From positions 2,837 through 66,836 of the forward strand of contig JAHFMX010000004.1 in assembly GCA_023267635.1 (NCBI GenBank): a stretch of DNA of 64,000 nucleotides, written 5' to 3'. Positions 1-64,000 of this stretch are shown here, piece after piece. A model generated the notes under the pieces. That model was not told the DNA's origin. It did no database searches and worked only from the letters and a program-made list of their open reading frames with translations. Each line of letters starts with the position of its first letter. Positions within the stretch are counted from its first letter, which is position 1. This DNA comes from a bacterium. Lineage in GTDB: Bacteria > Patescibacteriota > Minisyncoccia > Phycocordibacterales > UBA5272. A program made the position numbers and the translations under genes.

Positions 1-303
1 TTTAAAACAAGGCCGTTTCTGGCTTGAAATACAACAGAAGCTTGCGTGCTCGGTCCAGACCGTACATTTACGCATATTCCTTCATGTGAAGGACCACAAC
101 TTTCTATTACTTGCACATAGTCAAAAAGAACAGGCTCCGTATCGAGTGTGTTCTTAACAGTTGTGATTACTTGTTGTACGATTTCATTTTCAACTAACGC
201 TCCGCCAATTGGTTCCCACGCCAATCTCACCAGAATTACGATAGCAACGATACTAACCCCACAGATGATGTAGAGCTTATCTTTATGTTGTAGACTCTTC
301 ATA
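1..303 (-). CDS. partial hypothetical membrane protein (N-terminal part; runs off window start)
   Basis: Manual minus-strand translation from ATG (revcomp of 301-303): MKSLQHKDKLYIICGVSIVAIVILVRLAWEPIGG...; hydrophobic N-terminus; no stop before window edge, so not in ORF track. Confidence 0.35.
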
Positions 304-362
304 TGTTTGATTCTATAGGAATCAGAGACAATCCACAAACTTCGAAATCAATTTTTTCGACA

Positions 363-371
363 TGGTATACT
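363..371 (+). promoter_or_regulatory. extended -10 box TGGTATACT upstream of parB
   Basis: catGGTATACTc 17 nt before ATG 388; same TGGTAtAcT motif recurs before several genes. Confidence 0.4.
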
Positions 372-387
372 CATCAGATAAAAGAGT

Positions 388-1533
388 ATGGCACACGTAG
401 AGACATCAATTTTTTGGATAGAAACAGATAAGATCGTACCAAACCCGTATCAGCCACGACGGGAATTTGATGCTGATAGATTAAAAGAACTCTCAGATAG
501 TATTCGTCAGTACGGAGTGCTTCAGCCGCTTGTTGTTTCAAGAATGGAAACAAGTTTAGAAGATGGTGGAGTGAAGGTGGAGTATGAACTCATCGCAGGA
601 GAGCGACGACTTCGTGCTTCAAAAATGGCAGGGGTCACACAAGTACCAGTTGTTGTTCGTACAGGAGATGACAGTCGTGCAAAATTAGAACTCGCTATCA
701 TTGAAAACCTTCAGCGTGAAGATTTGAATGCTGTTGAGCGTGCACAATCATTCCAGCGTCTTGCTGATGAGTTTAAATTAAATTGGACAGAGGTAGGAAA
801 GAAGATGGGTAAGAGTCGAGAGTATGTTTCAAACACTGTGCGTATCCTAATGCTCCCTCAAGATATTTTGGATGCGCTTTCAAAAGGTCAAATAAGTGAA
901 GGTCATACCCGACCACTTCTTATGCTCATTGATCGACCACAGGAGCAGATGACTTTATTTAAAGAAATGATGGTGCGAAAGATGACGGTTCGTGAAGCAG
1001 AACAAATTGCACGACGTATCGCATTTGAAAAAGTTCGTAAAAAGGATTTGTTTATGACACCTGATGTTGTGGATATGGAAGAGAAGCTTGCTGAGACGCT
1101 TGGTACTCGTGTTCAGATTGAGCCACGCGAACGCGGAGGACGTATTTGGATCGATTATTTTTCTCACGAAGAACTATTAGCGCTTTCTATTGCGATACGA
1201 AAAGCAGGGGAAGCGAAAACACATAAGGGAATGTTTGATAGATTGAAAGAAGAGGATATGCAAACGCTTGCTGAGCAGTCAGGAAGTCCTCGCCATATTC
1301 GTCCAGTAACCGAAGAAGAATTAACACATTTACAGCCACAAGCAACGCAGGAAGAAGTTCGTGAATTAGTTGATACTGCGGCTACACAGGTTTCGAGTGA
1401 AGCAATTGAGGAAGATATCGAGGACACTATCTACGAGCCAACAGACACACTTGTGGACGACAGGTCAATTCAAGAAGTAAAAGAAGAGGAACAGAATGAT
1501 GATCTGTATAACGTGAAGAACTTCGCGATTTAG
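388..1533 (+). CDS. parB: ParB/Spo0J chromosome partitioning protein
   Basis: N-terminal ParB box (GERRLRASKMAG, VPVVV), HTH region, acidic C-terminal tail. Confidence 0.85.
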   Translation: MAHVETSIFWIETDKIVPNPYQPRREFDADRLKELSDSIRQYGVLQPLVVSRMETSLEDGGVKVEYELIAGERRLRASKMAGVTQVPVVVRTGDDSRAKLELAIIENLQREDLNAVERAQSFQRLADEFKLNWTEVGKKMGKSREYVSNTVRILMLPQDILDALSKGQISEGHTRPLLMLIDRPQEQMTLFKEMMVRKMTVREAEQIARRIAFEKVRKKDLFMTPDVVDMEEKLAETLGTRVQIEPRERGGRIWIDYFSHEELLALSIAIRKAGEAKTHKGMFDRLKEEDMQTLAEQSGSPRHIRPVTEEELTHLQPQATQEEVRELVDTAATQVSSEAIEEDIEDTIYEPTDTLVDDRSIQEVKEEEQNDDLYNVKNFAI

Positions 1534-1537
1534 TTCA

Positions 1538-1645
1538 TAAATCATCCTATCTACTTTGTCGCTACGGAATTTTTCTTCGTCAATGTACTATGTGTACATT
1601 TTCTAGAAAAATTTCTATGCTTCGCGTAGCTAGAATAATTTCTGA
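1538..1645 (+). repeat. 3'-UTR repeat family A, copy 1
   Basis: atcatcctatctactttgtcgctacggaatttttcttcgtcaatgta...gcttcgcgtagc; same core after the clpB and KH-domain genes; lies between stop codon and terminator. Confidence 0.6.
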
Positions 1646-1676
1646 ACTAAAAATCTTTCAAAGAGATAACAGTTAG

Positions 1677-1710
1677 AAAAAGACCGCAGCCGAAGGCTGC
1701 GGTCTTTTTC
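1677..1710. terminator. bidirectional rho-independent terminator
   Basis: aaaaaGACCGCAGCcgaagGCTGCGGTCtttttc; 9-bp GC stem flanked by A-run and T-run between convergent parB and rel. Confidence 0.7.
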
Positions 1711-1720
1711 TATTCCCTAA

Positions 1721-3217
1721 CTATCTTGTTAAGAATTTATCAATCAATCCTCCATGTTCACGGATGTGCTGGCGTATTTTTCTCTTAGCCATAGTGGTAC
1801 GTGCCATCTCAATCCATTTACGTTTTGGAAACGCGCTATCTTTTACATCAATCTCTATTACGTCGCGGTTTTTGAGTGTCGTATCAATTGGAACAAGTTT
1901 GCCATTTATTTTTGCACCAGCAACGTGGTCTCCAATTTTTGAGTGAACTGCGTATGCGAAATCAATTGGAGTTGATCCTTCAGGAAGGTCGATAACATCT
2001 CCTTTCGGTGTAAGAACAAATACACGCTTTTCAAAAAAGTCAGTCCGAAGGTTTTTCATAAACTCTTGGTGGTGCTCCACATCTTTTTGCCACTCAAGAA
2101 GATCTTTTGTCCAACCAATCTTTCTTTTTATTTCTTGCTCAGTCATGTTGCCATTTGCTTTACCAATTTCTTTATATGACAAATGAGAAGCAATACCGTA
2201 TTCAGCCTCTTCGTGCATATCTTTTGTTTTGATTTGAATTTCAAGCGTTGTTCCGTCTCCCGAGAAAATGGTTGTGTGGAGCGATCGGTAGCCGTTTGGT
2301 TTAGGCACCGCAATATAGTCCTTGAAGCGGCCTGGAACAGGTCTGTAGAGCCCGTGGATGACCCCAAGAGCCTGATAACAGTCAGAAGGTGATGGTACAA
2401 GTATACGAAGGGCAATCACATCGTAAATCTTGCTCTGGTCCATTTTATAGCGCTTTAGTTTATGCCACAATGAATAGAGGTGTTTGATACGTGAGTCGAT
2501 ACGTTCAATGCGAACGTCAAAGATTGAAAGTTCTTCTTCTAATTTTCCTACCACTTTTTCAAGTTGTTCATCAGAGATAGGGCGGAGAGATTTAAAGAGC
2601 TCAACAGTTTGTTTGTACTCTTCAGGATACACATAAGGAAATGCTGCGTCTTCAAGTTCTGCTTTTAATCGTCCCATACCCAAACGGTCAGCAAGACGGG
2701 CGTGGAGTTCTATTGTTTCGAGTGCGATGCGTTGCTGTTTATGTGCGTCTACATATTGTAGTGTCTGAATATTGTGAAGTCTGTCGCAGAGTTTAATAAC
2801 CACCACACGAATATCGTCCGCCATAGCAACGAAAAATTTTCGTAGTGATTCCACGTGACGCTCTACACCTGAGTATCGTAGCTTGCCAAGTTTTGTTACC
2901 CCTTGAACGAGTTTAGTGATGTGCCCACCAAATTCTGCAGTCATTTCTTCCTCTGTAACATCTGTGTCTTCAAGTACGTCATGCATGATTCCAGCAGCGA
3001 TGGTATCACTGTCCATTTTAAGGGTGGCAAGATTGTATCCTGTTGCAAATACGTGGTTGTAGTAGGGTTCACCTGATTTGCGCACCTGTCCACGGTGGGC
3101 TTTTTCTGCGAAAACGCAAGCACGAGAAATGAGCTCCTTTTCGGATTTTGGTAGTTTCGGCAGTAGTTCAAAAATTCTCTCGGGAGAGGTGTCCATCTCC
3201 TTACAATACCACAGCAA
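1721..3217 (-). CDS. rel: short bifunctional (p)ppGpp synthetase/hydrolase (RelA/SpoT family; HD + synthetase + TGS, no ACT)
   Basis: HD motif (HDVLEDT), RelA_SpoT synthetase core (RFKDYIAVPKPNGYRSLHT), C-terminal TGS-like region; 498 aa. Confidence 0.85.
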   Translation of the reverse strand: MLWYCKEMDTSPERIFELLPKLPKSEKELISRACVFAEKAHRGQVRKSGEPYYNHVFATGYNLATLKMDSDTIAAGIMHDVLEDTDVTEEEMTAEFGGHITKLVQGVTKLGKLRYSGVERHVESLRKFFVAMADDIRVVVIKLCDRLHNIQTLQYVDAHKQQRIALETIELHARLADRLGMGRLKAELEDAAFPYVYPEEYKQTVELFKSLRPISDEQLEKVVGKLEEELSIFDVRIERIDSRIKHLYSLWHKLKRYKMDQSKIYDVIALRILVPSPSDCYQALGVIHGLYRPVPGRFKDYIAVPKPNGYRSLHTTIFSGDGTTLEIQIKTKDMHEEAEYGIASHLSYKEIGKANGNMTEQEIKRKIGWTKDLLEWQKDVEHHQEFMKNLRTDFFEKRVFVLTPKGDVIDLPEGSTPIDFAYAVHSKIGDHVAGAKINGKLVPIDTTLKNRDVIEIDVKDSAFPKRKWIEMARTTMAKRKIRQHIREHGGLIDKFLTR

Positions 3218-3233
3218 AGAATGTTTTCAAGAA

Positions 3234-5453
3234 TTATTTCTTCGCTTCTCCCATCTTGTGTGGATTGTGCATTGGGCACGTTTTATCTGAACATCTTTCT
3301 GGGATAGTTTTCGTTCCTTCCATCATAAGTTCTTTACAGATTGGACAGCGATTACCTGTTGGTTTTGTTTTGATTGCATGTTTACAGTCAGGGTAGTTAG
3401 TACATGAGTAGAACACTCCAAAGCGTCCTCGGCGTTCTTCAAATACTCCGTCAGCACACCAACCACATGAAATACCAGTTGATTTTTTCTTACGCTCTTC
3501 TTCGTCTTGTTCAATATATTTACACTTAGGATAATTTGAACAGGCGATAAACTTCCCGTAACGTCCTTCACGTTCCATTAATTCACCACCGCCATTTTTG
3601 CCAGTGATGTCTCCACACTTAGGACATTTTCGTCCAAGAGACTTTGGTCCTTCCATGACACTGCCATCGAGTTTTCGTGCGCCCATACAATCAGGGTATC
3701 GTGCACAAGAGTAAAACTTTCCTGTACGAGCAAGTTTAATTACCATCTTTGAATTACAAAGAGGACAGAGAATATCATCAGGTGCTTCACCTAGATTCGT
3801 CGCTTTCTCAAGTTTCTCTTTTGATTTCACATCCTTAAGAAAAGGTCCGTAGAAATCTTTGAGTGTCTTCAAATAGGTTGCTTCTCCATTAGCAATTTTG
3901 TCGAGCTTATCTTCCATGTCCGCAGTGAAGGTGTCAGAAATATATTCACCGAGTTGTTCTTCGAGGAATGAGGTAACCACTTCTCCTGTATCCGTTGGGT
4001 GAAGCGCTTTGTTTATTTTTTCTACATATCCACGAGCTTCGATGGTTCCAATAATAGAAGCGTACGTTGAAGGTCGTCCAATACCACGCTTTTCCAATTC
4101 TTTAATAAGTCCAGCTTCAGAATAACGTGCTGGTGGTTGCGTTTGCTTTTCGATTGATTGGAGTGTCGTGAGAGTGAGTGTGCTTCCAACAGTAAGTTCT
4201 GGTAACTGTACATCATCTCCGCGAGCATCAGGATCTGCCATAAGCCATCCTTGGAATGTAACAACAGAACCAGTTACTGAAAAGTTTGGAATTGTTTCTT
4301 TAGATCCAACAATGTTTGCAATCACTTTTGAACGTCTGAGTTTTGCATCTTTCATTTGACTCGATACCGTTCTTTCCCAAATGAGAGAATAGAGTTTCTT
4401 TTCATCATCAGTTGTTCCAGCAGTACGCGCACTCGCATGTGTTGGACGAATCGCTTCATGGGCTTCCTGTGCGTTTTTTGCTTTTGTCTTATATGTTCGA
4501 ACTTCAAGGAAGTTTTTCCCGAAGATATTTTCTACTGTCGTAGCAATTTCGCCAAGTGCTGTACTTGAAAGAGTTGTAGAGTCTGTACGCATGTAGGTAA
4601 TGAGACCTTTTTCGTAGAGCTTCTGAGCGATTCCCATAGTACGAGACGGAGCATATCCTAAACGAGATGATGCTGTCTGTTGCAACGTTGAAGTTGTAAA
4701 TGGTGCACGAGGTGAACGTGATACATCTGATCCGTCGAGCGCTGTTACTTCCCACGCATGTTTACGTCCAAGAGAAACGATACGCTCAGCTTCTCCTTGT
4801 ACAGTAGGTTCAACTTCACACTCCATTGCAAGCGTGTAGCTTTTACTTTCTTTCATTCTTCCTTCTGTTTTCCATTCACCAGCTAGTACGAAATACGTCA
4901 CAGGGATGAACGCTCTGATTTCTCTTTCACGTTCCATAACAATACGAAGTGCAGGGGATTGTACTCGCCCAGCAGAAAGTCCGTAACGAACTTTTTTCCA
5001 GATAATGCCCGAAAGATCATATCCAACCAAACGATCAAGCACACGACGAGCTTCTTGGGCTTCCTTTAAGTTATTGTCGATTTCTCGAGGTTGCTTGATG
5101 GCTTCTTTAATAGCGCTTTCTGTAATTTCGTGGAAAGCTACACGTTTTGCGTTCTTAAGTCCAATAGCTTCTTTAATGTGCCATGCGATAGCCTCTCCTT
5201 CACGGTCGGGGTCGGTTGCGAGTAGTACAGTAGTAGCCTTCTTTGAAAGCATCTTAAGTTCTTCTACTATTTTTTCTTTCCCTGCAGAGATTTCATAGTG
5301 CGGAATAAACCCACCTTCAATGTCGATTGCCTTCTTGTTTGATTTAGGAAGATCACGTATGTGTCCAACGGACGCGCGCACTTCAAATTCACCGCCGAGA
5401 TATTTGGCGATGGTCTTTGCTTTCGATGGGCTTTCTACAATTAATAGTTTCAT
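3234..5453 (-). CDS. topA: DNA topoisomerase I
   Basis: Toprim N-terminus MKLLIVESPSKAKTIAKYLGG, active-site region, multiple C-terminal Cys4 zinc ribbons. Confidence 0.9.
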   Translation of the reverse strand: MKLLIVESPSKAKTIAKYLGGEFEVRASVGHIRDLPKSNKKAIDIEGGFIPHYEISAGKEKIVEELKMLSKKATTVLLATDPDREGEAIAWHIKEAIGLKNAKRVAFHEITESAIKEAIKQPREIDNNLKEAQEARRVLDRLVGYDLSGIIWKKVRYGLSAGRVQSPALRIVMEREREIRAFIPVTYFVLAGEWKTEGRMKESKSYTLAMECEVEPTVQGEAERIVSLGRKHAWEVTALDGSDVSRSPRAPFTTSTLQQTASSRLGYAPSRTMGIAQKLYEKGLITYMRTDSTTLSSTALGEIATTVENIFGKNFLEVRTYKTKAKNAQEAHEAIRPTHASARTAGTTDDEKKLYSLIWERTVSSQMKDAKLRRSKVIANIVGSKETIPNFSVTGSVVTFQGWLMADPDARGDDVQLPELTVGSTLTLTTLQSIEKQTQPPARYSEAGLIKELEKRGIGRPSTYASIIGTIEARGYVEKINKALHPTDTGEVVTSFLEEQLGEYISDTFTADMEDKLDKIANGEATYLKTLKDFYGPFLKDVKSKEKLEKATNLGEAPDDILCPLCNSKMVIKLARTGKFYSCARYPDCMGARKLDGSVMEGPKSLGRKCPKCGDITGKNGGGELMEREGRYGKFIACSNYPKCKYIEQDEEERKKKSTGISCGWCADGVFEERRGRFGVFYSCTNYPDCKHAIKTKPTGNRCPICKELMMEGTKTIPERCSDKTCPMHNPHKMGEAKK

Positions 5454-5467
5454 AAGTCATTCGTACA

Positions 5468-6364
5468 TTACACTACTTTTCTAACTTCGCCAAATGTCTC
5501 CTGTATAGAACCTTTCATTTCAAGTGATGAAAGTGTCATAAGAAATTGATCAGGAGGCAGTTCACTTCGCACGAGTAATGTATCTTTTTCTAAAGGTTCA
5601 GTAAGTAAATCTAAAATCTTCTTTTCTTCTTTTGAGTATACTTGCTCATCTTCTTTTTCTTCTCTTTTTTCTAAGTGAAGGAGATCATGAAGATCGTCAG
5701 CATTACGCAGAATATATGCTCCTTCTTTAATTAACATATTTGTTCCATAGGAAGATTCAGAAAAAATATCTCCAGGAAGTGCTCCTATGTCACGTCCTAA
5801 TTCAAGTGCCTGTCGTGCGGTTATCAGTGTGCCTGATTTTTCTGTTGCTTCAACCACGAAGAGTGCGTCTGATAGTGCTGCCATAATACGATTTCGTGCT
5901 GGGAAGGTCCATTGTGCGGCAGACATCTCTGGCGCGAATTCTGAAAGTAATACTCCACCTGAAGCAACAATCTGTTCAGCTAACCCTAGATTAGTTCTGG
6001 GGTAGATAACCTTAGTATCAAGTCCGCTTCCAGGAACCGCAATGGTTACCAGATTATTTCTGAGAGCTGCTTCATGACTTAGTCCATCAACACCAAGCGC
6101 AAGGCCAGAAAGAATAATAACAGGCTCTCCGCGAAGTGAGCCAAGTAATTTCTCTACAGCAAGTTTTCCGTAGCTGGTATATTTTCGTGATCCAATGACC
6201 GTGAGAATACGTGGAGTTGCGCGACCGTATATATCGAGCGTTACTTTTGGGAGCGTTCCTGCAACGTAGAGTTGCTCAGGTACATCGTGGAGTTCAAGTA
6301 AGCGCGCAAGAAGTGGATGGTTTTTAAATTCTTCACGCGGGATAATTGAAAGAGGAAAGGGCAT
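5468..6364 (-). CDS. dprA: DNA processing protein DprA/Smf
   Basis: Rossmann core SGLALGVDGLSHEAAL; classic dprA-topA adjacency. Confidence 0.85.
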   Translation of the reverse strand: MPFPLSIIPREEFKNHPLLARLLELHDVPEQLYVAGTLPKVTLDIYGRATPRILTVIGSRKYTSYGKLAVEKLLGSLRGEPVIILSGLALGVDGLSHEAALRNNLVTIAVPGSGLDTKVIYPRTNLGLAEQIVASGGVLLSEFAPEMSAAQWTFPARNRIMAALSDALFVVEATEKSGTLITARQALELGRDIGALPGDIFSESSYGTNMLIKEGAYILRNADDLHDLLHLEKREEKEDEQVYSKEEKKILDLLTEPLEKDTLLVRSELPPDQFLMTLSSLEMKGSIQETFGEVRKVV

Positions 6365-6414
6365 GAGCTCAGTCTATAGGTAATAGTCATTAGATGGTAG
6401 TGGAGAATACAAAA

Positions 6415-6492
6415 GTGCCCCGACGCGCAGGACTACGATTTCAAAAAATTGATTACAATTTAAGAAATCGGGAGTCTACGACGTCGGGGCAC
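6415..6492 (-). repeat. hairpin repeat family B, copy a (inverted relative to other copies)
   Basis: gtgccccgacg...cccgatttcttaaattgtaatcaa...gaaatcg...cgtcggggcac; terminal inverted repeats plus nested internal inverted repeats; homologous to 23663-23747 and 47191-47251. Confidence 0.55.
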
Positions 6493-6496
6493 GAAT

Positions 6497-7243
6497 TCAG
6501 AAGCAGGCTAGTCCACCACTATGTGGGTATGGAATTGAGTGTGCCTTAAGAGCGGTAACAGAGATGCCATTTTTACTTGTCTCAACGGATGACCAATTAC
6601 TGCGAATGAATTTCCAGTCCCGCGTTACAATCCTTGGCTGTCCGAAGAGTGGCCACAGTATTTTTTCTGAAAGAGTTTCGGGTTGCAGCACTCCGCGCGC
6701 AACAAAATGAACTTCATCCACCATGTTTACGGCCGCCTTCGGCGGAACACCTATCTGAAGTACCGAGCTTTTGCCAGCAGGGACAATTGAACACCCTTTC
6801 GGCGGAATATTTGCAAACGGCGTTGCGTCGTTACGAGATTCCTCGTAACGAATATAGGTGATGCCATTTGCCGTGAAGCTGGTCTCGCTCCCTTCTTGTA
6901 CTGGTTGGAAATAGAGCTTGCCTGGCACTGGAGGTAAATCCCCGCTTTCTAATTGGACGAAAAGAGCAACTTTACCTGATCTTTCTTCTGGATGTGTAAA
7001 AGAAAATTTTACAAAATCAGGATGAACGAAAAAGAAAACAAGCAAACTGGTTACGGCAAGGCGCCAGGTGTTGTGTTTTAGAAAATCTTTTCCTGCTGGC
7101 GTTTCCCATTGACTAGGGCGGTACCAAGCAAAAAATCCAACAATAGCTGCGAATAAACCGAGAAAGAGTTTGGAAATAACCCACACGATACCTTTTCCAG
7201 TACCTTCGCCAAGTTGTTCAGAAAGTTTATTAAAGCCACCCAT
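6497..7243 (-). CDS. hypothetical membrane-anchored protein
   Basis: ORF with N-terminal TM helices; no recognisable motif. Confidence 0.5.
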   Translation of the reverse strand: MGGFNKLSEQLGEGTGKGIVWVISKLFLGLFAAIVGFFAWYRPSQWETPAGKDFLKHNTWRLAVTSLLVFFFVHPDFVKFSFTHPEERSGKVALFVQLESGDLPPVPGKLYFQPVQEGSETSFTANGITYIRYEESRNDATPFANIPPKGCSIVPAGKSSVLQIGVPPKAAVNMVDEVHFVARGVLQPETLSEKILWPLFGQPRIVTRDWKFIRSNWSSVETSKNGISVTALKAHSIPYPHSGGLACF

Positions 7244-7377
7244 GACGGACCCCCTTTAGTAAAGAGCAGAATTTCTGTATCATACGAAAGAACAGTCGAA
7301 AAAGCAATTATGGAGAGTTTGCGCCCAGAAACACTTCATAGTAGTATTCGTCCCAGTTAAACAATGTTCTTTGGAGG

Positions 7378-8226
7378 ATGCATATGAAACTCTCACCAAC
7401 CGCTTCGCATGTTGTGGTCCTTTTGACTGGATTTATTGTTGCTAGTTCGGTATATCTTCTGTTGGCTGGAGAAGGATACTATTCTTTTGGTCCAGTACAC
7501 GTCTATCGAAACGGCCTCGCGGCGGCGCTGGCACTTGTTGTTTTTGGATTACTTGGTCGGTATTGGCATGTTTCAATCGAGCCCAACACTCAAGGTATCC
7601 AAGTGTTCCTCGGAACACAGAATGGTGAAGTGTGGAATGAAGGCAGTTTTCACTTCATACCTCGTCCCGTTTGGGATATTTGGAAATCGATGTCCGTTGA
7701 ACATTTTGTCTTTACTGTCGCGGCACAGAATCGCACCAGTGAAGGACATCAGATGATGGTGCTTGCCACAGGAAGGGCAATACCCACGGACGCATATGGG
7801 CTAGCAAAAGTAAGTCGAGAGGATCTGACCACCCAACTTATTGGACTCTCAATGCAAACAATTGGCGCATACATCAACAGAGAGCCCCGAGCGAACTTAT
7901 TAAGTTTTCCGGCTTACAACCTTTCTGAATGGTTTGTGTATGACCATCTACACCATGATTTCAACACGTACGGTGTACGAGTAAGTTTGAGCACTACCAA
8001 GGTGGTGGAAATAAATCCGAAAACCATGGAACAGTTTGATGCGCTTGCTCGGACCAAGGATATGGATGCCATCGTCCAGACTCTGAAGGTTTCATTCCCA
8101 GAAACTAGTGATATTGAGCGCTACGCCATCTATGCCACCATGGTAGGGATTAAACCCACGGTAATGACTCACATTATCAAAGGCGGAAACGGAAACATCA
8201 TTCTCGATGGGCATCAAGATACTTAA
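7378..8226 (+). CDS. SPFH/Band-7 (prohibitin-like) family membrane protein
   Basis: N-terminal TM followed by an SPFH-like beta-sheet region (VSIEPNTQGIQVF...GSFHFIPRP) and coiled C-terminus. Confidence 0.5.
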   Translation: MHMKLSPTASHVVVLLTGFIVASSVYLLLAGEGYYSFGPVHVYRNGLAAALALVVFGLLGRYWHVSIEPNTQGIQVFLGTQNGEVWNEGSFHFIPRPVWDIWKSMSVEHFVFTVAAQNRTSEGHQMMVLATGRAIPTDAYGLAKVSREDLTTQLIGLSMQTIGAYINREPRANLLSFPAYNLSEWFVYDHLHHDFNTYGVRVSLSTTKVVEINPKTMEQFDALARTKDMDAIVQTLKVSFPETSDIERYAIYATMVGIKPTVMTHIIKGGNGNIILDGHQDT

Positions 8227-8234
8227 AGGCAGCC

Positions 8235-8268
8235 AAAAGTGTAACCCGAGGGTTACACTTTTTAATTT
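8235..8268 (+). terminator. rho-independent terminator after SPFH gene
   Basis: AGTGTAACCCgagGGGTTACACTtttttaattt. Confidence 0.6.
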
Positions 8269-8270
8269 GT

Positions 8271-8305
8271 GCCCAGGGCGGGACTCGAACCCGCACGCTG
8301 TATAT
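8271..8305 (-). repeat. inverted 35-nt copy of the tRNA-Leu(TAA) 3' end (T-arm + acceptor); tRNA fragment, not a full gene
   Basis: revcomp = acagcgtgcgggttcgagtcccgccctgggcaca, identical to 8913-8947; no matching 5' acceptor strand or anticodon arm upstream. Confidence 0.5.
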
Positions 8306-8400
8306 CAGCTGAGGAAGTTGCGCTAAGTCTGTTTAATGTAGACAGAATTGAAGGCGGACAATCTCCTATAACCTAAAGTTCAGGTAAGTGAATGAACGCA

Positions 8401-8437
8401 AAACGCGGTCCCGTTAGGGACCGCGTTTTTCTTTTTG
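8401..8437. terminator. rho-independent terminator (bidirectional)
   Basis: AAACGCGGTCCCgttaGGGACCGCGTTTttctttttg. Confidence 0.55.
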
Positions 8438-8440
8438 ATG

Positions 8441-8513
8441 TGTCCCCAGAAGGGATCGAACCTTCGACCTGCGGATTAAGAGTCCGATGCTCTACCAGCT
8501 GAGCTATAGGGAC
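8441..8513 (-). tRNA. tRNA-Lys (CTT)
   Basis: Manual cloverleaf on minus strand: acceptor GTCCCTA/TGGGGAC, anticodon loop CTCTTAA, T-arm GAAGGTTCGATCCCTTC. Confidence 0.8.
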
Positions 8514-8623
8514 ATTGACACACGCAGAACACTATACCATAGTATGAAAAACTTTTCTAGATATGTTAGTATGGTATCTATTATGAGGGCGGAACCAAGA
8601 GGTTCCGCCCTCAATAAAAGAAT

Positions 8624-8697
8624 GACGCAGTGGCGAAGTGGCCTAACGCTGCGGTTTGCAAAACCGCCATTCGCGGGTTCGACTCCCGCCTGCGTCT
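8624..8697 (+). tRNA. tRNA-Cys (GCA)
   Basis: Acceptor GACGCAG/CTGCGTC, anticodon stem GCGGT/ACCGC with loop TTGCAAA, T-arm GCGGGTTCGACTCCCGC. Confidence 0.85.
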
Positions 8698-8715
8698 CAC
8701 GAAGTGAGTAAAGGA

Positions 8716-8739
8716 AAAAGCCACCTGCGTGGCTTTTGT
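8716..8739 (+). terminator. terminator hairpin after tRNA-Cys
   Basis: aAGCCACctgcGTGGCTtttg. Confidence 0.45.
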
Positions 8740-8811
8740 CGGGAGTCGAATAGGGGTCGCGAAGTCTTCTGTTTCGAGTATTCACGAAACTAGACTTTGT
8801 GACCGAATCTC

Positions 8812-8830
8812 CCCGCCTGCGTCTCACGAA
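8812..8830 (+). repeat. direct repeat of tRNA-Cys 3' end
   Basis: cccgcctgcgtctcacgaa identical to 8685-8703, 127 bp downstream; preceded by a degenerate T-arm-like gaccgaatctcccc and an inverted T-arm fragment gggagtcgaa (8741-8750). Confidence 0.5.
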
Positions 8831-8837
8831 AGGAATG

Positions 8838-8846
8838 TGCTAGAAT
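8838..8846 (+). promoter_or_regulatory. extended -10 box TGCTAGAAT upstream of tRNA-Leu(TAA)
   Basis: gtgcTAGAATacag 18 nt before tRNA start. Confidence 0.4.
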
Positions 8847-8863
8847 ACAGCCTATAAAACCCT

Positions 8864-8946
8864 GCCCGGGTGATGGAATGGTAGACATAGAGGACTTAAA
8901 ATCCTCGGCTGGTTACAGCGTGCGGGTTCGAGTCCCGCCCTGGGCA
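8864..8946 (+). tRNA. tRNA-Leu (TAA)
   Basis: Acceptor GCCCGGG/CCTGGGC, anticodon stem GAGGA/TCCTC with loop CTTAAAA, long variable arm, T-arm GCGGGTTCGAGTCCCGC. Confidence 0.85.
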
Positions 8947-8953
8947 CATGAAA

Positions 8954-8992
8954 ATAAAAATACCGAAATCATTTTTCGGTATTTTTATTTTT
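8954..8992. terminator. AT-rich rho-independent terminator after tRNA-Leu
   Basis: aaaaATACCGAAAtcattTTTCGGTATttttatttt. Confidence 0.5.
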
Positions 8993-8996
8993 ACAT

Positions 8997-9118
8997 GCAG
9001 GGCGGGACTCGAACCGCGGGCCGCAACCTGCGAAGAGCAGGTGTAGGTTTCGAGGCAAGCATGCCGAGAGGCGAGTCCCGCTGCCAAGCTTCGAATCTGC
9101 TGATTCGCCTGGGCACAT
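8997..9118. other. tRNA-Leu-derived structured element / decayed pseudo-tRNA (identity unresolved)
   Basis: Starts with inverted T-arm/acceptor fragment gcagggcgggactcgaacc (18/19 to tRNA-Leu 3' end) and ends with direct cgcctgggcaca; internal 10-bp long-range stem gcgggactcg (9002-9011) / cgagtcccgc (9074-9083); cannot be folded as a cloverleaf on either strand. Confidence 0.3.
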
Positions 9119-9795
9119 TATATAAACTCTACAGGAATTTCTGCCGTAAATGTTTTTTCTTCGCCGTTAAGTGTGAAGGAAAGTGAGTATGCGTGTAGCA
9201 TAATGCGTGAATCTTTAACGGTACTGCCGTATGCAATGTCTCCGACAATGGGATGTCCACCATATGACATGTGTGCGCGTAACTGATGTGTACGACCTGT
9301 TAAGGGAGCAAGTTCTACGAGGGTTGTGTTGCTGTTTCTTTGTAAAACGTTTACTTCTGTAACAGCAGAACGTAGTTCGCCTCGTGGGTTGATGGGATTA
9401 ACTGATTGTTTGTATTCCTTTTTATTTCTACCAAGAGGAGCATCAATGGTGTAGCTATCTTTTTCTACGACTCCTTCAACCAAAGCAATATATTTTTTTG
9501 TAGTAGCATGATTTAAAAACTCCTTTTTGAGCGCTTCAAAGGTGGGTTCATTTTTCGCAATAACCATAACGCCAGAAGTTTCCCTATCTAATTTATGTAC
9601 GATGCCTCCTAATGGAATGATTCTTTCGTCCTGGAGGGTTATAGAGTTGTTGATAGAAAACATAGCAGGGGAATGCGCATACAAAAAATCAACAACCGTT
9701 TCTTCGTCAGAAAAGTCAAAAGGGTGTACTACGACACCTGAAGGCTTATCTATAACAAGTATGTTTTCATCCTCGAATATAACAGGGATAATCAT
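9118..9795 (-). CDS. RluA-family pseudouridine synthase
   Basis: Catalytic motif region HRLDRETSGVMV and GRTHQLRAHM. Confidence 0.8.
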   Translation of the reverse strand: MIIPVIFEDENILVIDKPSGVVVHPFDFSDEETVVDFLYAHSPAMFSINNSITLQDERIIPLGGIVHKLDRETSGVMVIAKNEPTFEALKKEFLNHATTKKYIALVEGVVEKDSYTIDAPLGRNKKEYKQSVNPINPRGELRSAVTEVNVLQRNSNTTLVELAPLTGRTHQLRAHMSYGGHPIVGDIAYGSTVKDSRIMLHAYSLSFTLNGEEKTFTAEIPVEFI

Positions 9796-9995
9796 GATTA
9801 GTTCATACTACGGGAAAGGAGGAGGAATAACAAGAAAGGACTTGGTTGTAATATGTTTTGGAAAGGAGTCTTGGCTACAAGTTTTGTGTCGTCGCCACTC
9901 CACAAACTCGCAGCCCGCCCCTCGTGGTTTTGCTTGCTAGCAAAACATCACTGCGGGCATTCAAGTCCTTAAGTAAGACAAGTCATTGTCTTACT

Positions 9996-10050
9996 TCCCG
10001 GGCACAAATGAAAAAACACATCAAAGATGTGTTTTTTCATTTGTGCCCGG
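9996..10050. repeat. perfect 26-bp inverted repeat (hairpin) overlapping the 3' end of tRNA-Leu(TAG)
   Basis: cccgggcacaaatgaaaaaacacatc aaa gatgtgttttttcatttgtgcccggg; right arm includes the tRNA acceptor 3' strand; acts as terminator for the minus-strand tRNA. Confidence 0.65.
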
Positions 10051-10125
10051 GAAAGGACTTGAACCTTCATGAGTTGCCTCGCTTGCTCCTAAGGCAAGTG
10101 CGTCTACCAATTTCGCCACCCGGGC
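10044..10125 (-). tRNA. tRNA-Leu (TAG)
   Basis: Minus strand: GCCCGGGTGGCGAAATTGGTAGACGCA, anticodon stem CTTGC/GCAAG with loop CTTAGGA, long variable arm, T-arm. Confidence 0.85.
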
Positions 10126-10207
10126 ATATTTATTTTTTCTAACAACACTTTTCTACAATCTCCTTCGTAATCATTTATTTAAGCGAAATTCACCAATTAG
10201 CATCTTC

Positions 10208-10249
10208 CGCTTGCTAGCTCTAGATGTCTTCGAAGCCAAGCTGCTCGAG
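10208..10249 (+). repeat. short dispersed motif family C, copy 1
   Basis: cgcttgctagctctagatgtcttcgaagccaagctgctcgag ~80% identical to 24288-24329; followed by gccacccgggcata, a direct repeat of the tRNA-Leu(TAG) 5' end at 10117-10130. Confidence 0.45.
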
Positions 10250-10367
10250 CCACCCGGGCATATATAAACCATGTAACTTTACCATAAAACGTACCTTTTG
10301 GAAAATAAAAAACCCGAGGAACGATTTAACGTTCGACTCGGGTTTTGGTTCTCATTGCGAGAATTTT

Positions 10368-11318
10368 TTAGGCGGACAATTGTGTTGCCTTGTGCACGTT
10401 AGGTAATCCTTCCGTGACATGTGCGTGTCTGCCGCGACTGGACTTCACAGTGCTCAGACGGATGCCAGCTATTTCGAGGAGTGCACGGATGTGCTGATCG
10501 AATTCTGGATTCATTTTCGCAGCGCTGTCGACATTGATGATGCTTCCGTAAAGGAGGTGTGCACTCAGGTGGTGTCCTGGTGTGAGTTTCTTCACCACGA
10601 ACTCGTTGCCGAAGTTTCCGCGACGAAGATCGAGGATGAGTTGCCCTTTTTCGTCGGGGGCACTGTAGATACCCAAACAATCTTCCTTCATCAGGTCGGT
10701 AATGGGTCGGCAGGTTTCTCCCAACATCTTGTCTTGAATCGGAACGATGTCTGCGGTCTTGGTAGAACCTTTCTCAGCCGCAGGCACAACATGGGTAGCC
10801 GTCACAAGCACAGGTGGTTGCTTTGATTCCCAGTACCGCTGCTTGACTTCTCGTATTTCGCTTTGCAGGATGCTGTGAAGAAAACCCAACATCCTGTATT
10901 GTTCTTCGCCAATGTAGCCCATGGCAAAATGACATTTTTCCAAAGGAATAAAGAGCCAGACATGCGGGATAAAGATGCCATCTGCACGTTCGATGATGGG
11001 GAATTCACTAGTCGCACCTTCGCGCATCTTGAGTGTGACATCAATGGATTCGCTCCCATTGTCGAAGTTTCGTCCGATGAGGTAGGAGCCTTCGATGCCG
11101 TCACAGAACATTTGAAAGCGCAGACGTCCTGCTGCAATCTTTTGTGCAAGTGTCTGGCGCTCGCGTTCAGTCTCACGATTGCGCTTGGGTGTGTAGTCTG
11201 GCGGGACACCCTTTGCTTTTGCCACCTTTGGCTTCTGGTAGCGAGGCTGCTCGGGGTTTTTACCCCCATTTTCGCTGTCGTGTTTCTCGGTCTTGTGACC
11301 GTTAGATTTGTTCGCCAT
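10368..11318 (-). CDS. hypothetical protein, compositionally distinct (GC-rich, strong SD)
   Basis: 316-aa ORF; by eye ~50% GC vs ~42% background; basic N-terminus; SD aaggag 7 nt before ATG; no recognisable domain. Confidence 0.6.
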   Translation of the reverse strand: MANKSNGHKTEKHDSENGGKNPEQPRYQKPKVAKAKGVPPDYTPKRNRETERERQTLAQKIAAGRLRFQMFCDGIEGSYLIGRNFDNGSESIDVTLKMREGATSEFPIIERADGIFIPHVWLFIPLEKCHFAMGYIGEEQYRMLGFLHSILQSEIREVKQRYWESKQPPVLVTATHVVPAAEKGSTKTADIVPIQDKMLGETCRPITDLMKEDCLGIYSAPDEKGQLILDLRRGNFGNEFVVKKLTPGHHLSAHLLYGSIINVDSAAKMNPEFDQHIRALLEIAGIRLSTVKSSRGRHAHVTEGLPNVHKATQLSA

Positions 11319-11396
11319 TGCAATCTCCTTGGTATGATATGGAAAGGAACAGTTGAAGCATGTTTCTGTCAGAGTACAGCTTGTATGCCATTATAT

Positions 11397-11404
11397 ATTA
11401 TACA
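11397..11404 (-). promoter_or_regulatory. extended -10 box TGTATAAT for the GC-rich 316-aa gene
   Basis: revcomp of attataca; ~80 nt upstream of ATG. Confidence 0.35.
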
Positions 11405-11440
11405 CTAAATACATACTTTGTCAAGTTATACAAAGTACTA

Positions 11441-11462
11441 AAAATGACGCACTCATGCGCCA
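11441..11462 (-). terminator. weak terminator after rbfA
   Basis: minus strand ggcGCATgagtGCGTCatttttag. Confidence 0.3.
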
Positions 11463-11463
11463 T

Positions 11464-11865
11464 TTAGTTTTCTGATTCTTCCGTTTCTGGTTTACCGAGC
11501 TCTTTATCTTTTATCTTCTCGTTTCTGAGAAGTTCATCGATGTGCTGACGGTTTTTCTCTCCGTAATCAATTTCTACTTCAAAGAATGGGATTACTTTTA
11601 CAGGAAGCCGCTTCATCACGTATTTACGCATATCTGTTCGCATGCGACGAGCGAAGTCGAGCGCCGCCTGTTCCTTATCTACTGGAAGTACTGTCATGTA
11701 AATAGTTCCTTGGCGCATGTCTGGAGACACTTCACAGCGAGTGATAGTCATAAGTGAAAGACCTGATGATTCACGCTGAAAGAAATCTTGTACTAAGCTT
11801 AAGATTTCAAGACTCACTTTTGTTTGGCGCTGGCTAGGGCCTTTGTCTGCTCCTTGTGTAAACAT
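11464..11865 (-). CDS. rbfA: ribosome-binding factor A
   Basis: RbfA KH-like core (RVSEEIQRELS-like LEILSLVQDFFQRE; MTVLPVDKEQ) immediately downstream of infB. Confidence 0.7.
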   Translation of the reverse strand: MFTQGADKGPSQRQTKVSLEILSLVQDFFQRESSGLSLMTITRCEVSPDMRQGTIYMTVLPVDKEQAALDFARRMRTDMRKYVMKRLPVKVIPFFEVEIDYGEKNRQHIDELLRNEKIKDKELGKPETEESEN

Positions 11866-11868
11866 ATA

Positions 11869-13401
11869 TTAAATTCTAGTTTTTTCGATCTGGATTGATT
11901 CGAGAATATCTGATGGAATCATTTCGATTTTTGTTTCAACCATGAGACCACACTCATTTCCTTCGATCACTTCAGTAGCCTTAAGCTTTTGTGACTGAAG
12001 CTCAACAACACGACCACGTCCCATATCAACACCGCGACGAATAATCTTTACAAGAGAATTAAGTGCAATGCGACCAGTTTCTACACGGCCTCCAATAACA
12101 TGCTTTTCTTTCTGAGTACTAAATGTTTTAAGAACCTTAAGTGTTCCAAGTACAACTTCCTTTTCTTCGTATGGAAGGCGATCAAGCACTACGGTGTCAA
12201 ACCATTCAGAAAGTTTGTAGATGATATCAAAAGTTTCAGGAACAACCTTGAAGCGGTCTGCTTGTTCTCGAGCCTTACCGTCAATCTTTACCGCAAATCC
12301 AATGATAAGAACTTTTTCGTCTGATGAAGCTTGAATAATATCTCCCTCAGTGATTTGTCCAATTCCTTGCGCGATAATTTTTATCTTCACATGTTCGGTC
12401 TCTCTCTTTTGTAGTTCACGAATAACCGCTGAAAGTGTTCCGAGAGAATCTGCTTTAACGACGATAGGAATAACAACTCTAGCATTTCGGTAGAGGCGAG
12501 GGTCTAGCACTGTTTGAACAGCATTTGATTGTGCTTCAGATTGTAACTTCTCCATTAGTTTTTTGTCAGCAGATGAAATGAAAAGTGAACCAGCAAGAGG
12601 TGCTTCGTCAAAGCCTGTAACTTTTATTGGCTGACCTGCGTGTGGGCTTTTAATTGTTTTGCCCAAGAAGTCTTCAATAATACGAATAGGGGAAAGTGCC
12701 GTACCAGCCAAAATAGAACCAGATGCTGGAAGCGTACCGTCTTTAATGATGAGTGCGGCTGAGATACCACGCTTCTGGTCTACGAAACTTTCAAGTACAT
12801 ATCCTGTTGCTTCAACACCGAGGTTTGCTTTTAGGTCGTTCACTTCAACCACAAGAAGAAGTGTCTCAAGTAGGAAATCAATTCCTTGTCCTGATTTTGC
12901 AGAAATTTCTACGCACGGCACTTCACCTCCGTATCCTTCGATGTAAATTCCATTCTCAACAAGAGAATTCTTAGTCTTCTGGATATCAGCTCCTGGCTTA
13001 TCAATTTTATTGATGGCAACAACGTATGGAAGTTTGTGAGCTTCAATTGTTTTCCATGCTTCGAGCGTTTGAGCCTTTACTCCGTCTTCAGCTGAAACAA
13101 TAAGGATCGCAATATCTGCGATTTCTACACCGCGTTCACGCATAGACTGGAACGCTTCGTGGCCTGGTGTATCGAGGAACGTAATTGGAAGCACTCGTCC
13201 GTCGGTTGCTGTGTGCTGTACTTCGTATGAAGAAATACGCTGTGTGATACCTCCAGCTTCACCGTCCACTACGTTTGATTTGCGAATGAAGTCAAGAAGA
13301 GATGATTTTCCATGGTCGACATGACCAAGAACCGCAATAACTGGCTGACGAGAAACTATCTCCTTTTTCGGGGTGTTTGTAGGCATAAAATAATGACACA
13401 A
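11869..13401 (-). CDS. infB: translation initiation factor IF-2 (short form: G domain + C-terminal domains only)
   Basis: G1 motif GHVDHGKSSLLD, DTPGHEAF, NKID; 510 aa, lacks the long N-terminal region. Confidence 0.85.
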   Translation of the reverse strand: MCHYFMPTNTPKKEIVSRQPVIAVLGHVDHGKSSLLDFIRKSNVVDGEAGGITQRISSYEVQHTATDGRVLPITFLDTPGHEAFQSMRERGVEIADIAILIVSAEDGVKAQTLEAWKTIEAHKLPYVVAINKIDKPGADIQKTKNSLVENGIYIEGYGGEVPCVEISAKSGQGIDFLLETLLLVVEVNDLKANLGVEATGYVLESFVDQKRGISAALIIKDGTLPASGSILAGTALSPIRIIEDFLGKTIKSPHAGQPIKVTGFDEAPLAGSLFISSADKKLMEKLQSEAQSNAVQTVLDPRLYRNARVVIPIVVKADSLGTLSAVIRELQKRETEHVKIKIIAQGIGQITEGDIIQASSDEKVLIIGFAVKIDGKAREQADRFKVVPETFDIIYKLSEWFDTVVLDRLPYEEKEVVLGTLKVLKTFSTQKEKHVIGGRVETGRIALNSLVKIIRRGVDMGRGRVVELQSQKLKATEVIEGNECGLMVETKIEMIPSDILESIQIEKTRI

Positions 13402-13441
13402 TTATAGCACGAAAATGTAAAGATGCCTATCTCTGTAAGGC

Positions 13442-13924
13442 TTAGTTCTTATGAGCTTGTTTGGACTCTTCGAGTACTGCTTGCTCTTCTTCTGTGAGGT
13501 CGTGCGTGCTTGTGTACCCTGAAACTGGTTTCGCAAAAACAGATACTCGGTCTCGGTGATGAAGTGAAGACAAAATGAGTCCGTTTCCGAGTTCATTCAC
13601 GAGTGCTACAGCAAATGATTGATTACTTCCATTTTGATCAAAAGCTTTGAAGCGCATTGTTGATACGTTTCTAATAGACTGCGCGAGACGCTTGTCTAAT
13701 TTGAGAGCATGTTCAGCAATGAGCTCGTCATGCTTCTTAAGGTCATCTACTTTATCAAGATAGGTGCGAATGACGGACTCAAGACTTTTTGCATTTTCTC
13801 CACGAGTGAAAACAGAAATTTTATAATGAAGATATACAACATAGAGAAGAAGGATGACGAGTGCAATAGAGAGCGGAATACTTGGATACTGTAATGCTTG
13901 CTGAGCTAGAGAAGAGAGATTCAT
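13442..13924 (-). CDS. hypothetical membrane-anchored protein (DUF4446-like, CPR-typical)
   Basis: N-terminal TM (IALVILLLYVVYLHY) plus coiled region. Confidence 0.5.
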   Translation of the reverse strand: MNLSSLAQQALQYPSIPLSIALVILLLYVVYLHYKISVFTRGENAKSLESVIRTYLDKVDDLKKHDELIAEHALKLDKRLAQSIRNVSTMRFKAFDQNGSNQSFAVALVNELGNGLILSSLHHRDRVSVFAKPVSGYTSTHDLTEEEQAVLEESKQAHKN

Positions 13925-14082
13925 GTTGTGCTGTAGTGTAACAAAAAAGTTTGATCTTAGTTAGGTGTGTATAACGCTTTTATTTTTTATGGAGGAATGT
14001 TAGAGTTATACGTAGTGAGGGGTGTCGGATCCTCATTTTTTGTACAAGAATCCGATTGAATCAAACTTGAACAAGGAGAAGA

Positions 14083-14525
14083 CCATGAAAAAATCGCTGA
14101 TTGCTGCCGCACTGTTGTGCGCAGCGCTCTCTGCGGGTGCTTCCATGAATGCGCAGGCTTCGGGCCAGGCGCCGCCAGGTATCCACGCTGCAACTTCGAA
14201 CAAGGTCGATGCGGTGGAAGAAGTCAACAACCAGCAACCTGCGTTCGGCGGCAATCTCGCGCCCGACGGCAAGACCTTCGTGCTCACGGTCACGGGCCAG
14301 GGCATCACCAAGTTGCTGCCTGTGCGCCTGGTTGATGCAGGATGTGGTGACATCAGCAGTGGCGGTGGTTCGCGTTGCATTACTCCGACGCTGTGGCGGC
14401 CTGCCGTGGACAAGGTCAAGGCGCCACCATTGATTGCTGCCACCCCCGACCAGAACTACACCGGCCGTGCACGTTTGCCCGCAACCTCCCTCGGTGAGCC
14501 GCCCGGCGCCGCTGTTCTCACTTGA
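14083..14525 (+). CDS. small secreted protein, strongly GC-rich (foreign-looking)
   Basis: Start chosen at MKKSLIAAALLCAALSAGASMNAQA (signal peptide) with SD aaggag 7 nt upstream; by eye ~60% GC in an AT-rich genome. Confidence 0.6.
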
Positions 14526-14552
14526 ACATCGGCAGCTGGTGAAACCTACATG

Positions 14553-14595
14553 CTTCCATGTGCGCAATTGCATATGTGGAAGCGTTTTTATTTTT
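14553..14595 (+). terminator. terminator after GC-rich secreted-protein gene
   Basis: CTTCCAtgtgcgcaattgcatatgTGGAAGcgtttttattttt. Confidence 0.45.
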
Positions 14596-14641
14596 GTCAT
14601 TTAGTAGGTGTAGTATTTCTTATAGACACAAGGAGGTATGT

Positions 14642-14854
14642 ATGCAATCGTTAAGACTAACGAAAGTTGCTGTTTTTATAAAAAAGCTTTTCGGTTCACT
14701 GCCTGCCAATTTTAAGTATGACGATTTCATTTTGTGCGGTGAACTGAGTGAATTCCATCAGATGGCTAAAGCCGCTGAGGTCACTAAAGGTTTAGAGCTG
14801 TCACGCTATCGCCTTTCTGGGTACTCTGGATATAAAACTACGTACCTGAATTAA
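14642..14854 (+). CDS. small hypothetical protein (70 aa)
   Basis: In-frame ATG with strong SD aaggagg 5 nt upstream; MQSLRLTKVAVFIKKLF... Confidence 0.4.
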   Translation: MQSLRLTKVAVFIKKLFGSLPANFKYDDFILCGELSEFHQMAKAAEVTKGLELSRYRLSGYSGYKTTYLN

Positions 14855-14885
14855 ATCAGCCCCACCGGACTGATTTTTTCTTTTG
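14853..14885 (+). terminator. rho-independent terminator
   Basis: AATCAGccccaccggaCTGATTttttcttttg. Confidence 0.5.
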
Positions 14886-14903
14886 ATGTGATAGAGTATT
14901 CGT

Positions 14904-16100
14904 ATGTTTAACCTGTTTACAAAAAAACAAAAAAGAATCTATCTCGACAACGCTGGAGCAACACCAGTAAGTAAGCGCGCCCAAGCTGTTCTTATTGAAC
15001 GCTTGAGTGTCTTTGGTAACCCCTCAGCCATTCACCAAGAAGGAGATAAAGCCTCCCAGGTATTACAAAAAGCACGGAATACTGTGGCAACAGCCTTGAA
15101 CGCTCATTCATATGAAATAACATTTGTTGGAACGGGAACGGAGAGTTGTAACATTGCGATTTTAGGCACCATCGCAAAGGTTTCTGGAATTACGCTTCCT
15201 CATATTATTACAACGGAGATTGAACACCCAGCTGTACTGGAACCAATCCGTCATCTCGAGAAAACAGGAAAAGTTCGCGTGACCTATCTTCCTGTGTACG
15301 ATAATGGAATTGTAAAAGTAAAAGATATTCGTGAAGCTCTCACGGAAGAAACAGTATTGGTGTCAGTTATGTATGCCAACAATGAAATCGGAACCATTCA
15401 ACCAATAAAAGAAATTGGCCGTGCGCTTGATGAGTGGAAGAGGGAGCGAGAGAGGACATTTACTTCGTATCCATACTTCCACGTGGACGCATGTCAGGCG
15501 GGAAATTATTGTAACCTCGACGTGGTGCGCCTTAAAGCACACTTAGTTACGGTGAATGCTTCAAAGGTGTATGGTCCAAAAGGAATTGCTGCACTTTATA
15601 AACGAGAGGGAATTAGTGTTGAACCAACAACCTATGGCGGCGGACAAGAACGTGAGCTACGTAGTGGAACAGAATCAGTAGCTCTCGCAGCAGCGTTTGC
15701 TGAAGCGCTCACTGAAGCAGTTGAATTGCGTGATACAGAATCAGAACGACTAGCAGTATTACGAGACTTCTTTTTCAAAGAAGTTGTAAAACATATTCCT
15801 GATGTAACTATCTATGGAGATACGAAAGAAAGACTTCCAAATAATATCAACATTCGTGTTCCAGGTATCACAAGTGATGAGCTCATCTTACGTCTTGATG
15901 CGAATGGGTTTGCCGTCTCACATAAATCAGCGTGTGCCTCTGCTGAGACTGATGGAAGTTATGTTGTGCAAGCGCTCGGTGCCACGATTGCGGAATCGTT
16001 AGAAAACGTGCGCATCACACTCGGACGGGACACGACACAGTCAGATCTTGAAAGGCTTATTTCATCGCTCCAAACTATTAAAGAAACATTTGGGCGCTAG
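14904..16100 (+). CDS. cysteine desulfurase (class V aminotransferase, NifS/IscS family)
   Basis: YLDNAGATP N-terminus; PLP-lysine region VNASKVYGPKGIAAL; active-site loop HKSACASAE. Confidence 0.85.
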   Translation: MFNLFTKKQKRIYLDNAGATPVSKRAQAVLIERLSVFGNPSAIHQEGDKASQVLQKARNTVATALNAHSYEITFVGTGTESCNIAILGTIAKVSGITLPHIITTEIEHPAVLEPIRHLEKTGKVRVTYLPVYDNGIVKVKDIREALTEETVLVSVMYANNEIGTIQPIKEIGRALDEWKRERERTFTSYPYFHVDACQAGNYCNLDVVRLKAHLVTVNASKVYGPKGIAALYKREGISVEPTTYGGGQERELRSGTESVALAAAFAEALTEAVELRDTESERLAVLRDFFFKEVVKHIPDVTIYGDTKERLPNNINIRVPGITSDELILRLDANGFAVSHKSACASAETDGSYVVQALGATIAESLENVRITLGRDTTQSDLERLISSLQTIKETFGR

Positions 16101-16159
16101 TCACTCGATTGGTACTGTATTACACTGGTACCATCAACTACTAATTAATACTTATATTT

Positions 16160-16726
16160 ATGTACGAACAAAAAGATTTTGCACACCTGCTCTCGACTCC
16201 TGGATTTTCTGATGCGTTGCTCACTAATCACTTCACGCTCTATCAAGGGTATGTGAAGAATACCAACGCTCTTATCGAAAAGTTTAAGACACTTGAAATT
16301 GGAACTCCTGAATATGCAGAACTCCATCGTCGTTTTGGATGGGAATGGAACGGGATGCGACTTCATGAGCTTTATTTTGAGAACATGAAAAATGGTGGAG
16401 TGGCACTGACTGCAGGCTCTGAATTACAGAAAGTTATCGAATACGTATGGGGCTCATTTGAAAATTGGCAGAAAGAATTTATTGGTATCGGAACAATGCG
16501 TGGTATTGGATGGGTGGTCCTTGCGTATGATCCAGTAAAGAAAATGGTTTTCAACACATGGGTAAATGAACACAACGAAGGAAATCTAGCAGGAGCAGTT
16601 CCTGTTCTCGTTATGGATGTATTTGAACATGCATTTATGGTTGATTACGGACTCAAGCGCGCTGACTATATCACCGCGTTTATGAATGCAATTGATTGGA
16701 GTGTTGCAGAGAAGAGATTAGTTTAA
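16160..16726 (+). CDS. Fe/Mn superoxide dismutase family protein (divergent metal-ligand motifs)
   Basis: C-terminal DVFEHAFMVDY (cf DVWEHAYY); N-terminal helix region; first His pair only partly conserved (TNHFTLYQ). Confidence 0.7.
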   Translation: MYEQKDFAHLLSTPGFSDALLTNHFTLYQGYVKNTNALIEKFKTLEIGTPEYAELHRRFGWEWNGMRLHELYFENMKNGGVALTAGSELQKVIEYVWGSFENWQKEFIGIGTMRGIGWVVLAYDPVKKMVFNTWVNEHNEGNLAGAVPVLVMDVFEHAFMVDYGLKRADYITAFMNAIDWSVAEKRLV

Positions 16727-16752
16727 ATTAAAAAGCTAATATAATACTAACA

Positions 16753-17265
16753 ATGAAGTGGATTCTATTTACAGGTACCTGGAAGCTTACAAATCATGAA
16801 GTGGAGAATGATGTACGAGAAGCTGCTCGTGAAGTGCTTTCTCGTGGAGATGGAATCGTAACGGGAGGGGCTACTGGAGTGGATTATTTTGCTATGGATG
16901 AAGCCATGAAAATGTTTCCAGATGCTTCACGTTTAAAAGTTATCATTCCAGCAATGTTTAAAAGCTATGTGTATGACTATCATACTAACTGGCTTATGCC
17001 TCCAGTTACCACAGAGAGCATCTACAATCTCGAAAAAATTCTTCAACAGATAAAAGACACAAATCCTGAATCTCTTGTTGAAATGCCAAACGATATAATC
17101 ACGCAAGACCACTACAATGATCGCCACGATGAGGAGGTAAAGATTTCAGATGAAGTGTATGCTTTCCAAGTTAACAACAGTACTGGAACACAGGATACTA
17201 TCGACAAAGCTGCTAAGAGTGGTTTGCCTATCATTCTCCATAAGAAGTACACGATTGTGATTTAG
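16753..17265 (+). CDS. SLOG-family Rossmann protein (DprA/LOG-like)
   Basis: TGGATGVDYFAMDEAM resembles the DprA GxARGID loop (cf dprA SGLALGVDGLSHEAAL). Confidence 0.45.
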   Translation: MKWILFTGTWKLTNHEVENDVREAAREVLSRGDGIVTGGATGVDYFAMDEAMKMFPDASRLKVIIPAMFKSYVYDYHTNWLMPPVTTESIYNLEKILQQIKDTNPESLVEMPNDIITQDHYNDRHDEEVKISDEVYAFQVNNSTGTQDTIDKAAKSGLPIILHKKYTIVI

Positions 17266-17295
17266 GCTATAAAGCTAACCTCACTTAAAATTCTT

Positions 17296-17333
17296 ATAAA
17301 AAACAAAACCGCCGAAGCTGCTTTGCTTGGCGG
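17296..17333. terminator. terminator between convergent genes
   Basis: minus strand: CCGCCAAGCaaagcaGCTTCGGCGGttttgtttttt. Confidence 0.5.
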
Positions 17334-17342
17334 TATGTCCAC

Positions 17343-17552
17343 TTAGTTTTTTTTGATGACCTTGACGGGTGTGCAGGTTATGGGTTTTCCATCTTGTCCG
17401 AAGATGGGGGTTCCCACATTCGTATAAAGGGTTTTGGAAATTTCCAGGCAAACATTCTCGTCTGGGGAGAAAACCTTTGCGTAGTTGTTGCCACAACTCC
17501 AGGGCATGAGTGCAAGAATCAACAACAGGACACCAAAGATAGAGTAGTTCAT
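17343..17552 (-). CDS. small secreted protein (signal peptide), GC-elevated
   Basis: MNYSIFGVLLLILALMPWSCGN signal-like N-terminus; 69 aa. Confidence 0.45.
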   Translation of the reverse strand: MNYSIFGVLLLILALMPWSCGNNYAKVFSPDENVCLEISKTLYTNVGTPIFGQDGKPITCTPVKVIKKN

Positions 17553-17580
17553 TTCAATTCCCTTTGTCTTTTGGCGGAAT

Positions 17581-17826
17581 TTATTCGCGACTTGCGTGCA
17601 AGAGCCTTTTGCAATGGTTGGCCAGCGTCACGGCCGCGACTGAGATGAAGCCGACAATCGAGGTGATGAGGATAACTACCTTCACCACCTCAAACCAGTT
17701 CACCAAACGCGCTTGGTTGGAAATACTGATCAGCATTGGCATGATGAGGAAGCTCAGAGCTCCCAAGATAGCCAGCGCAGCAAGAAGGATTGCAGCCAAA
17801 GTAACTGTAATGGTTTTGATGCCCAT
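17581..17826 (-). CDS. small two-TM membrane protein
   Basis: 81 aa; two hydrophobic helices. Confidence 0.45.
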   Translation of the reverse strand: MGIKTITVTLAAILLAALAILGALSFLIMPMLISISNQARLVNWFEVVKVVILITSIVGFISVAAVTLANHCKRLLHASRE

Positions 17827-18020
17827 GTGTTTTCTCCAAGGTTATATATTGAGTAAAGAGCCATATGTATTATGCTATTTTTACCGAATATTGTCAAGTT
17901 GACTGGTATGGCGTAATTTGAGATTGTAGGTATATACCGTATTGACTGACTATCCACCACGCCTGAGACTCTGAACTGATACACTGAGCTAAAGACCTTG
18001 TGTTTTAACATTTACAATCC

Positions 18021-20726
18021 ATGCCTCCAAATTTCAACAACTTCACCACCAAAGCAAAGGAAGTGATTCGTCGGGCGCATGAACTTGCTATCGAGCGAGG
18101 ACAGAACCAGGTGAGTCCACTCCATCTTATGGGAGCTCTTCTTACACAGGAAGAGTCTCTTGTGCATGCTATTTTAGAAAAATTAGAAATCGATATTGTT
18201 CATCTTACTGACAGCATTGTGGACGCTATTGAAGTTCCTGGAGCTTCAGCTACGATGAGTCCGTCATATCAGATGTATCTCACACCTGAACTTGCAACAA
18301 CACTTGAAATGTCACTGAAGGTTGCTCAAACCCTTGGAGACGAATTTGTTTCAACGGAACACCTCTTCCTTTCATTACTTGAATCACAAGGACAAGTACG
18401 TGAAGTACTTGCACGTTTCCGAATCGACAAGGACGCGGCATATCATATATTAGAAGACCTTCGCTCACAGAATATTACTGAAGCGCAAGGCGGAAAGAAA
18501 AATAAAGCACTCGCGAAATACACACGTAATTTCACGGAGCTTGCACGTGCGGACAAATTAGATCCAGTAATCGGTCGCGATACAGAAATCATGCGTCTTA
18601 TGCAAATTCTTTCTCGTCGCACAAAGAATAATCCAATCCTCATTGGTGAAGCTGGTGTTGGAAAAACTGCAGTAGTAGAAGGACTCGCAATTCGTATGGC
18701 AAAAGGGGATGTTCCAGAGTCTCTTAAAGGTAAAGAACTCGTATCACTTGATCTTGGAATGCTTATTGCTGGAACAAAGTTCCGCGGAGAATTTGAAGAA
18801 CGACTCAAAGCAATCATGAAAGAAATTGAACGCTCAGAAGGAGGCATTATTCTTTTCATCGATGAGATTCACACCATTGTCGGAGCGGGGGCAACAGAAG
18901 GATCAGCGGACGCCGCAAACCTACTCAAGCCAGCACTTTCTCGTGGAGAGCTCAGAGCCATTGGAGCAACAACTATCAAGGAGTATCAGAAGCATATCGA
19001 AAAGGATCCAGCTCTTGCCCGTCGTTTCCAGCCAGTGTTTGTAGAAGAACCAACAGAGCTCGACACGCTTGCGATCTTACGTGGCCTCAAGGAAAAGTAT
19101 GAACTCTTCCACGGGGTACGTATTACAGATGATGCTCTTATCTCAGCGGTGAATCTTTCGACTCGATATATTACGTCACGATTCCTACCTGATAAGGCAA
19201 TTGACCTTATTGATGAGGCTGCCTCATCTCTTCGTATTGCTCTCGAGAATAAGCCTCCTGTGCTTGATGATGCTCATCGCAAGATCATGCGTTTAGAAAT
19301 CGAAAAAGAAGCGCTCACGAAGGAACTTGTTGCACATAAGGAAGACGATGATGCGCATGGAACAGGAACTGAAAAGCGAATTCATGCTATCGACGAAGAG
19401 ATTGCAAACGTAAAAGAGAAGACTCGCGAACTTGAGCTTAAGTGGAAAAACGAAAAGAAGACACTTAATGAAATTGGAGAACTTAAAAAGTCTCTTGAAA
19501 CCCTCCGTATTGAAGCAGAGAACGCAGAAATGCGCGCTGACCTTACTCGCGCTGCGGAGATTCGTTATGGACAAATTCCAGAGCTTACACGCGAACTTGG
19601 TGAACGTATGGAGAAACTAAAGAAACTTCAGAAGACACGCAGAATTCTACGTGAAGAAATTACAGAAGAAGATATTGCTTCTGTGGTGGCTCGTTGGACG
19701 GGTATTCCTGTTGTGAAAATGTTGGAAGAGGAAGAAGAAAAATTAGCGCACATGGAAGAAGGACTTGGAGAACGTGTGATTGGACAGCGTGATCCAATAG
19801 AAAAAATAAGTGGAGCAGTGCGCCGAAGTCGTGCGGGGATTAATGATCCATCACGCCCAATCGGTTCATTCCTATTTCTTGGTCCAACGGGTGTTGGAAA
19901 AACGGAACTTACAAAGGCGCTCGCAGAGTTTATGTTCAATGACGAGAAAGCGCTCATCAAAGTGGATATGAGTGAATACATGGAGAAGCATTCAACGTCA
20001 AAGTTGATCGGAAGTCCTCCAGGATATGTTGGATATGATGAATCAGGGCAACTTACTGAAGCAGTTCGCCATCGTCCGTACGCCGTTATCTTGTTTGATG
20101 AAGTTGAAAAGGCTCATCCTGAAGTATTCAACTTACTTCTTCAGGTTCTTGATGAAGGGCGACTTACAGACAGTAAGGGGCGCATTGTTAACTTCAAGAA
20201 CACGATTATTGTGATGACATCCAACATTGGAAGTCAGCACATCCAGAAGATGGAGCAGATTGGGTTTACTAATCACACAGAAGGAAGTGAGTACGCACAA
20301 GTGAAGGAACGAGTTATGGAATCTCTCAAAGAATTCTTTAAGCCTGAGTTCTTAAACCGCCTTGATGAAACAATTATCTTTGATGTGCTCGACAAGAGTC
20401 AGGTGAAGCAAATTGTAGGTCTACAGATGGCTCAAATTGCAAAGCGCCTACAGGAAAAAGATATTATTCTTGAAACAACAGAAGAAGCTCTTGCTCACAT
20501 TGCAGAGAAATCGTTTGACCCACATTATGGAGCGCGACCTATCAAGCGATTTATTCAGACTCATATTTTGAATCAGGTTGCATCTCTCATGCTTTCAAAG
20601 AAATTTATGAAAGGGGGAATAGCTGCAGTAGCACTCGATAAAAAGGGAGACGTTATTGTTGAAGCAAAGAAACCAAAGAAGATTCCAAGTCCAATATCCA
20701 AAAAGGATCTTGTAACAAAGAAGTAA
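18021..20726 (+). CDS. clpB: ATP-dependent chaperone ClpB
   Basis: Clp N-domain; two AAA+ modules ([18 protein letters not shown]) with long middle coiled-coil; 901 aa. Confidence 0.9.
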
Positions 20727-20735
20727 AGATCTACA

Positions 20736-20895
20736 AAATCATCCCATCTACTTTGTCGCTACGGGATTTTTCTCAGTCAATGTATATGGAAATGTTCCTT
20801 TGCTTGCTAGCTCCGGAACTCTTTGTCGCTCTTCGCTCCTAGATCCTTCTAAAAATCCCTAAGCTTCGCGTACCTGGAACAATTTTCTAGATTTT
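20736..20895 (+). repeat. 3'-UTR repeat family A, copy 2 (composite, with nested ~60-nt insert)
   Basis: aaaatcatcccatctactttgtcgctacgggatttttctcagtcaatgta...ccctaagcttcgcgtacctgg; insert duplicates ctttgtcgct and carries ttgcttgctagctc. Confidence 0.6.
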
Positions 20896-20903
20896 AAAAA
20901 CAT

Positions 20904-20937
20904 AAAGTGCCGCATATTTGCGGCACTTTATGTTTTT
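20904..20937 (+). terminator. rho-independent terminator after clpB and repeat
   Basis: AAAGTGCCGCatatttGCGGCACTTTatgttttt. Confidence 0.65.
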
Positions 20938-20946
20938 AATGAAATT

Positions 20947-20955
20947 TGCTATAAT
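20947..20955 (+). promoter_or_regulatory. extended -10 box TGCTATAAT (possible tRNA-Tyr promoter)
   Basis: tttGCTATAATcc, 46 nt upstream of tRNA-Tyr. Confidence 0.3.
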
Positions 20956-21000
20956 CCAATTCTGTTGGTTTGTGTCAAAGTATTTAGACCAACACTTTTT

Positions 21001-21083
21001 GCGTCAGTCGTATAGTGGCAATTACAGGGGACTGTAAATCCCCCGCGCATAGCGCTCCGCTGGTTCGAGTCCAGCCTGACGCA
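21001..21083 (+). tRNA. tRNA-Tyr (GTA)
   Basis: Acceptor GCGTCAG/CTGACGC, anticodon stem GGGGA/TCCCC with loop CTGTAAA, long variable arm, T-arm CTGGTTCGAGTCCAG. Confidence 0.85.
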
Positions 21084-21100
21084 CAAAATAGTTTTTATTA

Positions 21101-21131
21101 AAAATCTCCATATTTGAATGGAGATTTTTAA
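21101..21131 (+). terminator. terminator after tRNA-Tyr
   Basis: aaaATCTCCATatttgaATGGAGATttttaat. Confidence 0.6.
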
Positions 21132-21233
21132 TTCTAACGGTAGTATTGACTTTTATATTAAATATGTTATAATTAAAAAGCTAAGGATTTAATTTTTCAT
21201 TTCGAAAAATATTCTTGGCGAAGGAGATAGAGA

Positions 21234-21521
21234 GTGCAAACAGCAATGAGTTTGGCGCTTGCGAGAGTCGGTTTGATTACCGAAGAGCAAGCAAGAGACA
21301 TTACATGTCTGCCGCGGCACTTGAAGACATATCAGGAGCAGATTGAAGAAATCTCTCTACTTGCTGGTCTGATGAAAAATGCCAATATCAATGCATCTGG
21401 TACAGACACGCTTGTCTATATCGCGTACAGGCTTGATTTGGAAAGTGGAAGATATGCTGAAGGTTTTCAGCTCATGCTTTCCCATCTGAAGAAAAGAGTT
21501 GCTGAACTCGGACTCGTTTAA
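21234..21521 (+). CDS. small hypothetical protein (95 aa)
   Basis: ORF followed by its own terminator; no recognisable motif. Confidence 0.45.
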   Translation: MQTAMSLALARVGLITEEQARDITCLPRHLKTYQEQIEEISLLAGLMKNANINASGTDTLVYIAYRLDLESGRYAEGFQLMLSHLKKRVAELGLV

Positions 21522-21562
21522 TCTAAAATATAAAGGAGAATTCTATCATGAAGACATGACAC

Positions 21563-21590
21563 GCCGACACCAACTGTGTCGGCTTTTTAT
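21563..21590 (+). terminator. rho-independent terminator
   Basis: GCCGACACcaactGTGTCGGCtttttat. Confidence 0.6.
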
Positions 21591-21675
21591 ATGCCAAAGT
21601 TTTAACGTGAGGGCTTTGTTAATAAAACCTGCGCCATTTGAGATGAAAAACACATAGAGTGGTCTGTATAGAGGG

Positions 21676-21684
21676 TGATATACT
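21676..21684 (+). promoter_or_regulatory. extended -10 box TGATATACT, leaderless arrangement
   Basis: ATG at 21691 lies 7 nt after the box. Confidence 0.4.
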
Positions 21685-21690
21685 TACCAC

Positions 21691-22236
21691 ATGAGAATTG
21701 CAGTCCTTGGTCCACAAAATACTGGTAAATCAACTTTTATACAAGATTTCTTAGCTGAATTCCCACACTATACAACGCCGCCTGAGACCTACCGCGACCT
21801 TGTGGAGGAAAAGGAATTAGAGGTTAATCAACTGACTGGAGTAGAAAGTCAAAAAGCAATTCGTGATTTTATGTTTGGACAGTTGCGTCACAATACTGCG
21901 TATAATGTTATTTTTGATAGGTGTCTTATTGATAACTATGTGTATACCTACGTTCAGTATGAGGCAGGCACTATTCCAAAATGGTTTGTAGATGAAACCG
22001 AAGCAATGATGAAGGACACACTTCAAAATGTTGATATGTATTTCTTTATTCCTACGGCGGTTGCTGTGCCGTTGGTTGATGACGGAACACGAGACATTAC
22101 AGCTGAGTATATTGATACAGTTAATAATCACTTCTTAAGAGTTTTATTTGAGCTCTCAAGAAAATACAACATTACCGTTAAGGTTGTGTCGGGGAATCGA
22201 GAAGCAAGAATGGAACAGGTTAGAAAAATAATTTAA
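21691..22236 (+). CDS. P-loop NTPase (AAA_28/NadR-like nucleoside kinase fold)
   Basis: Walker A GPQNTGKST at N-terminus; DR motif IFDRCLID. Confidence 0.55.
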   Translation: MRIAVLGPQNTGKSTFIQDFLAEFPHYTTPPETYRDLVEEKELEVNQLTGVESQKAIRDFMFGQLRHNTAYNVIFDRCLIDNYVYTYVQYEAGTIPKWFVDETEAMMKDTLQNVDMYFFIPTAVAVPLVDDGTRDITAEYIDTVNNHFLRVLFELSRKYNITVKVVSGNREARMEQVRKII

Positions 22237-22248
22237 TTTTTAATTACT

Positions 22249-22629
22249 ATGAATATAGAAGATCGCAAAAAAGAATTAACACCAGAAGAAAACCACGTCC
22301 TCTTTAATGGTGGAACAGAGGCTCCGTTTACAGGTGAGCTTCTTAATGAACACCGTGTGGGAATGTTTAGTTGTAAGGTGTGTGGTACACCACTCTTTGC
22401 TTCGGACACAAAATTTGAATCAGGATCAGGGTGGCCTTCGTTTGATCAAGCTCTACCTGGCGCCACAGAGAATATTGAAGACAATTCACTCGGCATGCTT
22501 CGGACGGAAGTAAGGTGTGCTACGTGTCATGCTCACCTAGGGCATGTGTTCGATGACGGACCAGCAACAACTGGTAAGCGCTACTGTATGAACTCAATCT
22601 GTATGGAATTTAAGGAAGAAGAAAAATAA
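22249..22629 (+). CDS. msrB: peptide methionine sulfoxide reductase B
   Basis: SelR fold: two CxxC zinc pairs (CKVCGTPLF, CATCHAHLGHVF) and GWPSF. Confidence 0.85.
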   Translation: MNIEDRKKELTPEENHVLFNGGTEAPFTGELLNEHRVGMFSCKVCGTPLFASDTKFESGSGWPSFDQALPGATENIEDNSLGMLRTEVRCATCHAHLGHVFDDGPATTGKRYCMNSICMEFKEEEK

Positions 22630-22634
22630 TATAT

Positions 22635-23018
22635 ATGTCATCACTTTTTACAAAAATCATTGCAGGTGAAATTCCAAGTTACAAGATATACGAAGATGAA
22701 TACTCGTATGCTTTTCTGGACATTAATCCTTCACGTGAGGGGCACACTCTTGTTGTTCCTAAACAAGAAGTTGACCAGTTGTTTGATCTTGATGAAGAAT
22801 CATATCGAGGGCTTATGAGCGCTGTTAAGAATGTTGCTGAATTGCTTAAAGCAAAACTGAACTGCATGCGTATATGTGTCGTTGTTGAAGGGTATGAAGT
22901 TCCTCATGCTCATGTGCACCTGCTTCCTACCAATACTGCAGAAGATTTTATTTCTCGAAGACCACACACGGCAACTGACGAGGAGCTGAAAGAAGTTCAC
23001 GCTAACATCGTCTCATAG
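22635..23018 (+). CDS. HIT-family (histidine triad) nucleotide hydrolase
   Basis: HxHxHxx motif HAHVHLLP; N-terminal FxKII. Confidence 0.8.
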   Translation: MSSLFTKIIAGEIPSYKIYEDEYSYAFLDINPSREGHTLVVPKQEVDQLFDLDEESYRGLMSAVKNVAELLKAKLNCMRICVVVEGYEVPHAHVHLLPTNTAEDFISRRPHTATDEELKEVHANIVS

Positions 23019-23021
23019 TAT

Positions 23022-23288
23022 ATGAAGCAACCAATAACATTTAAAGAAGCTGTGTATGACGTTGTAGCTAAAATCCCAAAAGGGAATGTTATGACATATA
23101 AAGAAGTTGCTATAAAAATTGGAAAGCCAAACGCGTCCCGTGCGGTGGGTACGGTATTAAGTAAGAATTTTAATCCAGATATTCCGTGCCATCGTGTGAT
23201 TCGTGCTGACGGAAAAATGGGAGGTTATAATCGCGGGGGAATTACTAGTAAACGCACCATTCTCGAAGAAGAAGGTGCTAATATATAA
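23022..23288 (+). CDS. ogt: methylated-DNA-protein-cysteine methyltransferase (MGMT C-terminal domain only)
   Basis: Active-site IPCHRVIRADG, wHTH; 88 aa. Confidence 0.75.
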   Translation: MKQPITFKEAVYDVVAKIPKGNVMTYKEVAIKIGKPNASRAVGTVLSKNFNPDIPCHRVIRADGKMGGYNRGGITSKRTILEEEGANI

Positions 23289-23299
23289 TCTATACATCT

Positions 23300-23638
23300 A
23301 TGACATATATACTCATCAGAACAATCGGAGTTCTTCTAGCAAGTTACATAACTAAAGTGGGTGTTCCAATAGTGCTTGCTTGGCAAACAGGAGTGACTGC
23401 AGTGTTGGTTGCTTTAGTCCTTGCAATCATCAACAACACGATCAAACCAATCATTACCTTGATCTCGCTCCCAATTAACATTGTGACGTTGGGATTGTTT
23501 TCTTTTGTGATAAATGGAGTAATGATCCTACTCGCAGACAAGTTGGTTGATGGATTTACTATTCCGTCACTTTTAATGGCAATATATTTCTCAATCGTAC
23601 TTTCAGTTATTAACTGGTTTCTTCACGCATTTGAATAG
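23300..23638 (+). CDS. DUF360 / phage-holin-family-4-like membrane protein
   Basis: LISLPINIVTLGLFSFVINGVMILLADKLVDGF matches the DUF360 core (LTLP..LTLGLF...VPGF); 4 TM. Confidence 0.55.
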   Translation: MTYILIRTIGVLLASYITKVGVPIVLAWQTGVTAVLVALVLAIINNTIKPIITLISLPINIVTLGLFSFVINGVMILLADKLVDGFTIPSLLMAIYFSIVLSVINWFLHAFE

Positions 23639-23662
23639 GAGATAGTTAGGGGTTGCAGTTAG

Positions 23663-23747
23663 GGTGTTAGAGAAAAGAGTGCGCCGTATGGTTCCCGATT
23701 TCTTAGATTGTAATCAATCTTTTGAAATCGCAATACTCTGGAGTGCG
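23663..23747 (+). repeat. hairpin repeat family B, copy b
   Basis: agaaaagagtgcgc cgtatggtt cccgatttcttagattgtaatcaatcttttgaaatcgcaatact ctggagtgcgcactctttt; nested inverted repeats; between convergent genes. Confidence 0.55.
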
Positions 23748-23803
23748 CACTCTTTTCTTATTGGGTATTGATTATTAAGTTATTGAATATTTACTCCTAA
23801 CCC

Positions 23804-24265
23804 TTAACTACTAACTCCTGACTTGGATTCGTGTTCCTCGGTGATCACTTCAACGTCTTCTTGAATTTCATCCACATCCTCCTGAATCTCATCAATATCT
23901 TCTTGCATTTCTTCCACGTCTTCAGCGATCTCCTCAACGTCCTCAGCAATCTCTTCGACATCTTCTGCAATTTCTTCAACGTCTTCTTGAATTTCATCAA
24001 TATCTTTTTCAACGTTGGCTAGCGCTCGCGCCTGATGGTTAACACTCATTTGAATGAAGATAGAGAGATAAATTGCTTCAAGAGATACGACTGTTGTTAA
24101 TACGAGGAGAACTCGATCTAGGCCAACACCCATAAGCACAAGCGTAAAAGCGCCTATAAATAAAAAGGTGTGAACAATGACAGACCAAATCGATCCTGTC
24201 CACTTGGTGATTTTAAGCGCAAGGATTTCTAGGTCATTTATTGGGGTGTTTTCATTTTTTTTCAT
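23804..24265 (-). CDS. DUF1003-like membrane protein with acidic heptad-repeat tail
   Basis: Two TM helices then (EDVEEIA)n repeats. Confidence 0.5.
   Translation of the reverse strand: MKKNENTPINDLEILALKITKWTGSIWSVIVHTFLFIGAFTLVLMGVGLDRVLLVLTTVVSLEAIYLSIFIQMSVNHQARALANVEKDIDEIQEDVEEIAEDVEEIAEDVEEIAEDVEEMQEDIDEIQEDVDEIQEDVEVITEEHESKSGVSS
23839..24010. repeat. coding 21-nt tandem repeat (about 8 units)
   Basis: catccacatcctcctgaatct / catcaatatcttcttgcattt / cttccacgtcttcagcgatct ...; encodes EDVEEIA heptads. Confidence 0.7.
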
Positions 24266-24287
24266 ATGGTATAAGGGGTTGCGTCGA

Positions 24288-24329
24288 CGCTTGGTAGCTT
24301 ACGACGTCTTCGCAGTCAAGCTGCTAAAC
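24288..24329 (+). repeat. motif family C, copy 2
   Basis: cgcttggtagcttacgacgtcttcgcagtcaagctgctaaac ~80% identical to 10208-10249; lies between divergent genes. Confidence 0.45.
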
Positions 24330-24354
24330 ATATGTTTTTACTATACCATAAACA

Positions 24355-24363
24355 TGGTAAAAT
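24355..24363 (+). promoter_or_regulatory. extended -10 box TGGTAAAAT, leaderless
   Basis: ATG at 24370 lies 6 nt after the box. Confidence 0.4.
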
Positions 24364-24369
24364 AAAGGT

Positions 24370-25470
24370 ATGACAATATTAATTCTTGTCGGACTACTTA
24401 TTCCGTTACTTATTCTGGGAGGTTTTGGTGCGCTTATTTATTTTCTTGTAAAGAAAAATACAAATTCTATGGAATCAAAAACAAAGGCTCTTGATGTGTT
24501 TATGTATCTCGGTATTTTCATATCGCTCATCGTGTCAGTGACAAATAGTATTCAAATACTTTTTACAGCTATTGAACGTAAGTTCACAGATGTGCTAGAA
24601 GTTGGACAGTATGTAGATATGTACGGAAGCGATATGCGCATGGCTATCGCTTCTCTTGTGGTGATGTTCCCCATCTACCTAGTTCTCTCAATGTACGTTT
24701 CAAGAGACATTAAGAAGTTTCTTTTCAAGCGTGGTCTTCTTATTCGTAAGATTTTTATTTACACAACGCTTTTTGCAACAGCGGTGACGCTTCTCGGTTC
24801 TCTTGTTGCAACAATCTACACATACCTGGGTGGAGAGCTTACTGTTCGTTTCGAACTTAAGGCGCTTACGGTGTTTGTTATCGCAGCAGCAGTGGGAGGA
24901 TATTACCTCTATGCGCTTCGTCGTGACTATACAAAGAAGACAATGGTACCGAACATAATTGCAGCAGCCTCTGCACTCTTCGTACTCGCTTCTCTTGTGT
25001 GGAGCGTTTCTATTATCGGTACTCCAGCTGAAATGAGACTTAAGCGAATTGACGATGCACGTCTTAACGATGTATCTCGTATTCAGCAAGAAATCTTTAA
25101 CCACTTCCAGAGCACTGATAAGTTACCAAAAGATCTTTCAGAGCTTGATGATGCCTTTCAAGGATATGTTGTTCCAAAGGATCCAGTAACAGGAGCAGTG
25201 TACGAGTATCGTGTACTTCAACAGCCCGTTGTAAGAGCAACTGCTGTTGTAGGTAAAAAAGAACTCACAACACCTGCTATCTTTGAAATCTGTGCAACAT
25301 TCGAGACTGAGCGAAAGTATGACGACCGAGGAACGCCAGTGTTCGCGGAGAAGATGTATTCTGTATCAAATTACTATTATTCTGGAGACACATCAGCTTT
25401 CTGGAATCATGGTATTGGTAAGACATGTTTTAAGAGGGTTATTTCTTCTGACATGTACTACGGTCGCTAA
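24370..25470 (+). CDS. hypothetical polytopic membrane protein with C-terminal soluble domain
   Basis: Six N-terminal TM helices; C-terminal domain with no known motif. Confidence 0.5.
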   Translation: MTILILVGLLIPLLILGGFGALIYFLVKKNTNSMESKTKALDVFMYLGIFISLIVSVTNSIQILFTAIERKFTDVLEVGQYVDMYGSDMRMAIASLVVMFPIYLVLSMYVSRDIKKFLFKRGLLIRKIFIYTTLFATAVTLLGSLVATIYTYLGGELTVRFELKALTVFVIAAAVGGYYLYALRRDYTKKTMVPNIIAAASALFVLASLVWSVSIIGTPAEMRLKRIDDARLNDVSRIQQEIFNHFQSTDKLPKDLSELDDAFQGYVVPKDPVTGAVYEYRVLQQPVVRATAVVGKKELTTPAIFEICATFETERKYDDRGTPVFAEKMYSVSNYYYSGDTSAFWNHGIGKTCFKRVISSDMYYGR

Positions 25471-25507
25471 TACAGTACACCAACACAATCTTCTTTGTTG
25501 TGGGACC

Positions 25508-25580
25508 CAGTTTTCTCAGTCAATGTACTATTCGTACACCTCCTTCAAAAACTTTCCCACGCCTCGAATCTTGTGCCGTT
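25508..25580 (+). repeat. 3'-UTR repeat family A, copy 4 (5'-truncated)
   Basis: cagttttctcagtcaatgtactattcgtacacctccttcaaaaactttcccacgcctcgaatcttg; shares tttctcagtcaatgta + hairpin + ttcaaaaa...c.tcg with copies 1-3. Confidence 0.5.
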
Positions 25581-25613
25581 ATACTGATTAGTTTTCTTCT
25601 GGGGATTTTTAAA

Positions 25614-25649
25614 TAAAGAGCGGCGCCTACGGCGCCGCTCTTTATTTTT
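25614..25649 (+). terminator. strong rho-independent terminator
   Basis: AAAGAGCGGCGCCtacGGCGCCGCTCTTTattttta; 13-bp stem. Confidence 0.7.
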
Positions 25650-25674
25650 ATCTCACAGACGCAATATGATAGTA

Positions 25675-25683
25675 TGTAGTAAT
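25675..25683 (+). promoter_or_regulatory. extended -10-like box TGTAGTAAT before leuS (alternative: TGATAGTAT at 25667-25675)
   Basis: ATG at 25689, leaderless spacing. Confidence 0.3.
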
Positions 25684-25688
25684 AACGT

Positions 25689-28577
25689 ATGGAATCATAT
25701 AATCCTAAAAACATAGAACCTAAGTGGCAAAAGAAATGGGCAGACACAAAGCTCTACGAGACTGATATTTCTACCACAAAAAAGAAAATGTATGTTTTGG
25801 ATATGTTTCCATACCCATCAGGTGAAGGGCTCCACGTCGGACACCCTAAAGGATATATTGCAACAGATATTTATTCTCGCATGAAGAAGATGAGTGGATT
25901 TGAGGTGCTTCACCCAATGGGATGGGATGCTTTCGGTCTTCCTGCTGAGGAATTTGCTCTTAAACATAAAGTTCACCCACGAGTAGCTGTAGAGAAAAAT
26001 ATTGCTCGCTTTAAAGAGCAGCTTTCAATCATTGGATGTAATTATGATTGGACGAAAGAAATTAATACAACCGATCCAGAATTTTATAAATGGACTCAGT
26101 GGATTTTTAAACAAATGTGGAAGAAAAATCTCGCATACGAAAGTAACGAACCTATCAACTGGTGTCCATCATGTAAGACTGGGCTTGCGAACGAGGATCT
26201 AGAAGGAGACTCATGTGAGCGCTGTGGAAGTAAAGTAGAAAAGAAACCACTTCGACAGTGGGTACTTAAGATTACTGACTATGCAGATCGCATGATTGCA
26301 GATTTGGATAAGTTGGAATGGCCAGAAGGTGTAAAGCTTGCGCAGAAGAATTGGATCGGAAAAAGTGAAGGTGCAGAATTTGATTTTGAGTTAGTTGCGG
26401 GAATGGGTGTTCCCGTATCTCAAAAAGTATTCACCACACGACCAGACACGCTCTACGGCGCAACGTTTGTCGCTATTTCAGCTGAGCTTGCAAATACATG
26501 GATTAAAAATGGTTGGGAGACAACGAATGAGGTTGTTAGTTTTGCTGCCGCGCTCATACATGAACAAGAGTCTCTTGGGTATGGAGCAGAAAAAGAGAAG
26601 AAGGGAATATTCACTGGTGTCTACGCAATTAACCCAGCAACAAAGGAAGAGATTCCTGTGTGGATTGCTAACTATGTTATGGGAGGAGTGGGGACAGGGG
26701 CGCTTATGGCGGTCCCAGCTCATGATGACCGTGATTTTGAATTTGCTCAGATATATAATCTTCCAATTAAAGAAGTTATTCGTCCGTATGTTATTGATCA
26801 TGTGAACGCCCCACGAGCTGATAAGGTTACAAAAGTTCGTCGTAACGTGCACGCAATTGTGTATGATCCAAAGACTAAGAAATATTTGATACTAAGAAAC
26901 TCAATTCATAATTGGGACACGATTGTAATCGGCGGAGTAGAGGAAGGAGAAGATTTGATTGAGGCTGCTAAGCGAGAACTTGCTGAAGAAACGGGGTATA
27001 CAGATGTTGTATATAAGAGAACGCTTGGTTTCCCTGTACAGGCGGGATATTTTGCACCTCATAAAGATGAGAACAGATTAGCAATCGCCTCTGCACTTTA
27101 TTTTGAATTAGAAAGCGATACTAAGGTTGAAATTCCAACTGATGGGGAGAATGAGGGAAATGAGATCGTGTGGGTGGACGAATCAGATTTTGCTTTAGGT
27201 AAAATGATTAATTCAGAACTTGGACATTGGCTCGCTAGACTTAAGACAGGTAAAGATGTCGCGTATACAGGGGCGGGCGTACTAGTTAATTCTGGAGATC
27301 ACGACGGACTCACCTCTGAAGAAGCGTGCAAGAAAATAACAGAAGTTGTCGGAGGAAAGCTACTGTCTCGCTACCGTTTGAAGGATTGGGTATTTGCTCG
27401 ACAAAGATATTGGGGAGAACCTTTTCCAATTGTGTTTGATGAGAATCACGTTGCGCACGTTGTTGCTGACAGTGAGCTTCCCGTTAGGTTACCAGAAGTT
27501 GAAAAGTATGAACCAACAGGAACAGGGGAAAGCCCACTTGCTGCGATAGAATCTTGGGTGAATGTTACTGGGTATCTTAACGAAGAAGGGGAGTTTGTAA
27601 GTTGCGACTCATCTCATCCACAAGCTAGGCGTTTTACTCGCGAAACAAACACCATGCCACAATGGGCGGGGTCATCGTGGTACTATCTTCGTTTTGCGGA
27701 TCCTCACAATACTCAAGCGCTCACCGATAGCGGCATTGAAAAGAAATGGCAGCCAGTGGACGTGTATGTGGGAGGAGATCATGCAACTCGCCACTTAATC
27801 TACGCTCGTTTTTGGCACAAGTTTTTGTATGATATTGGTGTCGTATCAAACGACGAACCTTTTTCGCGACTTGAGTTTCTCGGATTTATCCTCGCTGAAG
27901 ATGGACGCAAAATGAGTAAGCGCGCAGGAAATGTTATCAATCCAGATGATGTTGTTAATCAGTATGGGGCAGATACTCTTCGAGTATATGAAATGTTTAT
28001 GGGTCCATTTGAACAGACCGTTGCGTGGGACACAAAAGGAATTGCAGGGGCTGAGCGATTTCTCGAACGTGTGTGGAAGCTCTCTGCCAAGGTAAGCTCT
28101 GATGTAGCTGATTCAGACCAGATGAAGTCACTGCTTCATAAAACAATTAAAAAAGTAGGCGAAGATATCGAAGGTTTTAAATTTAACACTGCTATTAGTG
28201 CGATGATGATATGTCTTAATCAAGCTGACGCAGAGGCCCCTGTTTCTCAATCCTGGTACACAGAGTTTCTAAAGATTTTGGCTCCATTTGCACCTCATAT
28301 TACAGAAGAGTTATGGAATCAGTCAGGAGAAGAGGGGTCTATTCATGAGAGTGCTTGGACTGTGTATGATGAAAGTTACCTGCGGGAGGCAATGGCTACC
28401 ATCGCAATTCAAATTGGTGGTAAGTTGCGAGGAACCCTTACCGTTCCTCATGATACGACAGAGATACACCTAGTAGATGAGGTTAAGAAAACTGATTTCT
28501 TCCAAAAATATGTCGGAGAGGCTACTCCTAAAAAAATCATTTTTGTGCCCAACAAGCTCATAAATATCGTAATTTGA
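25689..28577 (+). CDS. leuS: leucyl-tRNA synthetase with an inserted NUDIX hydrolase domain (aa ~365-523)
   Basis: HIGH (HVGHPKGY), KMSKS (KMSKRAGN), CP1 editing motifs (TTRPDT, AVPAHDDRDFEFA); insert carries a perfect Nudix box GGVEEGEDLIEAAKRELAEETGY; 962 aa vs ~800-860 typical. Confidence 0.9.
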   Translation: MESYNPKNIEPKWQKKWADTKLYETDISTTKKKMYVLDMFPYPSGEGLHVGHPKGYIATDIYSRMKKMSGFEVLHPMGWDAFGLPAEEFALKHKVHPRVAVEKNIARFKEQLSIIGCNYDWTKEINTTDPEFYKWTQWIFKQMWKKNLAYESNEPINWCPSCKTGLANEDLEGDSCERCGSKVEKKPLRQWVLKITDYADRMIADLDKLEWPEGVKLAQKNWIGKSEGAEFDFELVAGMGVPVSQKVFTTRPDTLYGATFVAISAELANTWIKNGWETTNEVVSFAAALIHEQESLGYGAEKEKKGIFTGVYAINPATKEEIPVWIANYVMGGVGTGALMAVPAHDDRDFEFAQIYNLPIKEVIRPYVIDHVNAPRADKVTKVRRNVHAIVYDPKTKKYLILRNSIHNWDTIVIGGVEEGEDLIEAAKRELAEETGYTDVVYKRTLGFPVQAGYFAPHKDENRLAIASALYFELESDTKVEIPTDGENEGNEIVWVDESDFALGKMINSELGHWLARLKTGKDVAYTGAGVLVNSGDHDGLTSEEACKKITEVVGGKLLSRYRLKDWVFARQRYWGEPFPIVFDENHVAHVVADSELPVRLPEVEKYEPTGTGESPLAAIESWVNVTGYLNEEGEFVSCDSSHPQARRFTRETNTMPQWAGSSWYYLRFADPHNTQALTDSGIEKKWQPVDVYVGGDHATRHLIYARFWHKFLYDIGVVSNDEPFSRLEFLGFILAEDGRKMSKRAGNVINPDDVVNQYGADTLRVYEMFMGPFEQTVAWDTKGIAGAERFLERVWKLSAKVSSDVADSDQMKSLLHKTIKKVGEDIEGFKFNTAISAMMICLNQADAEAPVSQSWYTEFLKILAPFAPHITEELWNQSGEEGSIHESAWTVYDESYLREAMATIAIQIGGKLRGTLTVPHDTTEIHLVDEVKKTDFFQKYVGEATPKKIIFVPNKLINIVI

Positions 28578-28602
28578 CGTTTTTGGCAAGTTCTGGTAGA
28601 AT
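28575..28602 (+). promoter_or_regulatory. sigma70-type promoter (-35 TTGACG, 16-nt spacer, extended -10 TGGTAGAAT)
   Basis: TTGACGtttttggcaagttcTGGTAGAAT; ATG at 28624. Confidence 0.5.
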
Positions 28603-28623
28603 GTATTTTATATATCACCACAT

Positions 28624-29652
28624 ATGGCAGGAATAACCTTTAAACCAAAAGCAGTTTCGAAGAAGCTTCTCACCACCCTCAACCCACGTACACGTGAGAT
28701 TGTGGTTAATCGCTATGGTCTTGAGAAGGAAGGTCGCATGACGCTTGAAGCGATCGGGAAGACATACGACATTACTCGTGAACGTGTTCGCCAGATTGAA
28801 AATTTTGCCCTAGCTTCGATTAAAAAATCAAAGGAATTTAAGGAACACGCTTTTGTGTTTGACGAACTTAAGGCTGTTCTTAAAGAACTTGGGGCTGTTG
28901 TTTCAGAGGAACACCTCATGCGTCATATTTCAAAGGATCCTGTAGTTCAGAACCACATTAACCTATACCTCGCTCTTGGGGATGAATTCAAGAAGCATAA
29001 AGAAGACGATAATTTTCACGCTCACTTTTCAATTGATGATAAGCACGCAACACATATTCGTGAAGCCCTTGGAAAACTCTACGGTTCTATTGATGAAGAA
29101 GACCTGGTAACAGAAGAAGAAATCTTTACTCGTTTTACGGGACATCTTACAGAGGTTCTTGGAGAATTTAAGGACAATAAAGAAGTTATTTATCGCTACC
29201 TCGCACTTTCAAAAGTAATCGGCAAGAATCAGCTCTCAGAATGGGGACGCACATCATCTCCTCATGTTAAAGCTCGTGGTATTAAAGACTATGCATACTT
29301 GATTATGCGTCGCGCAGGACGCCCTATGCACTTCAAGGAGGTGGCTACAGAAATCAATAAGACATTCGGAAAGAAAGCTCATGTTGCGACATGTCACAAC
29401 GAACTGATTAAGGATTCTCGATTCGTTCTTGTTGGCCGCGGAATGTATGGTCTTAAAGACTGGGGACACACAGGAGGTGTTGTTCGGGATGTAATCACTG
29501 AAGTTCTTAAGGAATCAGGACGCCCACTTCCAAAAGATGAAATTGTTAAACGAGTGCTCGCAAAGCGCATTGTAAAACCAAACACCGTTCTCGTAAATCT
29601 TCAGAACGCCAAGTATTTCCGTAAGGTTGCTGGAGAATACACACTAGCCTAA
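28624..29652 (+). CDS. sigma-70 region-4-like HTH domain protein with long C-terminal extension
   Basis: N-terminal LEAIGKTYDITRERVRQIENFALASIKK matches sigma region 4.2; no regions 2/3. Confidence 0.55.
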   Translation: MAGITFKPKAVSKKLLTTLNPRTREIVVNRYGLEKEGRMTLEAIGKTYDITRERVRQIENFALASIKKSKEFKEHAFVFDELKAVLKELGAVVSEEHLMRHISKDPVVQNHINLYLALGDEFKKHKEDDNFHAHFSIDDKHATHIREALGKLYGSIDEEDLVTEEEIFTRFTGHLTEVLGEFKDNKEVIYRYLALSKVIGKNQLSEWGRTSSPHVKARGIKDYAYLIMRRAGRPMHFKEVATEINKTFGKKAHVATCHNELIKDSRFVLVGRGMYGLKDWGHTGGVVRDVITEVLKESGRPLPKDEIVKRVLAKRIVKPNTVLVNLQNAKYFRKVAGEYTLA

Positions 29653-29663
29653 CAAGATAGAGG

Positions 29664-29706
29664 TTACAAACCACGAAGTCGAAAGCCTTCGTGGTTTGTA
29701 ATTTTG
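29664..29706 (+). terminator. strong rho-independent terminator
   Basis: TTACAAACCACGAAGtcgaaagcCTTCGTGGTTTGTAAttttg. Confidence 0.7.
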
Positions 29707-29742
29707 ACTAGTGACTATTCCCTATTACCTAGGTGTTAGTTT

Positions 29743-29751
29743 TGGTATACT
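29743..29751 (+). promoter_or_regulatory. extended -10 box TGGTATACT, leaderless
   Basis: ATG at 29758 lies 6 nt after the box. Confidence 0.4.
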
Positions 29752-29757
29752 ATTTCC

Positions 29758-31275
29758 ATGCAACTCCTCATTGATATCGCGCTTAGCCTTATCTATTTTT
29801 GTCTATTCTTACTTTTGTGCGCATGGGCATGGAGGTTCTGGATGATGTATATCAATCAGAAGTATTTAAACAAAACGAATCAGGAATATGTCATGCTTGA
29901 AATCAAGCTTCCTCGTGAAATTTTTAAATCTCCGTATGCTACTGAAGCGGCGCTAGCTTCACTTCTCCAAAGTGGAGGTATGAGTACATGGCATGCAAGG
30001 CTCTTTCAAGGAAATCTCCCGATGTATTCATCTCTAGAAATTGCATCAATTGAAGGTGTTGTTCATTTCTATATCCGTACTCAAGGAAAATTTCGTTCAC
30101 TTGTTGAATCTAACTTTTATGCACAGTACCCAGGAATAGAAATTGTTGAAGCAGATGATTATACAAACCTCATTAGGTATCATCATCTTACAAAAAATGT
30201 TAATTGTTGGGGGGAAACATATGGACTTCAAAAATCTTGGACACCAACTGATGAAGATAAGGGTGAAGCATATAAAGATAAAAAAGGTGATGACTATAAA
30301 ATGAAGGCAGATTTTCTGCCTATTAAAACATATGTTGATTATGGTTTGGATAAGGATCCAAAAGAAGAGTTTAAGATTGACCCGATTACACCTTTACTTG
30401 AAATGATGGGAAGCATTGGGAAGGGTGAATATTTATGGTATCAAATTATTCTTCAAGATGAATCAGTGTATGATGGAAAAAAGATGCCAAAAATATATGT
30501 TAATGAAATCACACACGAACATCTGTCTCTTGCGGATATGGCTAAAGAATATAAGAAGCAGAAAAAAGTAGCCGGATGGATAAAGAAAGGTGAGAAAGTC
30601 TACGACGATGAAGGGGATGTAAAACAGAAACAGATCGATAAAGATGCGGAGGGAAAACCTATCTATGGTGATGCTGTGCATCAAAAAACAAAACCTATTT
30701 CAAAAAAGGAAGTGGATGTAAGTGCCGAGGATAAAGATTTGATAGAAGCGGTAAATAAGAAACTTTCAAAGCCGCTCGCAAATGTCATTATACGTATGCT
30801 GTACCTGGCCAACACAGACGTAGGAAAATTTAATGTAGGAAATATTCAAAATATTCTTAGTTCCCATAAACCTTTTATAGGAATTAACTCTATTGGTTTC
30901 AAAAAAACAACTGACCCATATGATTTCAAATGGGAGAACTTTAGAGGGCGCCGTGTTCCATGGAGAACAGAAGAGATGTTTGAAGCATATGTTGAGCGCG
31001 AAGGATTCTACCCTCATATTGAATCAAGAAAGTCACTTGATGCTTGGGAGGATTCTATTTTCTGGGAATCAAGTATGAAAACAAGAAAGCTATGGCGCAT
31101 GATGTATGAAGGATTTTTCCATCCATTTAGTCATCCACAAGCAGATGAAGTATTTACGCTTAACCTTGAGGAATTAGCTACACTATGGCACTTGCCTGGC
31201 GCAGTTGCGACAACGCCTACGCTTCCACGTATCGACAGTGCTAAAGGAGTCGCCCCAGTTAATCTTCCTCAATAG
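29758..31275 (+). CDS. hypothetical membrane-anchored protein (505 aa)
   Basis: N-terminal TM, large Lys/Asp-rich domain; immediately upstream of mltG. Confidence 0.5.
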   Translation: MQLLIDIALSLIYFCLFLLLCAWAWRFWMMYINQKYLNKTNQEYVMLEIKLPREIFKSPYATEAALASLLQSGGMSTWHARLFQGNLPMYSSLEIASIEGVVHFYIRTQGKFRSLVESNFYAQYPGIEIVEADDYTNLIRYHHLTKNVNCWGETYGLQKSWTPTDEDKGEAYKDKKGDDYKMKADFLPIKTYVDYGLDKDPKEEFKIDPITPLLEMMGSIGKGEYLWYQIILQDESVYDGKKMPKIYVNEITHEHLSLADMAKEYKKQKKVAGWIKKGEKVYDDEGDVKQKQIDKDAEGKPIYGDAVHQKTKPISKKEVDVSAEDKDLIEAVNKKLSKPLANVIIRMLYLANTDVGKFNVGNIQNILSSHKPFIGINSIGFKKTTDPYDFKWENFRGRRVPWRTEEMFEAYVEREGFYPHIESRKSLDAWEDSIFWESSMKTRKLWRMMYEGFFHPFSHPQADEVFTLNLEELATLWHLPGAVATTPTLPRIDSAKGVAPVNLPQ

Positions 31276-31277
31276 GT

Positions 31278-32174
31278 ATGCGCATTCACGATAAGCTACA
31301 AATGTTAGTGATTGTGGGAGTTCTTGTTTTCGGTTTGCTAGCATACAGTCTAGCTTTTAATGCCCCAACTTCGTTTCCTGAAGGTCAAAGATTCCAAGTT
31401 GGTGAAGGAGAGAGTCTCTACAGTGTGAGCGAGCGTCTTGAAAAAGAAGGTATTATTAATTCAGCACTTTTTTTTAGAGGTTGGATTTCTATACTTGGTC
31501 GAGACAAGGCAATAGATCTTGGGGTATATGTGTTTACTTCAAAGGCACCTTTAGGTGCCGTTGTTGCAAAATTTGTTACAGGCCCTGATGAGCCACTTCT
31601 CTCTGTTACGATTCCTGAGGGGTACACTACGAAGGATATTGCAGAAGCTTTTAAGAAAGCAGTTCCTACTATCTCAGTTGATGCCTTCGGTGAGTTGGTG
31701 CAAAAAGATAAGCTAGATGGATATCTTTTTCCTTCAACGTATTATCCGCTTCCTTCATTTACGGAACAAGATATTATAGAGCGCATGAGAAGCACGTTTG
31801 ATAAAGAATATAATGCTAACTTTGGAGACGTGGCGTACCCACGCTTTGTTCCTACACAACAAGATGTTATTACATTAGCTTCGATTATTGAAGGAGAGGC
31901 CAATACTCCGAAAGACATGAAAATTGTTTCAGGGATTCTACAGAAGCGTCTTGAAAATGGCATGCGTCTTCAGGTGGATGTGGCAGAAGTAACGTATAGA
32001 AAAAGTGGTATTCCAGAGCAACCCATTAGCAACCCTGGATTAGTTGCGATAGATGCAGTCTTTAATCCAATAGCCAATCCATATCTCTATTATTTAACAG
32101 GACGTGATGGTAAAATGTATTACTCAAAAACGTTCGCCGAGCACAAGAAAAATATTGAAAAATATCTTCGTTAA
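31278..32174 (+). CDS. mltG: endolytic murein transglycosylase MltG (YceG family)
   Basis: N-terminal TM, LysM-like region, YceG core (LASIIEGEANTPKD). Confidence 0.7.
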   Translation: MRIHDKLQMLVIVGVLVFGLLAYSLAFNAPTSFPEGQRFQVGEGESLYSVSERLEKEGIINSALFFRGWISILGRDKAIDLGVYVFTSKAPLGAVVAKFVTGPDEPLLSVTIPEGYTTKDIAEAFKKAVPTISVDAFGELVQKDKLDGYLFPSTYYPLPSFTEQDIIERMRSTFDKEYNANFGDVAYPRFVPTQQDVITLASIIEGEANTPKDMKIVSGILQKRLENGMRLQVDVAEVTYRKSGIPEQPISNPGLVAIDAVFNPIANPYLYYLTGRDGKMYYSKTFAEHKKNIEKYLR

Positions 32175-32204
32175 AAATCTTTATCTACTAGTTACTTATC
32201 CCGC

Positions 32205-32756
32205 ATGAAAATTCACAATCTCGCTTTTATTGACACAGAAACAACAGGACTTGACCCAAATAGACATGAAATTATAGAACTAGCCTGTGTTATTGCTCGT
32301 CAGGTTGAGCGTCCAGGAAGAGGTCCTTCTATTGAAATCATAGAAGAGTGTGAATGGAAGATAAAACCTGAACGACTCGAACTAGCTGACGAGGAGGCTC
32401 TTCGTGTGAACGGGTACAACGAAGTTGATTGGATGTTTGCGGTAGACAGAAAAAAAGCTATGGAAGAATTTGCAAAGAAAACACAGAGTGCAACCTTTGT
32501 ATCACATAACCTTGTGTTTGATTACTCTTTCATTCAAAAAGCGTTTGAAGAAACTGGCGTGGATAGTCGTATGCACTATGCAAAGTTAGACACCATTTCT
32601 ATGGCGTTTGCTCGACTCTATGAGGCTCCACAGGCTGATAAGTTCTCTCTTCGTGCGCTCTGTGAGTTGTTGAAAGTGGAAAATACTAAGGCTCACACAG
32701 CACTCGCTGATACGAAAGCTCTTGTGGCGTGTTATCGCAAGATGATGAACGCCTAA
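32205..32756 (+). CDS. DEDD-family 3'-5' exonuclease (DnaQ/epsilon-like)
   Basis: Exo I motif IDTETTGLDP, Exo II FVSHNLVFDYSF, Exo III HTALADT. Confidence 0.75.
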   Translation: MKIHNLAFIDTETTGLDPNRHEIIELACVIARQVERPGRGPSIEIIEECEWKIKPERLELADEEALRVNGYNEVDWMFAVDRKKAMEEFAKKTQSATFVSHNLVFDYSFIQKAFEETGVDSRMHYAKLDTISMAFARLYEAPQADKFSLRALCELLKVENTKAHTALADTKALVACYRKMMNA

Positions 32757-32805
32757 CAAATGGGCTCGAGTTTGAAAAGAAGTTCCTCTATGGTAGATTT
32801 GGGTA

Positions 32806-33855
32806 ATGAATAACAAGAAGAAAGTATATGTCGGCATGTCAGGCGGAGTTGATTCGTCTGTCTCTGCTGCACTTCTTCTTGAACAAGGATACGATGTGAC
32901 AGGCGTGTTCATTAAAGTATGGCAACCAGATTTCATTGAGTGTACATGGAAAGAAGATAGATTAGATGCCATGCGAGTTGCTGCTCAATTAGGCATTCCA
33001 TTCGTGACACTCGATCTTGAAAAAGAATACAAACAGGGTGTTATTGATTATATGATAGAAGAATACAGAATTGGTCGCACACCTAATCCTGATGTGATGT
33101 GCAATCGAGAAGTAAAGTTTGGAGCATTTTGGAGATGGGCCAAGGAACAAGGTGCTGAGTACGTCGCAACGGGACATTATGCTTCTACAGATAATGCACA
33201 CCTACTTCTTCCGAAAGATGCAAATAAAGATCAAACATATTTTTTATGGACCTTGACCTGCGATGATCTTGAGCATGTACTGTTTCCGATTGGTTATATG
33301 GAAAAGGACGATGTGCGAAAAGAAGCAGAAAAAAGAAGTTTGTATACAAGCTCTAAGAAGGACAGTCAGGGACTTTGTTTTATAGGGACGATTGACCTAA
33401 AAACACTTCTTAAGGAATACATCAAACAAGAAACAGGAGACGTTATAAATCAAGCTGGTGAGATTATAGGGAGCCATGAAGGGGTTATGTTTTATACTAT
33501 CGGTGAGCGACATGGTTTTACTATTACAAAAAAAAGCACTGATGATGCACCGTACTATGTTATTGGAAAAGATTTAGAAAAGAACCTGCTTATTATTTCG
33601 CACAGTAAACCACACACAGAAAAGAGCCAGGAAATAGTTTTAGAAAAGATAAGCTTTGTAAATGAAGTTCCTCAAAAAGAAACTACATATAGCGCACGCG
33701 GGCGTTATCGAGCACCTCTCGCGAAGGTAAAAATAGTTGAAGATAACAATGTATGGAAGGTGCAAGTTTTGGAAGGAGAGCTTATTCATACATCAGGACA
33801 ATCTCTGGTCCTCTATGACGATACAAAATGTATCGGTGGAGGTATCATGAGATAA
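32806..33855 (+). CDS. mnmA: tRNA 2-thiouridine(34) synthase MnmA
   Basis: PP-loop MSGGVDSSV; catalytic Cys region; C-terminal beta-barrel. Confidence 0.85.
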   Translation: MNNKKKVYVGMSGGVDSSVSAALLLEQGYDVTGVFIKVWQPDFIECTWKEDRLDAMRVAAQLGIPFVTLDLEKEYKQGVIDYMIEEYRIGRTPNPDVMCNREVKFGAFWRWAKEQGAEYVATGHYASTDNAHLLLPKDANKDQTYFLWTLTCDDLEHVLFPIGYMEKDDVRKEAEKRSLYTSSKKDSQGLCFIGTIDLKTLLKEYIKQETGDVINQAGEIIGSHEGVMFYTIGERHGFTITKKSTDDAPYYVIGKDLEKNLLIISHSKPHTEKSQEIVLEKISFVNEVPQKETTYSARGRYRAPLAKVKIVEDNNVWKVQVLEGELIHTSGQSLVLYDDTKCIGGGIMR

Positions 33856-33884
33856 AAAGAGAGGCGCGAAGCCTCTCTTTGTAA

Positions 33885-34601
33885 TTAGTGAGAATGTCCT
33901 TCGTGACTATCTGGGTGTCGTCGATGGAAACCGATCTCAAGCCAGATAATCCAGAGCACAATCGCTCCCAAAGAAGCAATACTTGCTATTTCAAGTGCAT
34001 GAAGTTGCTCATGATCTATTTGTTTCCCAAGCATGTAGACAAGTATTGCTGAAATAGGAGATCCTATTTGAGCTGCCATACCGTAGACGATTGATTTTCT
34101 AATAGAAAGACCTAAGCCCCGAAACACAGTGAGCGTACCAATTATTTTTGGAAGCTCGTGGATAATAATTCCAAGTGTTGCAGCGTATCCCAGTAATGGA
34201 CTTACCAAATAGGTTGCTCCAATCACAGCTCCATCAATGAGAGAATGGAAGGCTTCACTCACCACAATTCCTTTTGCCCCTTCTAGCTCTTTATCGTGAG
34301 CATGTCCGTGATTGAAACGCGAAAGAATAAAAAGGGTAATGAGTGCCGTGATTGCAGCAACCAGTAAGTCAGTCCACCCTAAGTCTTCAGCATGTTCATT
34401 GAATGTTGCGAAGACAGTAAACACAAGAAGACCAAGCCCAATGAACAGGAAAGCAATTTTGAGCTTTCCTTCGAAAAGGTTTCTTCGCAAGAGAAGAGCA
34501 ATAACCGCAAGTAGAGGAAGTGCCGCAGAGCTCAAAAGAACAAGTAATAGTGATTGGTTCATGAGTATTTCCATAGGTGTAGGTATGTATAACAGTATCA
34601 C
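33885..34601 (-). CDS. ZIP-family metal (zinc) transporter
   Basis: Polytopic; HELPKIIG (cf ZupT HNxPEG), His-rich loop NHGHAHDKE and His-rich C-terminus. Confidence 0.55.
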   Translation of the reverse strand: MILLYIPTPMEILMNQSLLLVLLSSAALPLLAVIALLLRRNLFEGKLKIAFLFIGLGLLVFTVFATFNEHAEDLGWTDLLVAAITALITLFILSRFNHGHAHDKELEGAKGIVVSEAFHSLIDGAVIGATYLVSPLLGYAATLGIIIHELPKIIGTLTVFRGLGLSIRKSIVYGMAAQIGSPISAILVYMLGKQIDHEQLHALEIASIASLGAIVLWIIWLEIGFHRRHPDSHEGHSH

Positions 34602-34612
34602 GTGATATGTTT

Positions 34613-34660
34613 ATATGCAAATAGTTCGCACAGTATTTGTTCTGCGAATACATTGCATAT
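34613..34660. promoter_or_regulatory. imperfect 21-bp inverted repeat; candidate Zur/Fur operator in divergent ZIP-fur intergenic region
   Basis: atatgcaaatagttcgcacag tatttg ttctgcgaatacattgcatat (16/21 arm complementarity). Confidence 0.45.
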
Positions 34661-34677
34661 ACTTTTATAAAGTAGCA

Positions 34678-34686
34678 TGATAGTAT
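34678..34686 (+). promoter_or_regulatory. extended -10 box TGATAGTAT for fur-family gene
   Basis: ATG at 34696. Confidence 0.35.
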
Positions 34687-34695
34687 GAATACAGC

Positions 34696-35124
34696 ATGGC
34701 AATATATTCTAAAGACGAGCTTATTAACATGGTAAAAGGTGCAGGACTTCGTGTCACTGATCATCGGCTTTTAGTGTTGGAATATTTAGCAAAAGTAAAA
34801 CAGCCTGTTACTGTGTATGAACTCGTGGAAGACCTCCGCAAGAAAGAAAACATTGATCAAGCAACGGTATACCGAAATCTTTCCTCTCTACACGAGGCAG
34901 GACTCCTGAGACGGCTTGATTTTAATCATGGACATGCGCATTACGAGCTTGAAACAGGACATGCGTCACATCAGCTGGTGTGTAATAACTGTGAGACAAT
35001 AGAAAAGATAGAAGGCATTTCTATTGATGATACTGTGAAGAAAATGCTTAAGAAGAGTAAAAAGTTTAAACACACAACAACTCACTCAATGGAAATATAC
35101 GGTTTATGCAAAACTTGCGCCTAG
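34696..35124 (+). CDS. Fur-family metalloregulator (likely Zur)
   Basis: wHTH, HAHYELETGHASHQLVCNNC...C..C metal sites; adjacent to ZIP transporter. Confidence 0.8.
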   Translation: MAIYSKDELINMVKGAGLRVTDHRLLVLEYLAKVKQPVTVYELVEDLRKKENIDQATVYRNLSSLHEAGLLRRLDFNHGHAHYELETGHASHQLVCNNCETIEKIEGISIDDTVKKMLKKSKKFKHTTTHSMEIYGLCKTCA

Positions 35125-36224
35125 CTATTCTTTTTGTAAGCTTCGTTAGCACGTTCTCTTTTTCTTTTGCTCAGGATTCTGTGTTGCTTCAGGATAGAGA
35201 GCTAACGATGCTCGCGACAGTGCTTCGGGTGGAGAGCTCAGAACTTCAGGAGGTTCCAAATACAAACACCACAGCACTGTATCAGACTGTTGTCGTTCGT
35301 ATTACGAAAGGTGAACAGCAAGATAAAGAAGTAACGATTACGGACAGTGCTTTTGCGGTACAGTCGGGAGATAAAGTGTACGTAAGATATTTACAGACAG
35401 CTGACGGCGGAGAGTATTACAGCATTCAAGAACCCTATCGATTAGATGCGCTTCTCTGGCTCTTCATTTTTTTCGTAGCAGTAGTGCTACTTTTCGGAGG
35501 TAAGCAAGGATTCCTTTCGCTTGTTGCTTTGTTTGTGTCTTTTGGTGGAATATTTACATATCTTTTCCCGCATATTATTACAGGGGGAAACATTGTTGCG
35601 ATTGCAACACTCGGTGCGTTACTTTCGTTATTTGTGGTTATGTATCTTACGCACGGGTTTACAAGGCTCACTACGTCCGCCTTTCTTGGATGTACGTTGT
35701 CAGTACTTGTAACGCTTGCTTTGGCAAAATATGCTGTTGTTATAGCAAAGCTAACTGGTTTTGCTAATGAAGAGAGTGTGTACCTCAATATTGCAACGCA
35801 GGGTAATATTGATTTTATAGCACTTCTCGTCGGAGGAATTATTATAGGAGTAATAGGAGTTATTGATGATGTTTCCATTACTCAAGCGTCAGTTGTTAAT
35901 CAATTGCAATTAGCGAATCCGCAGATAAGCGCAAGAAATTTGTACACCAAAGCGCTTTCGGTCGGTAAGGATCATATGGGAGCTGTTATTAACACGCTTA
36001 TCTTGGCATACGCAGGTGCGTCATTGCCACTTGTTCTGCTTTTCTATGTAAGTAATACACCAGTGTTAGAGCTTATCAATCGTGAGATTGTAGCAACTGA
36101 AATTGTCCGCAGTATTGTTGGTTCTGTAGGACTGTTACTAGCTGTTCCACTAACAACACTTATCGCAGTGTTTCTTATGAAAAATCACGCCTCAAAGGAA
36201 CATGCGCACACCCATCAGCATTAA
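35106..36224 (+). CDS. YibE/F-like polytopic membrane protein with His-rich C-terminus
   Basis: Signal peptide, soluble N-domain, 6-7 TM, C-terminal KEHAHTHQH; overlaps fur stop by 19 nt. Confidence 0.4.
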   Translation: MQNLRLAILFVSFVSTFSFSFAQDSVLLQDRELTMLATVLRVESSELQEVPNTNTTALYQTVVVRITKGEQQDKEVTITDSAFAVQSGDKVYVRYLQTADGGEYYSIQEPYRLDALLWLFIFFVAVVLLFGGKQGFLSLVALFVSFGGIFTYLFPHIITGGNIVAIATLGALLSLFVVMYLTHGFTRLTTSAFLGCTLSVLVTLALAKYAVVIAKLTGFANEESVYLNIATQGNIDFIALLVGGIIIGVIGVIDDVSITQASVVNQLQLANPQISARNLYTKALSVGKDHMGAVINTLILAYAGASLPLVLLFYVSNTPVLELINREIVATEIVRSIVGSVGLLLAVPLTTLIAVFLMKNHASKEHAHTHQH

Positions 36225-36248
36225 GTTGAAAATGGTATACTTGTCAGT

Positions 36249-36704
36249 ATGATTAAAGTCGGAAATAAAGCTCCAAAGTTCTCCTTGCAAGACCAAGAGG
36301 GGAAGATTCATACACTTTCTCAGTACCAAGGAAAGAAAATACTGCTGTACTTTTATCCTAAGGATGACACACCAGGATGTACTACCGAGGCCTGTAACTT
36401 TCGTGATGGATATGACATGTTTACAAACATGGGGTTAGTTATTCTAGGGGTTAGTAAGGACGGGGTGGAAAGTCATAAAAAATTTGCAGAGAAGTTCTCG
36501 CTCCCATTCCCGCTTCTTGCTGATGAGTCAACAGATGTCTCACAAGCGTACGGTGTCTGGAAACAAAAAAAGTTTATGGGACGAAAATACATGGGAATAA
36601 ATCGCACAAGCTTTCTTATTGATGAAAAAGGGGTTATTAGTAAAATCTATGAAGGGGTGAAAGCTAACGAACACGCAAAAGATGTTGAAGGAGATCTCTC
36701 ATAA
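36249..36704 (+). CDS. bcp: peroxiredoxin Bcp (thiol peroxidase, PrxQ type)
   Basis: YFYPKDDTPGCTTEACNFRD. Confidence 0.8.
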   Translation: MIKVGNKAPKFSLQDQEGKIHTLSQYQGKKILLYFYPKDDTPGCTTEACNFRDGYDMFTNMGLVILGVSKDGVESHKKFAEKFSLPFPLLADESTDVSQAYGVWKQKKFMGRKYMGINRTSFLIDEKGVISKIYEGVKANEHAKDVEGDLS

Positions 36705-36766
36705 CCTCGTTTTCAAATAAAAAAAGCCCCACAGAGTGGGGCTTTCGTTTTGGTTTGGCAGGTAAA

Positions 36767-37129
36767 TTAATTCCCGCCAGGCATACGCATGAAGCAAACA
36801 TTCGGCGGACCGACGTCGTCTTTGAAATCGGGGTGTGCACTGAAGGGTTCGGTGCCTCCGTTGCTTGTCCACGAAATCAAATTGTCGCGATCCTGGATCT
36901 TTTTCGTCCTGTAAGGAGTGCCGTCGTGAGTGAGGCCCACCCAAGCAGAATTGATGTGGACGTTGGAAACCACGCCACCTTTCAGACGCACGGCACCCTG
37001 TGTGTCTACGTCAATCATTAATCCCAGAAAGCCGTTGATTCTGCTTCCCAGGAACGTCTGCATTTCTTCTGCGGTCATGTCGGACGTTGCAACCCCACTG
37101 ACCTGTTCTTCGATTTGATCTCTTGCCAT
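36767..37129 (-). CDS. hypothetical protein, GC-rich ORFan
   Basis: 120 aa, by eye ~55% GC; no confident motif. Confidence 0.4.
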   Translation of the reverse strand: MARDQIEEQVSGVATSDMTAEEMQTFLGSRINGFLGLMIDVDTQGAVRLKGGVVSNVHINSAWVGLTHDGTPYRTKKIQDRDNLISWTSNGGTEPFSAHPDFKDDVGPPNVCFMRMPGGN

Positions 37130-37326
37130 GATGTATCTCTCTTCTTCGATAGAGTATTTAAATGTGCATACGGCAATGGTTTCTCATCACCGCTCCTCGT
37201 GTCATCATCGTAAGGTTGCTCTTATTATAAAGTGCTTACATGACTCCACTCGGTAAGCCTATACCTCGGAGGTTCTTTTGTAAACCCTGCGGAGACGTTT
37301 ACCTGTGTACGAGAAAGAGATGTCTA

Positions 37327-38064
37327 TTATCGAGAGAGAGCTTCTTCAATTGCTGCTTGAATATATTCGTATGGTCGTGCGCCATCAAGCATTGCAACTA
37401 CTTCAAGACCTTTTCGTGTTTTTACAAGAACGAAAGAAGACGGTGTGCCTTGAACACCGGCTTGAACGCCATCATTAACTGAAGTATCAATAGTAAGAGA
37501 GGTATCCTCACTCTTCATACAAGCTGTAAAAGCAGAAGAGTTTAACCCTCCATTTTTTGCAAGATCTACTATTCCTGTTGCTGGTAGTTGCGTTGTTTGA
37601 TTAGAAAGTTTATAGCCATAGAGCGCATCAATGTATGTGTAGAATCCTTGTGACCCATTGAGCGTTCCTGCACAGGCGATGGCCTTTGATTCATTGAAAG
37701 CATTCGGGTGAATTTGTGTTAAAGGGAAATGGCGGTATACGAATCCAATTTTTTCAGCGTAGTCTGTCCTAATCTGCTTTAATGTTGGATGTAATGTCAC
37801 ACAGTACGGACATTCAGGGTCAGAGTATTCAACAATCACAACCTTGCTGTCAGCATTTCCTTCGATGTAATCTTTGTTGTCGATTGGTTTTCCTGTGAAA
37901 AGAGAACTTTCTGCTTTTGCTCCGTTATTTCTAATAATGAAACCATATGCGACATGGCTACCTGCCAAAATGAGCGCAGCAAGGATGATTGCAACAGGAG
38001 TGGTGAGTTTGAATGTGCTGAGTGTGTGGCGAAAAGACATAAGAAGTGATGGAGTTTTAATCAT
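37327..38064 (-). CDS. DsbA-like thiol:disulfide oxidoreductase (membrane-anchored)
   Basis: N-terminal TM, thioredoxin fold with CPYC active site. Confidence 0.7.
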   Translation of the reverse strand: MIKTPSLLMSFRHTLSTFKLTTPVAIILAALILAGSHVAYGFIIRNNGAKAESSLFTGKPIDNKDYIEGNADSKVVIVEYSDPECPYCVTLHPTLKQIRTDYAEKIGFVYRHFPLTQIHPNAFNESKAIACAGTLNGSQGFYTYIDALYGYKLSNQTTQLPATGIVDLAKNGGLNSSAFTACMKSEDTSLTIDTSVNDGVQAGVQGTPSSFVLVKTRKGLEVVAMLDGARPYEYIQAAIEEALSR

Positions 38065-38098
38065 ACTGGTTTATACTAAATATACTTTCGAGTATATC

Positions 38099-38674
38099 AT
38101 GAGCATCTCCTCTCCTTTTTCGATGGCCACTTTTAAACGTCTCATGCTTGGCACGTTTCTTGAGTTCGGTCCGATACTTATTTTTCTCGGATCTTTTCAA
38201 CATTTTCATATTTATAAAGCAACGATGTTGCTGATGATTGGAACCATTATTTCAACCGTCTTGACGTACCGCCTCCAGAAGAGGCTTCCGTACCTTGCTT
38301 TGTACCTAGCTTTCCTCACTATTGCTTTTGGATACCTTACATTAGCTCATCGGGAGCCGAAGTTTATACAAATGCGAGACACGCTCTATGATCTTACATG
38401 TGCGATTACACTTCTTGTCGGGCTTATGATTAATGTTCCTTTTCTTAAACATGCTTTCCACCAAGTGATCCCAATGACGCTTCGAGCATGGCACAGGTTA
38501 ACGTATGCGTGGATAGCTTTTTTTATAACGATTGCAATACTTAATGAGTATGTGCGAAGAACGTATAATCTGCAGGACTGGTTCGACTTTAAGAGTGTTA
38601 TGGTGCTTGTTACTGTGGTGTTTGGCTTCACAGCACTCTCTCTCTGTTATGAGAAAGGGGTAGAAGAGAAGTAG
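38099..38674 (+). CDS. polytopic membrane protein (YciB/IspZ-like)
   Basis: Start moved to MSISS (38099) to avoid overlap with dsbA-like gene; 5 TM helices. Confidence 0.35.
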   Translation: MSISSPFSMATFKRLMLGTFLEFGPILIFLGSFQHFHIYKATMLLMIGTIISTVLTYRLQKRLPYLALYLAFLTIAFGYLTLAHREPKFIQMRDTLYDLTCAITLLVGLMINVPFLKHAFHQVIPMTLRAWHRLTYAWIAFFITIAILNEYVRRTYNLQDWFDFKSVMVLVTVVFGFTALSLCYEKGVEEK

Positions 38675-38721
38675 TATTTCTATAGAAAACAGCATAAGAA
38701 TATGCTAAACTCTGTTTCATT

Positions 38722-39573
38722 ATGCGCGAAGAGGTAGTACAACACGGAGCCGAAGAAGTCCACACAAGCAGCTTTCTTCATGTTATTGAAGAGATACCTT
38801 CTATAAACGCACCAATTCTTGGGGATATCGGCCCAATCACTATTGCAACCTCAACAGTTACGGTAATGCTTATCACGCTTATATTCGTGGCGCTCACCAT
38901 TAAAGTATCTCGAGCGAAATTAATTCCTTCAAAGTTTCAAGTAGTGCTTGAGATGTTCTATGGCGCGGTTGCTGATTTCATTACATCTATCGTAGGAGAT
39001 AAAGAGCGTGCAAAAAAGATTATTCCATACGTTGGAGCGCTTATGACGTATCTTATCGTAGCAAACTTACTTCCTATGGTTCCTGGAGTAGCTAGTTTTT
39101 ATGTAACAGGGTCTGAAGGTCAACATATTCCGCTTTTCCGCGGTGCAACAACTGATTTCAACACAACCTTTGGTCTGGCGCTTGCTGTAATTGTGATTAT
39201 GCAGTTTGTTGGTATGAAAGAACAGGGTATTGGAGGATACTTATCTCACTTTATTCAGATCAAGCAAGTGATACGAGGATTTAGAAAAAGTTTTGGTGAA
39301 GGAATGGTTTCAATTATCGGTTTCTTCGTTGGTCTCATTGAAATTATTTCAGAAGTAGCAAAGATTTTATCACTCTCACTTCGATTATTTGGAAACATGT
39401 TTGCTCACGAAGTGCTTACGGTAATTCTTTTAGGAGCCTTTGCTGTTGCAGTTCCCGCTATTTGGATGGGAATGGGATTACTTGTTGGGGTGGTGCAATC
39501 AATTGTATTCGTAGCGCTCGTTACGGTGTACTACTCTTTGGTCTTAAAGAAAGAAGGTAAAGACGCACATTAG
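38722..39573 (+). CDS. atpB: F0F1 ATP synthase subunit a
   Basis: LSLSLRLFGNMFAHEV conserved Arg helix. Confidence 0.85.
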   Translation: MREEVVQHGAEEVHTSSFLHVIEEIPSINAPILGDIGPITIATSTVTVMLITLIFVALTIKVSRAKLIPSKFQVVLEMFYGAVADFITSIVGDKERAKKIIPYVGALMTYLIVANLLPMVPGVASFYVTGSEGQHIPLFRGATTDFNTTFGLALAVIVIMQFVGMKEQGIGGYLSHFIQIKQVIRGFRKSFGEGMVSIIGFFVGLIEIISEVAKILSLSLRLFGNMFAHEVLTVILLGAFAVAVPAIWMGMGLLVGVVQSIVFVALVTVYYSLVLKKEGKDAH

Positions 39574-39590
39574 AAAGATTTTTGGGAAAT

Positions 39591-39618
39591 AAAAAAGCGC
39601 TCATGGAGCGCTTTTTTG
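39591..39618. terminator. bidirectional terminator after atpB
   Basis: aaaaaaGCGCTCatgGAGCGCttttttg. Confidence 0.6.
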
Positions 39619-39873
39619 TTCGGTCGAGGTCAAAGCCTGTTTTGCAGCAAAGTGTTCAGCCACCAATAATGCGGCCTTCATGAGTTTGCGTGTGGTGCTC
39701 GGTGGTTCATTTTTCCATGTGTAGGGGTAAGGTTCGAGCTCTTCTGCTCCCACAGGAAGCTCTTCGATAACCTTAAATTCTGCCAGCGCGCTGACAGAAA
39801 AGAATGTTCCATCGGGAAGCTTCATGAAGAAGGTTGATCCCGCACAAAACAATTGCATGTCTGAGAGGTTCAT
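39601..39873 (-). CDS. hypothetical protein encoded antisense within the atp cluster
   Basis: Start chosen at MNLSDM with SD ggagaa 5 nt upstream (ORF track used upstream TTG); GC-elevated. Confidence 0.4.
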   Translation of the reverse strand: MNLSDMQLFCAGSTFFMKLPDGTFFSVSALAEFKVIEELPVGAEELEPYPYTWKNEPPSTTRKLMKAALLVAEHFAAKQALTSTEQKSAP

Positions 39874-39985
39874 AACGTTCTCCAAAGGTACTAGGTTCTT
39901 TAAACTGTACGCTTTTATTACTTCCAAGTCAAAGATATTTCATCTGCCTACCCACAGAAGTCAATCTGCACAAAGCAATTTTTTC

Positions 39986-39994
39986 TGCTATACT
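39986..39994 (+). promoter_or_regulatory. extended -10 box TGCTATACT upstream of atpE
   Basis: ttttcTGCTATACTctc ~50 nt before atpE ATG. Confidence 0.35.
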
Positions 39995-40044
39995 CTCATC
40001 AAAGCCCCGTGGGGCGGATTTTTATTGATTAGTTACAATTATTT

Positions 40045-40263
40045 ATGACACCAGAAGCAGCAATTTATATCGCAAAGGGAATGTGTATCATCGCCATGAT
40101 CGGTACAGCTATCGGACAGGGATACCTCGTAGGAAAGACTATGGAAGCAATCGGTCGCAACCCAGACATTGAAGGATCACTCTTTTCAAAGATGATCATC
40201 GGTGTTGCCATGACAGAAACAACAGCCATCTTTGCGCTCGTTGCATTCTTCCTCCTTGGTTAA
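40045..40263 (+). CDS. atpE: F0F1 ATP synthase subunit c
   Basis: Two-helix hairpin, GxGxGxG packing, conserved carboxylate region. Confidence 0.85.
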   Translation: MTPEAAIYIAKGMCIIAMIGTAIGQGYLVGKTMEAIGRNPDIEGSLFSKMIIGVAMTETTAIFALVAFFLLG

Positions 40264-40273
40264 TTTTTTCTAG

Positions 40274-40768
40274 ATGGAGCAGATTCTTACCATTTTAGGA
40301 AGTGTTGGGTTCAATTGGCACGTTGCACTAGCAAACTTCATTAACTTTCTCATCATCTTATTCATTTTGAATAAGTTCTTTTTCGGCAAGCTTGGAAAAG
40401 TGATTTCAAATCGTCAGCAAGTAATTGAACGTGGTCTTTCTCAGGCATCTGATGCTGAAAAAGCTCTCGCATCTGCTGAAGACGAGAAGAAACAAATCAT
40501 TCATGAAGCTAAAAAAGAAGGACATGTGATTGTGAGTGAAGCGCAAACACAAGCAGAAAATCTTGCTGCAACAATTAAGAGTGATGCAGAAAAAGAGATA
40601 ACACTACGAACAGAAGCCATGAATCACAAAGAAGCAGAGTTAAAGACAAAGGTGGAAAAAGAGTTCGCTCTTCGTGCACCATCTCTTGTTGCGACGCTCT
40701 ACGCTGAAACACTTAAGAAAAACCTTACAGCAGAGGATAATAATGCGCTTATCGCAAGCATGAAATAG
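40274..40768 (+). CDS. atpF: F0F1 ATP synthase subunit b
   Basis: N-terminal TM then long charged helix; position in operon. Confidence 0.75.
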   Translation: MEQILTILGSVGFNWHVALANFINFLIILFILNKFFFGKLGKVISNRQQVIERGLSQASDAEKALASAEDEKKQIIHEAKKEGHVIVSEAQTQAENLAATIKSDAEKEITLRTEAMNHKEAELKTKVEKEFALRAPSLVATLYAETLKKNLTAEDNNALIASMK

Positions 40769-40772
40769 TTGT

Positions 40773-41120
40773 ATGATTTTGTCACGACAAATTGCAGAGT
40801 TACTGCTTAAGAAGAAGGTTGGGGTGGATGAAGTAACAGAAGCACTGTCTTCGTACGGACTTCTTTCTCTCTTACCCAACATTCTTGATGCAGTTACCAA
40901 ATTAACTCGTGATGAAAAAGAACAAGACACTATTCGCATAGAATCTCCTTTTGAAATAGAAGAGAGTGCGCTCTCTCGAATTAAAAGAATTGTGGGAAAC
41001 GACATGGCGCCCACCGAAGTAACTATCAATAAAAATCTTCTAGCTGGATTCAAAGCACGCTACAAAGGAATGTCATACGATGGATCAGCGGCACGAATTA
41101 TTAAACAATTAACAAAGTAA
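40773..41120 (+). CDS. atpH: F0F1 ATP synthase delta subunit (short, C-terminal OSCP part)
   Basis: 115 aa; position between b and alpha; LLAGFKARYKGMSYDGSAARIIKQL. Confidence 0.6.
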   Translation: MILSRQIAELLLKKKVGVDEVTEALSSYGLLSLLPNILDAVTKLTRDEKEQDTIRIESPFEIEESALSRIKRIVGNDMAPTEVTINKNLLAGFKARYKGMSYDGSAARIIKQLTK

Positions 41121-41125
41121 CCAAC

Positions 41126-42628
41126 ATGTCAGTAGAAAAAATCATCAAGGATCTGGAGAAAAAAATAGAAACACTTTCGACTGAGGTAGAAGTGAATGAA
41201 ATCGGAAGTGTTATTTCTGTCTCTGACGGTATTGCTCGTGTATCTGGCCTTTCAAAGTGTGCGAGTATGGAAGAAGTGACATTTGCTTCAGGGGCTAAAG
41301 GGCTCGCTCTTAACCTCGAATCTGACATGGTTGGTATCGTTATTGTTTCTGGTGCTGAAACGGTTCGTGAGGGCGAAGAAGTGACGCGCACAGGACGCGT
41401 GCTCGCTATTCCTGTAGGAGAATCTCTTCTTGGACGTGTGGTTGATCCTTTGATGAACCCAGTGGATGGTGAAAAGATAACAGGCCTGGACGCAATGGAA
41501 CTTGTAGAGAAGATCGCACCAGGTGTGATGGATCGTGAACCAGTGAATGTTCCTATGCAAACAGGAGTTAAGGCGATTGATGCCATGATTCCAGTTGGAC
41601 GTGGACAGCGTGAACTTATCATTGGTGATCGCCAAACAGGGAAGACAACGATTGCGCTCGATACGATCATTAACCAAAAGGGAACTGGCGTTATTTGTGT
41701 ATATGTTGCGATTAGCCAGAAGGAATCAAAGATTGCTCAGATTGTTGAAAAGTTGAAAGCAGCTGGAGCTATGGAGTACACCGTTGTGGTACTTGCTGGA
41801 GCCTCACACTCTGCAGCGCTATCATACTTGGCACCGTACGCAGGAACTGCCGTTGCTGAATACTTTATGAACAAGCAGAAGGACGTGCTTGTTGTATATG
41901 ATGATCTTTCAAAGCACGCTGTTGCATATCGCGAAATGTCACTTCTTCTTAAGCGCCCACCAGGGCGTGAAGCGTACCCAGGAGATGTATTCTACCTCCA
42001 CTCTAGACTTCTAGAGCGTGCTTGTCGCAGAAATGAGGCCGCAGGAAGTGGTTCTATCACAGCGCTACCAATTATTGAAACTCAGGCGGGAGATGTGTCA
42101 GCGTATATTCCAACAAACGTTATTTCGATTACTGACGGACAGATTTTCTTGGATGCAAACCTTTTCTACAAGGGTATGCGACCAGCGATTGATGTTGGAC
42201 TCTCGGTATCACGTGTGGGATCATCTGCTCAAACAAAAGCGATGAAGAAAAATGCGGGCAAGATGAAACTTGCGATGGCACAGTATCGTGAACTTGAATC
42301 ATTCTCTCAGTTTGATTCTGACTTGGACCAAGATACAAAAAGAACTATTGAACGAGGAAAGAGAACACAGGAAATACTTAAGCAAGCAAACGGTTCACCA
42401 CTTCGTACAGGACTACAAGTTGCGTCAGTGTACGCAGTTAACAATGGCTACCTGGATTCAGTTCATGTAGAACATGTTCAAGGATGGGAAAAAGCTATGC
42501 ACACATACATGCTGTCATCTGGAAAAGAAGTAGTTGAATCTCTCGAAAAGGGTTGGGATGACAAGATAGAGAGTGACCTTAATGCTGCACTCGAAAGTTT
42601 TAAACATGTGCACAGTAATGGTGCGTAA
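41126..42628 (+). CDS. atpA: F0F1 ATP synthase alpha subunit
   Basis: Walker A GDRQTGKT; alpha signature. Confidence 0.9.
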   Translation: MSVEKIIKDLEKKIETLSTEVEVNEIGSVISVSDGIARVSGLSKCASMEEVTFASGAKGLALNLESDMVGIVIVSGAETVREGEEVTRTGRVLAIPVGESLLGRVVDPLMNPVDGEKITGLDAMELVEKIAPGVMDREPVNVPMQTGVKAIDAMIPVGRGQRELIIGDRQTGKTTIALDTIINQKGTGVICVYVAISQKESKIAQIVEKLKAAGAMEYTVVVLAGASHSAALSYLAPYAGTAVAEYFMNKQKDVLVVYDDLSKHAVAYREMSLLLKRPPGREAYPGDVFYLHSRLLERACRRNEAAGSGSITALPIIETQAGDVSAYIPTNVISITDGQIFLDANLFYKGMRPAIDVGLSVSRVGSSAQTKAMKKNAGKMKLAMAQYRELESFSQFDSDLDQDTKRTIERGKRTQEILKQANGSPLRTGLQVASVYAVNNGYLDSVHVEHVQGWEKAMHTYMLSSGKEVVESLEKGWDDKIESDLNAALESFKHVHSNGA

Positions 42629-42757
42629 TAGAGATAAAAATTTCAATTTATAATTTTCAATTTTTAATCAAGTATCAATGTACTAATTAAAAAATTAAGA
42701 ATTAAAACATTCAATAAAAATTAGAAATTGAAAATTAAAAATTAAAGCAAAGCGCAT

Positions 42758-43606
42758 ATGCAGACAAAAGTTATCAAGCAGAAAATAAAGAGCGTTGGAT
42801 CCATCAAGAAAATTACAAAAACGATGGAGATGGTTTCTGCTGCGAAAATGAAGAAAGCAACTGATGGAGCTCACACACTTCGACCATTCCATCAAGAAGC
42901 GCAGGCTATTTTAGAAGATCTTTCACTGGACCCGCTCGCGTCTCATGAGCTTCTTGCTCACAATGGAGTAGAAGAGGAAGTTGTTGTTATTGTTGCATCT
43001 AACAAAGGTCTTTGTGGTAGCTACAATGTGAATATCTATCGTAAGTTACTTGAGGCTTACACAGAAGAAGAGAGAAAGAAATTGAAGATCGTTGCGTTTG
43101 GAAAATACGCAGAAAAAGTAGCAAAGAAACTTCATATTGAAACACTTGCCTCTTTTACTCATCCACAGCTTACAGGCGACGACGCACGAGTCGTTGCTCA
43201 CATGCTTGTTGATTGGTATACACAAAAGAAAATCGGTACAGTGAGAATTCTCTACACTCATTACACCTCAGCTTCTGTGTTTACTCCAACACTACTCCAA
43301 CTTCTCCCATTTTCTTCGGAAGGGAAGCCTGACACACAAGGTGAGCCTCGTTATGACTATGAGCCAGATCAGGAAACAGTGCTTACAACTATCATTCCAA
43401 TGATGATACATAACATCATCTACGGTGCTGTACTTGAAAGTTACGCATCTGAACATTCAGCGCGAATGTTTGCTATGAAATCAGCAACAGATAACGCAAG
43501 CGAGCTTCAGGACGAGCTCAAGTTGTACTATAACCGTGCTCGTCAGGAGCGAGTAACGCAAGAAATTGCTGAAATTACGTCAGGCGCCATGGCGCTGTCA
43601 TCTTAA
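42758..43606 (+). CDS. atpG: F0F1 ATP synthase gamma subunit
   Basis: N/C-terminal coiled helices; ITxEITEI-like C-terminus QEIAEITSGA. Confidence 0.85.
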   Translation: MQTKVIKQKIKSVGSIKKITKTMEMVSAAKMKKATDGAHTLRPFHQEAQAILEDLSLDPLASHELLAHNGVEEEVVVIVASNKGLCGSYNVNIYRKLLEAYTEEERKKLKIVAFGKYAEKVAKKLHIETLASFTHPQLTGDDARVVAHMLVDWYTQKKIGTVRILYTHYTSASVFTPTLLQLLPFSSEGKPDTQGEPRYDYEPDQETVLTTIIPMMIHNIIYGAVLESYASEHSARMFAMKSATDNASELQDELKLYYNRARQERVTQEIAEITSGAMALSS

Positions 43607-43625
43607 AATCAAAATAATGTACTAG

Positions 43626-45498
<1,873 letters not shown>

Positions 45499-45640
45499 AA
45501 ATAAAACCCTTCATTGGTATTGATAAATAAAAAGATTGCTTCAGATGCAAGGCGTGGAGGGTTTGCGAAGAAGATGTAGATACAACTACATTGATGAGCA
45601 AACGAGGCTCCGCAACGCAGCAGATGAGGCGATATTTTAT

Positions 45641-46438
45641 TTATCTAGGGAGAAAGATAAAGAAGGCGATGATGCCAATAATAATTCTATAGAACCCAAA
45701 CACAACAAACGTGTGTTTTTTAATATAATCAAGGAAGAGTTTAATAACAAAGGTTGCAACAATAAATGAAGAAAGCATTCCGACTAAAAGCGGTGTAAGG
45801 TTTGCTGAGTGAAGTACGACATCCATATTTTTATAGAAAGAATAGAGTGTTGCAGCTGCCATGGTTGGAACAGCTAAAAGGAAAGTAAATTCAGTGAGAA
45901 TCTTTCTGTCGAGTTTCATAAGAAGTCCTCCTATGATTACTGAACCAGAGCGAGACACTCCTGGAATTATGGCTACAATTTGATAGATACCTAGAAGGAA
46001 CGCTTCCTTCATAGATACCTCATGACGAAGTTCTACTATTCCTGCCTCGGTCCATTTTAGGTACATATGTTCCACAAAGAGGATAATAATTCCTCCGATA
46101 AAAAGGGTGACACCAACCAAGAGTGGATTAGTAAGAAGTGGTTTGATGTATGGATAGATAAAAAAGCCTGCTAATCCTGTTGGAATGAATCCCACAGTTA
46201 AGCGTTTAATCATTGATACCGTAAAAATTCTTTTCCAGAACATGTAGAGCACTGCTAAGATGGCACCAAGTTGTATTGCGATTTCAAAAGCGATAAGGAA
46301 ATCAGTCTGAGGGATGTTAAGAAAATGAGAAGCAAGGATGAGGTGTCCTGTTGAAGAGATTGGTAAAAACTCCGCGAGACCCTCAATTATTCCAAGAACA
46401 AGGGCTTGTAAGATAGTCATGTGTGTATAATAACACAT
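45641..46438 (-). CDS. uppP: undecaprenyl-diphosphatase
   Basis: ISSTGHLIL and SRSGSVIIGG motifs. Confidence 0.85.
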   Translation of the reverse strand: MCYYTHMTILQALVLGIIEGLAEFLPISSTGHLILASHFLNIPQTDFLIAFEIAIQLGAILAVLYMFWKRIFTVSMIKRLTVGFIPTGLAGFFIYPYIKPLLTNPLLVGVTLFIGGIIILFVEHMYLKWTEAGIVELRHEVSMKEAFLLGIYQIVAIIPGVSRSGSVIIGGLLMKLDRKILTEFTFLLAVPTMAAATLYSFYKNMDVVLHSANLTPLLVGMLSSFIVATFVIKLFLDYIKKHTFVVFGFYRIIIGIIAFFIFLPR

Positions 46439-46452
46439 GCTAAAATAAGCAC

Positions 46453-46914
46453 ATGAACATGCTTATTCTTTTCTGTGCAGTAGTACTGATTTTTATCGCA
46501 GCCATTTTTGCAGCACATCGAGTGTTTACTCGTCATGAAAAGAAACATCACGTGCGACACATCATCATGTTATCGCTTATCCCGTTTGCTTCATGGCACG
46601 CCGCCACGTTTCTTAAGAATGCAATTACATTTCCTCGTCCCGATTTAACGAACGCTCTATTTTTACCGCAAGATGTTACTAGCTATGGACTGCCATCAGG
46701 ACACGCTGCTTTTATGTTTGCTTTAGCTGCTACGATGTATTCATTTGATAAGAAAGCAGGAATAGTTTTGTTTGTGTTAGCTGTTTTCACTGGAATTGGA
46801 CGCGCTCTCGCAGGAGTGCATTATTGGTATGATATTGTGGGCGGAGCAGTTCTAGGATTTATTATTTCTTCTTTTGTTGTTACTGTTTGTAAACGTGTGA
46901 TTAGGCGTTGGTAA
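46453..46914 (+). CDS. PAP2-family membrane phosphatase
   Basis: PSGHAAFMFALA and SRxxxxxHxxxD-like GRALAGVHYWYD. Confidence 0.7.
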   Translation: MNMLILFCAVVLIFIAAIFAAHRVFTRHEKKHHVRHIIMLSLIPFASWHAATFLKNAITFPRPDLTNALFLPQDVTSYGLPSGHAAFMFALAATMYSFDKKAGIVLFVLAVFTGIGRALAGVHYWYDIVGGAVLGFIISSFVVTVCKRVIRRW

Positions 46915-46987
46915 TATACTTCGGTAGTGTACTGAGAAATTGTTTTGTGGTAGATTAGAAAACGATTGTTCAACTTTAGGAGTAGAA

Positions 46988-47143
46988 ATGAAAGCAACTC
47001 ACATCCAAAATGGCGGACTTGTTCCAAAGTCACCACGTCATTATCAAGGGCCAACGCGTCCTAAATCGGTACGTAAAGCGGAGCAGCGTAAGCGGAAAGG
47101 ATACTCCGATTCTCCCAGGAAGAATTCCAAAACCAACAAGTGA
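46988..47143 (+). CDS. small basic protein (51 aa), hypothetical
   Basis: ATG with SD aggag 7 nt upstream (ttaggagtagaaATG); Lys/Arg-rich; followed by terminator. Confidence 0.35.
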   Translation: MKATHIQNGGLVPKSPRHYQGPTRPKSVRKAEQRKRKGYSDSPRKNSKTNK

Positions 47144-47159
47144 CTGATCGTCCTTGTAA

Positions 47160-47189
47160 AAAAGACTAGCCCACAGGCCGGTCTTTTTT
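47160..47189 (+). terminator. terminator (imperfect stem, A-run/T-run flanks)
   Basis: aaaAGACtagcccacaggccgGTCTttttt. Confidence 0.4.
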
Positions 47190-47190
47190 A

Positions 47191-47251
47191 GTGTGCTCCC
47201 GATTTCTTAGACTGTAATTCAGTCCTTTGAAATCGCAGTCCTGTGTTACAC
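47191..47251 (+). repeat. hairpin repeat family B, copy c
   Basis: gtgtgct cccgatttcttagactgtaattcagtcctttgaaatcgcagtcct gtgttacac; ends 10 nt before smc ATG. Confidence 0.5.
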
Positions 47252-47261
47252 TTTTTATACT

Positions 47262-49490
47262 ATGCGTTTGTCGCACATCACCATCCAAGGGTTTAAGTCC
47301 TTCGCCAAAAAAACCACACTTGATGTTACTCATCAAGTAACTGGTGTTGTTGGTCCAAATGGTTCTGGTAAATCAAACATCGCAGAAGCAATTCGTTTCG
47401 TTCTCGGCGAACAGTCAATGAAATCCATGCGTGGAAAGATCGGAGCTGATGTGATATTTAAAGGTTCAGAGCATTTATCTCCACTTTCACGCGCTTCCGT
47501 TATGATGGTGATCGATAATAAGGATAAAGGAGATGTAGCGCACGCTTCAGAAACACTTGCTCCGTATTTGGTATATGACGAACTTACGTTATCCCGTGTT
47601 ATTTATGCTGACGGTACGAGTGATTATATGCTCAATGACGCAAAAATCCGCTTAAAGGACGTACAGGAATTATTATCGTTTGCTGGTATTGGAGGAAGTG
47701 CCCACACTATTATCAATCAAGGTGAGGCGGATAGAATTTTACTTGCTAATCCTCGAGACAGAAAAGAAGTATTAGAGGATGCTCTTGGGTTACGTATGTA
47801 TCATATGCGTTTAAACGAAAGTAAGCGCAAACTTGAGCGCGTGAAAACACATGTGCATGAAGTTGAACTGTTGCGAAAAGAAATCAAGCCGCACCTCGAT
47901 CATTTGAAGCGACAGGTTGATAAAATTGAAGCGGCAAGTGAAGAGCGGAATAAATTACATGCACTTCTTATTGCATATCTAACTCGTGAAGAAAACGAGT
48001 TGCAGGCGTTGGATGAACGTATCCGTGAAGAAGGGTCTTCAGCTTCTCTTATTCTCATCACTGATTCTATTCAGAAAGAATTACGTGTACTTAAAGATAG
48101 TACTTCTACAACGCAGGTAACATCTACTTCCGAAAAGCACACACTTCAAACTGAAATGCGTGGACTCTTAGAACGTCGTGATCAGGTAACAAAGACGCTC
48201 GGGAGACTAGAAGCAGAAAAAGCATATTTAGAAAAAGAATTTTCACGGGATGTAGAAGGTAAGGCTGTTACTTTGACCCATGAGAAATGGACAACTACTC
48301 AAACCCTTTTTTCTCATGAAATTGGAGCGCTTGAATCTGCGCTCACCGCTTCTGATATTCAAAAGGCAAGCACACACGTAGAGGGACTTAAACATGAGGT
48401 GAATGAGTTTTTTGGAGCGCAAGACAAAGGAGACGTAACTAAAAAAGAATCATTGAAGCGGGACATTGAAACAGTAACGCAAGCTATTGTAGAACATGAG
48501 CAGAAGGAGCAAACTCTTTCTCGAGATGTTGTAGTGCTTCAAGAAAAGATAGATGCAATTGATGTTCATGCCCAAACGTCTCTCCAGTCTCGTCACGAAG
48601 AAGAAAAGAAGGTAATGACACTCCAGAGTAAGTTGCGTGAACTTGAAAGTACTATTGCATTACGAAGACAAGAAGAAGGAGAGTTTTCTCTTCGTAAGCA
48701 ACACTTTGAAGCTCTGCGAGAGGAGGGTGTGCTTATTGTGGGGCGAGTTGTGTTGGAATATAAGGATCATAGTCCTGAAGAGCGATTTCGTGACACTCCA
48801 AAACCAGATATCCTGCGTGCTATTGAACGTTGTAAACTCCGCATTGAAGAAGCAGGGGTTCCTAATCGTGAAGAAGTTATTGCAGAGTATGCTTCAACTC
48901 GTGAACGTGATGAATATCTTGCTCGAGAACTTACGGATATTAAAGATAGTGAAGAAAAGTTACTCACACTCATTGATGAACTCACCACATCTCTAGAAGA
49001 ACGTTTTTCAAAAGGGGTAGAAGAAGTGTCTAAGGTATTCAGTGAATTTTTTGGAGAGGTGTTCGTGGGAGGAAAAGGAAAGCTTGTGCTTTTACAGTTA
49101 ACCAAGATAGATGACGAAGGAAATCAAACGATTGAACAGGGAATAGACATTGACGTTTCGCTTCCAAATAAAAAAGTGAAAGAGATAACTATGTTCTCGG
49201 GCGGAGAGCGTGCGCTCGTGTCCATCGCCCTTCTTTTTGCAATGTCATCAATTACCCCACCTCCATTTATGGTTCTCGATGAAACAGATGCGCCGCTCGA
49301 TGAATCAAACGCTCGTAAGTATGGAGTGATGTTGAAGCGACTAGCAGAAAAGAGTAAGTTGCTCGTGATTACACACAATCGAGAGACCATGAATCACTGT
49401 GATATGTTGTACGGCGTAACGATTGGAGTAGACGGAGGAAGTAAATTACTCTCAATTAATTTTAAAGAGGCAGAGAATTACAGTAAGTAA
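47262..49490 (+). CDS. smc: short SMC-family ATPase (no obvious hinge)
   Basis: N-terminal IQGFKSF...GPNGSGKSN Walker A; C-terminal signature LSGGERALVSIALLFAM and Walker B LDETDAPLD; ~450 aa coiled region; 742 aa. Confidence 0.7.
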   Translation: MRLSHITIQGFKSFAKKTTLDVTHQVTGVVGPNGSGKSNIAEAIRFVLGEQSMKSMRGKIGADVIFKGSEHLSPLSRASVMMVIDNKDKGDVAHASETLAPYLVYDELTLSRVIYADGTSDYMLNDAKIRLKDVQELLSFAGIGGSAHTIINQGEADRILLANPRDRKEVLEDALGLRMYHMRLNESKRKLERVKTHVHEVELLRKEIKPHLDHLKRQVDKIEAASEERNKLHALLIAYLTREENELQALDERIREEGSSASLILITDSIQKELRVLKDSTSTTQVTSTSEKHTLQTEMRGLLERRDQVTKTLGRLEAEKAYLEKEFSRDVEGKAVTLTHEKWTTTQTLFSHEIGALESALTASDIQKASTHVEGLKHEVNEFFGAQDKGDVTKKESLKRDIETVTQAIVEHEQKEQTLSRDVVVLQEKIDAIDVHAQTSLQSRHEEEKKVMTLQSKLRELESTIALRRQEEGEFSLRKQHFEALREEGVLIVGRVVLEYKDHSPEERFRDTPKPDILRAIERCKLRIEEAGVPNREEVIAEYASTRERDEYLARELTDIKDSEEKLLTLIDELTTSLEERFSKGVEEVSKVFSEFFGEVFVGGKGKLVLLQLTKIDDEGNQTIEQGIDIDVSLPNKKVKEITMFSGGERALVSIALLFAMSSITPPPFMVLDETDAPLDESNARKYGVMLKRLAEKSKLLVITHNRETMNHCDMLYGVTIGVDGGSKLLSINFKEAENYSK

Positions 49491-49514
49491 GTTTTATGCT
49501 ATAGTTGATAGATT

Positions 49515-51449
49515 ATGGAACGTCTGTTTACAGGGGCAATCAGCCTCACTTCTAAGAGAGATGGATATGTACGGGTTACAGAGCTTGAGCACGATGGTGC
49601 GATTTTTGTTGACCATAGTCATCTTGGAACAGCGCTTCACCAAGATATTGTTCAGGTGGAATTACTTGGTAAAAAGCAGAATGTAAAAGGTGAACAAGAA
49701 CTCTACGGAAAAGTATTATCTATTATTGAACGTGGACGCAAAGGATACGCTGGCATCATAGAAGAAGACGCAGGGCATTACTTCCTCGTTCCTCAGGACA
49801 AGAAAATGTACACCGATATCATGATTGGTAAAGATGACCTTAATGGTGCTGAAGTTGGTATGAAGGTTATAGCAAGCATTGACGAATGGACTGATCAAAA
49901 GAAATCTCCAATTGGACGCGTGACGAATGTTCTTGGATATCCAGGAGACAACAATGCAGAAATGTTGGCCTACGCTCTTGAACGTGGTTTTAGTGCTGAA
50001 CATACTGATGCCGTGAATAAAGAAGCTGATGAAATAAAAGCGCGAGGGATTACAGAAGAAGATAAAGCGAATCGAAGAGATTTCAGAACGACTCCAACCT
50101 TTACCATTGACCCAATCGACGCTAAAGACTTCGACGACGCTATCTCATTTAAGAAGCTTGATAATGGACACTATGAAGTTGGTATTCATATTGCTGACGT
50201 ATCGTACTATGTTCGTCCAGGCATGGCACTTGATGAAGAAGGAATCGCTCGCGAGACTTCTGTGTATCTCGTAGACCGTGTAATCCCTATGCTTCCAGAA
50301 GTGCTTTCAAACGATTTGTGTTCTTTGGTACAGGGTGAGGATCGTCTTGTGATGTCTGCGGTGCTTGAGCTTGATGATGAAGGAAAAGTTCATGGAGAAT
50401 GGTTTGGACGCTCTCTTATTAATTCTCATCGAAGATATTCATACGAAGATGCGCAAGTAACGCTCGATACAGGAACAGGAGATTTCTACGAAGAGCTCAC
50501 TATTTTAAATAAGATTGCAAAGAATTTAACAAAAGCACGTTTTGAAGGTGGGGCGCTTTCACTTGAAACTGAAGAGGTTAAATTTAAGTTAGACGAAAAG
50601 GGTGTGCCAATCGATGTGTATGTGAAGTCACGCGGTGATACTCACAAGCTGATTGAAGAGTACATGCTTTTAGCTAACAAGCATGTAAGTAAGTTCATCA
50701 CTGAAAAACAAGAAGAGAAAAACGGACGATCAATCTGTGTGTATCGTATTCACGATAAGCCAGATGCTGACAAGATGCATGATCTTGATCTCTATATTCG
50801 TGGACTCGGGTTCCATGTTCGTTTTCTGGACGGACTCATTCCTTCACAAGACCTCAACGACCTTCTTCGCAAGATGGCAGATAGACCTGAGAAACAACTA
50901 TTGCAAGTTCACATTACTCGATCAATGCAAAAAGCTGTCTATAGTACAAAAAATGTTGGTCACTATGGACTAGCATTTGATTATTATTCTCACTTCACCT
51001 CTCCAATTCGTCGATACCCAGATGTGCTTACACACAGACTCCTTATGCGAGTACTTTCTGAGGATTATCCTAAAGAAGAAGAACGTGGATTGTTTGATTC
51101 ATTGTGTGCTAAGGCAAGTCGTCGTGAAAAAGAAGCATCAGACGCTGAGCGTGGAAGTATTAAGTACAAGCAGGTGGAATATATGTCGTACCGCATTGGG
51201 CAAGAATTCGACGGTATGGTGTCTGGTGTATCAGAATGGGGGATTTATGTAGAAGAGAAGAAAAGTAAGTGTGAAGGCATGATTCGCTTGCGTGATCTCG
51301 GGGATGATTTCTATAACTTTGATCAAAAGGGTGGACGAGTGTTTGGAGAGCGAACAGGAATGGAGTGGAAAATTGGAACACCAGTACGAATGCGTGTAAA
51401 GAACGCAAATCTTGATTTGCGAGTGATTGATTACGAACTAGTACAGTAG
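49515..51449 (+). CDS. rnr: ribonuclease R (RNB family 3'-5' exoribonuclease)
   Basis: Cold-shock/OB N-terminus; RNB catalytic region DPIDAKDFDDAIS; C-terminal S1. Confidence 0.85.
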   Translation: MERLFTGAISLTSKRDGYVRVTELEHDGAIFVDHSHLGTALHQDIVQVELLGKKQNVKGEQELYGKVLSIIERGRKGYAGIIEEDAGHYFLVPQDKKMYTDIMIGKDDLNGAEVGMKVIASIDEWTDQKKSPIGRVTNVLGYPGDNNAEMLAYALERGFSAEHTDAVNKEADEIKARGITEEDKANRRDFRTTPTFTIDPIDAKDFDDAISFKKLDNGHYEVGIHIADVSYYVRPGMALDEEGIARETSVYLVDRVIPMLPEVLSNDLCSLVQGEDRLVMSAVLELDDEGKVHGEWFGRSLINSHRRYSYEDAQVTLDTGTGDFYEELTILNKIAKNLTKARFEGGALSLETEEVKFKLDEKGVPIDVYVKSRGDTHKLIEEYMLLANKHVSKFITEKQEEKNGRSICVYRIHDKPDADKMHDLDLYIRGLGFHVRFLDGLIPSQDLNDLLRKMADRPEKQLLQVHITRSMQKAVYSTKNVGHYGLAFDYYSHFTSPIRRYPDVLTHRLLMRVLSEDYPKEEERGLFDSLCAKASRREKEASDAERGSIKYKQVEYMSYRIGQEFDGMVSGVSEWGIYVEEKKSKCEGMIRLRDLGDDFYNFDQKGGRVFGERTGMEWKIGTPVRMRVKNANLDLRVIDYELVQ

Positions 51450-51493
51450 TTCTGTATTCGTGCTAGAATAAATTCCTAGAAAGGAGGTGTGCT

Positions 51494-51787
51494 ATGACCA
51501 CCTTAAGCCGTAGATTGCCCTTTGTGGCGCCGATAGAGAAGCCTCCATCCTTTTCTCATGATGAAATAAGAGTTTTCACAGCTTCATTTTGGAGCGAAGC
51601 AGATGAATATGTTGCGGGCAAGTTAGGGGATGCACCGAAGTGCCCCTCCTTGTCGGTAACTGCGCCGAAGTGTGATTGCCCGAAAACTCATGACGGCATG
51701 TTCAAAAAAGAACATGAGTGCAAACGTGAAGCTGTGTGTTGTGTTCGTATAACCCTTTTTCCCAAAGGGGTGCCATTTCATGAGTAA
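51494..51787 (+). CDS. small Cys-rich hypothetical protein
   Basis: Strong SD aaaggagg 8 nt upstream; 7 Cys (CPSLSVTAPKCDCP...HECKREAVCC); followed by terminator. Confidence 0.4.
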   Translation: MTTLSRRLPFVAPIEKPPSFSHDEIRVFTASFWSEADEYVAGKLGDAPKCPSLSVTAPKCDCPKTHDGMFKKEHECKREAVCCVRITLFPKGVPFHE

Positions 51788-51798
51788 AGCTTCGTCAC

Positions 51799-51850
51799 AA
51801 GACCCTACATATTCCAAGAGGTTGAATATGTAGGGTCTTTTTCTTGTTTT
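51799..51850 (+). terminator. rho-independent terminator
   Basis: AAGACCCTACATATtccaagaggttgaATATGTAGGGTCTTtttcttgtttttt. Confidence 0.65.
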
Positions 51851-51863
51851 TTATTGGGGTTTA

Positions 51864-51872
51864 TGGTAGAAT
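51864..51872 (+). promoter_or_regulatory. extended -10 box TGGTAGAAT, leaderless rpsP
   Basis: ATG at 51880 lies 7 nt after the box. Confidence 0.45.
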
Positions 51873-51879
51873 ATGGAAC

Positions 51880-52179
51880 ATGTTAAAAATCAGACTACAG
51901 CGTACAGGACGCAAGAACGACCCTCATTTCCGTCTTATCGTTACAGAAAGTACCCTTAAGGCAAAAACATCTCAATTTACTGAGATTGTTGGAACGTATA
52001 ATGTTAAAGCTGGTATCTTTGAAGCTAAAGGAGACCGCGTAAAGCATTGGATGTCAGTTGGAGCACAGGTTACTCCAACGGTTCACAACCTCCTTATCTC
52101 AAAGGGAGTTATCGAAGGAAAGAAGATCAACGTTCTTCCAAAGAAGAAGCCAGTTGTTAAAGTAGCAAAGGCTGCATAA
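51880..52179 (+). CDS. rpsP: 30S ribosomal protein S16
   Basis: MLKIRLQRTGRKNDPHFRLIV; start moved to internal ATG (ORF track began at a TTG). Confidence 0.85.
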   Translation: MLKIRLQRTGRKNDPHFRLIVTESTLKAKTSQFTEIVGTYNVKAGIFEAKGDRVKHWMSVGAQVTPTVHNLLISKGVIEGKKINVLPKKKPVVKVAKAA

Positions 52180-52306
52180 TACTAAAAAACTTGAGATTCA
52201 TTCTCAAGTTTTTTAGTATAAAAATATCAAGTTGTGTGCGCTGTGCATAACTTGTCTATAAAAAAGTTGGAGAAGAGTACACTGAAATGATAAATACAAA
52301 CACGAT

Positions 52307-52624
52307 ATGAAAGACCAAGAATTTGTTGAATATGTTGTAAAGGCACTTGTAGAGAATCAAGATGAGGTAAAAGTAGAACGACGAGTGGATGAGATGGGTG
52401 TTTTGATTACACTTGATGTGGCTGCGGAAGATATGGGAAAAATTATCGGGCGTGATGGAGCAACCGCAAAGGCGCTCCGAACATTGCTCCGTGTTGTTGG
52501 TATGAAGAACAATGCTCGAGTGAATTTGAAAATTAACGAACCAGAAGGACGCACGGATGGACAAGTTCCACGGTATGATACCTCAGATGTGGACGCAGTG
52601 ATGAATGACTTGAAGTCTTTGTAG
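52307..52624 (+). CDS. KH-domain RNA-binding protein (YlqC/UPF0109)
   Basis: KH motif GKIIGRDGATAKALR; rpsP-KH-trmD synteny. Confidence 0.75.
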   Translation: MKDQEFVEYVVKALVENQDEVKVERRVDEMGVLITLDVAAEDMGKIIGRDGATAKALRTLLRVVGMKNNARVNLKINEPEGRTDGQVPRYDTSDVDAVMNDLKSL

Positions 52625-52628
52625 TAAA

Positions 52629-52730
52629 ACTATTCCACCTACTTTGTCGCTACGGAATTTTTCTCAGTCAACGTAGAGGTGCCTACGTCTCTTTCAAAAA
52701 TTCCTAAGCTTCGCGTATCTGAAGCAGTTT
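52629..52730 (+). repeat. 3'-UTR repeat family A, copy 3
   Basis: ctattccacctactttgtcgctacggaatttttctcagtcaacgtagaggtgcctacgtct...ttcaaaaattcctaagcttcgcgtatctg. Confidence 0.6.
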
Positions 52731-52740
52731 TCCAAGAAAG

Positions 52741-52770
52741 AAAAAGCCCCACTTTGTGGAGCTTTTTTTA
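52741..52770. terminator. bidirectional terminator
   Basis: aaaaAGCcCCACtttGTGGaGCTttttttt. Confidence 0.5.
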
Positions 52771-52791
52771 ATTCTCATCACGGAGACGGAA

Positions 52792-52950
52792 TTAAAAAAG
52801 TAGGGATACAGCAACTGTTGTAACCACTGCTGCGGCAATAGCGCCTATGGCCACAGAACTTGTTATTGGCGAAAACAAAATAGCGGCCAGACCAATCCAG
52901 ATGCCTGCAATCGCGATGCCTTTCCCGATATTTTTTCCAGCACTGTCCAT
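52792..52950 (-). CDS. small Gly/Ala-rich membrane protein (52 aa, YeaQ/YmgE-like), below ORF-track cutoff
   Basis: Manual translation MDSAGKNIGKGIAIAGIWIGLAAILFSPITSSVAIGAIAAAVVTTVAVSLLF*; SD aggag 8 nt upstream. Confidence 0.4.
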   Translation of the reverse strand: MDSAGKNIGKGIAIAGIWIGLAAILFSPITSSVAIGAIAAAVVTTVAVSLLF

Positions 52951-52995
52951 AAAGAGCTCCTGTCAGTTGTAAGTATTGTTACAGTACATCAAATA

Positions 52996-53004
52996 TGGTA
53001 TAAT
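52996..53004 (+). promoter_or_regulatory. extended -10 box TGGTATAAT, leaderless trmD
   Basis: ATG at 53012 lies 7 nt after the box. Confidence 0.5.
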
Positions 53005-53011
53005 GTCAATT

Positions 53012-53707
53012 ATGAGATACCACGTGGTAACAATCTTCCCAAACATGCTCGACTCGTATTTTGCAGAGTCGATTATTTCTCGTGCTGTAGAGAGTAAATT
53101 AATTGAAATTAATACCTACGCGCTTCGCGAATACACAACTGATAAACATCGTCGAGTTGATGGTAAGTCATACGGTGGCGGTCCTGGTATGGTGATGTGG
53201 GTTGATCCAATCATTAACTGTGTAGAAAAAATTCAGAAGAAAATTGCTCGCCGAAAAACTGCAAAAGTGCTTGTGGTTATTTTCAACGCGGGTGGAGACA
53301 TGTTTACCAATACGATTGCAAAAAGTTCTGCTACTAAGTACACAGATATTATTTTTATTTGTGGTCGCTATGAAGGAATTGATTCGCGAGTGAAAAAGAT
53401 TTTGAAAGCAAAAGAATGGAGTATTGGAGAGTATGTGCTCACTGGAGGAGAGCTTCCTGCCATGATTTGTATCGATGCTATTTCTCGACAGATTAAAGGA
53501 GTGTTGAATGACGATCTTTCTCTTGAGGAAAAACGTATGGCGTCCCACGAGATATACGCTCGTCCAGAAATATATGAATATAAGAATAAAAAGTATCGAG
53601 TACCGAAGGTTCTTCTTTCTGGTAACCATAAATTGATTGATGAGTATCGTGCGAAAAAAGAAAACACGATTGGTAAGAAAATAAAAACCGATGTATCTAA
53701 AGCTTAA
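53012..53707 (+). CDS. trmD: tRNA (guanine37-N1)-methyltransferase
   Basis: MRYHVVTIFPNM, SPOUT knot region GRYEGIDSR. Confidence 0.85.
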   Translation: MRYHVVTIFPNMLDSYFAESIISRAVESKLIEINTYALREYTTDKHRRVDGKSYGGGPGMVMWVDPIINCVEKIQKKIARRKTAKVLVVIFNAGGDMFTNTIAKSSATKYTDIIFICGRYEGIDSRVKKILKAKEWSIGEYVLTGGELPAMICIDAISRQIKGVLNDDLSLEEKRMASHEIYARPEIYEYKNKKYRVPKVLLSGNHKLIDEYRAKKENTIGKKIKTDVSKA

Positions 53708-53903
53708 AGTTATTCCTGATTCTAAAATCGAAAAAGTGGAGCAATTAAAAGACGATGAGTATCGTATTTGGGTGCGCGCTCCAGCGGAGAATAATCATGC
53801 AAACAATCGAGTTTTGGAAATTGTTCGTGAATTATATCCGCAGATGAAAGTTCGTCTTGTTTCTGGGCATACGAGTCCTTCCAAGATTGTTTCGGTGGGG
53901 TAA
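53691..53903 (+). CDS. DUF167/YggU-family protein
   Basis: 70 aa; ...NNHANNRVLEIVRELY...VRLVSGHTSPSKIV matches the DUF167 pattern. Confidence 0.65.
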   Translation: MYLKLKVIPDSKIEKVEQLKDDEYRIWVRAPAENNHANNRVLEIVRELYPQMKVRLVSGHTSPSKIVSVG

Positions 53904-53906
53904 GTT

Positions 53907-53915
53907 TGGTAGAAT
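53907..53915 (+). promoter_or_regulatory. extended -10 box TGGTAGAAT upstream of tRNA-Thr
   Basis: 25 nt before tRNA start. Confidence 0.4.
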
Positions 53916-53940
53916 GAGCGCTACTTGTTTTAGGTTACAT

Positions 53941-54013
53941 GCCAAGATAGCTCAGTTGGTAGAGCACTTCCATGGTAAGGAAGAGGTCGCGGGTTCAATT
54001 CCCGCTCTTGGCT
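53941..54013 (+). tRNA. tRNA-Thr (GGT)
   Basis: Acceptor GCCAAGA/TCTTGGC, anticodon stem CTTCC/GGAAG with loop ATGGTAA, T-arm GCGGGTTCAATTCCCGC. Confidence 0.85.
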
Positions 54014-54062
54014 CAGAAATTAAAAAGCACCGGTAAGGTGTTTTTTAATTTCTGAGCCAAGA
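54006..54062. repeat. perfect 21-bp inverted repeat (terminator hairpin) incorporating the tRNA-Thr 3' end
   Basis: tcttggctcagaaattaaaaa gcaccggtaaggtg ttttttaatttctgagccaaga. Confidence 0.65.
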
Positions 54063-54182
54063 GCTTTGAAAGGGGTCGGGGAAACGATAGTTTCCCCGTA
54101 GAGGAGAGTAGTGAGTGTACTCGCGAACGTTGAGAACCGTGGGTTCTCAAAACCGAAGCTTAGCGATAGCGTAGCGGAGGTT

Positions 54183-54202
54183 GCTCTTGGCTCAGAAATT
54201 AA
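54183..54202 (+). repeat. direct repeat of tRNA-Thr 3' end plus trailer
   Basis: gctcttggctcagaaattaa identical to 54004-54023, 179 bp downstream; preceded by degenerate T-arm-like gtagcggaggttgc. Confidence 0.5.
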
Positions 54203-54299
54203 CCTCTTGTAGTCGATTCCCGCTCTAAATTAAGATTCGACAAAACCCTTAATTTTGAGTAGTGTAAGACTTAATTGTTCAACTACTACGGGAGGTTAT

Positions 54300-54650
54300 A
54301 TGGCAGAAGATGCCGAGCTTGGCCCGTCGTTAAGGCGGTTGCTCAAGTGGATTACGAAGAAATACAAAATAGAAAAAGAAATTGCTAAAGAGCATCTTGG
54401 CTTTAATCCACCATCCATCGAAATGTTCATGGTGCTCTCAAGTGCCATGAGGCGCAGGATTTTTAAGGAAGGGAAAAATCCCACCTTCGATGAGCTTATT
54501 TCAAAGCTAGTTGATTCTGGATATGTTCATCGGTTCACTGGTTACCATGATCCAAATCATCCAGAAATCAGACTATCAAAAGAAAGCACTTTCTATTGTC
54601 TTACAAAAAAAGGTGAGGAAGCAAAAATAATAGTGGTGCGAAAACGCTAA
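54300..54650 (+). CDS. small hypothetical protein (possible winged-helix)
   Basis: Start at MAEDAEL with SD gggagg 4 nt upstream. Confidence 0.4.
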   Translation: MAEDAELGPSLRRLLKWITKKYKIEKEIAKEHLGFNPPSIEMFMVLSSAMRRRIFKEGKNPTFDELISKLVDSGYVHRFTGYHDPNHPEIRLSKESTFYCLTKKGEEAKIIVVRKR

Positions 54651-54696
54651 ACGCTGCCAGAAATGGTGGCGTTTATTTTTTGCTATACTAAGCAAA

Positions 54697-55578
54697 ATGG
54701 AAAATAATAATCTTATTGATGCTGAAATCGCTGAACTGGAAAATCTCATGAATGGGGTTGATTTTTGGAATGATAAAGAGAAGGCTCAGGACACTATCAA
54801 GAAGATAAAAGAACTAAAAGATAGACGTGATGGAGTTGGAGCTCTCGATAAAGGAAATGCAATTCTTACACTCTTAGCTGGAGCTGGAGGAGATGATAGC
54901 GAAGACTTCACTCGCATGTTGTTTGAAATGTATGACGCGTACTGTAAACGAAAAGGATATTCATATAGTGTTCTTCATGATAATAAAAATGAGCGTGGAG
55001 GATTTCGTAATCTTACGATAGAAATTGATGGCAAGAACGCCTATGGAAATTTGAAACAAGAATCAGGAGTACACAGACTCGTACGCATCTCACCATTTAA
55101 TGCACAAGCAAAGCGCCACACATCATTTGCTCTTGTGGAAGTGTTGCCTGTAATTCCAGCTGTTGAACAAACACCAATCGCTCCAGAAGATATTCGTATC
55201 GAAACATCTAAGTCATCTGGCCCTGGTGGGCAAAATGTGAACAAGCGAGAAACAGCAGTTCGTATTGTGCACATTCCTACAAATATCGCAGTTCATGTAG
55301 CAACAGAACGAGAACAAGAGCGCAACAAACAAAAAGCACTCGAAATTTTGGCTGCGAAATTGTACAAGATACAAGAAGAAGAGCGACAAGCAGAAATTGA
55401 AGGAAGGCAGATTAGTAAGACGATGGAAATAGAATGGGGGAATCAGATTCGCTCGTATGTTCTCCATCCGTATAAGATGGTGAAAGATCACAGAACAGAT
55501 GTGGAAACGAGTAACATCGAAGCGGTTCTTGAAAAAGGAGAGATCGATGAATTCATTGAAGCTGAAAAGAAGCTGTAA
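54697..55578 (+). CDS. prfB: peptide chain release factor 2 (N-terminally short, no programmed frameshift)
   Basis: GGQ (SGPGGQNVNK) and RF2-specific SPF (RISPFNAQ) motifs; 293 aa. Confidence 0.8.
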   Translation: MENNNLIDAEIAELENLMNGVDFWNDKEKAQDTIKKIKELKDRRDGVGALDKGNAILTLLAGAGGDDSEDFTRMLFEMYDAYCKRKGYSYSVLHDNKNERGGFRNLTIEIDGKNAYGNLKQESGVHRLVRISPFNAQAKRHTSFALVEVLPVIPAVEQTPIAPEDIRIETSKSSGPGGQNVNKRETAVRIVHIPTNIAVHVATEREQERNKQKALEILAAKLYKIQEEERQAEIEGRQISKTMEIEWGNQIRSYVLHPYKMVKDHRTDVETSNIEAVLEKGEIDEFIEAEKKL

Positions 55579-55621
55579 TTGACTCATTAGGTATAAAAAT
55601 GTAGGGTTATAGCAGTTGTTT

Positions 55622-55667
55622 CTATACCGAAGCGGACAGTGCGATTGCTTTGTCCGCTTCGGTATAG
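55622..55667 (+). other. 17-bp perfect stem-loop without T-tract
   Basis: CTATACCGAAGCGGACAgtgcgattgctttGTCCGCTTCGGTATAG between prfB and a GC-rich ORFan. Confidence 0.5.
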
Positions 55668-55706
55668 CCCATGTCGGGTCAGTACTATGAGGCAAGGAGA
55701 AATGAA

Positions 55707-56390
55707 ATGCAAAACATAATCGAACCCCGTCACGTGCTTGAACTTCAGGCAAAGCTGGGAGGTCAGGTCAATTGGTCCGAATTCAAGCCTACGGATATCC
55801 AGCCGATTATTGAATCGCCACGTCTCTCGGGTGTCCACTTTGAAGAGTTCATCCGCCAAGGTGGAAGAATGTCGCTTGAAGGGATACCAATTAAAGTCTT
55901 GAAAAGCTGGACTATCACCCCTGGCCCTACTCTTACGTGGGAGACCTGGGTGAGGTTTGCAAAAGAGGACGTTGGTAATTCAACTATTCTCTCAGGCTCT
56001 TACGACGGAATGGTGTTGTCGGATACCTTGCTTAAACCAAAAAATTTCACGATGAAGCCGAAGGTTCAGGTGCACATGCTCGAAGTTACCAGAAAGGAAG
56101 GCGTTCTGACCAAAAGGATGCTTGAACTCTTCGAACTACTCAACATGTACCCAAGCACAGTTCCTGAGGTGTTTACCGTCCTCAACAGCTTTGCCCCAGA
56201 GCTGCCCAAAGGTGCCGTCCTTCTCAACGCCTGCAAAAACGAAATCTACCAAAATGTGAAAAACATGTTGATAGAAGCGCAAGAGGGAGAGCAGAGGAGG
56301 CGCTATAGGTTTTCGGTTATCGGTGGGGATGTAGAGGACCTTGGTTGCTGGCATGACCATATGTATTACTTTGCTACGTCCTACGACTAA
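55707..56390 (+). CDS. hypothetical protein, GC-elevated, SD-bearing
   Basis: In-frame ATG with SD aaggag 7 nt upstream (ORF track used ATG 55671). Confidence 0.5.
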   Translation: MQNIIEPRHVLELQAKLGGQVNWSEFKPTDIQPIIESPRLSGVHFEEFIRQGGRMSLEGIPIKVLKSWTITPGPTLTWETWVRFAKEDVGNSTILSGSYDGMVLSDTLLKPKNFTMKPKVQVHMLEVTRKEGVLTKRMLELFELLNMYPSTVPEVFTVLNSFAPELPKGAVLLNACKNEIYQNVKNMLIEAQEGEQRRRYRFSVIGGDVEDLGCWHDHMYYFATSYD

Positions 56391-56402
56391 GCACGACACA
56401 AG

Positions 56403-56435
56403 AAACTCGCTCTTAGCACGGCGAGTTTTTATTTT
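56403..56435 (+). terminator. rho-independent terminator
   Basis: aaACTCGCtcttagcacgGCGAGTttttatttt. Confidence 0.55.
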
Positions 56436-56498
56436 GACTACTTAAGTGGAATATTCTTTGTACACAAGGTGTAATACTGAGTGTGATACAATAAATAT

Positions 56499-57179
56499 AT
56501 GCTCTACTTCGACAAAGTTTCAAAGGAATATGATAACGGTAATAAAGTCCTTGAAGATATTTCTCTCACGATTCACCCAGGTGAACTCGTATCAATTGTA
56601 GGTCACTCAGGCGCGGGTAAAACGACGCTTATCAAACTACTTCTCGCTGAAGAACATCCAACAGAAGGTAAGGTCTCTTTCCATTCAGAAGATATTCATA
56701 AATTAAAAGGATCTGGAATGACTAACTATCGCCGAAAGGTGGGTGTCGTGTTCCAGGATTTTCGTCTTATACCGAACAAGACAGCGTATGAGAACGTAGC
56801 GTTTGCTATGGAAGCAGCAGGGAAACATGATGAGGACATTATGGAAGACGTGCCACACGTTCTTGATCTTGTTGATTTGAAAGACAAGATGCATCATTTC
56901 CCCCATCAGCTTTCAGGAGGTGAACAGCAGCGTGTTGCTATTGCTCGTGCGATTATCAATCGTCCTGAAATTATTATTGCGGATGAACCAACAGGAAACC
57001 TTGACCCACTTAACACGTACGATATTGTTCAGATCTTGAAGAAGATTAATGATTTGGGTACAACAGTGATTCTCACTACTCACAACAAGGGAATTGTGGA
57101 CAATCTTGGTCGTCGTGTGATTACTATGGAAGATGGACGAGTGACTCGAGATCAGAAGTCTGGAAAGTTTACAATGTAG
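56499..57179 (+). CDS. ftsE: cell division ATP-binding protein FtsE
   Basis: ABC ATPase: Walker [10 protein letters not shown], signature LSGGEQQR, Walker B IIIADE. Confidence 0.85.
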
Positions 57180-57192
57180 CTCTTTTTATTTT

Positions 57193-58122
57193 ATGAAAAC
57201 AACCCTTACACGACGAATAGTAACAGCAGGCCTACGCGGGTTTTATCGTAACCGTACTGTTTCTCTCTCTTCAATCTTTATTCTTACGATTACGCTTTCA
57301 ATTATTACAGCGTTTTATCTTTTCCATGCAATCTTTGCATACACACTCGATCAGGTAACGGAAAAGGTGGATGTGCGTATTTATTTCACAACTGACGCAA
57401 CAGAGGAACAGATAGGGGATGTAAAAGCCCGTCTGATGGGGCTCCCACAAGTAAAGTCAGTGACATACACCTCTCGTGATCAAGCGCTTACAGAATTCCG
57501 TGAAAAACATATAGGGGATCAGCTTACTATTCAAGCGCTTGATGAACTAGGAACAAATCCATTCGGTGCATCTCTCTCAGTGGTTGCAAAGGATACATCT
57601 CAGTATCAAGCAATTGCTGAACAGGTTTCCTCACCAGATTCAGGTTTGCTAGGTGGTGCTTCAGGATCAGTTGATAAGATTAACTACTATCAATTGAAAG
57701 ACAGTATCGATAAGCTCAATAATATTATCGGCTGGACAAACACGGTTGGATTCTGGCTTTCGATGATATTTATTCTTATGAGTTGTATGATCGTATACAA
57801 CACGATTAGATTGGCTATCTTCGTGTATCGAGATGAAATTGCAGTGATGAAGCTCGTTGGGGCATCAAACATGTTTATCCGTGGTCCGTTTATTGTAGAA
57901 GCGATATTGTACGCTCTCTCAGCTACGGTTGTGACTCTCGCTATCTTCTATCCAGCAACTATTTGGGTGACAAAGAAAACAGTGTTCTTCTTTGAAGGAA
58001 TGAATATTAATGCATACTTCCTCTCTCATTTCTTTGAGCTCACAGGACTTCTCCTTCTTGCTGGAATTGTGCTCGCAGTGATATCTTCCCTTCTTGCTGT
58101 TCGAAAGTATTTACAGATTTAA
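57193..58122 (+). CDS. ftsX: cell division permease FtsX
   Basis: N-terminal TM, periplasmic domain, 3 C-terminal TM; adjacent to ftsE. Confidence 0.8.
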   Translation: MKTTLTRRIVTAGLRGFYRNRTVSLSSIFILTITLSIITAFYLFHAIFAYTLDQVTEKVDVRIYFTTDATEEQIGDVKARLMGLPQVKSVTYTSRDQALTEFREKHIGDQLTIQALDELGTNPFGASLSVVAKDTSQYQAIAEQVSSPDSGLLGGASGSVDKINYYQLKDSIDKLNNIIGWTNTVGFWLSMIFILMSCMIVYNTIRLAIFVYRDEIAVMKLVGASNMFIRGPFIVEAILYALSATVVTLAIFYPATIWVTKKTVFFFEGMNINAYFLSHFFELTGLLLLAGIVLAVISSLLAVRKYLQI

Positions 58123-58126
58123 AATA

Positions 58127-58156
58127 TTGACAAAACACTATATATTGTGTTATAAT
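58127..58156 (+). promoter_or_regulatory. sigma70-type promoter (-35 TTGACA, 18-nt spacer, TGtTATAAT)
   Basis: TTGACAaaacactatatattgTGTTATAAT upstream of 58222 gene. Confidence 0.55.
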
Positions 58157-58221
58157 AATATTTGAATGTTTTGGCGATTTTGCCATTTTGAATCAATGCG
58201 CACAGCGCAAAGGAGAAAACT

Positions 58222-58626
58222 ATGGAACTGAACCAAGCGAAAATTGAGGTTTGCTTTCCTGGCACATTGCTGAAGATTTTTTGGCTAATTCTCCACCCGA
58301 TTTTGTGGGTGGGGGCGCTGATCATGGTGAGTGCTTACACATCACCCGTCAGCAAAATCATCTTCCTGGTTGCGGGACTGGTTTCTTTTGCCGCCTTGCT
58401 AGGAGTTTTCTTCGGAAGCTCATCCACTGTTCGCAAAGAATCTGGGTATGTCGCTGGCACCGTTGCTGCTGTGGCCGCCATGGTTTTGAGTTTTAGCGCG
58501 GCCACCTATTCAGCAACCGACAACTTCCCAGGCGAAAGCCTGATTGACAAAAGGGCAGCTGCCATACAGCAAGCCCCTGGTGGACAGTTTCGTGGTCAAG
58601 GTGCCACCGGCTCCATCAAACCCTGA
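58222..58626 (+). CDS. small membrane protein, GC-elevated
   Basis: 134 aa, 3 TM, Ala/Gly-rich tail. Confidence 0.5.
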   Translation: MELNQAKIEVCFPGTLLKIFWLILHPILWVGALIMVSAYTSPVSKIIFLVAGLVSFAALLGVFFGSSSTVRKESGYVAGTVAAVAAMVLSFSAATYSATDNFPGESLIDKRAAAIQQAPGGQFRGQGATGSIKP

Positions 58627-58642
58627 AGCACTTCGCTTCCAA

Positions 58643-58673
58643 AAGCCCTCGTCTACGGACGGGGCTTTTTTTA
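58643..58673 (+). terminator. rho-independent terminator
   Basis: aAGCCCtCGTCtacgGACGGGGCTttttttt. Confidence 0.6.
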
Positions 58674-58757
58674 TTCTCCATCACTTTTGTCACATCTAGA
58701 ACAATTGTTCTACTATCAACAGTCGTCCTTACTAACCTGAGGTATACTGTACTTCTC

Positions 58758-60413
58758 ATGACGCAGAAAACCGCTCTCGATATTCTTAAACTTGGACATA
58801 CGGTATTTCTCACTGGTGCAGCGGGAGCTGGTAAAAGTTACGCTCTGCGTGAATATATTACGTACCTTCGTAAACACGGTATTAAATTCGCTGTTACCGC
58901 TTCCACTGGAATTGCTTCAACACACATCGGTGGAACAACCATTCACGCATGGAGTGGTCTTGGTATTAAACAAAAACTCACCGCGTATGATTTGGATGAA
59001 TTAGAAGAGAAACCAAACGTGTACAAACGATGGAATGATACACAAGTGCTCATCATCGATGAAATCTCGATGCTTCACGCTTCACTTGTGGATATGTTGG
59101 ATAAAGCAGGGAAACATCTACGAAGAAGTGATAAACCGTTCGGTGGACTACAAGTAGTATTCACGGGGGATTTCTTTCAGCTTCCACCAGTAGTACGTAA
59201 TGGAAATGAATATGAAAGTACGGACGTGTTCGCGTTTATGTCTAAAGCATGGAAAGAAGCCAAGCCTGTAGTCTGCTATTTAACAGAACAGTTCCGCCAA
59301 GAAGATGATACGCTCACGAATATTTTAAATGCTATCCGTTCTGGTGAAGTAGAAGAGGATCATTACCTGACACTTAAAGAATCGAGTAACACGCCACACA
59401 CGGATGATCATATAAAACTCTACACGCACAATGAGAATGTGGATCTGATTAATAAGAAAGCCTTTGACGCGCTCGAGGGTGAAGTGAAGAGATTCGACAT
59501 GGTAACAAAAGGGAAAGGTCCTGTACTCGCGTCATTGAAGAATAATTGTTTGGCGGATGAAATATTGGAACTCAAAATCGGAGCGAAAGTTATTTGTATC
59601 AAGAATGATGCGGAGCGAAAGTATGTGAATGGCTCTATGGGAATCGTGGTTGATTTTGAAAAGGATAACAGCCCAGTGATTGCACTTCAAACAGGCAAAC
59701 GAGTGGTTATGAAAGCCGACACTTGGCGTGTGGAAGAGGACGGAAAAGTAAAAGCTGAGATATCGCAGTTACCTATTAAATTAGCCTGGGCAATCACGGT
59801 TCACAAGAGCCAAGGAATGACCCTTGATAGGGCACAAATTGACCTCAGCCGTGCGTTTGCTTCAGGGCAGGGATATGTTGCTCTTTCTCGATTAAAGAGC
59901 ATGGAAGGGCTGCATTTGGTTGGCTTCAATCCACAAGCACTTCAAATCTCGGAAGAGGTTCGAGAAGCAGATTATACTTTCCGCAGCAAGAGTGAACAGG
60001 CAGAATATGCCCTTGATAAATATACTGAAGACGATTTGAAAGTGCTCCATGAAAAGTTCCTCACGGAGAAAGGAGGAACGCTCGTAGAGTTGAGTGATTC
60101 TGAGGCGGATGAGATTCAAGAGAAGACACTCACCCATACGGTAACGCAAGAGATGTTAAAGATCGGCCTTACACTTCCAGAAATTGCAGAGCAGAGAAAT
60201 CTCTCAGTGGATACTATTATTGGACATATTGAGAAGCTGGTAGAAATGAAAGAAGAAGTGGTGTTGGACAAAGTGTTACCTCCTAAAAAAGATGTGACCG
60301 CAATCAAGAAAGCTTTTAAGACTCTAGAGACCACAAAGCTCACCCCGGTCTTCGATGAACTGGCTGGAAAATACACCTTTCACCAAATACGTTTGGTTCG
60401 AGCCACATTATAG
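58758..60413 (+). CDS. Pif1/RecD-family ATP-dependent DNA helicase with C-terminal HTH
   Basis: Walker A GAAGAGKSY; motif II LIIDEISM; SF1B motifs TVHKSQGMT; C-terminal helix-turn-helix region. Confidence 0.8.
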   Translation: MTQKTALDILKLGHTVFLTGAAGAGKSYALREYITYLRKHGIKFAVTASTGIASTHIGGTTIHAWSGLGIKQKLTAYDLDELEEKPNVYKRWNDTQVLIIDEISMLHASLVDMLDKAGKHLRRSDKPFGGLQVVFTGDFFQLPPVVRNGNEYESTDVFAFMSKAWKEAKPVVCYLTEQFRQEDDTLTNILNAIRSGEVEEDHYLTLKESSNTPHTDDHIKLYTHNENVDLINKKAFDALEGEVKRFDMVTKGKGPVLASLKNNCLADEILELKIGAKVICIKNDAERKYVNGSMGIVVDFEKDNSPVIALQTGKRVVMKADTWRVEEDGKVKAEISQLPIKLAWAITVHKSQGMTLDRAQIDLSRAFASGQGYVALSRLKSMEGLHLVGFNPQALQISEEVREADYTFRSKSEQAEYALDKYTEDDLKVLHEKFLTEKGGTLVELSDSEADEIQEKTLTHTVTQEMLKIGLTLPEIAEQRNLSVDTIIGHIEKLVEMKEEVVLDKVLPPKKDVTAIKKAFKTLETTKLTPVFDELAGKYTFHQIRLVRATL

Positions 60414-60439
60414 ATAATTAAGAAGTAATACAAATACAA

Positions 60440-60468
60440 AAGCACCCATAAAAGGGTGCTTTTGTATT
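60440..60468 (+). terminator. rho-independent terminator
   Basis: aaaGCACCCataaaaGGGTGCttttgtattt. Confidence 0.6.
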
Positions 60469-60471
60469 TGC

Positions 60472-60542
60472 TGGGGAACAGGGACTCGAACCCCAATACC
60501 ATCCTCCAGAGGGATGTGTCCTACCATTAGACGATTCCCCAA
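60472..60542 (-). tRNA. tRNA-Gln (CTG)
   Basis: Minus strand: U1-A72 acceptor TGGGGAA/TTCCCCA, short D-loop, anticodon stem CATCC/GGATG with loop CTCTGGA. Confidence 0.8.
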
Positions 60543-60682
60543 TATATGAGATTTTTTACCTCAATATGCACAACATAATACTATATTATAGAGCTTTTGG
60601 GAATCCCTCTTCTTCAAGGTGTTTTTGTTTTATATAAAATAGTTTTTAAGATAAACCACACCTTGTGCTATTGTTATGACAT

Positions 60683-61105
60683 ATGGAAAAACTAAAAAGT
60701 AGATTACAGGTGCTTCTTGGTCTCTCATTATTTTTTCCTGTTGTTATGCAGGCACTTTTTGATAAAGAAACAAGTGGGGTAAATCATCTTATTTTACAGT
60801 GGAGCACCGTAATTGCTGTCCTAATTGTTAATTATTTAATTATTGAGTACTTTACTCCGAAATTCTCAAAGAAGGTGGAGAAAATTCTAGACAGGGTTAT
60901 AGGTATAAACATTTTACTGTTTGTTCCAGTAATCATGATTTTAGCAACTAATCCTGTAAATATCGCTGGACTGGCTCGTGTCGGTCTAACTTTAAGTGTC
61001 TGGGGGATAATAACTTTACCCATAATTTTGTTAGTCTCCATGATTTTATATTTTGCAGTAAACGTATGGGTTCCTTATTTGGAGAAGAAAATAGGGTCTA
61101 TTTAA
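60683..61105 (+). CDS. hypothetical polytopic membrane protein (low-GC region)
   Basis: 140 aa, 4 hydrophobic helices. Confidence 0.5.
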   Translation: MEKLKSRLQVLLGLSLFFPVVMQALFDKETSGVNHLILQWSTVIAVLIVNYLIIEYFTPKFSKKVEKILDRVIGINILLFVPVIMILATNPVNIAGLARVGLTLSVWGIITLPIILLVSMILYFAVNVWVPYLEKKIGSI

Positions 61106-61173
61106 TTTCCATCTTGGTTGCATATAACACAACGTTTACTTGCTTTTGACTAGATTAGGCGTAGAATTGAGTC

Positions 61174-63183
61174 ATGATTTCGAATATTGCTGGGTATCAC
61201 ACAAAAGAAGAATGGTTTCTAGGGAAGGGTTCTTTTGGCTCAGTTTACAGAGCTGAAAAAGACGGCAAGTCATACGCAATTAAAATATTTCAGACAGAGT
61301 TTCTTAAGGATGAATATAAAAAGTTCTTAGATAGAGAAGTTGATGCTTTAAGGAAAATTGATCATCCCCAGGTTGTAAAATTTTACGAATCTGGTATTTT
61401 TTCAGATAAAGGATTCGATTATTTCTATATAGTTATGGATTTCATCGAAGGGAAGAAACTTTCTACTTATGTTGGAAGTGGAGACGAGAAGCTCATAGTG
61501 GGAATTATTGAATCTCTTCTTGTGCCCCTTGAAGCTATTCATGCTGGCGGGATACTTCACAGAGATCTGAAACCAGACAACATCATCATTGATCAAAAGG
61601 GAACACCAATTATTCTGGATTTTGGTTTATCTAAAATAATTGATTACACATCAATTATTCAAACAGGAGAATTTGCTGGGACATTCTATTTCATGTCTCC
61701 TGAGCAAATAGTAGATAGTAAAAATATAGATGCTCGTTCTGATTATTTTGCAGTAGGTGTAATTCTCTACCAGCTTCTTACGGGGTTATTGCCGTTCGAT
61801 GCGCCAAATATTCCCGCGTTAATCGAAGAGATACAAAAGAGGTATCCGAAAGCCCCATCTGATATTAATCCAAATATTAGCAATAAAACCGAGAACGTAA
61901 TATTAAAACTTCTTGAGAAACAGCCTTATTCTCGCTATCAATCGACCGCTGAGATTATTTCAGCATTTAGCGAGGAGATAATTTTAAGAAAAGCAAAGCT
62001 AGATTTAAGAATTCGTAATTATGTAAGGGTTCTTAATAACGAAAAAACTGTTTTTAAAAAAGCATCAGAGGCTGGTTTGATTAGCGAAGTTTTATATCCA
62101 GCTAATTTGTTTGCAAGCTATAAACCCACTGTTAAGGTCATACAGGATTCTAGACTTCCTTTCACTACAGATCCGTCCACTAATAGACTTAACTACCCAG
62201 CTTTTTCAAGTTCGCCTACACTACAAGAGCTACCATACTCATCGGGCAGCGACACAACCCCACTTCAGAAAAAAGATTTTCATTCTATTACACAAATTCA
62301 AGAATATGTAAAAAAGGTGATTGACCATCAAATTATGTATGGAGTTAATGAACTCGCAGCCCCTTTTTTCTTTGCAAAAGATCCATCGGATGAATGGTAT
62401 TCTATTAATCTTAAACTCCTCAAAGAGTCTATAGATTATAGAGATAAGAATCATTCTGAATTACCTCTCTGGGCGGGAATCTGTATGAATGTAGACGGTT
62501 GGCATGACGATGATATAAAAAACGAAATACTTAATAAGTATGTTAAGAATGCCCCAGATGGTTTTTTTGTATATGGTGATCCTGTCAGTAACAGTGCTAA
62601 TTTAGCTCAAGTTTTTCATTACTCAGACTTCTTAATAAAGTTACAAAAAGCATCTAATGTTCCTGTTATAACAGCAAGAGTGAACGGTTTAGGGCTAGTT
62701 TTGTTATGTCTAGGTTTATCTGGGATGTCGTGCGGTATTTCTGGGTTAGACAGTTTTCAAGAGGGACTGCTTTCAGATCAAAAAGAAGATACATATGGTA
62801 TGGACCCTAGATACTATATTCCTGAATTAATGTCTCTAGTAACTTTAAAAAAAGGCATTACAACAAAACTTAAAGATATTAATAAATCTAGTATTTCAGA
62901 AGCGTTGAAATGCCCATGTCCGTATTGTAAAGATATTTTAGAAGAAGAAGTTTTAATCTCTGAGCGAGTCAAGATGCATTTCCTTTATCGGAGAAAAGAA
63001 GAAATGGATACCATCAATTCACTTAATGAAGAAGAGAGACTTAAATATATAGAAGAGAGACTTGCTAAAGCTCTAGAGTATAAAAAAACACTTACAAAAG
63101 AAGGTTTTAAAATTAGTAGCGATTTTTCTCATTTAAATACTTGGAAATCTTTAATAGAGGAGTTTAAGAAATTAGGAGTGTAG
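61174..63183 (+). CDS. Ser/Thr protein kinase with large uncharacterised C-terminal domain
   Basis: Kinase subdomains: GKGSFGSVY, AIK, HRDLKPDNIII, DFGLSK, SPE; C-terminal ~400 aa with CPCPYC...H motif; 669 aa; low GC. Confidence 0.75.
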   Translation: MISNIAGYHTKEEWFLGKGSFGSVYRAEKDGKSYAIKIFQTEFLKDEYKKFLDREVDALRKIDHPQVVKFYESGIFSDKGFDYFYIVMDFIEGKKLSTYVGSGDEKLIVGIIESLLVPLEAIHAGGILHRDLKPDNIIIDQKGTPIILDFGLSKIIDYTSIIQTGEFAGTFYFMSPEQIVDSKNIDARSDYFAVGVILYQLLTGLLPFDAPNIPALIEEIQKRYPKAPSDINPNISNKTENVILKLLEKQPYSRYQSTAEIISAFSEEIILRKAKLDLRIRNYVRVLNNEKTVFKKASEAGLISEVLYPANLFASYKPTVKVIQDSRLPFTTDPSTNRLNYPAFSSSPTLQELPYSSGSDTTPLQKKDFHSITQIQEYVKKVIDHQIMYGVNELAAPFFFAKDPSDEWYSINLKLLKESIDYRDKNHSELPLWAGICMNVDGWHDDDIKNEILNKYVKNAPDGFFVYGDPVSNSANLAQVFHYSDFLIKLQKASNVPVITARVNGLGLVLLCLGLSGMSCGISGLDSFQEGLLSDQKEDTYGMDPRYYIPELMSLVTLKKGITTKLKDINKSSISEALKCPCPYCKDILEEEVLISERVKMHFLYRRKEEMDTINSLNEEERLKYIEERLAKALEYKKTLTKEGFKISSDFSHLNTWKSLIEEFKKLGV

Positions 63184-63831
63184 CGAAAGAAACTTTTCCA
63201 ACATAAGTTCTTTTGCATATATATTAATCTTACTTGCCGCAGTTTGTTGTGATTTTGGGTATTTAATTTCAATTGAGTTATTTTTAATATCAAAAAGAAT
63301 TAAACCTATATTACTTTTATTGAATTCATTGATATCTATATTTTTTTCTGCTTCTTTAAGAATTGCTAAGTAAGACTCATCAGCGAAGTATTGGTACCTT
63401 TTTGCTTGAAGTAAGCCATTTTTGTGATCAGTTAGTTTAACTTCAATTGCTATCACTTTCTTTATTTGCCCCAGGTTACTACTTGGGCATTTTTTAAAAT
63501 GGTTATTCGTTACTATTTCTATGTATTTGTTTTTTATTAAAAAATTTAATTGAGAAGATAAATGGCGTTTCTCTGTCACGTCTCCTAACGAAAGGACCTC
63601 TTCTTTAGAAAATTGATTCTTATGTATCGATAATAAGATTTTTAATGCATAAAAATTAGTAAGAGGAGCTCGACTGACCGCTTTTTTGGAGAAAGAAAAA
63701 TTACTAGCAAAAACTAGATCAGCAATACCGTAGCCAGCTGAAAACTCTTTAAATGATAGATTTGTGCCAAATTTTTTTCTTAAGATCTTATCGAGTTTCT
63801 CAACTAGAGTCTTCTCGTTAAAATTTTTCAT
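63172..63831 (-). CDS. hypothetical protein, possible PD-(D/E)xK nuclease fold
   Basis: 219 aa, low GC; candidate motif GIADLVF ... IAIEVKL (D...E.K). Confidence 0.35.
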   Translation of the reverse strand: MKNFNEKTLVEKLDKILRKKFGTNLSFKEFSAGYGIADLVFASNFSFSKKAVSRAPLTNFYALKILLSIHKNQFSKEEVLSLGDVTEKRHLSSQLNFLIKNKYIEIVTNNHFKKCPSSNLGQIKKVIAIEVKLTDHKNGLLQAKRYQYFADESYLAILKEAEKNIDINEFNKSNIGLILFDIKNNSIEIKYPKSQQTAASKINIYAKELMLEKFLSLHS

Positions 63832-64000
63832 AATTAAATAGATAAATGAGTTTAATCCTTATATAGGAGTATACTCTACATAAAGGGACTTTGCCTGTTG
63901 ATAGGCAAATAAAATGTCAAAAATAGAAATAATAAAAAAGAATATCTTCTTATGTAGCCTCGAGAAAAATAATGTCTTAGAGGCATTTAAAGAGTGGAGA

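Follow-up and report, generated by a model that had tools for sequence, protein, structure and literature searches.

How does a reading frame rich in G and C come to lie in an AT-rich genome, and what keeps it so? The question is raised by one small gene in the stretch of bacterial DNA analysed in this work (hereafter the window, i.e., the whole 64 kb, with a GC of 0.416). An earlier note on this DNA had described a GC-rich ORF of anomalous codon usage in AT-rich surroundings and taken it for a recent acquisition, a contamination or a chimeric assembly. The description is accurate. The ORF runs on the forward strand from an ATG at 14085 to the end of its stop codon at 14525 (146 aa); the end of the span first proposed for it stands, whilst the start (14083) had been placed 2 nt early. 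With a GC of about 0.624–0.626 (GC1/2/3 = 0.64/0.57/0.67), it is the highest-GC 440-nt stretch of the 64 kb, and the deviation is plain in windowed GC (z=5.3). Taken 60 nt at a time, GC goes from 0.43 to 0.57–0.72 at the ATG and is down to 0.38 right past the stop, the step matching the start and stop codons, and the genes adjoining the ORF have a GC3 of only 0.30–0.40 against its 0.67. Its codon preferences resemble those of many proteobacteria, which would fit a foreign origin.

The translation signals of the gene are as atypical as its composition. The canonical Shine-Dalgarno (SD) sequence AAGGAG at 14073–14078 of the forward strand, 6 nt before the ATG, is invariant in all orthologs and is one of four strong SDs among the 58 ORFs of the window; AGGAG or GGAGG is found upstream of these four ORFs only, in agreement with the previous remark that native genes generally lack an SD. 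On the other hand, a −10-like TAnnnT ends 4–9 nt before the start of 23 of the 58 ORFs, as opposed to 9% of random positions, and this closeness of −10-like elements to start codons suggests that the mRNAs of the source genome are mostly leaderless. The reduced use of SDs in the window fits the reported absence of the anti-SD motif of 16S rRNA from about half of Parcubacteria (PMC9297842).

If the gene were a recent arrival, relatives should turn up on the donor's side. Among 5.8 billion proteins, a first search retrieved 10 relatives, and a profile search of 1.84 billion representatives, together with a second profile search, brought the family to a total of 12 clusters, with no donor-lineage homolog in either protein collection and no relative in the phage, plasmid or viral ones. 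The encoding DNA was recovered for all 12 members, and in every case these protein searches led back to one and the same slot, where the genes for RbfA, IF-2 and DUF4446 point away to the left and the gene itself, a small ORF (where present), NifS, SOD and ClpB follow to the right. The left anchor of this slot is the divergent DUF4446 gene (13442–13924, reverse strand; Pfam E=1e-33), which adjoins our gene in every recovered locus, and the right anchor is a NifS-like cysteine desulfurase (14904–16100, forward strand; Pfam Aminotran_5 in the orthologous loci) with a −10-like GATAGAGT immediately before its ATG. The relatives come from independent assemblies (NCBI, ENA, Logan and JGI). We consider it probable, as part of our best explanation, that the family is limited to a small subgroup of Nomurabacteria (CPR), always between DUF4446 and the NifS–SOD–ClpB stress cluster; the earlier attribution of the gene to a CPR cell was correct, and one of the relatives is a Candidatus Nomurabacteria.

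The sharp compositional island, with its foreign-looking codon style and its SD, is what one would expect of a recent horizontal transfer, a contamination or a chimeric assembly. However, the same neighbours flank the gene in at least 10 related genomes assembled independently, the orthologs have diverged to 33–86% identity, every one of them being GC-rich, and a native-style leader and terminator are conserved with them. The one slot shared by 12 of 12 relatives effectively rules out chimera, contamination and recent transfer, which we now regard as hardly credible and which, with high GC throughout the family and no donor homolog, is the claim of the earlier note that fails. The hallmarks of mobility are absent too: the gene has core genes for neighbours and neither mobility genes nor a tRNA next to it, the sole repeat in its flanks is a 13-nt T-rich match consistent with chance, and the nearest of the seven tRNAs in the 64-kb window lies 4 kb away.

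The gene's ancestry within the subgroup seems to be long and uneven. By their DUF4446 proteins, the loci form a clade 1 (the window, L001, L003, L008, L010 and L012; 91–99% identity) and a clade 2 (L005, L015 and L017; 85–90%), and between the clades identity is about 54%. Loci in which the gene is damaged or missing also exist: P0013 is a deletion allele reading into the terminator, L040 (DUF4446 87% identical) retains decayed but recognisable pieces of the leader whilst the coding sequence is gone, and L041 (77% identical) has an empty site, with a spacer of 85 nt. The gene is therefore dispensable, and its presence in clade 2, where DUF4446 is only 54% identical, together with its absence at 87% and 77% identity, implies either an old gene that has been lost repeatedly or one that has passed between lineages.

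In AT-rich genomes, islands of high GC often turn out to be RNA genes (that at 8.6–9.1 kb of this window is a tRNA cluster), and a 179-aa ORF on the opposite strand, at 14061–14600, is open in the window. Accordingly, the GC-rich stretch could be thought of as a structured non-coding RNA or as an antisense gene, the 146-aa ORF being incidental. Neither holds, since the coding sequence has no match in Rfam even at E<=1 and folds no better than its shuffled versions (z=+1.1), whereas the antisense frame is interrupted by stops in 8 of 10 orthologs. Of the frames, only +0 stays open throughout the 10 orthologs tested, the substitution pattern is coding-like, all length differences among orthologs are in frame, and the start, the SD and the C-terminus are conserved. 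All this shows, at the level of sequence comparison, a real protein-coding gene inherited in place, and makes the alternative extremely improbable.

Probably, and again as part of our best explanation, the gene is a stand-alone transcription unit composed of a promoter, a conserved leader of about 70 nt, the SD, the coding sequence and a hairpin terminator. An extended −10-like element TGnTAGAGT at 13998–14006 (forward strand, as are all the elements that follow) is invariant in 9 of 9 aligned orthologous upstream regions, including those of the distant clade, and we infer that it is a putative promoter, with transcription starting some 7 nt downstream. Beyond it lies a 5′ leader (14014–14058) whose conservation exceeds that of the coding sequence in both clades, and which consists of a hairpin, GTGAGGGrTGTCGGATCCTCATT (14014–14037), a TGTACA palindrome (14041–14046) and a AATCCGATTG box (14049–14058); TCGGAT and ATCCGA within it can form an alternative stem. 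The leader has no match in Rfam, shows no covariation and is of ordinary stability (z about 0), which leaves an RNA element (acting at the 5′ end as stabiliser or regulator) indistinguishable from a DNA operator. A scan of a metagenome collection with the leader motif gave 21 stretches, and by tblastn no family member is encoded in any of them, the collection evidently not holding these genomes; the stretches are apparently chance matches, mostly in unrelated GC-rich contigs. At the other end, an intrinsic terminator occupies 14552–14595, with a hairpin of 15-bp arms (14552–14583) followed by a T-run, and is conserved across orthologs. The gene had been said to be flanked by terminators, and this is true of the downstream side; the hairpin taken as the upstream one (14014–14037) belongs to the conserved leader. 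A replication origin at the strand switch between 13924 and 14085 was also considered and rejected, as the cumulative GC skew stays level before it rises, without a clear minimum.

The second small gene with an SD, noticed before at 14642–14854, is indeed present. It is an orphan of 70 aa that, counted from its SD (AAGGAGG, 14630–14636; ATG at 14642), spans 14630–14854 of the forward strand, has a native GC of 0.40 and a GC3 of 0.39, and is followed by a hairpin and T-run at about 14855–14880. It has no Pfam match. Among the relatives it is 100% identical in L003, 76% in L001 and 47% in L008, and it is absent from L010, L011, L015 and L017. A toxin–immunity pair of the two genes was rejected, given that neither the presence nor the allele type of the 70-aa ORF tracks the allele type of its neighbour, and that there is no membrane segment.

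The product of the GC-rich ORF begins with a signal peptide exactly as quoted in the earlier note, MKKSLIAAALLCAALSAGASMNAQA (residues 1–25; 14085–14159, forward strand). Read by eye, it satisfies the description of a Sec type I signal peptide, with a basic MKK n-region, a hydrophobic core SLIAAALLCAALSAGA (Kyte-Doolittle 2.0–2.6) and an A-x-A motif, and all 12 family members keep to this pattern, MKKSL being invariant among them. Signal peptidase I is predicted to cleave at AQA|SG. The signal peptide has no lipobox and no twin-arginine motif; a lipoprotein, which calls for [LVI][ASTVI][GAS]C where the hydrophobic region ends, was rejected, as Cys12 follows A-L-L (A-M-L in relatives) inside the hydrophobic core, and clade 2 has no such Cys. 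The mature protein (14160–14525, forward strand) would be of 121 aa, 12.2 kDa and pI 7.8, with Gly, Ala and Pro making up 35% of it. The alignments show conservation of an N-terminal QAPPG, of DGK-F, of WRP..K-PP and of a C-terminal GEPPG with a hydrophobic tail, and a variable middle, where some orthologs have a loop of 26 residues with two Cys and others lack it. There are only 4–6 hydrophobic residues between GEPPG and the stop (e.g., AAVLT, AAVLI, AIFI), and a C-terminal sorting signal (LPXTG/sortase, PEP-CTERM or the like), which would have a transmembrane helix and a basic tail after its motif, was rejected on this account.

Neither structure nor similarity places the protein in a described family. 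Two AlphaFold2 runs, with 10 and 12 sequences, gave a pLDDT of 44–45 and no secondary structure, at which level a fold search would be meaningless, and we do not claim disorder, since a charge–hydropathy calculation puts the mature protein on the ‘folded’ side. Profile searches of Pfam, NCBIfam, PHROGs and PDB returned sub-threshold matches only, to the region of the signal peptide. Two of them were considered by name and rejected, namely NCBIfam WGxxGxxG (NF041742; 13.2 bits against a curated cut-off of 35) and Pfam DUF6491 (11.9 bits against 27.5), both limited to the region of residues 1–50. The family is an unannotated and narrowly distributed one, and its unusual feature is the persistence of a foreign-like codon usage.

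Before turning to this feature, the way in which the protein itself evolves has to be considered. In clade 1, its identity is 57–86%, as opposed to 91–99% for the flanking proteins; dN is 0.2–0.36 (0.01–0.06 in the flanks) at similar dS, omega is 0.45–0.93 (0.02–0.08 in the flanks), and amino acids change 10–20 times faster than in the neighbours. In clade 2, the corresponding identity is 38–45%, against 85–90% for DUF4446. Segments also move between alleles: L014 is a mosaic that matches L003 at 94% in the signal-peptide segment and L001 at 85% in the next one, and L003 and L010 are 96% identical at the C-terminus and only 75% at the N-terminus. The comparison of alleles thus shows divergence by substitutions, by in-frame indels and by recombination shuffling segments. 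Omega by segment is 0.29–0.89, and with no segment above 1, weak constraint and diversifying selection are inseparable.

CPR genomes are rich in diversity-generating retroelements, and the extreme variability between conserved ends, with A the most depleted third-position base (0.11), could bring to mind programmed hypervariation by such an element or by gene conversion from silent cassettes. This we hold to be very improbable. Within the 64 kb, no part of the gene recurs, as DNA or protein, and there is no G-quadruplex motif; a repeat search found no template repeat nearby, synonymous divergence equals that of the flanks, and the variation includes indels and swaps of whole segments.

In the middle of this turnover, the composition stays. 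All orthologs have a GC of 0.55–0.63 and a GC3 of 0.47–0.73, whilst their flanks have a GC of 0.38–0.42. Between the clades, synonymous differences are saturated in the gene (pS 0.60–0.70), as they are in the flanking genes, which means that third positions have turned over and are still GC-rich. Stationarity was tested by a two-state simulation under a star-tree approximation, with 28 changes at hand and with recombination violating the assumption of a tree. Parsimony polarisation of such changes is biased (the flanking control genes give 326 W>S to 157 S>W), and so the singleton counts were read only through the simulation, which does match the flanking genes, whose observed ratio of 0.48 comes out of it as 0.47. 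The third-position singletons are 18 S>W to 10 W>S, which fits the S>W:W>S ratio of 1.8–3.1 predicted by a stationary GC3 of 0.70. Decay under a flank-like pressure would call for an ancestor with a GC3 above 1 as soon as branches are 0.3 substitutions per site long, and with shorter branches it predicts a ratio of 4.9–8.2, which is rejected (P=0.014 to 0.0005). As far as this small sample and simplified model go, the test shows that the high GC is a persistent, near-equilibrium property limited to the reading frame.

Most of the excess resides in the choice of codons. Recoding the protein with the codon frequencies of core genes yields a GC of 0.505 and a GC3 of 0.31, compared to the observed values of about 0.624–0.626 and 0.67, so that amino-acid content adds about 0.08 and codon choice about 0.12. 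The shift is specific and common to all orthologs. For Gly, the family uses GGC at 59%, GGT at 33%, GGA at 5% and GGG at 2%, where core genes have GGA at 52%; for Leu (CTN), it uses CTG at 56% and CTC at 38%, where core genes have CTT at 55%; for Pro, CCG reaches 47%, where core genes have CCA at 55%; and for Val, GTA is at 0%, where core genes have it at 30%. The codons favoured by the family are rare in core genes (GGC 9%, CTG 6%, CCG 8%). Nor is this the genome's high-expression style, for S16, ATP synthase subunits, SOD and AhpC, core genes whose expression is as a rule high, have an ordinary GC3 of 0.31–0.38. Whether the two CCGCCAGG sites within QAPPG and GEPPG form a functional DNA motif was looked into, and the idea was rejected: codon conservation at invariant residues is 0.74, as opposed to 0.72–0.81 in the flanks, and, synonymous conservation being at the level of the flanks, there is no hidden constraint by a DNA motif.

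What, then, maintains this composition? An excess of GC that is both confined to the reading frame and stationary favours selection on the coding sequence over the heritage of a donor and over GC-biased gene conversion, and we infer that the codon bias is held by such selection and is not a leftover of foreign composition. The selection might act via the rate of translation, via regulation through codons rare in this genome or via the stability of the mRNA. Of the other two accounts, an ancient horizontal acquisition from a GC-rich, SD-using donor or mobile pool, its composition being a heritage kept by constraint, is the one with more to recommend it. The preferences are for particular codons (CTG, CCG, GGC, ACC and CAG) rather than for any codon ending in G or C; a canonical SD with a long leader is atypical of a mostly leaderless genome; other orphans of the window have an SD and a raised GC3 (orf316 0.56, orf134 0.54), and the orf316 slot of L003 and L008 is occupied by genes that are non-homologous and yet GC-rich and led by an SD; and presence among relatives is patchy. 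All the same, beyond the slot there is no homolog in any of the protein, phage, plasmid and viral collections searched, the surroundings lack the signs of mobility listed above, the native AT-rich flanks reach right up to the start and stop codons, and heritage alone cannot survive synonymous saturation, so that a maintaining force is needed in any case. We regard this account as less likely than selection on the coding sequence, though the gene itself may first have come from a GC-rich donor.

GC-biased gene conversion would supply a force of its own, as frequent recombination between strains, with repair biased towards G and C, could keep a gene GC-rich. The alleles are clearly mosaic, and there are signs of recent exchange around the locus, for the window and L003 share an identical 70-aa ORF despite a dS of 0.5–0.7 in flanking genes, and L003 and L008 an identical DUF4446 (dS 0). 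According to Lassalle et al. (2015, PMC4450053), recombining bacterial genes tend to a higher GC3, mainly via non-optimal GC-ending codons. However, the association between recombination rate and GC3 reported there at gene level (PMC4450053) is weak (R2 0.03–0.09), and a shift of GC3 from 0.31 to 0.67 seems to us too large for it. Moreover, the step in GC falls at the boundaries of the ORF, the adjacent recombining DNA (i.e., the leader, the terminator and the 70-aa ORF with its GC3 of 0.39) is not enriched in GC, and the preferences are codon-specific, with Gly GGG at 2% against GGT at 33%. Biased conversion would enrich that adjacent DNA and would not avoid GGG; we therefore rank it below selection and think it unlikely. 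A wider proposal is that the genome has two regimes of expression, with a leaderless, AT-rich majority of genes on one side and a few orphan genes, fast-evolving or replaceable, on the other, each with a complete promoter, a lengthy leader and a strong SD. We find it rather doubtful as it stands. If it were true, both the codon bias and the leader would be selected, tuning exported, partner-facing proteins to the supply of tRNAs, the state of the ribosome or the stability of the mRNA, and in an extreme version the genes would be adapted to the translation machinery of a host cell richer in GC. The genes that could be counted in the second regime are the one studied here, orf316, orf134 and the 70-aa ORF, rare GC-ending codons occurring in all but the last.

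With selection on the coding sequence as the preferred reading, a tentative picture of how the gene works can be drawn from its parts. The unit would have a promoter of its own and yield a leadered mRNA, unusual in this genome, which would be translated through its SD, the product being exported by Sec and presumably cleaved after AQA. The mature protein of some 12 kDa could then act outside the cell, its place of action being the cell surface, a partner or a host, with conserved ends serving export, anchoring, recognition or attachment and a middle left free to vary. Rapid divergence, shuffling of alleles and dispensability would fit a cell-surface or partner-facing role, and a host-interaction factor is a reasonable idea for this candidate.

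Attachment to other cells is the presumed way of life of CPR bacteria, and yet very few of their partner-facing proteins are known. The gene is a concrete candidate, being lineage-restricted, predicted to be exported and fast-diversifying, with a conserved control region. It is also a counter-example to the rule of thumb by which a compositional island is a recent transfer, because its foreign-looking codon usage has been stable through synonymous saturation in genomes whose own bias is the opposite. Explaining this stability would bear on the control of codon usage in small, mostly leaderless genomes, and the interest would be wider if GC-rich orphan genes led by an SD prove to be a distinct expression class.

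Among known systems, the gene resembles the polymorphic surface antigens and adhesins of symbionts and pathogens in its signal peptide, its conserved ends around a variable middle, the shuffling of its segments, its in-frame indels, its occasional loss and a dN far above that of neighbouring genes. It differs from them in lacking any sequence or structural relation to the described families, as well as repeats, cassettes and phase-variation tracts; its omega is under 1 whichever segment is taken, and its product is only 12 kDa in size, without a recognisable anchor. With transferred islets it shares a sharp deviation in GC and codon usage, host-atypical translation signals and a patchy presence, whereas its missing donor homologs and mobility features, its boundaries exactly at the ends of the ORF and its stationary composition set it apart. 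The third comparison is an analogy only. In Streptomyces, TTA codons are read by the bldA tRNA, and genes carrying this rare codon are gated by it; our gene likewise consists for the most part of codons seldom used by the genome it belongs to, but its bias, instead of being that of one codon, spans the whole gene and many codon families.

The target gene, a GC-rich ORF (14085-14525, + strand) for a predicted exported protein, is lost from some relatives. At locus L040 of one related genome (GCA_039739615.1, 4820-5000), fragments of the conserved 5′ leader, GTTAGGTGTGCATAAGG and ATCAGATTGAAT, persist in decayed form, with no target coding sequence beside them, while at locus L041 of another (GCA_040384045.1, 4916-5000) an empty spacer of 85 nt lies where the gene would sit. 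The related protein P0013 is a deletion allele of the target, whose reading frame continues into the terminator. Around the same locus, patches of zero synonymous divergence adjoin genes at dS 0.5-0.7, and this juxtaposition points to recent homologous exchange. The small ORF downstream of the target gene (14642-14854) is identical to its counterpart in L003 (8549-8761), and the DUF4446 genes of L003 and L008 are identical at synonymous sites.

The locus also coincides with a switch in gene orientation (13924/14085), genes to its left being mostly on the − strand and those to its right mostly on the + strand. The cumulative GC skew is flat and then climbs, without a clear minimum in this 64-kb window; a replication origin at the switch is neither supported nor excluded. 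The cluster downstream of the target gene has an oxidative-stress and repair theme: a NifS-like desulfurase, an Fe/Mn SOD and ClpB lie within 14904-23288. In the orthologous loci the genes that come next encode MsrA, MsrB, a HIT protein and a methyltransferase-like DNA-binding protein; Fur and AhpC are found farther downstream (34696-36704).

A second variable slot, in the window and in relatives, is flanked by RbfA and a pseudouridine synthase (gene at 10368-11318, − strand, promoter region 11319-11440; L001 4283-5248, L012 727-1689, L003 3954-5240, L008 4182-5234, L041 7741-8694). A conserved promoter (TTGACA-N17-TATAAT) precedes a GC-rich orphan gene with a Shine-Dalgarno (SD) sequence and a third-position GC (GC3) of 0.56-0.66, 74-78% identical in relatives that share 96-99% identity in the flanks. 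L003 and L008 carry non-homologous genes in its place, likewise GC-rich and SD-led.

Most genes of this genome appear to be leaderless: SD sequences are absent from 54 of the 58 ORFs of the window, and a -10-like TAnnnT ends 4-9 nt 5′ of the start codon in 23 of the 58, against 9% of random positions. One example is the stretch 14884-14903 that precedes NifS. The only AGGAG-led ORFs among the 58 are four orphans: 10368-11318 (−), the target gene (14085-14525, +), the small ORF (14642-14854, +) and 58222-58626 (+).

The last, a predicted membrane protein (GC3 0.54), has a canonical promoter, a leader of about 55 nt and an SD; like it, orphans 36767-37129 (−, GC3 0.60) and 55671-56390 (+, GC3 0.56) have an elevated GC3 and no Pfam match. 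A GC-rich patch at 8.6-9.1 kb is no coding anomaly, being the tRNA cluster Lys-CTT, Cys-GCA, Leu-TAA, Leu-TAG (8440-10125). At the window's far end, GC falls to 0.29-0.35 (ORFs 60683-61105, 61174-63183 and 63172-63831), a patch opposite in kind, being AT-rich.

Raised GC seems to mark this genome's orphan, accessory genes, the opposite of the usual pattern, in which accessory genes are AT-rich.

Follow-up and report, generated by a model that had tools for sequence, protein, structure and literature searches.

A Nudix hydrolase domain nested in the CP1 editing domain of a Patescibacteria leucyl-tRNA synthetase

The stretch of DNA analyzed here (64 kb, hereafter the window) almost certainly carries a functional leucyl-tRNA synthetase (LeuRS) gene of a Patescibacteria (CPR, Parcubacteria-like) bacterium, with a Nudix domain nested in the CP1 editing domain. 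Taking the evidence as a whole, the explanation that we favor, with some reserve, is that the nested domain is an active, exchangeable Nudix pyrophosphohydrolase with a substrate of the cap/dinucleoside-polyphosphate type. Aminoacyl-tRNA synthetases (aaRS) are among the most conserved enzymes, and extra catalytic domains in them are known mostly from eukaryotes, tending to mark new regulatory functions. Here, a second and, from its conserved residues, apparently active hydrolase is nested in the proofreading domain of LeuRS across a bacterial radiation. The module appears to be swapped between strains, yet it is constrained more tightly than its host enzyme.

The host synthetase

The leuS coding sequence (25689..28577; this and all features below are on the + strand) is one uninterrupted open reading frame of 962 aa plus a TGA stop, as originally predicted, and encodes a LeuRS of bacterial type. 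In the whole-protein HMM search, TIGR00396 (leuS_bact) scored 922.5 bits, where the cutoff is 548.4, with the insert dividing the match into two stretches, and homology to Thermus thermophilus (Tth) LeuRS (1H3N) extended over the full length (E 7e-189). A full-length AF2 model (pLDDT 88.3 overall, with blocks of 84-96) matched solved LeuRS structures from both E. coli and T. thermophilus (E ~1e-78, TMt 0.82), among the Foldseek matches being 5omw_A (E 5.6e-79, TMt 0.82).

Judged by motifs in the translation, the enzyme retains all synthetic and editing signatures. The prediction had said as much but had given literal HIGH and KMSKS, where the actual motifs are HVGH (aa 49-52, 25833..25844; located by regular expression and invariant across 70 homologues) and KMSKR (aa 741-745, 27909..27923). 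Three residues of the ZN1-type Cys4 cluster CPSC...CERC (aa 159-179, 26163..26225), C159, C176 and C179, are invariant in our alignment of homologues (A1). The N-terminal part of CP1 (aa ~220-365, 26346..26783) was matched by Pfam PF13603 with 183 bits over profile positions 1-143 of 185, the match stopping at aa 367. It contains the Thr-rich editing motif TTRPDT (aa 249-254, 26433-26450) and AVPAHDDRDFEFA (aa 341-353, 26709-26747), including the conserved editing Asp within AVPAHDDRD (aa 341-349), and then LPIKEVI (aa 358-364). The C-terminal part of CP1 (aa 524-~565, 27258..27383), with YTGAGVLVNSGDHDGL at aa 526-541, aligns to Tth LeuRS from residue 375 onwards and leads into the catalytic core; an anticodon-binding domain (Anticodon_1, PF08264, 72.6 bits) spans aa 814-924 (28128..28460). 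The leucine-specific domain that precedes KMSKS in E. coli and T. thermophilus LeuRS, and which is not universal, is absent before KMSKR: residues 737-742 stand opposite Tth 580-638, and the domain is likewise absent from 70 of 70 aligned homologues.

Position, active site and fold of the nested domain

The Nudix domain comprises aa 366-523 (158 aa, 26784..27257), as delimited by the 1H3N alignment and borne out by Pfam, AF2 and Foldseek. Residues 1-365 align to Tth LeuRS 1-363 and residues 524-737 to Tth 375-580, so that aa 366-523 replace an 11-residue loop; relatives without the Nudix insert have a loop of 5-25 aa at the same CP1 site. The predicted size of about 158 aa was therefore correct, but the predicted site, after CP1, was not. 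The CP1 profile is broken off at position 143 of 185, and Tth residues 364-374 lie inside the published editing domain (~224-417), which places the insert within CP1. The interval originally given, 26781-27257, corresponds to aa 365-523. There are thus three nested layers, a Nudix domain in a surface loop of CP1 and CP1 in the Rossmann fold. Such nesting would be tolerated because the termini of the Nudix domain should lie close together, as one would anticipate when a domain interrupts a loop.

Pfam NUDIX (PF00293), whose gathering cutoff is 21.1 bits, scored 52.4 bits (E 6.9e-14) when the full-length protein was searched and 57 bits on the isolated segment. The Nudix box GGVEEGEDLIEAAKRELAEETGY (aa 415-437, 26931..26999) agrees with G-x5-E-x7-R-E-U-x-E-E-x-G-U to the letter, exactly as claimed beforehand, and translating the window in all six frames gave no other Nudix-box match. 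Among 63 homologues, conservation is 90% or more at box positions G415, G416, E421, R429, E430, E433, E434 and G436, so the segment is not a lineage-specific insertion devoid of Nudix catalytic residues. Modeled alone, the insert reached pLDDT 94.5 and pTM 0.87, and Foldseek matched it to many Nudix structures (probability 1.0, TM 0.65-0.73) as an alpha/beta/alpha sandwich. The box is on a loop-helix-loop, its helix modeled at aa 423-435. In the model, then, the domain folds autonomously with every catalytic box residue kept. HMM match, conserved residues and fold together bear out the idea of an embedded, apparently catalytic Nudix domain, and we consider it likely from the conserved box that the domain is catalytically active.

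Downstream of the box lies a clade-specific motif, YFAPHKDENR (aa 454-463, 27048..27077), in which K459 is at least 90% conserved. Y454 sits 17 residues past the Nudix box; a Tyr or Phe at or beside that position recurs across cassette types (see below), and the pattern [YF]-x-x-x-x-K-x-x-N-R recurs in various insert types and in free-standing relatives. Asymmetric Ap4A hydrolases were reportedly described by Dunn et al. in 1999 as having a Tyr about 16-18 residues past the box.

We also considered whether the insert could be an artefact or a selfish insertion, such as a chimeric assembly, an intein or a neighboring gene with a frameshift. On one syntenic contig, L001, leuS is interrupted by frameshifts. 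Against this, the gene in the window is a single intact reading frame; the identical protein is held by both NCBI and ENA; its 90% cluster has 10 members, on independent contigs of up to 614 kb; and the syntenic contigs L001 and L095 show the same LeuRS-Nudix architecture. The composition check revealed no GC shift across the insert, there were no repeats at its boundaries beyond short chance-level matches, and the AF2 model is confident and well packed. An intein needs an N-terminal Cys/Ser, a C-terminal His-Asn and a downstream Cys/Ser/Thr. None of these occurs at the boundaries, as had been noted at the outset: the insert contains no Cys, its first residue is Pro and its last two are Lys-Asp, and the residue after it is Val. 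The intact frame, the independent assemblies and the non-intein boundaries already refute the artefact reading, to which we give virtually no credence.

Prevalence among relatives

The Nudix insert is common in LeuRS of Patescibacteria/CPR rather than a one-off. PF00293 was carried by 104 of the 120 nearest LeuRS protein clusters, and the Nudix-in-LeuRS architecture was found at 67 of 74 genome loci. NUDIX was matched by 68 of 75 insert segments. In an exhaustive search, 19 of the 20 larger matches scanned were LeuRS. The prevalence figures are inflated, since the query used to rank matches itself carries the Nudix domain. A full-text literature search found no paper describing the nesting, which agrees with the initial impression that the fusion was undescribed, but public databases already tag the domain, and one relative bears the JGI name 'leucyl-tRNA synthetase/8-oxo-dGTP pyrophosphatase MutT'.

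A strict Nudix box is kept at 48 of 74 genome loci. About a quarter of the loci have variant boxes, such as a recurrent GQT...xE-I-x-EE in which the first Glu and the Arg are missing, so catalysis may not be universally required. These variants would suit a non-catalytic structural or tRNA-binding pseudo-enzyme, for example one compensating for the missing leucine-specific domain or modulating editing, as would the absence of that domain here and the location of the insert in CP1, the domain that deals with the 3' end of the tRNA. However, the catalytic Glu and Arg residues are at least 90% conserved in the 63 homologues even where inserts share only 20-30% identity. In addition, the leucine-specific domain is absent as well from relatives that have no Nudix insert, yet these still keep HIGH and KMSK, with the Thr-rich editing motif in eight of nine, so the insert is not needed to compensate. 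We regard a pseudo-enzyme as very improbable.

Exchange of the domain between strains

The nested module is very likely an exchangeable cassette with its own evolutionary history, as read from sequence comparisons. Core and insert identities were uncorrelated (Mantel r = 0.008, p 0.43, and r = 0.052, p 0.15); the proteins P0051 and P0056, for instance, share 98% identity over the core but 30% over the insert. Over most of a 14.8-kb stretch, the DNA of the syntenic loci L090 and L091 agrees at 99-100% of positions, but identity falls to ~40% in one 540-nt Nudix tract with boundaries sharp to ~30 nt, the swapped segment corresponding to aa ~360-540. One of these two alleles was independently confirmed by a third locus, L092. 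At least four cassette types occur within a single core clade of 80-98% identity. Moreover, the insert is missing in some close relatives, and a few carry a nucleotidyltransferase-like (NTase-like) or unknown domain in its place.

The window itself shows an equivalent tract when compared with its syntenic sister allele, L095. This approximate recombination tract (aa ~361-560, 26769..27368) covers the Nudix domain and about 35 downstream CP1 residues, with pS 0.71-0.88 and pN 0.14-0.25 against pS 0.34-0.65 and pN 0-0.13 elsewhere. For the insert proper, pS was 0.78, compared with ~0.5 in the flanks, and by this measure synonymous divergence between the two alleles is saturated only in the insert. 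Divergent Nudix alleles very probably replace the cassette by recombination through conserved flanking leuS sequence. Within one cassette type, sequence comparison indicates that purifying selection on the Nudix module exceeds that on the LeuRS core: between the window and P0070/P0075, the insert is 78-88% identical in amino acids and the flanks 25-68%, with third-codon positions equally saturated.

Exchange of this kind could reflect conflict. Diversifying or frequency-dependent selection would then keep the cassette site in the CP1 loop polymorphic, and the Nudix (or NTase-like) domain would neutralize a toxin, signal or phage factor that is nucleotide-based and directed at LeuRS or tRNA-Leu. 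Cassette replacement at strain level in otherwise near-identical genomes, several cassette types per core clade, the presence/absence polymorphism and the alternative occupants of the same loop would all fit, as would a DUF559/REase endonuclease domain nested in one LeuRS relative and NADAR and HIT genes near leuS in L090/L091. However, neither the insert nor the whole protein matched a PADLOC-DB family at E <= 0.01, PHROGs matches were to generic Nudix only, and no linked toxin or defence genes were identified. Recombination through conserved flanks can also yield mosaicism neutrally, and the strong purifying selection within types speaks against simple arms-race evolution of the domain. We therefore consider an immunity role improbable.

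A broader proposal, which we rate as unlikely but less so than immunity, is that, in CPR bacteria, the essential housekeeping gene leuS has a dedicated cassette site at the CP1 loop. Divergent Nudix and occasionally NTase-like or unknown modules would be swapped by gene conversion, possibly from donor copies, free-standing or fragmentary, such as P0005. Swapping would be favored by selection because the module would work directly at the synthetase, on RNA 5' ends or on effectors that are nucleotide-based. It might, for example, de-cap or de-triphosphorylate tRNA-Leu, whose 5' end adjoins the CCA end that enters CP1, or destroy a nucleotide toxin or signal aimed at LeuRS.

Candidate substrates and function

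In the profile search, the best match to the insert was AvrM14, an mRNA-decapping Nudix enzyme (E 3.6e-11, profile positions 35-154, ~120 residues), followed by Ap4A hydrolases, CT771 and Dcp2, with weaker E-values (1.4e-7 for 1f3y, 1.8e-7 for 3i7u and 2.4e-7 for CT771). The AvrM14 stretch 'sKDtQRV' aligns with 'hKdvnrv' of the profile and the YFAPHKDENR region, which we treat as a resemblance only. Fold neighbors in Foldseek were RppH, the Ap6A hydrolase Ndx1 and Ap4A hydrolases (TM 0.59-0.61 for the latter), and NTP pyrophosphatases (NudI/YfaO, MutT1) and ADP-ribose pyrophosphatase scored similarly. The RppH match extended over the full length, with TM 0.66-0.68 over 151-157 alignment columns at 17-18% identity, and other Nudix classes score alike. 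Equivalog models for RppH, NudB and NudE stayed below threshold (23-28 bits against cutoffs of 103-169), among them the RppH models NF001938/NF001936 (23.5-27 bits against 116-118).

The initial idea of Ap4A or adenylate hydrolysis or de-capping is thus weakly supported. The nearest characterized relatives are indeed decapping, RppH and Ap4A-type enzymes, but no curated substrate threshold was reached, and aminoacyl-adenylates are, to our knowledge, not classical Nudix substrates. From these similarities, a cap/Np4N-type substrate is a tentative assignment that we put at below an even chance. On the reading that we favor, the domain would be a Mg2+-dependent pyrophosphohydrolase, forming a second, independent active site on LeuRS. 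Its likeliest substrates would be Ap4A or Np4N, which are by-products of aaRS, or 5'-ppp or Np4-capped RNA ends, and the fusion would ensure that, in a minimal genome, the domain is always produced one-to-one with an essential enzyme.

The domain could instead be a generic house-cleaning or salvage pyrophosphatase, acting on non-canonical or surplus (d)NTPs or NDP-X and functionally unconnected to leucylation, with LeuRS serving as a permissive constitutive scaffold in a genome-reduced organism. The surroundings of the free-standing relatives fit such a role as well. The closest, P0003, lies between argS and an ileS that encodes IleRS with a nested histidine phosphatase, and the island around it includes five further Nudix genes as well as dUTPase, dNK/Tmk, an AAA_18 kinase and HAD; P0004 lies directly 3' of a HAD hydrolase gene. 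Other CPR LeuRS relatives contain nested Ham1/ITPase, HAD, alpha/beta-hydrolase, ASCH, methyltransferase or extra Nudix domains, the CPR IleRS encoded beside P0003 (L085) has its nested His_Phos_1 domain, NudI/YfaO and MutT1 are among the fold neighbors, and close relatives manage without the insert. On the other hand, among the larger matches scanned this Nudix clade was nested only in LeuRS and not in other proteins, which one would not expect if the scaffold were random; decapping and Ap4A enzymes, not NTPases, came out best in the profile search; and constraint within a cassette type is above that on the LeuRS core. We see such a fusion of convenience as a minority possibility, a little ahead of the dedicated cassette site.

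Should Ap4A or cap-like nucleotides prove to be what the Nudix domain degrades, tRNA charging would be tied directly to alarmone or RNA-cap turnover in organisms with minimal genomes. Were it a conflict module, no earlier synthetase would have had a polymorphic 'immunity' site built in, and a dedicated cassette site would give aaRS a novel type of active site, both modular and polymorphic. The related nested domains (Ham1, HAD, alpha/beta-hydrolase and the His-phosphatase in IleRS) suggest that CPR bacteria have a general, unexplored habit of packing metabolic enzymes into loops of translation enzymes.

Comparison with known systems

This LeuRS has HIGH/KMSKS, ZN1, CP1 and the C-terminal tRNA-binding region in common with characterized bacterial enzymes (T. 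thermophilus 1H3N/2BYT, E. coli 4AQ7/4ARC). It differs from T. thermophilus LeuRS in having the 158-aa Nudix domain instead of the 11-residue CP1 loop (Tth 364-374) and in missing the leucine-specific domain (Tth ~580-638).

Other class Ia synthetases likewise carry a second catalytic domain, namely NCBIfam NF040702 ('isoleucine--tRNA ligase, N-acetyltransferase domain-containing') and the L085 IleRS, but there the host enzyme, the guest domain and the site are different, and we know of no cassette exchange reported for either type. Nudix domains are also joined to adenylate-forming or tRNA-acting enzymes in the NadM NMNAT-Nudix fusion (NF003786) and the Thermoproteota Trm10 model NF041071. 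Both matched the insert weakly (E ~1e-3), the Trm10 model at the Nudix box; these fusions are end-to-end, not nested, and are unrelated in sequence beyond the box.

Compared with the cap/dinucleoside-polyphosphate branch of Nudix enzymes (AvrM14 8DP8, E. coli RppH 4S2X, the Ap4A/Ap6A hydrolases 1F3Y, 3I7U and 1VC8, and Dcp2), the insert has the same box and alpha/beta/alpha fold, and with AvrM14 it shares a K-D-x-x-R motif past the box, but identity is only 17-25%, no equivalog threshold is reached and the domain is nested rather than free-standing. Closest of all are free-standing Patescibacteria Nudix proteins of ~160 aa (P0003, P0004 and others), which are 35-41% identical to the insert over the whole length (38% for P0003 and 35% for P0004 by alignment, 41% and 40% by BLASTP). 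They have the same N-terminal extension before the first strand and the same FY...K..NR motif, but are encoded as separate genes, beside aaRS and nucleotide-salvage genes or a HAD hydrolase.

Architecture of the window LeuRS

The leuS gene of the window is one unbroken forward-strand ORF (25689–28577) of 962 aa, and the original prediction was right in its core reading of a leucyl-tRNA synthetase (LeuRS) with an embedded Nudix domain; the finding is real. The protein matched the bacterial leuS equivalog TIGR00396 at 922.5 bits (cutoff 548.4), in two stretches with a break after residue ~385. Pfam recognized the class I catalytic domain, the editing domain (PF13603, 183 bits), and the anticodon-binding domain, as well as the embedded NUDIX domain at residues 384–509 (52.4 bits, E 6.9e-14; gathering cutoff 21.1), which scored 57 bits when the insert segment was excised. 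A motif search of the translated ORF located the Nudix box, GGVEEGEDLIEAAKRELAEETGY, at nt 26931–26999 on the forward strand, and this box is unique to leuS among the ORFs of the 64-kb window. The motifs named in the prediction all lie where it had placed them, and the two signatures that it called HIGH and KMSKS are both there, although their literal letters are HVGH and KMSKR. Antisense and alternative-frame ORFs overlapping leuS were without support.

In a phmmer alignment with Thermus thermophilus LeuRS (Tth, 1H3N), query residues 1–365 correspond to Tth 1–363, residues 524–737 to Tth 375–580, and residues 742–962 to Tth 638–876, so that residues 366–523 (nt 26784–27257) replace an 11-residue loop, Tth 364–374. 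We take the editing domain (CP1) of that enzyme to span ~224–417, following its published definition, which places the loop inside CP1. Consistent with this placement, the Pfam editing-domain profile is broken off at position 143 of 185. Close relatives that lack the insert have a loop of only 5–25 residues at exactly the same CP1 site. The Nudix domain is triply nested, which we count as one of two new and more surprising results.

The AlphaFold2 model of the full-length protein, based on a 70-sequence alignment, had a pLDDT of 88.3 and a pTM of 0.77, with ten-residue blocks across the insert at 84–96, and superposed on the E. coli and T. thermophilus enzymes with E ~1e-78 and TMt up to 0.82. 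When modeled alone, the insert formed the autonomous Nudix fold that had been anticipated (pLDDT 94.5, pTM 0.87), with the strand and helix order of a Nudix domain and the box on helix 423–435. A Foldseek search of the PDB with this model returned exclusively Nudix proteins at a probability of 1.0, all only 17%–25% identical. These included 2azw, an uncharacterized MutT/Nudix protein of E. faecalis, and E. coli RppH, with a TM of 0.66–0.68 across the full length, as well as NudI/YfaO, the Ap6A hydrolase Ndx1, MutT1, and Ap4A hydrolases.

We rejected two trivial origins of the insert. An assembly chimera, named as a risk in the original prediction, is contradicted by independent assemblies: a 100%-identical protein (P0006) is present in NCBI and ENA, the 10 members of its 90% cluster come from independent assemblies, on contigs of up to 614 kb, and syntenic contigs (L001 and L095/L096) encode the same LeuRS-Nudix architecture. 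There was also no break in GC, skew, or composition at the insert. An intein, for which the prediction had seen no hallmarks, is likewise rejected, as the boundary nucleophiles and the His-Asn are absent; the insert also lacks Cys. No mobile-element scars were found at the insert boundaries, where repeats were merely chance-level two-copy matches of 10–16 nt. In L001 (JGI 3300072491, 2154–5062), leuS carries the same Nudix insert (84% identical), and frameshifts near nt ~2860 and ~3730 divide the gene among three ORFs, a state that reflects either sequencing error or a pseudogene.

Distribution across the candidate phyla radiation

The nested Nudix domain is a lineage-wide feature of candidate phyla radiation (CPR) LeuRS rather than a singular one. 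A word-index search with the insert alone gave only five matches and wrongly implied rarity, a sensitivity artifact according to the genome scan, the full-length search, and exhaustive phmmer. PF00293 is precomputed for 104 of the 120 protein clusters nearest the full-length LeuRS, and one relative bears the JGI name 'leucyl-tRNA synthetase/8-oxo-dGTP pyrophosphatase MutT'. A scan of GTDB species representatives yielded 80 loci, nearly all from Patescibacteria/CPR metagenome-assembled genomes (Paceibacterota, Moranii-, Taylor-, Magasanik-, Uhr-, Berkel-, Peribacteria, and others), and 74 of them hold full-length ORFs. The region spanning the site (query aa 360–545) measures about 175–200 aa in 70 of these 74 and 141–156 aa in the other four, the strict Nudix box is kept in 48, and the survey of related genomes recovered the same insertion, with 68 of 75 insert segments (the 74 loci plus the window) matching Pfam NUDIX; we note that these proportions are biased upward, as the query itself carried the Nudix domain and matches were ranked by their resemblance to it. 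In L038 (4120–4626) and L068 (4093–4578), the CP1 loop instead houses a nucleotidyltransferase-like domain (Aminoglyc_resit/NTP_transf_5), a weak match that is above the Pfam cutoff only in L068. Five further loci (L029, L031, L036, L058, and L064) have 118–166 aa at the CP1 site that no Pfam model recognizes.

When 1.84 billion representatives were scanned exhaustively with phmmer, the insert had 366 relatives at E ≤ 1e-3, of which 114 reached E ≤ 1e-10; they comprised LeuRS-sized proteins, gene fragments, and free-standing Nudix proteins of 155–190 aa. Among the larger matches scanned, 19 of 20 were LeuRS; the exception was a free-standing tandem Nudix. The original prediction was not aware of a described LeuRS-Nudix fusion, and no account of one turned up in full-text searches of the literature. 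Databases already tag the domain, but the protein is apparently both undescribed and uncharacterized.

Several loci carry labels from outside the CPR. Four labeled Clostridia or Clostridium (L040, L044, L052, and L076) form a tight LeuRS-Nudix clade with 76%–80% core identity, nested among CPR sequences, a placement that reflects either a CPR-type leuS acquired horizontally by a Clostridia lineage or genomes that were mislabeled or mis-binned. The others are L025 (Candidatus Fimivivens, on a 3-kb contig), L068 (Gammaproteobacteria), and L029 (Bdellovibrionales).

Exchange of the Nudix cassette

The second new and more surprising result concerns the evolution of the Nudix domain, which behaves as a cassette that recombines and is strongly constrained within a type. 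Insert and core identity were uncorrelated, both among 61 database proteins (Mantel r 0.008, p = 0.43), a set biased by having been picked for similarity to the window, and among genome loci (Mantel r 0.052, p = 0.15, n = 68); inserts were realigned pairwise for both tests. Given the selection bias, we regard the extreme pairs of the all-against-all comparison and the DNA comparison of syntenic loci as the key evidence. The database proteins P0051 and P0056 have 98% identity when the insert is set aside and 30% in the insert itself, with the Nudix box intact in both. The corresponding loci, L090 from one assembly and L091 from another, are perfectly syntenic and 99%–100% identical in DNA across most of 14.8 kb, with identity falling to ~40% between LeuRS residues ~360 and ~540 at boundaries each sharp to about 30 nt. 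L092, from a third and independent assembly, matches L091 exactly, and at least four cassette types occur within one core clade whose members are 80%–98% identical.

The window locus shows the same pattern when compared with L095, its syntenic sister allele. In the leuS flanks, pS is 0.47–0.55 and pN is 0.04 (dN/dS ~0.05), whereas residues ~361–560 have a pS of 0.78, which is saturated, and a pN of 0.19, and 46–47 of the ~101–115 protein differences lie in the insert, where ~17–19 would be expected by length. Since synonymous divergence is raised too, the pattern indicates that a diverged cassette was imported by recombination, and positive selection alone is rejected as the source of the divergence. 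The breakpoints lie in conserved leuS flanks (left …AVPAHDxRDxxFA…LPIK; right …NSGxxxGL…EEAxxKIT), a sequence pattern that fits homologous recombination or gene conversion and not site-specific insertion. A conflict-related module at the CP1 site would also fit the cassette turnover, the presence/absence polymorphism, and the alternative site occupants, but PADLOC returned nothing and no linked toxin or defense genes were identified, while PHROGs returned just generic Nudix families.

Near the cassette, L090 and L091 differ at further strain-variable hot spots. L090:10801–11100 is ~57%–65% identical to L091 and lies inside an uncharacterized ORF of ~500 aa downstream of leuS (its homolog in the window is at 29758–31275), and a second divergent stretch, at nt ~13201–13650 of L090, coincides with a small gene called only in L091. 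On three other contigs, a free-standing 278-aa gene, P0005 (L002:2246–3082, L003:1690–2526, and L004:941–1777), combines a CP1 C-terminal tail (VPAH...IKQVV), an intact Nudix domain, and the post-insert LeuRS segment, at 33% identity to the insert (BLASTP) and 31% to window aa 312–546. No other leuS parts were present among the called genes of these contigs, and we see three possibilities for P0005: a relic, a protein in its own right, or a copy that donates sequence for cassette conversion.

Conservation and predicted activity of the Nudix domain

Across 63 homologs, the box residues G415, G416, E421, R429, E430, E433, E434, and G436 are invariant or at least 90% conserved, and this conservation persists where insert identity falls to 20%–30%. 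A second conserved element past the box, [YF]-x-x-x-x-K-x-x-N-R (YFAPHKDENR in the window, aa 454–463), is common to all cassette types and to the free-standing relatives. Compared with the relatives P0070 and P0075, the window insert is 78%–88% identical in protein, whereas the surrounding LeuRS is 25%–68% identical, and third-codon positions are saturated equally in insert and flanks. We therefore rejected recent horizontal transfer as the reason for the high insert identity and interpret the difference as stronger purifying selection on the Nudix domain than on the LeuRS core in this cassette type. Judged from sequence, such strong constraint argues for a real, probably catalytic, function.

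Against catalysis, about a quarter of genome loci have altered boxes. One variant, 'GG[IV]E.GQT.E.AA..E[IL].[EQ]E[TI]G[YF]', recurs in eight loci (L013, L018, L034, L039, L043, L046, L048, and L070), lacking the first Glu in all of them and the Arg in all but L013 (7/8), and this group may form a subfamily whose catalysis is altered or lost. The window itself encodes a LeuRS with every synthetic and editing signature in place, and the conserved Nudix domain that it carries is intact and folds autonomously; we infer that the insert is an active pyrophosphohydrolase.

Possible substrates

Searches of PDB sequences with the insert alone gave only generic, box-driven matches (E ~1e-3), and a profile of 75 insert sequences was needed. 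This profile placed AvrM14-A/B on top (E 3.6e-11), with 'sKDtQRV' of AvrM14 aligned with the conserved K-D-x-x-R motif of the inserts. AvrM14 is described as an mRNA-decapping Nudix effector (bioRxiv 10.1101/2023.11.14.566975). The next matches were the uncharacterized MutT/Nudix proteins 2azw and 3smd, and later ones included Ap4A hydrolases (lupin, Aquifex, and Chlamydia CT771), ADP-ribose pyrophosphatase, Dcp2, and NudI. The full-length fold similarity of the modeled insert to RppH points in the same direction as the decapping and Ap4A matches. Residue Y454 lies 17 residues past the Nudix box, a Tyr position that we take to be typical of Ap(n)A hydrolases.

Aminoacyl-tRNA synthetases make Ap4A and Np4N as side products. 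We tentatively favor substrates of the cap and dinucleoside-polyphosphate class, either Ap4A or Np4N, or ppp- or Np4-capped RNA 5' ends, with low confidence. Every Nudix equivalog in NCBIfam scored far below its cutoff, and neighbors of NTPase and ADPRase type score alike. Hydrolysis of aminoacyl-adenylates by the insert, an idea of the original prediction, is less likely because Nudix enzymes cleave a nucleoside-diphosphate-X linkage, which adenylates lack.

Genomic neighborhood and other nested domains

The gene order around leuS is common to L001, L090/L091, and L095/L096. Upstream in the window are genes for a DUF5671 membrane protein and, on the reverse strand (23804–24265), a small coiled-coil membrane protein whose similarity to DUF948 falls just short of the Pfam cutoff; downstream are those for a Sigma70_r4/HARE-HTH protein and for a protein of ~505 aa without Pfam matches. 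The DUF948-like protein has a tail of acidic repeats (EDVEEIA three times, the related EDIDEIQ twice, EDVDEIQ, and similar units), and its position upstream of leuS is conserved in all of these loci. A HIT/DcpS_C gene lies about 2–3 kb upstream of leuS in L090/L091 (2952–3335), L095 (3265–3648), and L096, and a NADAR gene immediately upstream in L090/L091 (5437–5916). HIT enzymes act on nucleotide adducts and Ap(n)A-like compounds, and a functional theme shared by these neighbors and the Nudix module is possible. The window has seven tRNA genes, two of them tRNA-Leu, and no other Rfam families in its 64 kb.

The main rival reading of the insert is a generic house-cleaning fusion. Nested hydrolases in class Ia synthetases seem to be a general CPR habit, which suggests that these synthetases are general scaffolds for small hydrolases. 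The closest free-standing relative of the insert, P0003, lies directly between argS and an IleRS gene, in an island with five more Nudix genes, a dUTPase, dNK/Tmk, an AAA_18 kinase, and a HAD hydrolase, and another free-standing Nudix, P0004, directly follows a HAD hydrolase gene. The IleRS adjoining P0003 (L085:6969–10466, Patescibacteria MAG GCA_040384045.1; TIGR00392 903 bits) itself has a nested His_Phos_1/ribazole-phosphatase-like domain at aa ~496–664. CPR LeuRS have two further insertion sites, at the CP1 start (near query aa 235–246) and after CP1, whose guests include extra Nudix domains, with as many as three in one protein, as well as Ham1/ITPase, HAD, alpha/beta serine hydrolase, ASCH, SAM-methyltransferase, Nudt16-like, and DUF559/REase endonuclease domains. 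However, among the larger matches scanned, this Nudix clade was found nested only in LeuRS, which argues against a purely random scaffold. LeuRS relatives with domains at the further sites reach ~1500 aa and include P0030, P0060, P0076, P0084, P0103, P0108, P0109, P0124, P0125, P0135–P0137, P0139, P0150, P0152, P0153, P0170, and P0184, along with loci L063, L067, L081, and L082.

Comparison with characterized LeuRS

The leucine-specific domain is absent from all 70 aligned CPR relatives, with or without the Nudix insert. We rejected the idea that the insert compensates for the missing domain, since insert-less relatives also lack it. In E. coli and T. thermophilus LeuRS this domain precedes KMSKS, and the window LeuRS differs from both enzymes in lacking it at the corresponding position (27891–27923, aa 735–745).

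Follow-up and report, generated by a model that had tools for sequence, protein, structure and literature searches.

Core genes without Shine-Dalgarno sequences and a minority of Shine-Dalgarno-led orphan genes in a 64-kb segment of a 'Nomurabacteria'-like genome

The gene at 51494 and its SD-led counterparts

The stretch of DNA analysed here in its full length of 64,000 nucleotides (the window) belongs to a Paceibacteria/'Nomurabacteria'-like CPR bacterium; the relatives of its RNase R all stem from metagenome-assembled genomes of Paceibacterota, Nomurabacteria or other CPR members. Positions 51477-51496 read tagAAAGGAGGTGtgctATG and comprise the Shine-Dalgarno (SD) sequence and the ATG start codon of a 97-aa ORF that is always located between rnr and rpsP (Table 1). 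The SD is a perfect 10-nt match to the complement of the canonical anti-SD, with a predicted duplex energy of −13.2 kcal/mol against ACCUCCUUU. Across six orthologous loci the stretch tAGAAAGGAG is invariant while the sequence and the length of the spacer vary, and the promoter motif TGnTAnAAT is kept 24-26 nt ahead of the ATG in five related loci (L090, L091, L094, L095 and L008). The gene is followed by an intrinsic terminator (fold energy −24.2 kcal/mol, z = −3.9) whose stem, as read by eye, is apparently kept in L091 with both arms changed. Since the gene possesses its own promoter, SD and terminator, the unit would be monocistronic. The encoded Cys-rich protein is a member of a small family (about 10 sequences among 1.8-5.8 billion proteins) with four invariant Cys residues and, in addition, invariant F32, E35, P51, D61, V84 and R85; its AlphaFold2 model, built from 8 sequences, was poor (pLDDT 51.7).

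Altogether, twelve ORFs in the 64 kb are preceded by an SD at a spacing of 3-7 nt (6 nt in eight of them), a set that was partly defined by picking the start codon that bears the SD. A previous sequence-only reading of this DNA had named several of these ORFs, and all of its examples are present; the start placed at 14083 should be 14085, however, and 39601-39873 on the minus strand carries only a weak GGAG with a 6-nt spacer. Five ORFs extend that list: 6497-7243 (minus strand), 7384-8226, 21234-21521 (with a GTG start), 58222-58626, and 52792-52950 (minus strand).

Table 1. Coordinates of the SD-led ORFs, promoters and neighbouring features in the window.
Feature	Position	Strand	Remarks
248-aa membrane ORF	6497..7257	-	AAAGGGGG (7250-7257) 6 nt upstream of ATG
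280-aa membrane ORF, ATG 7384	7373..8226	+	SD GGAGG (7373-7377)
316-aa ORF, GC 0.51	10368..11330	-	AAGGAG (11325-11330) 6 nt upstream of ATG
146-aa protein with signal peptide, ATG 14085, GC 0.62	14073..14525	+	AAGGAG (14073-14078), 6-nt spacer
70-aa ORF, ATG 14642	14630..14854	+	AAGGAGGT (14630-14637), 4-nt spacer
95-aa ORF, GTG 21234	21221..21521	+	AAGGAG (21221-21226); adjoins tRNA-Tyr
Leaderless-type box TGATATACT			Gene 21691; 6-nt spacer
Leaderless-type promoter TGGTAAAAT	24355..24363	+	6 nt upstream of ATG 24370
Leaderless-type promoter TGGTATACT	29743..29751	+	6 nt upstream of ATG 29758
90-aa ORF, weak SD	39601..39883	-	GGAG (39880-39883) 6 nt upstream of ATG; dG −6.4
Seven-gene operon	40045..45498	+	Internal genes without SD; gaps of 4-88 nt or 8-nt overlap
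Extended −10 promoter TGCTAGAAT of the 51494 gene	51461..51469	+	24 nt upstream of ATG
SD AAAGGAGGTG of the 51494 gene	51480..51489	+	4 nt upstream of ATG
Portion AAAGGAGG of this SD	51480-51487	+
97-aa Cys-rich orphan protein	51494..51787	+	Motif CPS...CDCPKT...C...C(I/C)VR..LFPKG
Intrinsic terminator	51799..51853	+	16-bp perfect stem, then T-run; inverted repeat 51799-51814 / 51824-51839
rpsP extended −10 box TGGTAGAAT	51864-51872	+	7-nt spacer, ATG 51880; predicted leaderless
rpsP (ribosomal protein S16)	51880..52179	+	No SD; Ribosomal_S16 Pfam match for the identical product; dG −3.3
52-aa two-helix membrane ORF	52792..52950	-	AGGAG (52957-52961) 6 nt upstream of ATG; overlooked by the sequence-only reading
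trmD extended −10 box TGGTATAAT	52996-53004	+	7-nt spacer, ATG 53012; predicted leaderless
116-aa ORF, ATG 54300	54290..54650	+	GGGAGGT (54290-54296), 3-nt spacer; adjoins tRNA-Thr
227-aa ORF, ATG 55707	55694..56390	+	AAGGAG (55694-55699), 7-nt spacer
134-aa ORF with four hydrophobic helices, ATG 58222, GC 0.52	58209..58626	+	AAAGGAG (58209-58215)

Start signals of the core genes

That initiation in this genome follows two styles had been proposed from the letters of the window, and both styles exist; the true count is three, as a leadered but SD-independent mode had been overlooked. The underlying split is confirmed: core genes lack an SD and are often predicted to be leaderless, while about twelve GC-richer orphans carry textbook SDs. 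With gene starts taken from a simple caller of our own and from public calls, none of the approximately 50 typical genes of the window has a correctly spaced SD, just as had been claimed for the housekeeping genes. We extended the survey to 69 related loci (about 1.3 Mb), and there strong SDs ahead of typical genes were at background level (2.6% versus 2.4% in decoys). The mean anti-SD duplex energy amounts to −0.58 kcal/mol at typical starts versus −2.37 kcal/mol at intragenic ATGs, and the G content upstream of typical starts is only 7-15%.

An extended −10 box (TGnTAnnnT) ends 6-10 nt upstream of the ATG in 19 of the approximately 50 typical window genes, and about eight further genes have a plain TAnnnT box. 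The arrangement TG.TA...T, 6-nt spacer and ATG occurs 10 times in the window versus 2.1 +/- 1.4 times in dinucleotide shuffles. Among the 69 related loci the leaderless signature is found in 23.5% of typical genes versus 0.28% of decoys, an approximately 80-fold enrichment; the box is positioned at 6-10 nt in 140 of 704 genes and at 1-5 nt in a single gene, the decoy rate being about 0.05% per position. With a promoter 6-10 nt from the ATG, the mRNA would begin at the start codon or within about 4 nt of it and would thus be leaderless. Direct binding by ribosomes and initiator tRNA is the presumed way in which leaderless mRNAs are recognised. For these genes the duplex energy is near 0, and a 6-10-nt spacer is physically too short to accommodate an SD. 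All leaderless-type examples in the window start with ATG, the scan having scored ATG starts only. An apparent further spacing peak, with promoter and ATG 26 nt apart (10 versus 2.5), consisted mostly of non-genic ATGs and was discarded as chance.

Among the genes put forward as leaderless, rpsP, trmD and those at 29758, 24370 and 21691 have boxes 6-7 nt from the ATG, but leuS (25689) does not belong with them: 13 nt separate its best box, TGATAGTAT, from the ATG, so that a leader of about 6 nt is expected. The spacing between box and ATG of rpsP is identical in L095 and L008, and the identity of trmD is supported by a match to the Pfam family tRNA_m1G_MT. A longest-ORF rule sets both rpsP and trmD on upstream TTG codons.

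Core genes inside operons also lack an SD, and their upstream regions are A/T-rich and G-poor (215 internal genes), from which we deduce the third, SD-independent leadered mode. In the seven-gene operon at 40045..45498, which on a first-pass reading we take to encode an ATP synthase, the duplex energies of the internal genes range from −2.2 to +2.3 kcal/mol.

Coding status, composition and descent of the SD-led ORFs

The SD-led ORFs are real genes, with 21234 and 54300 as less secure candidates. All ten that were looked up are already included in the public gene calls, tblastn detected orthologues in relatives for nine of the twelve, and homologue families were found for 14085, 51494 and 55707; in the fetched loci, no protein homologues were found for 21234, 54300 and 36767, the last of which lies outside the twelve. 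Spurious ORFs with a chance SD, or GC-rich assembly chimeras, would fit the low scores from a coding model, the 143 occurrences of strong SD 6-mers in the window by sequence alone, and the missing homologues of 21234 and 54300. Such an artefact is hardly credible in view of the purifying selection acting on the five genes with codon alignments (dN/dS 0.16-0.48, well below 1), of conserved protein families with invariant Cys residues, and of a gene order shared by assemblies made independently from several samples, one contig among them spanning 614 kb. Moreover, eight SD-led gap ORFs were observed versus 1.7 expected from decoys (binomial p = 2.8e-4), and their length exceeds that of the remaining gap ORFs (p = 7e-7).

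Same-position orthologues with a conserved SD are present in L086, L088, L095, L096, L090, L091 and L094, and the motif is kept while the surrounding leader and spacer vary (nine genes, up to six genomes). In the left part of the window, the L088 orthologues of 6497-7243 and 7384 are 86% identical with an identical leader (dN/dS 0.29) and 90% identical with a conserved SD (dN/dS 0.16), respectively. The L086 orthologue of 10368-11318 is 79% identical (dN/dS 0.18), and its L088 homologue is highly diverged yet retains AAGGAGAT. Syntenic orthologues of the 14085 gene in L086 and L088 retain the SD and a GC content of 0.61 (dS 0.45-0.73, dN/dS 0.34-0.48), and those of 14642 in the same two loci retain cacAAGGAGGT (dN/dS 0.20-0.35). 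Further to the right, 39601 shares the leader ttGGAGAAc with an L094 homologue of 49% identity, 52792-52950 shares acAGGAGctcttt with an L095 orthologue of 77% identity, and a 50-nt leader is identical between 58222 and its L095 orthologue (62% identity). Orthologues of 55707 are found in L095 (46% identity, identical leader) and in L096 (69% identity, GGAG). At the position of 54300, L095, L096 and L008 hold a different SD-led ORF of 99-106 aa behind a homologous leader. No orthologue of 21234 was found in any fetched locus; this ORF is unique to this genome, which renders its coding status the least secure.

Anti-SD energies computed for the window genes fall into a clean split: typical genes have values of at least −7.0 kcal/mol, whereas most SD-led ORFs are at −8.3 kcal/mol or below. 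The strongest typical gene (1721-3196, −7.0 kcal/mol) has an AAGGAG that abuts the ATG without a spacer. Nine SD-led ORFs reach −8.3 kcal/mol or lower, with a range of −8.3 to −13.2 kcal/mol where they were scored at their own start; 7384 joins them when scored from the upstream ATG at 7378, and for 52792, 54300 and 55707 the scoring did not use the ORF's own ATG. The compositional distinctness asserted earlier is borne out as well. In comparison with typical genes, the SD-led genes have a higher GC content (0.476 versus 0.412, p = 6e-5) and GC3 (0.473 versus 0.339, p = 4e-7), they are shorter, and their first 45 nt fold more stably (−8.3 versus −3.1 kcal/mol, p = 1.4e-5). Neither 'GC-rich' nor 'small' applies to every member: ten of the twelve are elevated in GC, but 14642 and 54300 (GC 0.40) lie in the normal range of the genome, and 10368 and 55707 encode 316 and 227 aa. 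The suggested enrichment for secreted, membrane and Cys-rich proteins did not hold, since a hydrophobic segment is present in 5 of 12 SD-led versus 19 of 50 typical proteins (Fisher p = 1.0), and 51494 is the only Cys-rich member among the twelve.

Their description as orphans of no assignable function stands: the ten proteins searched matched nothing in Pfam, PHROGs and PADLOC, and NCBIfam gave only one match, far below threshold. At the Rfam gathering threshold, a search aimed at structured RNA in the gaps of high GC content turned up nothing but the seven tRNAs. Similar units consisting of a −10 box, a short leader with an SD and a small ORF recur in other Paceibacteria loci, and the SD-led genes are lineage-restricted and fast-evolving. 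The notion that accessory genes in general use an SD had to be abandoned: in relatives, leaderless-type starts are also used by variable genes whose domains are known (PMSR, DUF2238), so that the SD tracks GC-rich orphans and not accessory status.

Where these genes come from is a separate matter. Had they been acquired recently, they would have kept the ribosome-binding site and the GC content of a donor, and several observations agree with this: the GC content of up to 0.62 versus 0.41 and the deviating GC3 given above, the missing family matches, the position of several SD-led ORFs next to tRNA genes, and spots that vary between close relatives, as exemplified by an extra SD-led ORF of 211 aa in L095. 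The ORF at 10368-11318 is flanked by a duplicated 5' fragment of tRNA-Leu (10249-10266) and by a 14-nt repeat (10156-10169 / 11321-11334), possibly an integration scar; comparable flanking repeats were not found around 14085, 51494 and 58222. A tblastn search with the small ORFs of the right half against the relatives L006-L013, of about 80% RNase R identity, gave no homologue (51494, 54255, 55671, 58222 and 39601 all failed to match), and strain-specific genes were at first suggested by these negatives. The closer relatives L086, L088 and L095 overturned this idea, and in L008 the position of 51494 is occupied by a diverged homologue.

Recent transfer is unlikely when the remaining evidence is considered. 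Orthologues occupy the same places in L086, L088, L095 and L096, with the exceptions of 21234 and the 54300 ORF, and where it was measured, the SD-led genes and the housekeeping genes beside them have equal dS (0.30-0.73 and 0.39-0.94), which means that the SD-led genes have diverged together with the genome. All three orthologues of the 146-aa protein (sec146) have a GC content of 0.61-0.62 despite 30-39% amino-acid divergence. The identifiable promoters are of the native type, (TGn)TAnnnT or more specifically TGnTAnAAT; a non-systematic look identified no integrase, transposase or other mobility gene adjoining the SD-led genes; and searches with three genes among up to 5.8 billion proteins yielded no homologue in a donor. 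The earlier proposal of horizontal acquisition therefore fails with respect to a recent event, given syntenic orthologues, conserved SDs and the dS of the neighbours, but retains some footing in the foreign-looking composition and the variable spots. The cohort is foreign-looking in composition and is inherited vertically within the genus; its composition probably reflects a foreign origin that is older than the genus.

Anti-SD, proposed mode of initiation and relation to known systems

In Parcubacteria, the anti-SD motif was detected in only 48% of the members, and many of them lack bS21 or have an altered form of it (Tsurumaki et al., 2022, PMC9297842). The 3' end of the 16S rRNA is absent from the window and from all 99 fetched loci. 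The rightward extension of the contig encodes the ribosomal proteins S9 and L13 and an integrase, and no rRNA; this integrase, the only one seen, lies outside the window, beyond its right end. Conserved and correctly spaced SDs imply that the lineage retains the anti-SD, and judged by these leaders its ribosomes would carry the canonical motif. The SD motifs (including AAAGGAGGTG, AAGGAGGT and AAGGAG) are complementary to the canonical 16S 3' tail CACCUCCUUU, and the variants AAAGGAG, AAGGAGGT, GGAGGTG and GGGAGGT represent different registers of the one template AAAGGAGGTG, which fits pairing to CACCUCCUUU and not a fixed protein site.

The reported loss of the anti-SD in many Parcubacteria (Tsurumaki et al., 2022, PMC9297842) would also allow for AAGGAGG-like motifs that are no ribosome-binding sites at all, in cells without an anti-SD, and that serve as a protein or small-RNA site or as a promoter-proximal element. 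The core genes make no use of SDs, and the conservation of the leader AGAAAGGAG exceeds what a minimal SD would require, both in keeping with this possibility. We regard it as improbable because the motifs have the canonical distance to the start codon (3-7 nt), occur in the different registers described above, and are kept next to spacers of changing sequence and length. GGAGG is, furthermore, specifically depleted within coding sequences. Relative to synonymous shuffles, GGAGG and AGGAG occur at 0.81x and 0.83x, while GAGAG and GGAGA are not depleted; this pentamer comparison is the usable one, the control motif set of the broader internal-SD analysis having overlapped the SD motifs, and the depletion of GGAGG could instead stem from codon-pair bias. 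Should the anti-SD be missing from the 16S rRNA of the genus, some mechanism other than 16S pairing would have to underlie the action of the conserved AAGGAGG leaders.

Taken together, we consider it likely that an SD-free default, leaderless or A/U-rich, is combined in this lineage with a minority of SD-led orphans of probable old foreign origin. By default, translation would initiate without SD pairing. Promoter-proximal core genes would be transcribed from extended −10 promoters (TGnTAnnnT), and downstream cistrons and a few short-leader genes would start from A/U-rich, G-poor and weakly structured regions; very short gaps and overlaps are frequent among such cistrons, a feature that would fit coupling or standby binding. 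Most SD-led units were found to have their own −10 box and a leader of about 10-20 nt whose strong SD precedes the start of the ORF by 3-7 nt, and at least the 51494 unit also has a terminator. The dependence of the cohort on SDs may arise because its sequences cannot use the unstructured or the leaderless route; alternatively, a foreign origin may have brought the SD along.

Native genes forming a specialised translational regulon, translated for instance only by those ribosomes whose anti-SD is exposed, would offer another explanation. Control of this kind is exemplified by rpsU in Flavobacterium. The restriction of SDs to a small and coherent group of monocistronic units, whose leaders are conserved, is compatible with such a regulon, as are SD-independent core translation, which is also seen in Bacteroidota, and the frequent absence or alteration of bS21 in Parcubacteria (PMC9297842). 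It is nevertheless very improbable: there is no sign of co-regulation or of a common function among these unrelated orphans, no ribosomal protein or translation factor is found among the SD-led genes, and regulation alone does not explain the differences in composition.

The combination of an SD-free default with SD-led orphans resembles in part the GeneMarkS-2 'group C' genomes (Mycobacterium, Streptomyces, Deinococcus), in which, according to the searched text of Lomsadze et al. (2018, PMC6028130), leaderless and SD-led starts are mixed, a second gene class has an SD ribosome-binding site at about equal distance, starts have to be described by a dual model, and genes of deviant GC content are set apart as an atypical class. 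Leadered and operon-internal genes of group C generally use an SD; here, core genes of both kinds show SDs at or below background, and in the 64 kb only a dozen orphans carry them. CPR bacteria are not mentioned in the searched text of that study (PMC6028130), and a full-text literature search with CPR names yielded no paper describing leaderless mRNAs in CPR.

Translation in Bacteroidota such as Flavobacterium johnsoniae is reportedly SD-poor, with few SD-led genes such as rpsU. Three proteins, bS21, bS18 and bS6, keep the anti-SD of that phylum occluded, and ribosomal protein genes are among those that have an SD. The genome studied here likewise has core genes that lack SDs and are preceded by A-rich, G-poor sequences, and a small minority with strong SDs; unlike here, Bacteroidota are not dominated by leaderless promoters, and their SD-led genes include ribosomal ones where we find orphans. 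The Parcubacteria work of Tsurumaki et al. (2022, PMC9297842) shares with ours the broad lineage and the notion that translation can dispense with the SD helix; it concerns 16S 3' ends, whereas our data concern mRNA start signals and leaderless promoters. Classical horizontal-transfer islets resemble the cohort in deviant GC and GC3, in homologues restricted to a narrow clade, and in some tRNA-adjoining or variable spots; they differ from it in that no adjoining mobility gene was identified here, synonymous divergence equals that of the neighbours, and both the position and the ribosome-binding site have been kept throughout the genus.

What we describe is one more variation on genomes already known to initiate in two ways. 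Its ingredients, namely leaderless promoters, dual start models and atypical gene classes, are established concepts, so that known biology is refined and no new mechanism is added. A more far-reaching and decidedly speculative version, which we think rather doubtful, holds that core translation in Paceibacteria is wholly SD-free and that the anti-SD survives only for fast-turnover orphans as a dedicated accessory channel; such orphan proteins may be involved in host interaction or be foreign-derived. CPR bacteria represent a large uncultured share of bacterial diversity whose gene-expression signals are almost undescribed, and our results bear on the anti-SD loss reported for many Parcubacteria. 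For gene calling, start models that expect a ribosome-binding site can misplace starts in a lineage such as this one. Conversely, a strong SD is a practical marker of lineage-specific, fast-evolving genes in these genomes, and the genes flagged in this way are natural candidates for host-interaction functions.

Start sites of the core genes

Our analysis draws on the 64-kb window (GC about 0.42) and on homologous fragments from relatives. Genes were called with a 3-periodic Markov model trained on long ORFs, and retention of the non-overlapping high-scoring ORFs gave 55 genes. Six genes were given a better start, an ATG in frame with the first start codon and a few codons beyond it; five of these ATGs (rpsP, trmD, 1721-3196, 11869-13386 and 45641-46420) directly follow a -10 box. 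Identities were checked with Pfam for leuS, trmD, MnmA, a peroxiredoxin, PAP2, a release factor, FtsE and a Pif1 helicase; the others rest on domain annotations already available for identical products or orthologues. At the Rfam gathering threshold, the 64-kb window contained seven tRNA genes and no other family. When the RNase R protein (49515-51449) was searched against one genome per species, all matches were CPR/Patescibacteria metagenome-assembled genomes labeled Paceibacterota, Nomurabacteria, Parcubacteria or (mis)labeled Saccharibacteria, the best being 78-82% identical. Much closer relatives, with housekeeping proteins 89-99% identical to those of the window, were reached via homologues of the small ORFs: GCA_021733405.1 (locus L086), GCA_964348715.1 (loci L088 and L095) and several metagenome contigs. 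Exact-protein look-ups found identical products also on short contigs from several metagenomes.

The claim of the sequence-only reading that native genes lack a Shine-Dalgarno (SD) sequence was borne out. No spaced SD precedes any ordinary ("typical") gene of the window; the sole strong match, AAGGAG of gene 1721-3196, abuts the ATG within a leaderless-type spacer. Across 69 Paceibacteria loci, an SD of at least 6 nt lies within reach of the start in 2.6% of the typical genes vs. 2.4% of decoy windows, and complementarity to the anti-SD is depleted at typical starts (mean -0.58 vs. -2.37 kcal/mol).

We call a start leaderless-type when an extended -10 box (TGnTAnnnT) ends 6-10 nt before the ATG. 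Among the genes previously proposed to have leaderless mRNAs, rpsP, trmD (Table) and the 29758, 24370 and 21691 genes (each with a 6-nt spacer) proved base-exact, and leuS has to be removed, since the box that fits best is separated from the start by 13 nt, implying a short SD-less leader. Nineteen typical genes of the window carry the extended box at this distance, and about eight more carry a plain TAnnnT; motif and ATG at a 6-nt spacer occur 10 times, vs. 2.1 +/- 1.4 in dinucleotide shuffles. Of the 704 typical genes with an ATG start in the 69 loci, 140 possess the box at 6-10 nt with a sharp onset (one gene only at 1-5 nt), and it precedes intragenic ATG decoys at about 0.05% per position. 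GeneMarkS-2 defines bacterial leaderless ("group C") genes by the same box-to-ATG geometry (PMC6028130); a full-text search of the open-access literature retrieved no account of leaderless mRNAs from CPR bacteria.

Upstream of 215 operon-internal genes, the sequence is 40-59% A and 7-24% G (7-15% G in the last 12 nt), with T at -1. Gaps of 3-12 nt or overlaps are common between SD-free internal cistrons (40045-45498 operon; 22249-23638 cluster). Background-level SD frequency and A-rich, G-poor internal starts therefore define a third mode that the sequence-only reading did not set apart, in which internal cistrons or those with a leader initiate without an SD. T occupies -1 in about 53-55% of typical genes of the 69 loci, and internal genes show maxima of A at -6 and -10, which may reflect a Kozak-like or start-element preference.

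In the leucyl-tRNA synthetase (25689-28577), a NUDIX domain (residues 384-509) follows the editing domain as an insertion. Gene 28624-29652 encodes a 342-aa protein with an N-terminal Sigma70 region-4 domain and a HARE-HTH domain; its predicted transcript from TGGTAGAAT would have an SD-less leader of about 14 nt. The release factor (54697-55578) is short (293 aa), and its match to the PCRF profile is limited to positions 97-194, so that most of the usual N-terminal domain is missing. Extended -10 boxes of the type TGnTAGAAT at 8838-8846 and 53907-53915 precede the mature 5' ends of tRNA-Leu(taa) and tRNA-Thr by 17 and 25 nt, respectively; the precursors of these tRNAs would thus have short leaders only.

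The SD-led ORFs

All seven SD sites singled out from the sequence are present, that of 39601 being weak, and five further SD-led ORFs were found: 6497-7243 (- strand), 7384-8226, 21234-21521, 58222-58626 and a 52-aa membrane ORF (Table). Nine SD-led ORFs, plus 7384 from its upstream ATG 7378, reach duplex energies of at most -8.3 kcal/mol and 39601 reaches -6.4 kcal/mol (own-ATG energies leave out 52792, 54300 and 55707), and no typical gene of the window falls below -7.0 kcal/mol. Eight of 71 "gap" ORFs are SD-led vs. 1.7 expected (p = 2.8e-4); over all loci, the median length of SD-led gap ORFs is 109 aa, vs. 72 aa for the other gap ORFs (p = 7e-7), and the SD-led set is also GC-richer. The two-style initiation observation is confirmed and statistically solid.

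Compared with typical genes, the twelve SD-led ORFs are elevated in GC (0.476 vs. 0.412, p = 6e-5) and GC3 (0.473 vs. 0.339, p = 4e-7), their median length is 125 vs. 252 aa, and their first 45 nt are predicted to fold more stably (-8.3 vs. -3.1 kcal/mol, p = 1.4e-5), the starts being GC-richer. Their description as small and GC-elevated therefore holds for the group, with exceptions: GC is normal in 14642 and 54300, and two of the ORFs are too long to count as small. The supposed enrichment for membrane, secreted and Cys-rich proteins finds no support: a hydrophobic segment is present in 5 of the 12 SD-led proteins and in 19 of the 50 typical ones (p = 1.0), and 51494 alone is Cys-rich.

Public gene calls use exactly the same start for all ten SD-led ORFs looked up; 14085 and 51494 have about ten homologues each and 55707 has three, and tblastn recovered orthologues of nine of the twelve in the fetched relatives. 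In codon alignments, dN/dS is 0.16-0.48 for five SD-led ORFs vs. 0.02-0.09 for neighboring IF-2, ClpB, SOD, aminotransferase and other genes, while dS is similar (0.30-0.73 vs. 0.39-0.94 for the same neighbors). Together, these data indicate that most SD-led ORFs are translated genes on which purifying selection is relaxed and whose divergence has kept pace with that of the genome. ORFs 21234 and 54300, without protein homologues in the fetched loci, are candidate genes; at the position of 54300, three related loci (L095, L096, L008) have a different SD-led ORF of 99-106 aa behind a homologous leader. ORF 36767-37129 (- strand; 120 aa, GC 0.52, GC3 0.60) is also a candidate gene, with neither an SD nor a -10 box near its start; the fetched loci yielded no homologue of it. 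The gene for a secreted 146-aa protein (14085-14525; L086:6001-6444; L088:10001-10360) has GC 0.61-0.62 and GC3 0.66-0.73 in three genomes of GC 0.42-0.44, despite 30-39% amino-acid divergence and dS 0.45-0.73; its high GC is being maintained rather than decaying.

The SD itself is conserved. Orthologous leaders keep caAGGAGa (14085), cacAAGGAGGT (14642) and AAGGAGAT (10368-11318, even with the N-terminus unalignable), are identical for 6497-7243, 7384-8226 and 58222, and read acAGGAGc for the 52-aa ORF and ttGGAGAAc for 39601. These motifs are different registers of one template, AAAGGAGGTG, matched over up to 9-10 nt in the window and other Paceibacteria loci, as predicted if they pair with a canonical CACCUCCUUU tail. 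GGAGG and AGGAG occur at 0.81x and 0.83x of the synonymous-shuffle expectation over 1.0 Mb of coding sequence, with no depletion of GAGAG or GGAGA, which is weakly supportive of anti-SD pairing. A strong AAGGAGGTG at 25537-25545 (- strand), between the DUF5671 gene and leuS, is followed by no start codon or ORF; read on the plus strand, it is an anti-SD-like CACCTCCTT that closely precedes the leuS promoter.

The rnr-rpsP locus

Start-site features of rpsP and trmD, the 52-aa ORF and the unit between rnr and rpsP
Feature	Position	Strand	Remarks
rnr stop	51447-51449	+	unit starts immediately after
Extended -10 box TGCTAGAAT	51461-51469	+	promoter of the 97-aa ORF
SD AAAGGAGGTG	51480-51489	+	inside the 24-nt stretch before ATG 51494
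97-aa ORF	ATG 51494	+	after SD
Hairpin, 16-bp perfect, plus T-run	51799-51853	+	-24.2 kcal/mol, z = -3.9
rpsP -10 box TGGTAGAAT	51864-51872	+	7-nt spacer, ATG 51880
52-aa membrane ORF	52792-52950	-	SD-led
trmD -10 box TGGTATAAT	52996-53004	+	7-nt spacer, ATG 53012

The hairpin is followed by the leaderless promoter of rpsP. The arrangement of promoter, tAGAAAGGAG, variable spacer, ORF and hairpin recurs in four related loci (L090, L091, L094, L095) and, more diverged, in L008; by eye, the L091 hairpin is apparently maintained, with changes on both arms. Invariant in the protein family are four Cys, F32, E35, P51, D61, V84 and R85. The 97-aa protein has no signal peptide or hydrophobic segment, and our guess is a small metal-binding or disulfide-bonded protein; its AlphaFold2 model (pLDDT 51.7) was too poor to use. 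In relatives L006-L013 and L017, the rnr-rpsP gap measures 150 bp to 8 kb (e.g., L009:11957-17272, L010:11942-20152) and holds histidine-kinase-like and response-regulator genes (two-component systems), GC-rich segments or other SD-led small ORFs; these differing contents mark it as a variable hotspot.

Origin and use of the SD

A foreign origin of the SD-led genes is suggested by their composition and orphan status, their location next to tRNA genes and their turnover among close relatives (e.g., an extra SD-led 211-aa ORF in L095). Equal dS, conserved synteny and native-type promoters imply that any transfer predates the divergence of these genomes. Of the proposed horizontal acquisition, a distinct and probably anciently foreign cohort therefore stands, and recent transfer does not. 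Variable genes with known domains have leaderless-type starts, so that SD use tracks GC-rich orphans, not accessory status as such. Beside 10368-11318, tRNA-Leu(tag) has a truncated duplicate of its 5' end and -10 box (taaatatGCCCGGGTGGC) 134 nt upstream (10115-10132/10249-10266), and a 14-nt repeat with AAGGAGATTG flanks the ORF (10156-10169, 11321-11334); both may be an integration or rearrangement scar. The low-GC segment 60400-64000 (L098:11156-16296; GC 0.29-0.37), with a Ser/Thr protein kinase (61174-63183), orphan genes and an adjoining rve-type integrase just beyond the window end, is probably a mobile island; none of its genes uses an SD.

At core genes, extended -10 promoters would set the transcription start at or beside the AUG, and translation would start on leaderless mRNA; downstream cistrons would rely on A/U-rich unstructured junctions or coupling. 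The orphan class would have a short leader whose SD pairs with a retained anti-SD. From their more stable 5' structure and GC-richer starts, we infer that SD-led genes would need the SD, the structure-free route being closed to them, although correlation is no proof.

SD-poor genomes with A-rich starts (Bacteroidota, group B) form one known category, and internal genes of the present lineage behave like group B or X. Genomes mixing leaderless and SD-led genes are another established category, group C (PMC6028130), which promoter-proximal genes resemble. The present lineage combines both, and SD use is confined to a dozen orphans per 64 kb. Tsurumaki et al. detected the anti-SD motif in just 48% of the 16S genes of Parcubacteria and proposed that some members of the group form no SD helix (PMC9297842); the conserved SDs argue for anti-SD retention in the present lineage.
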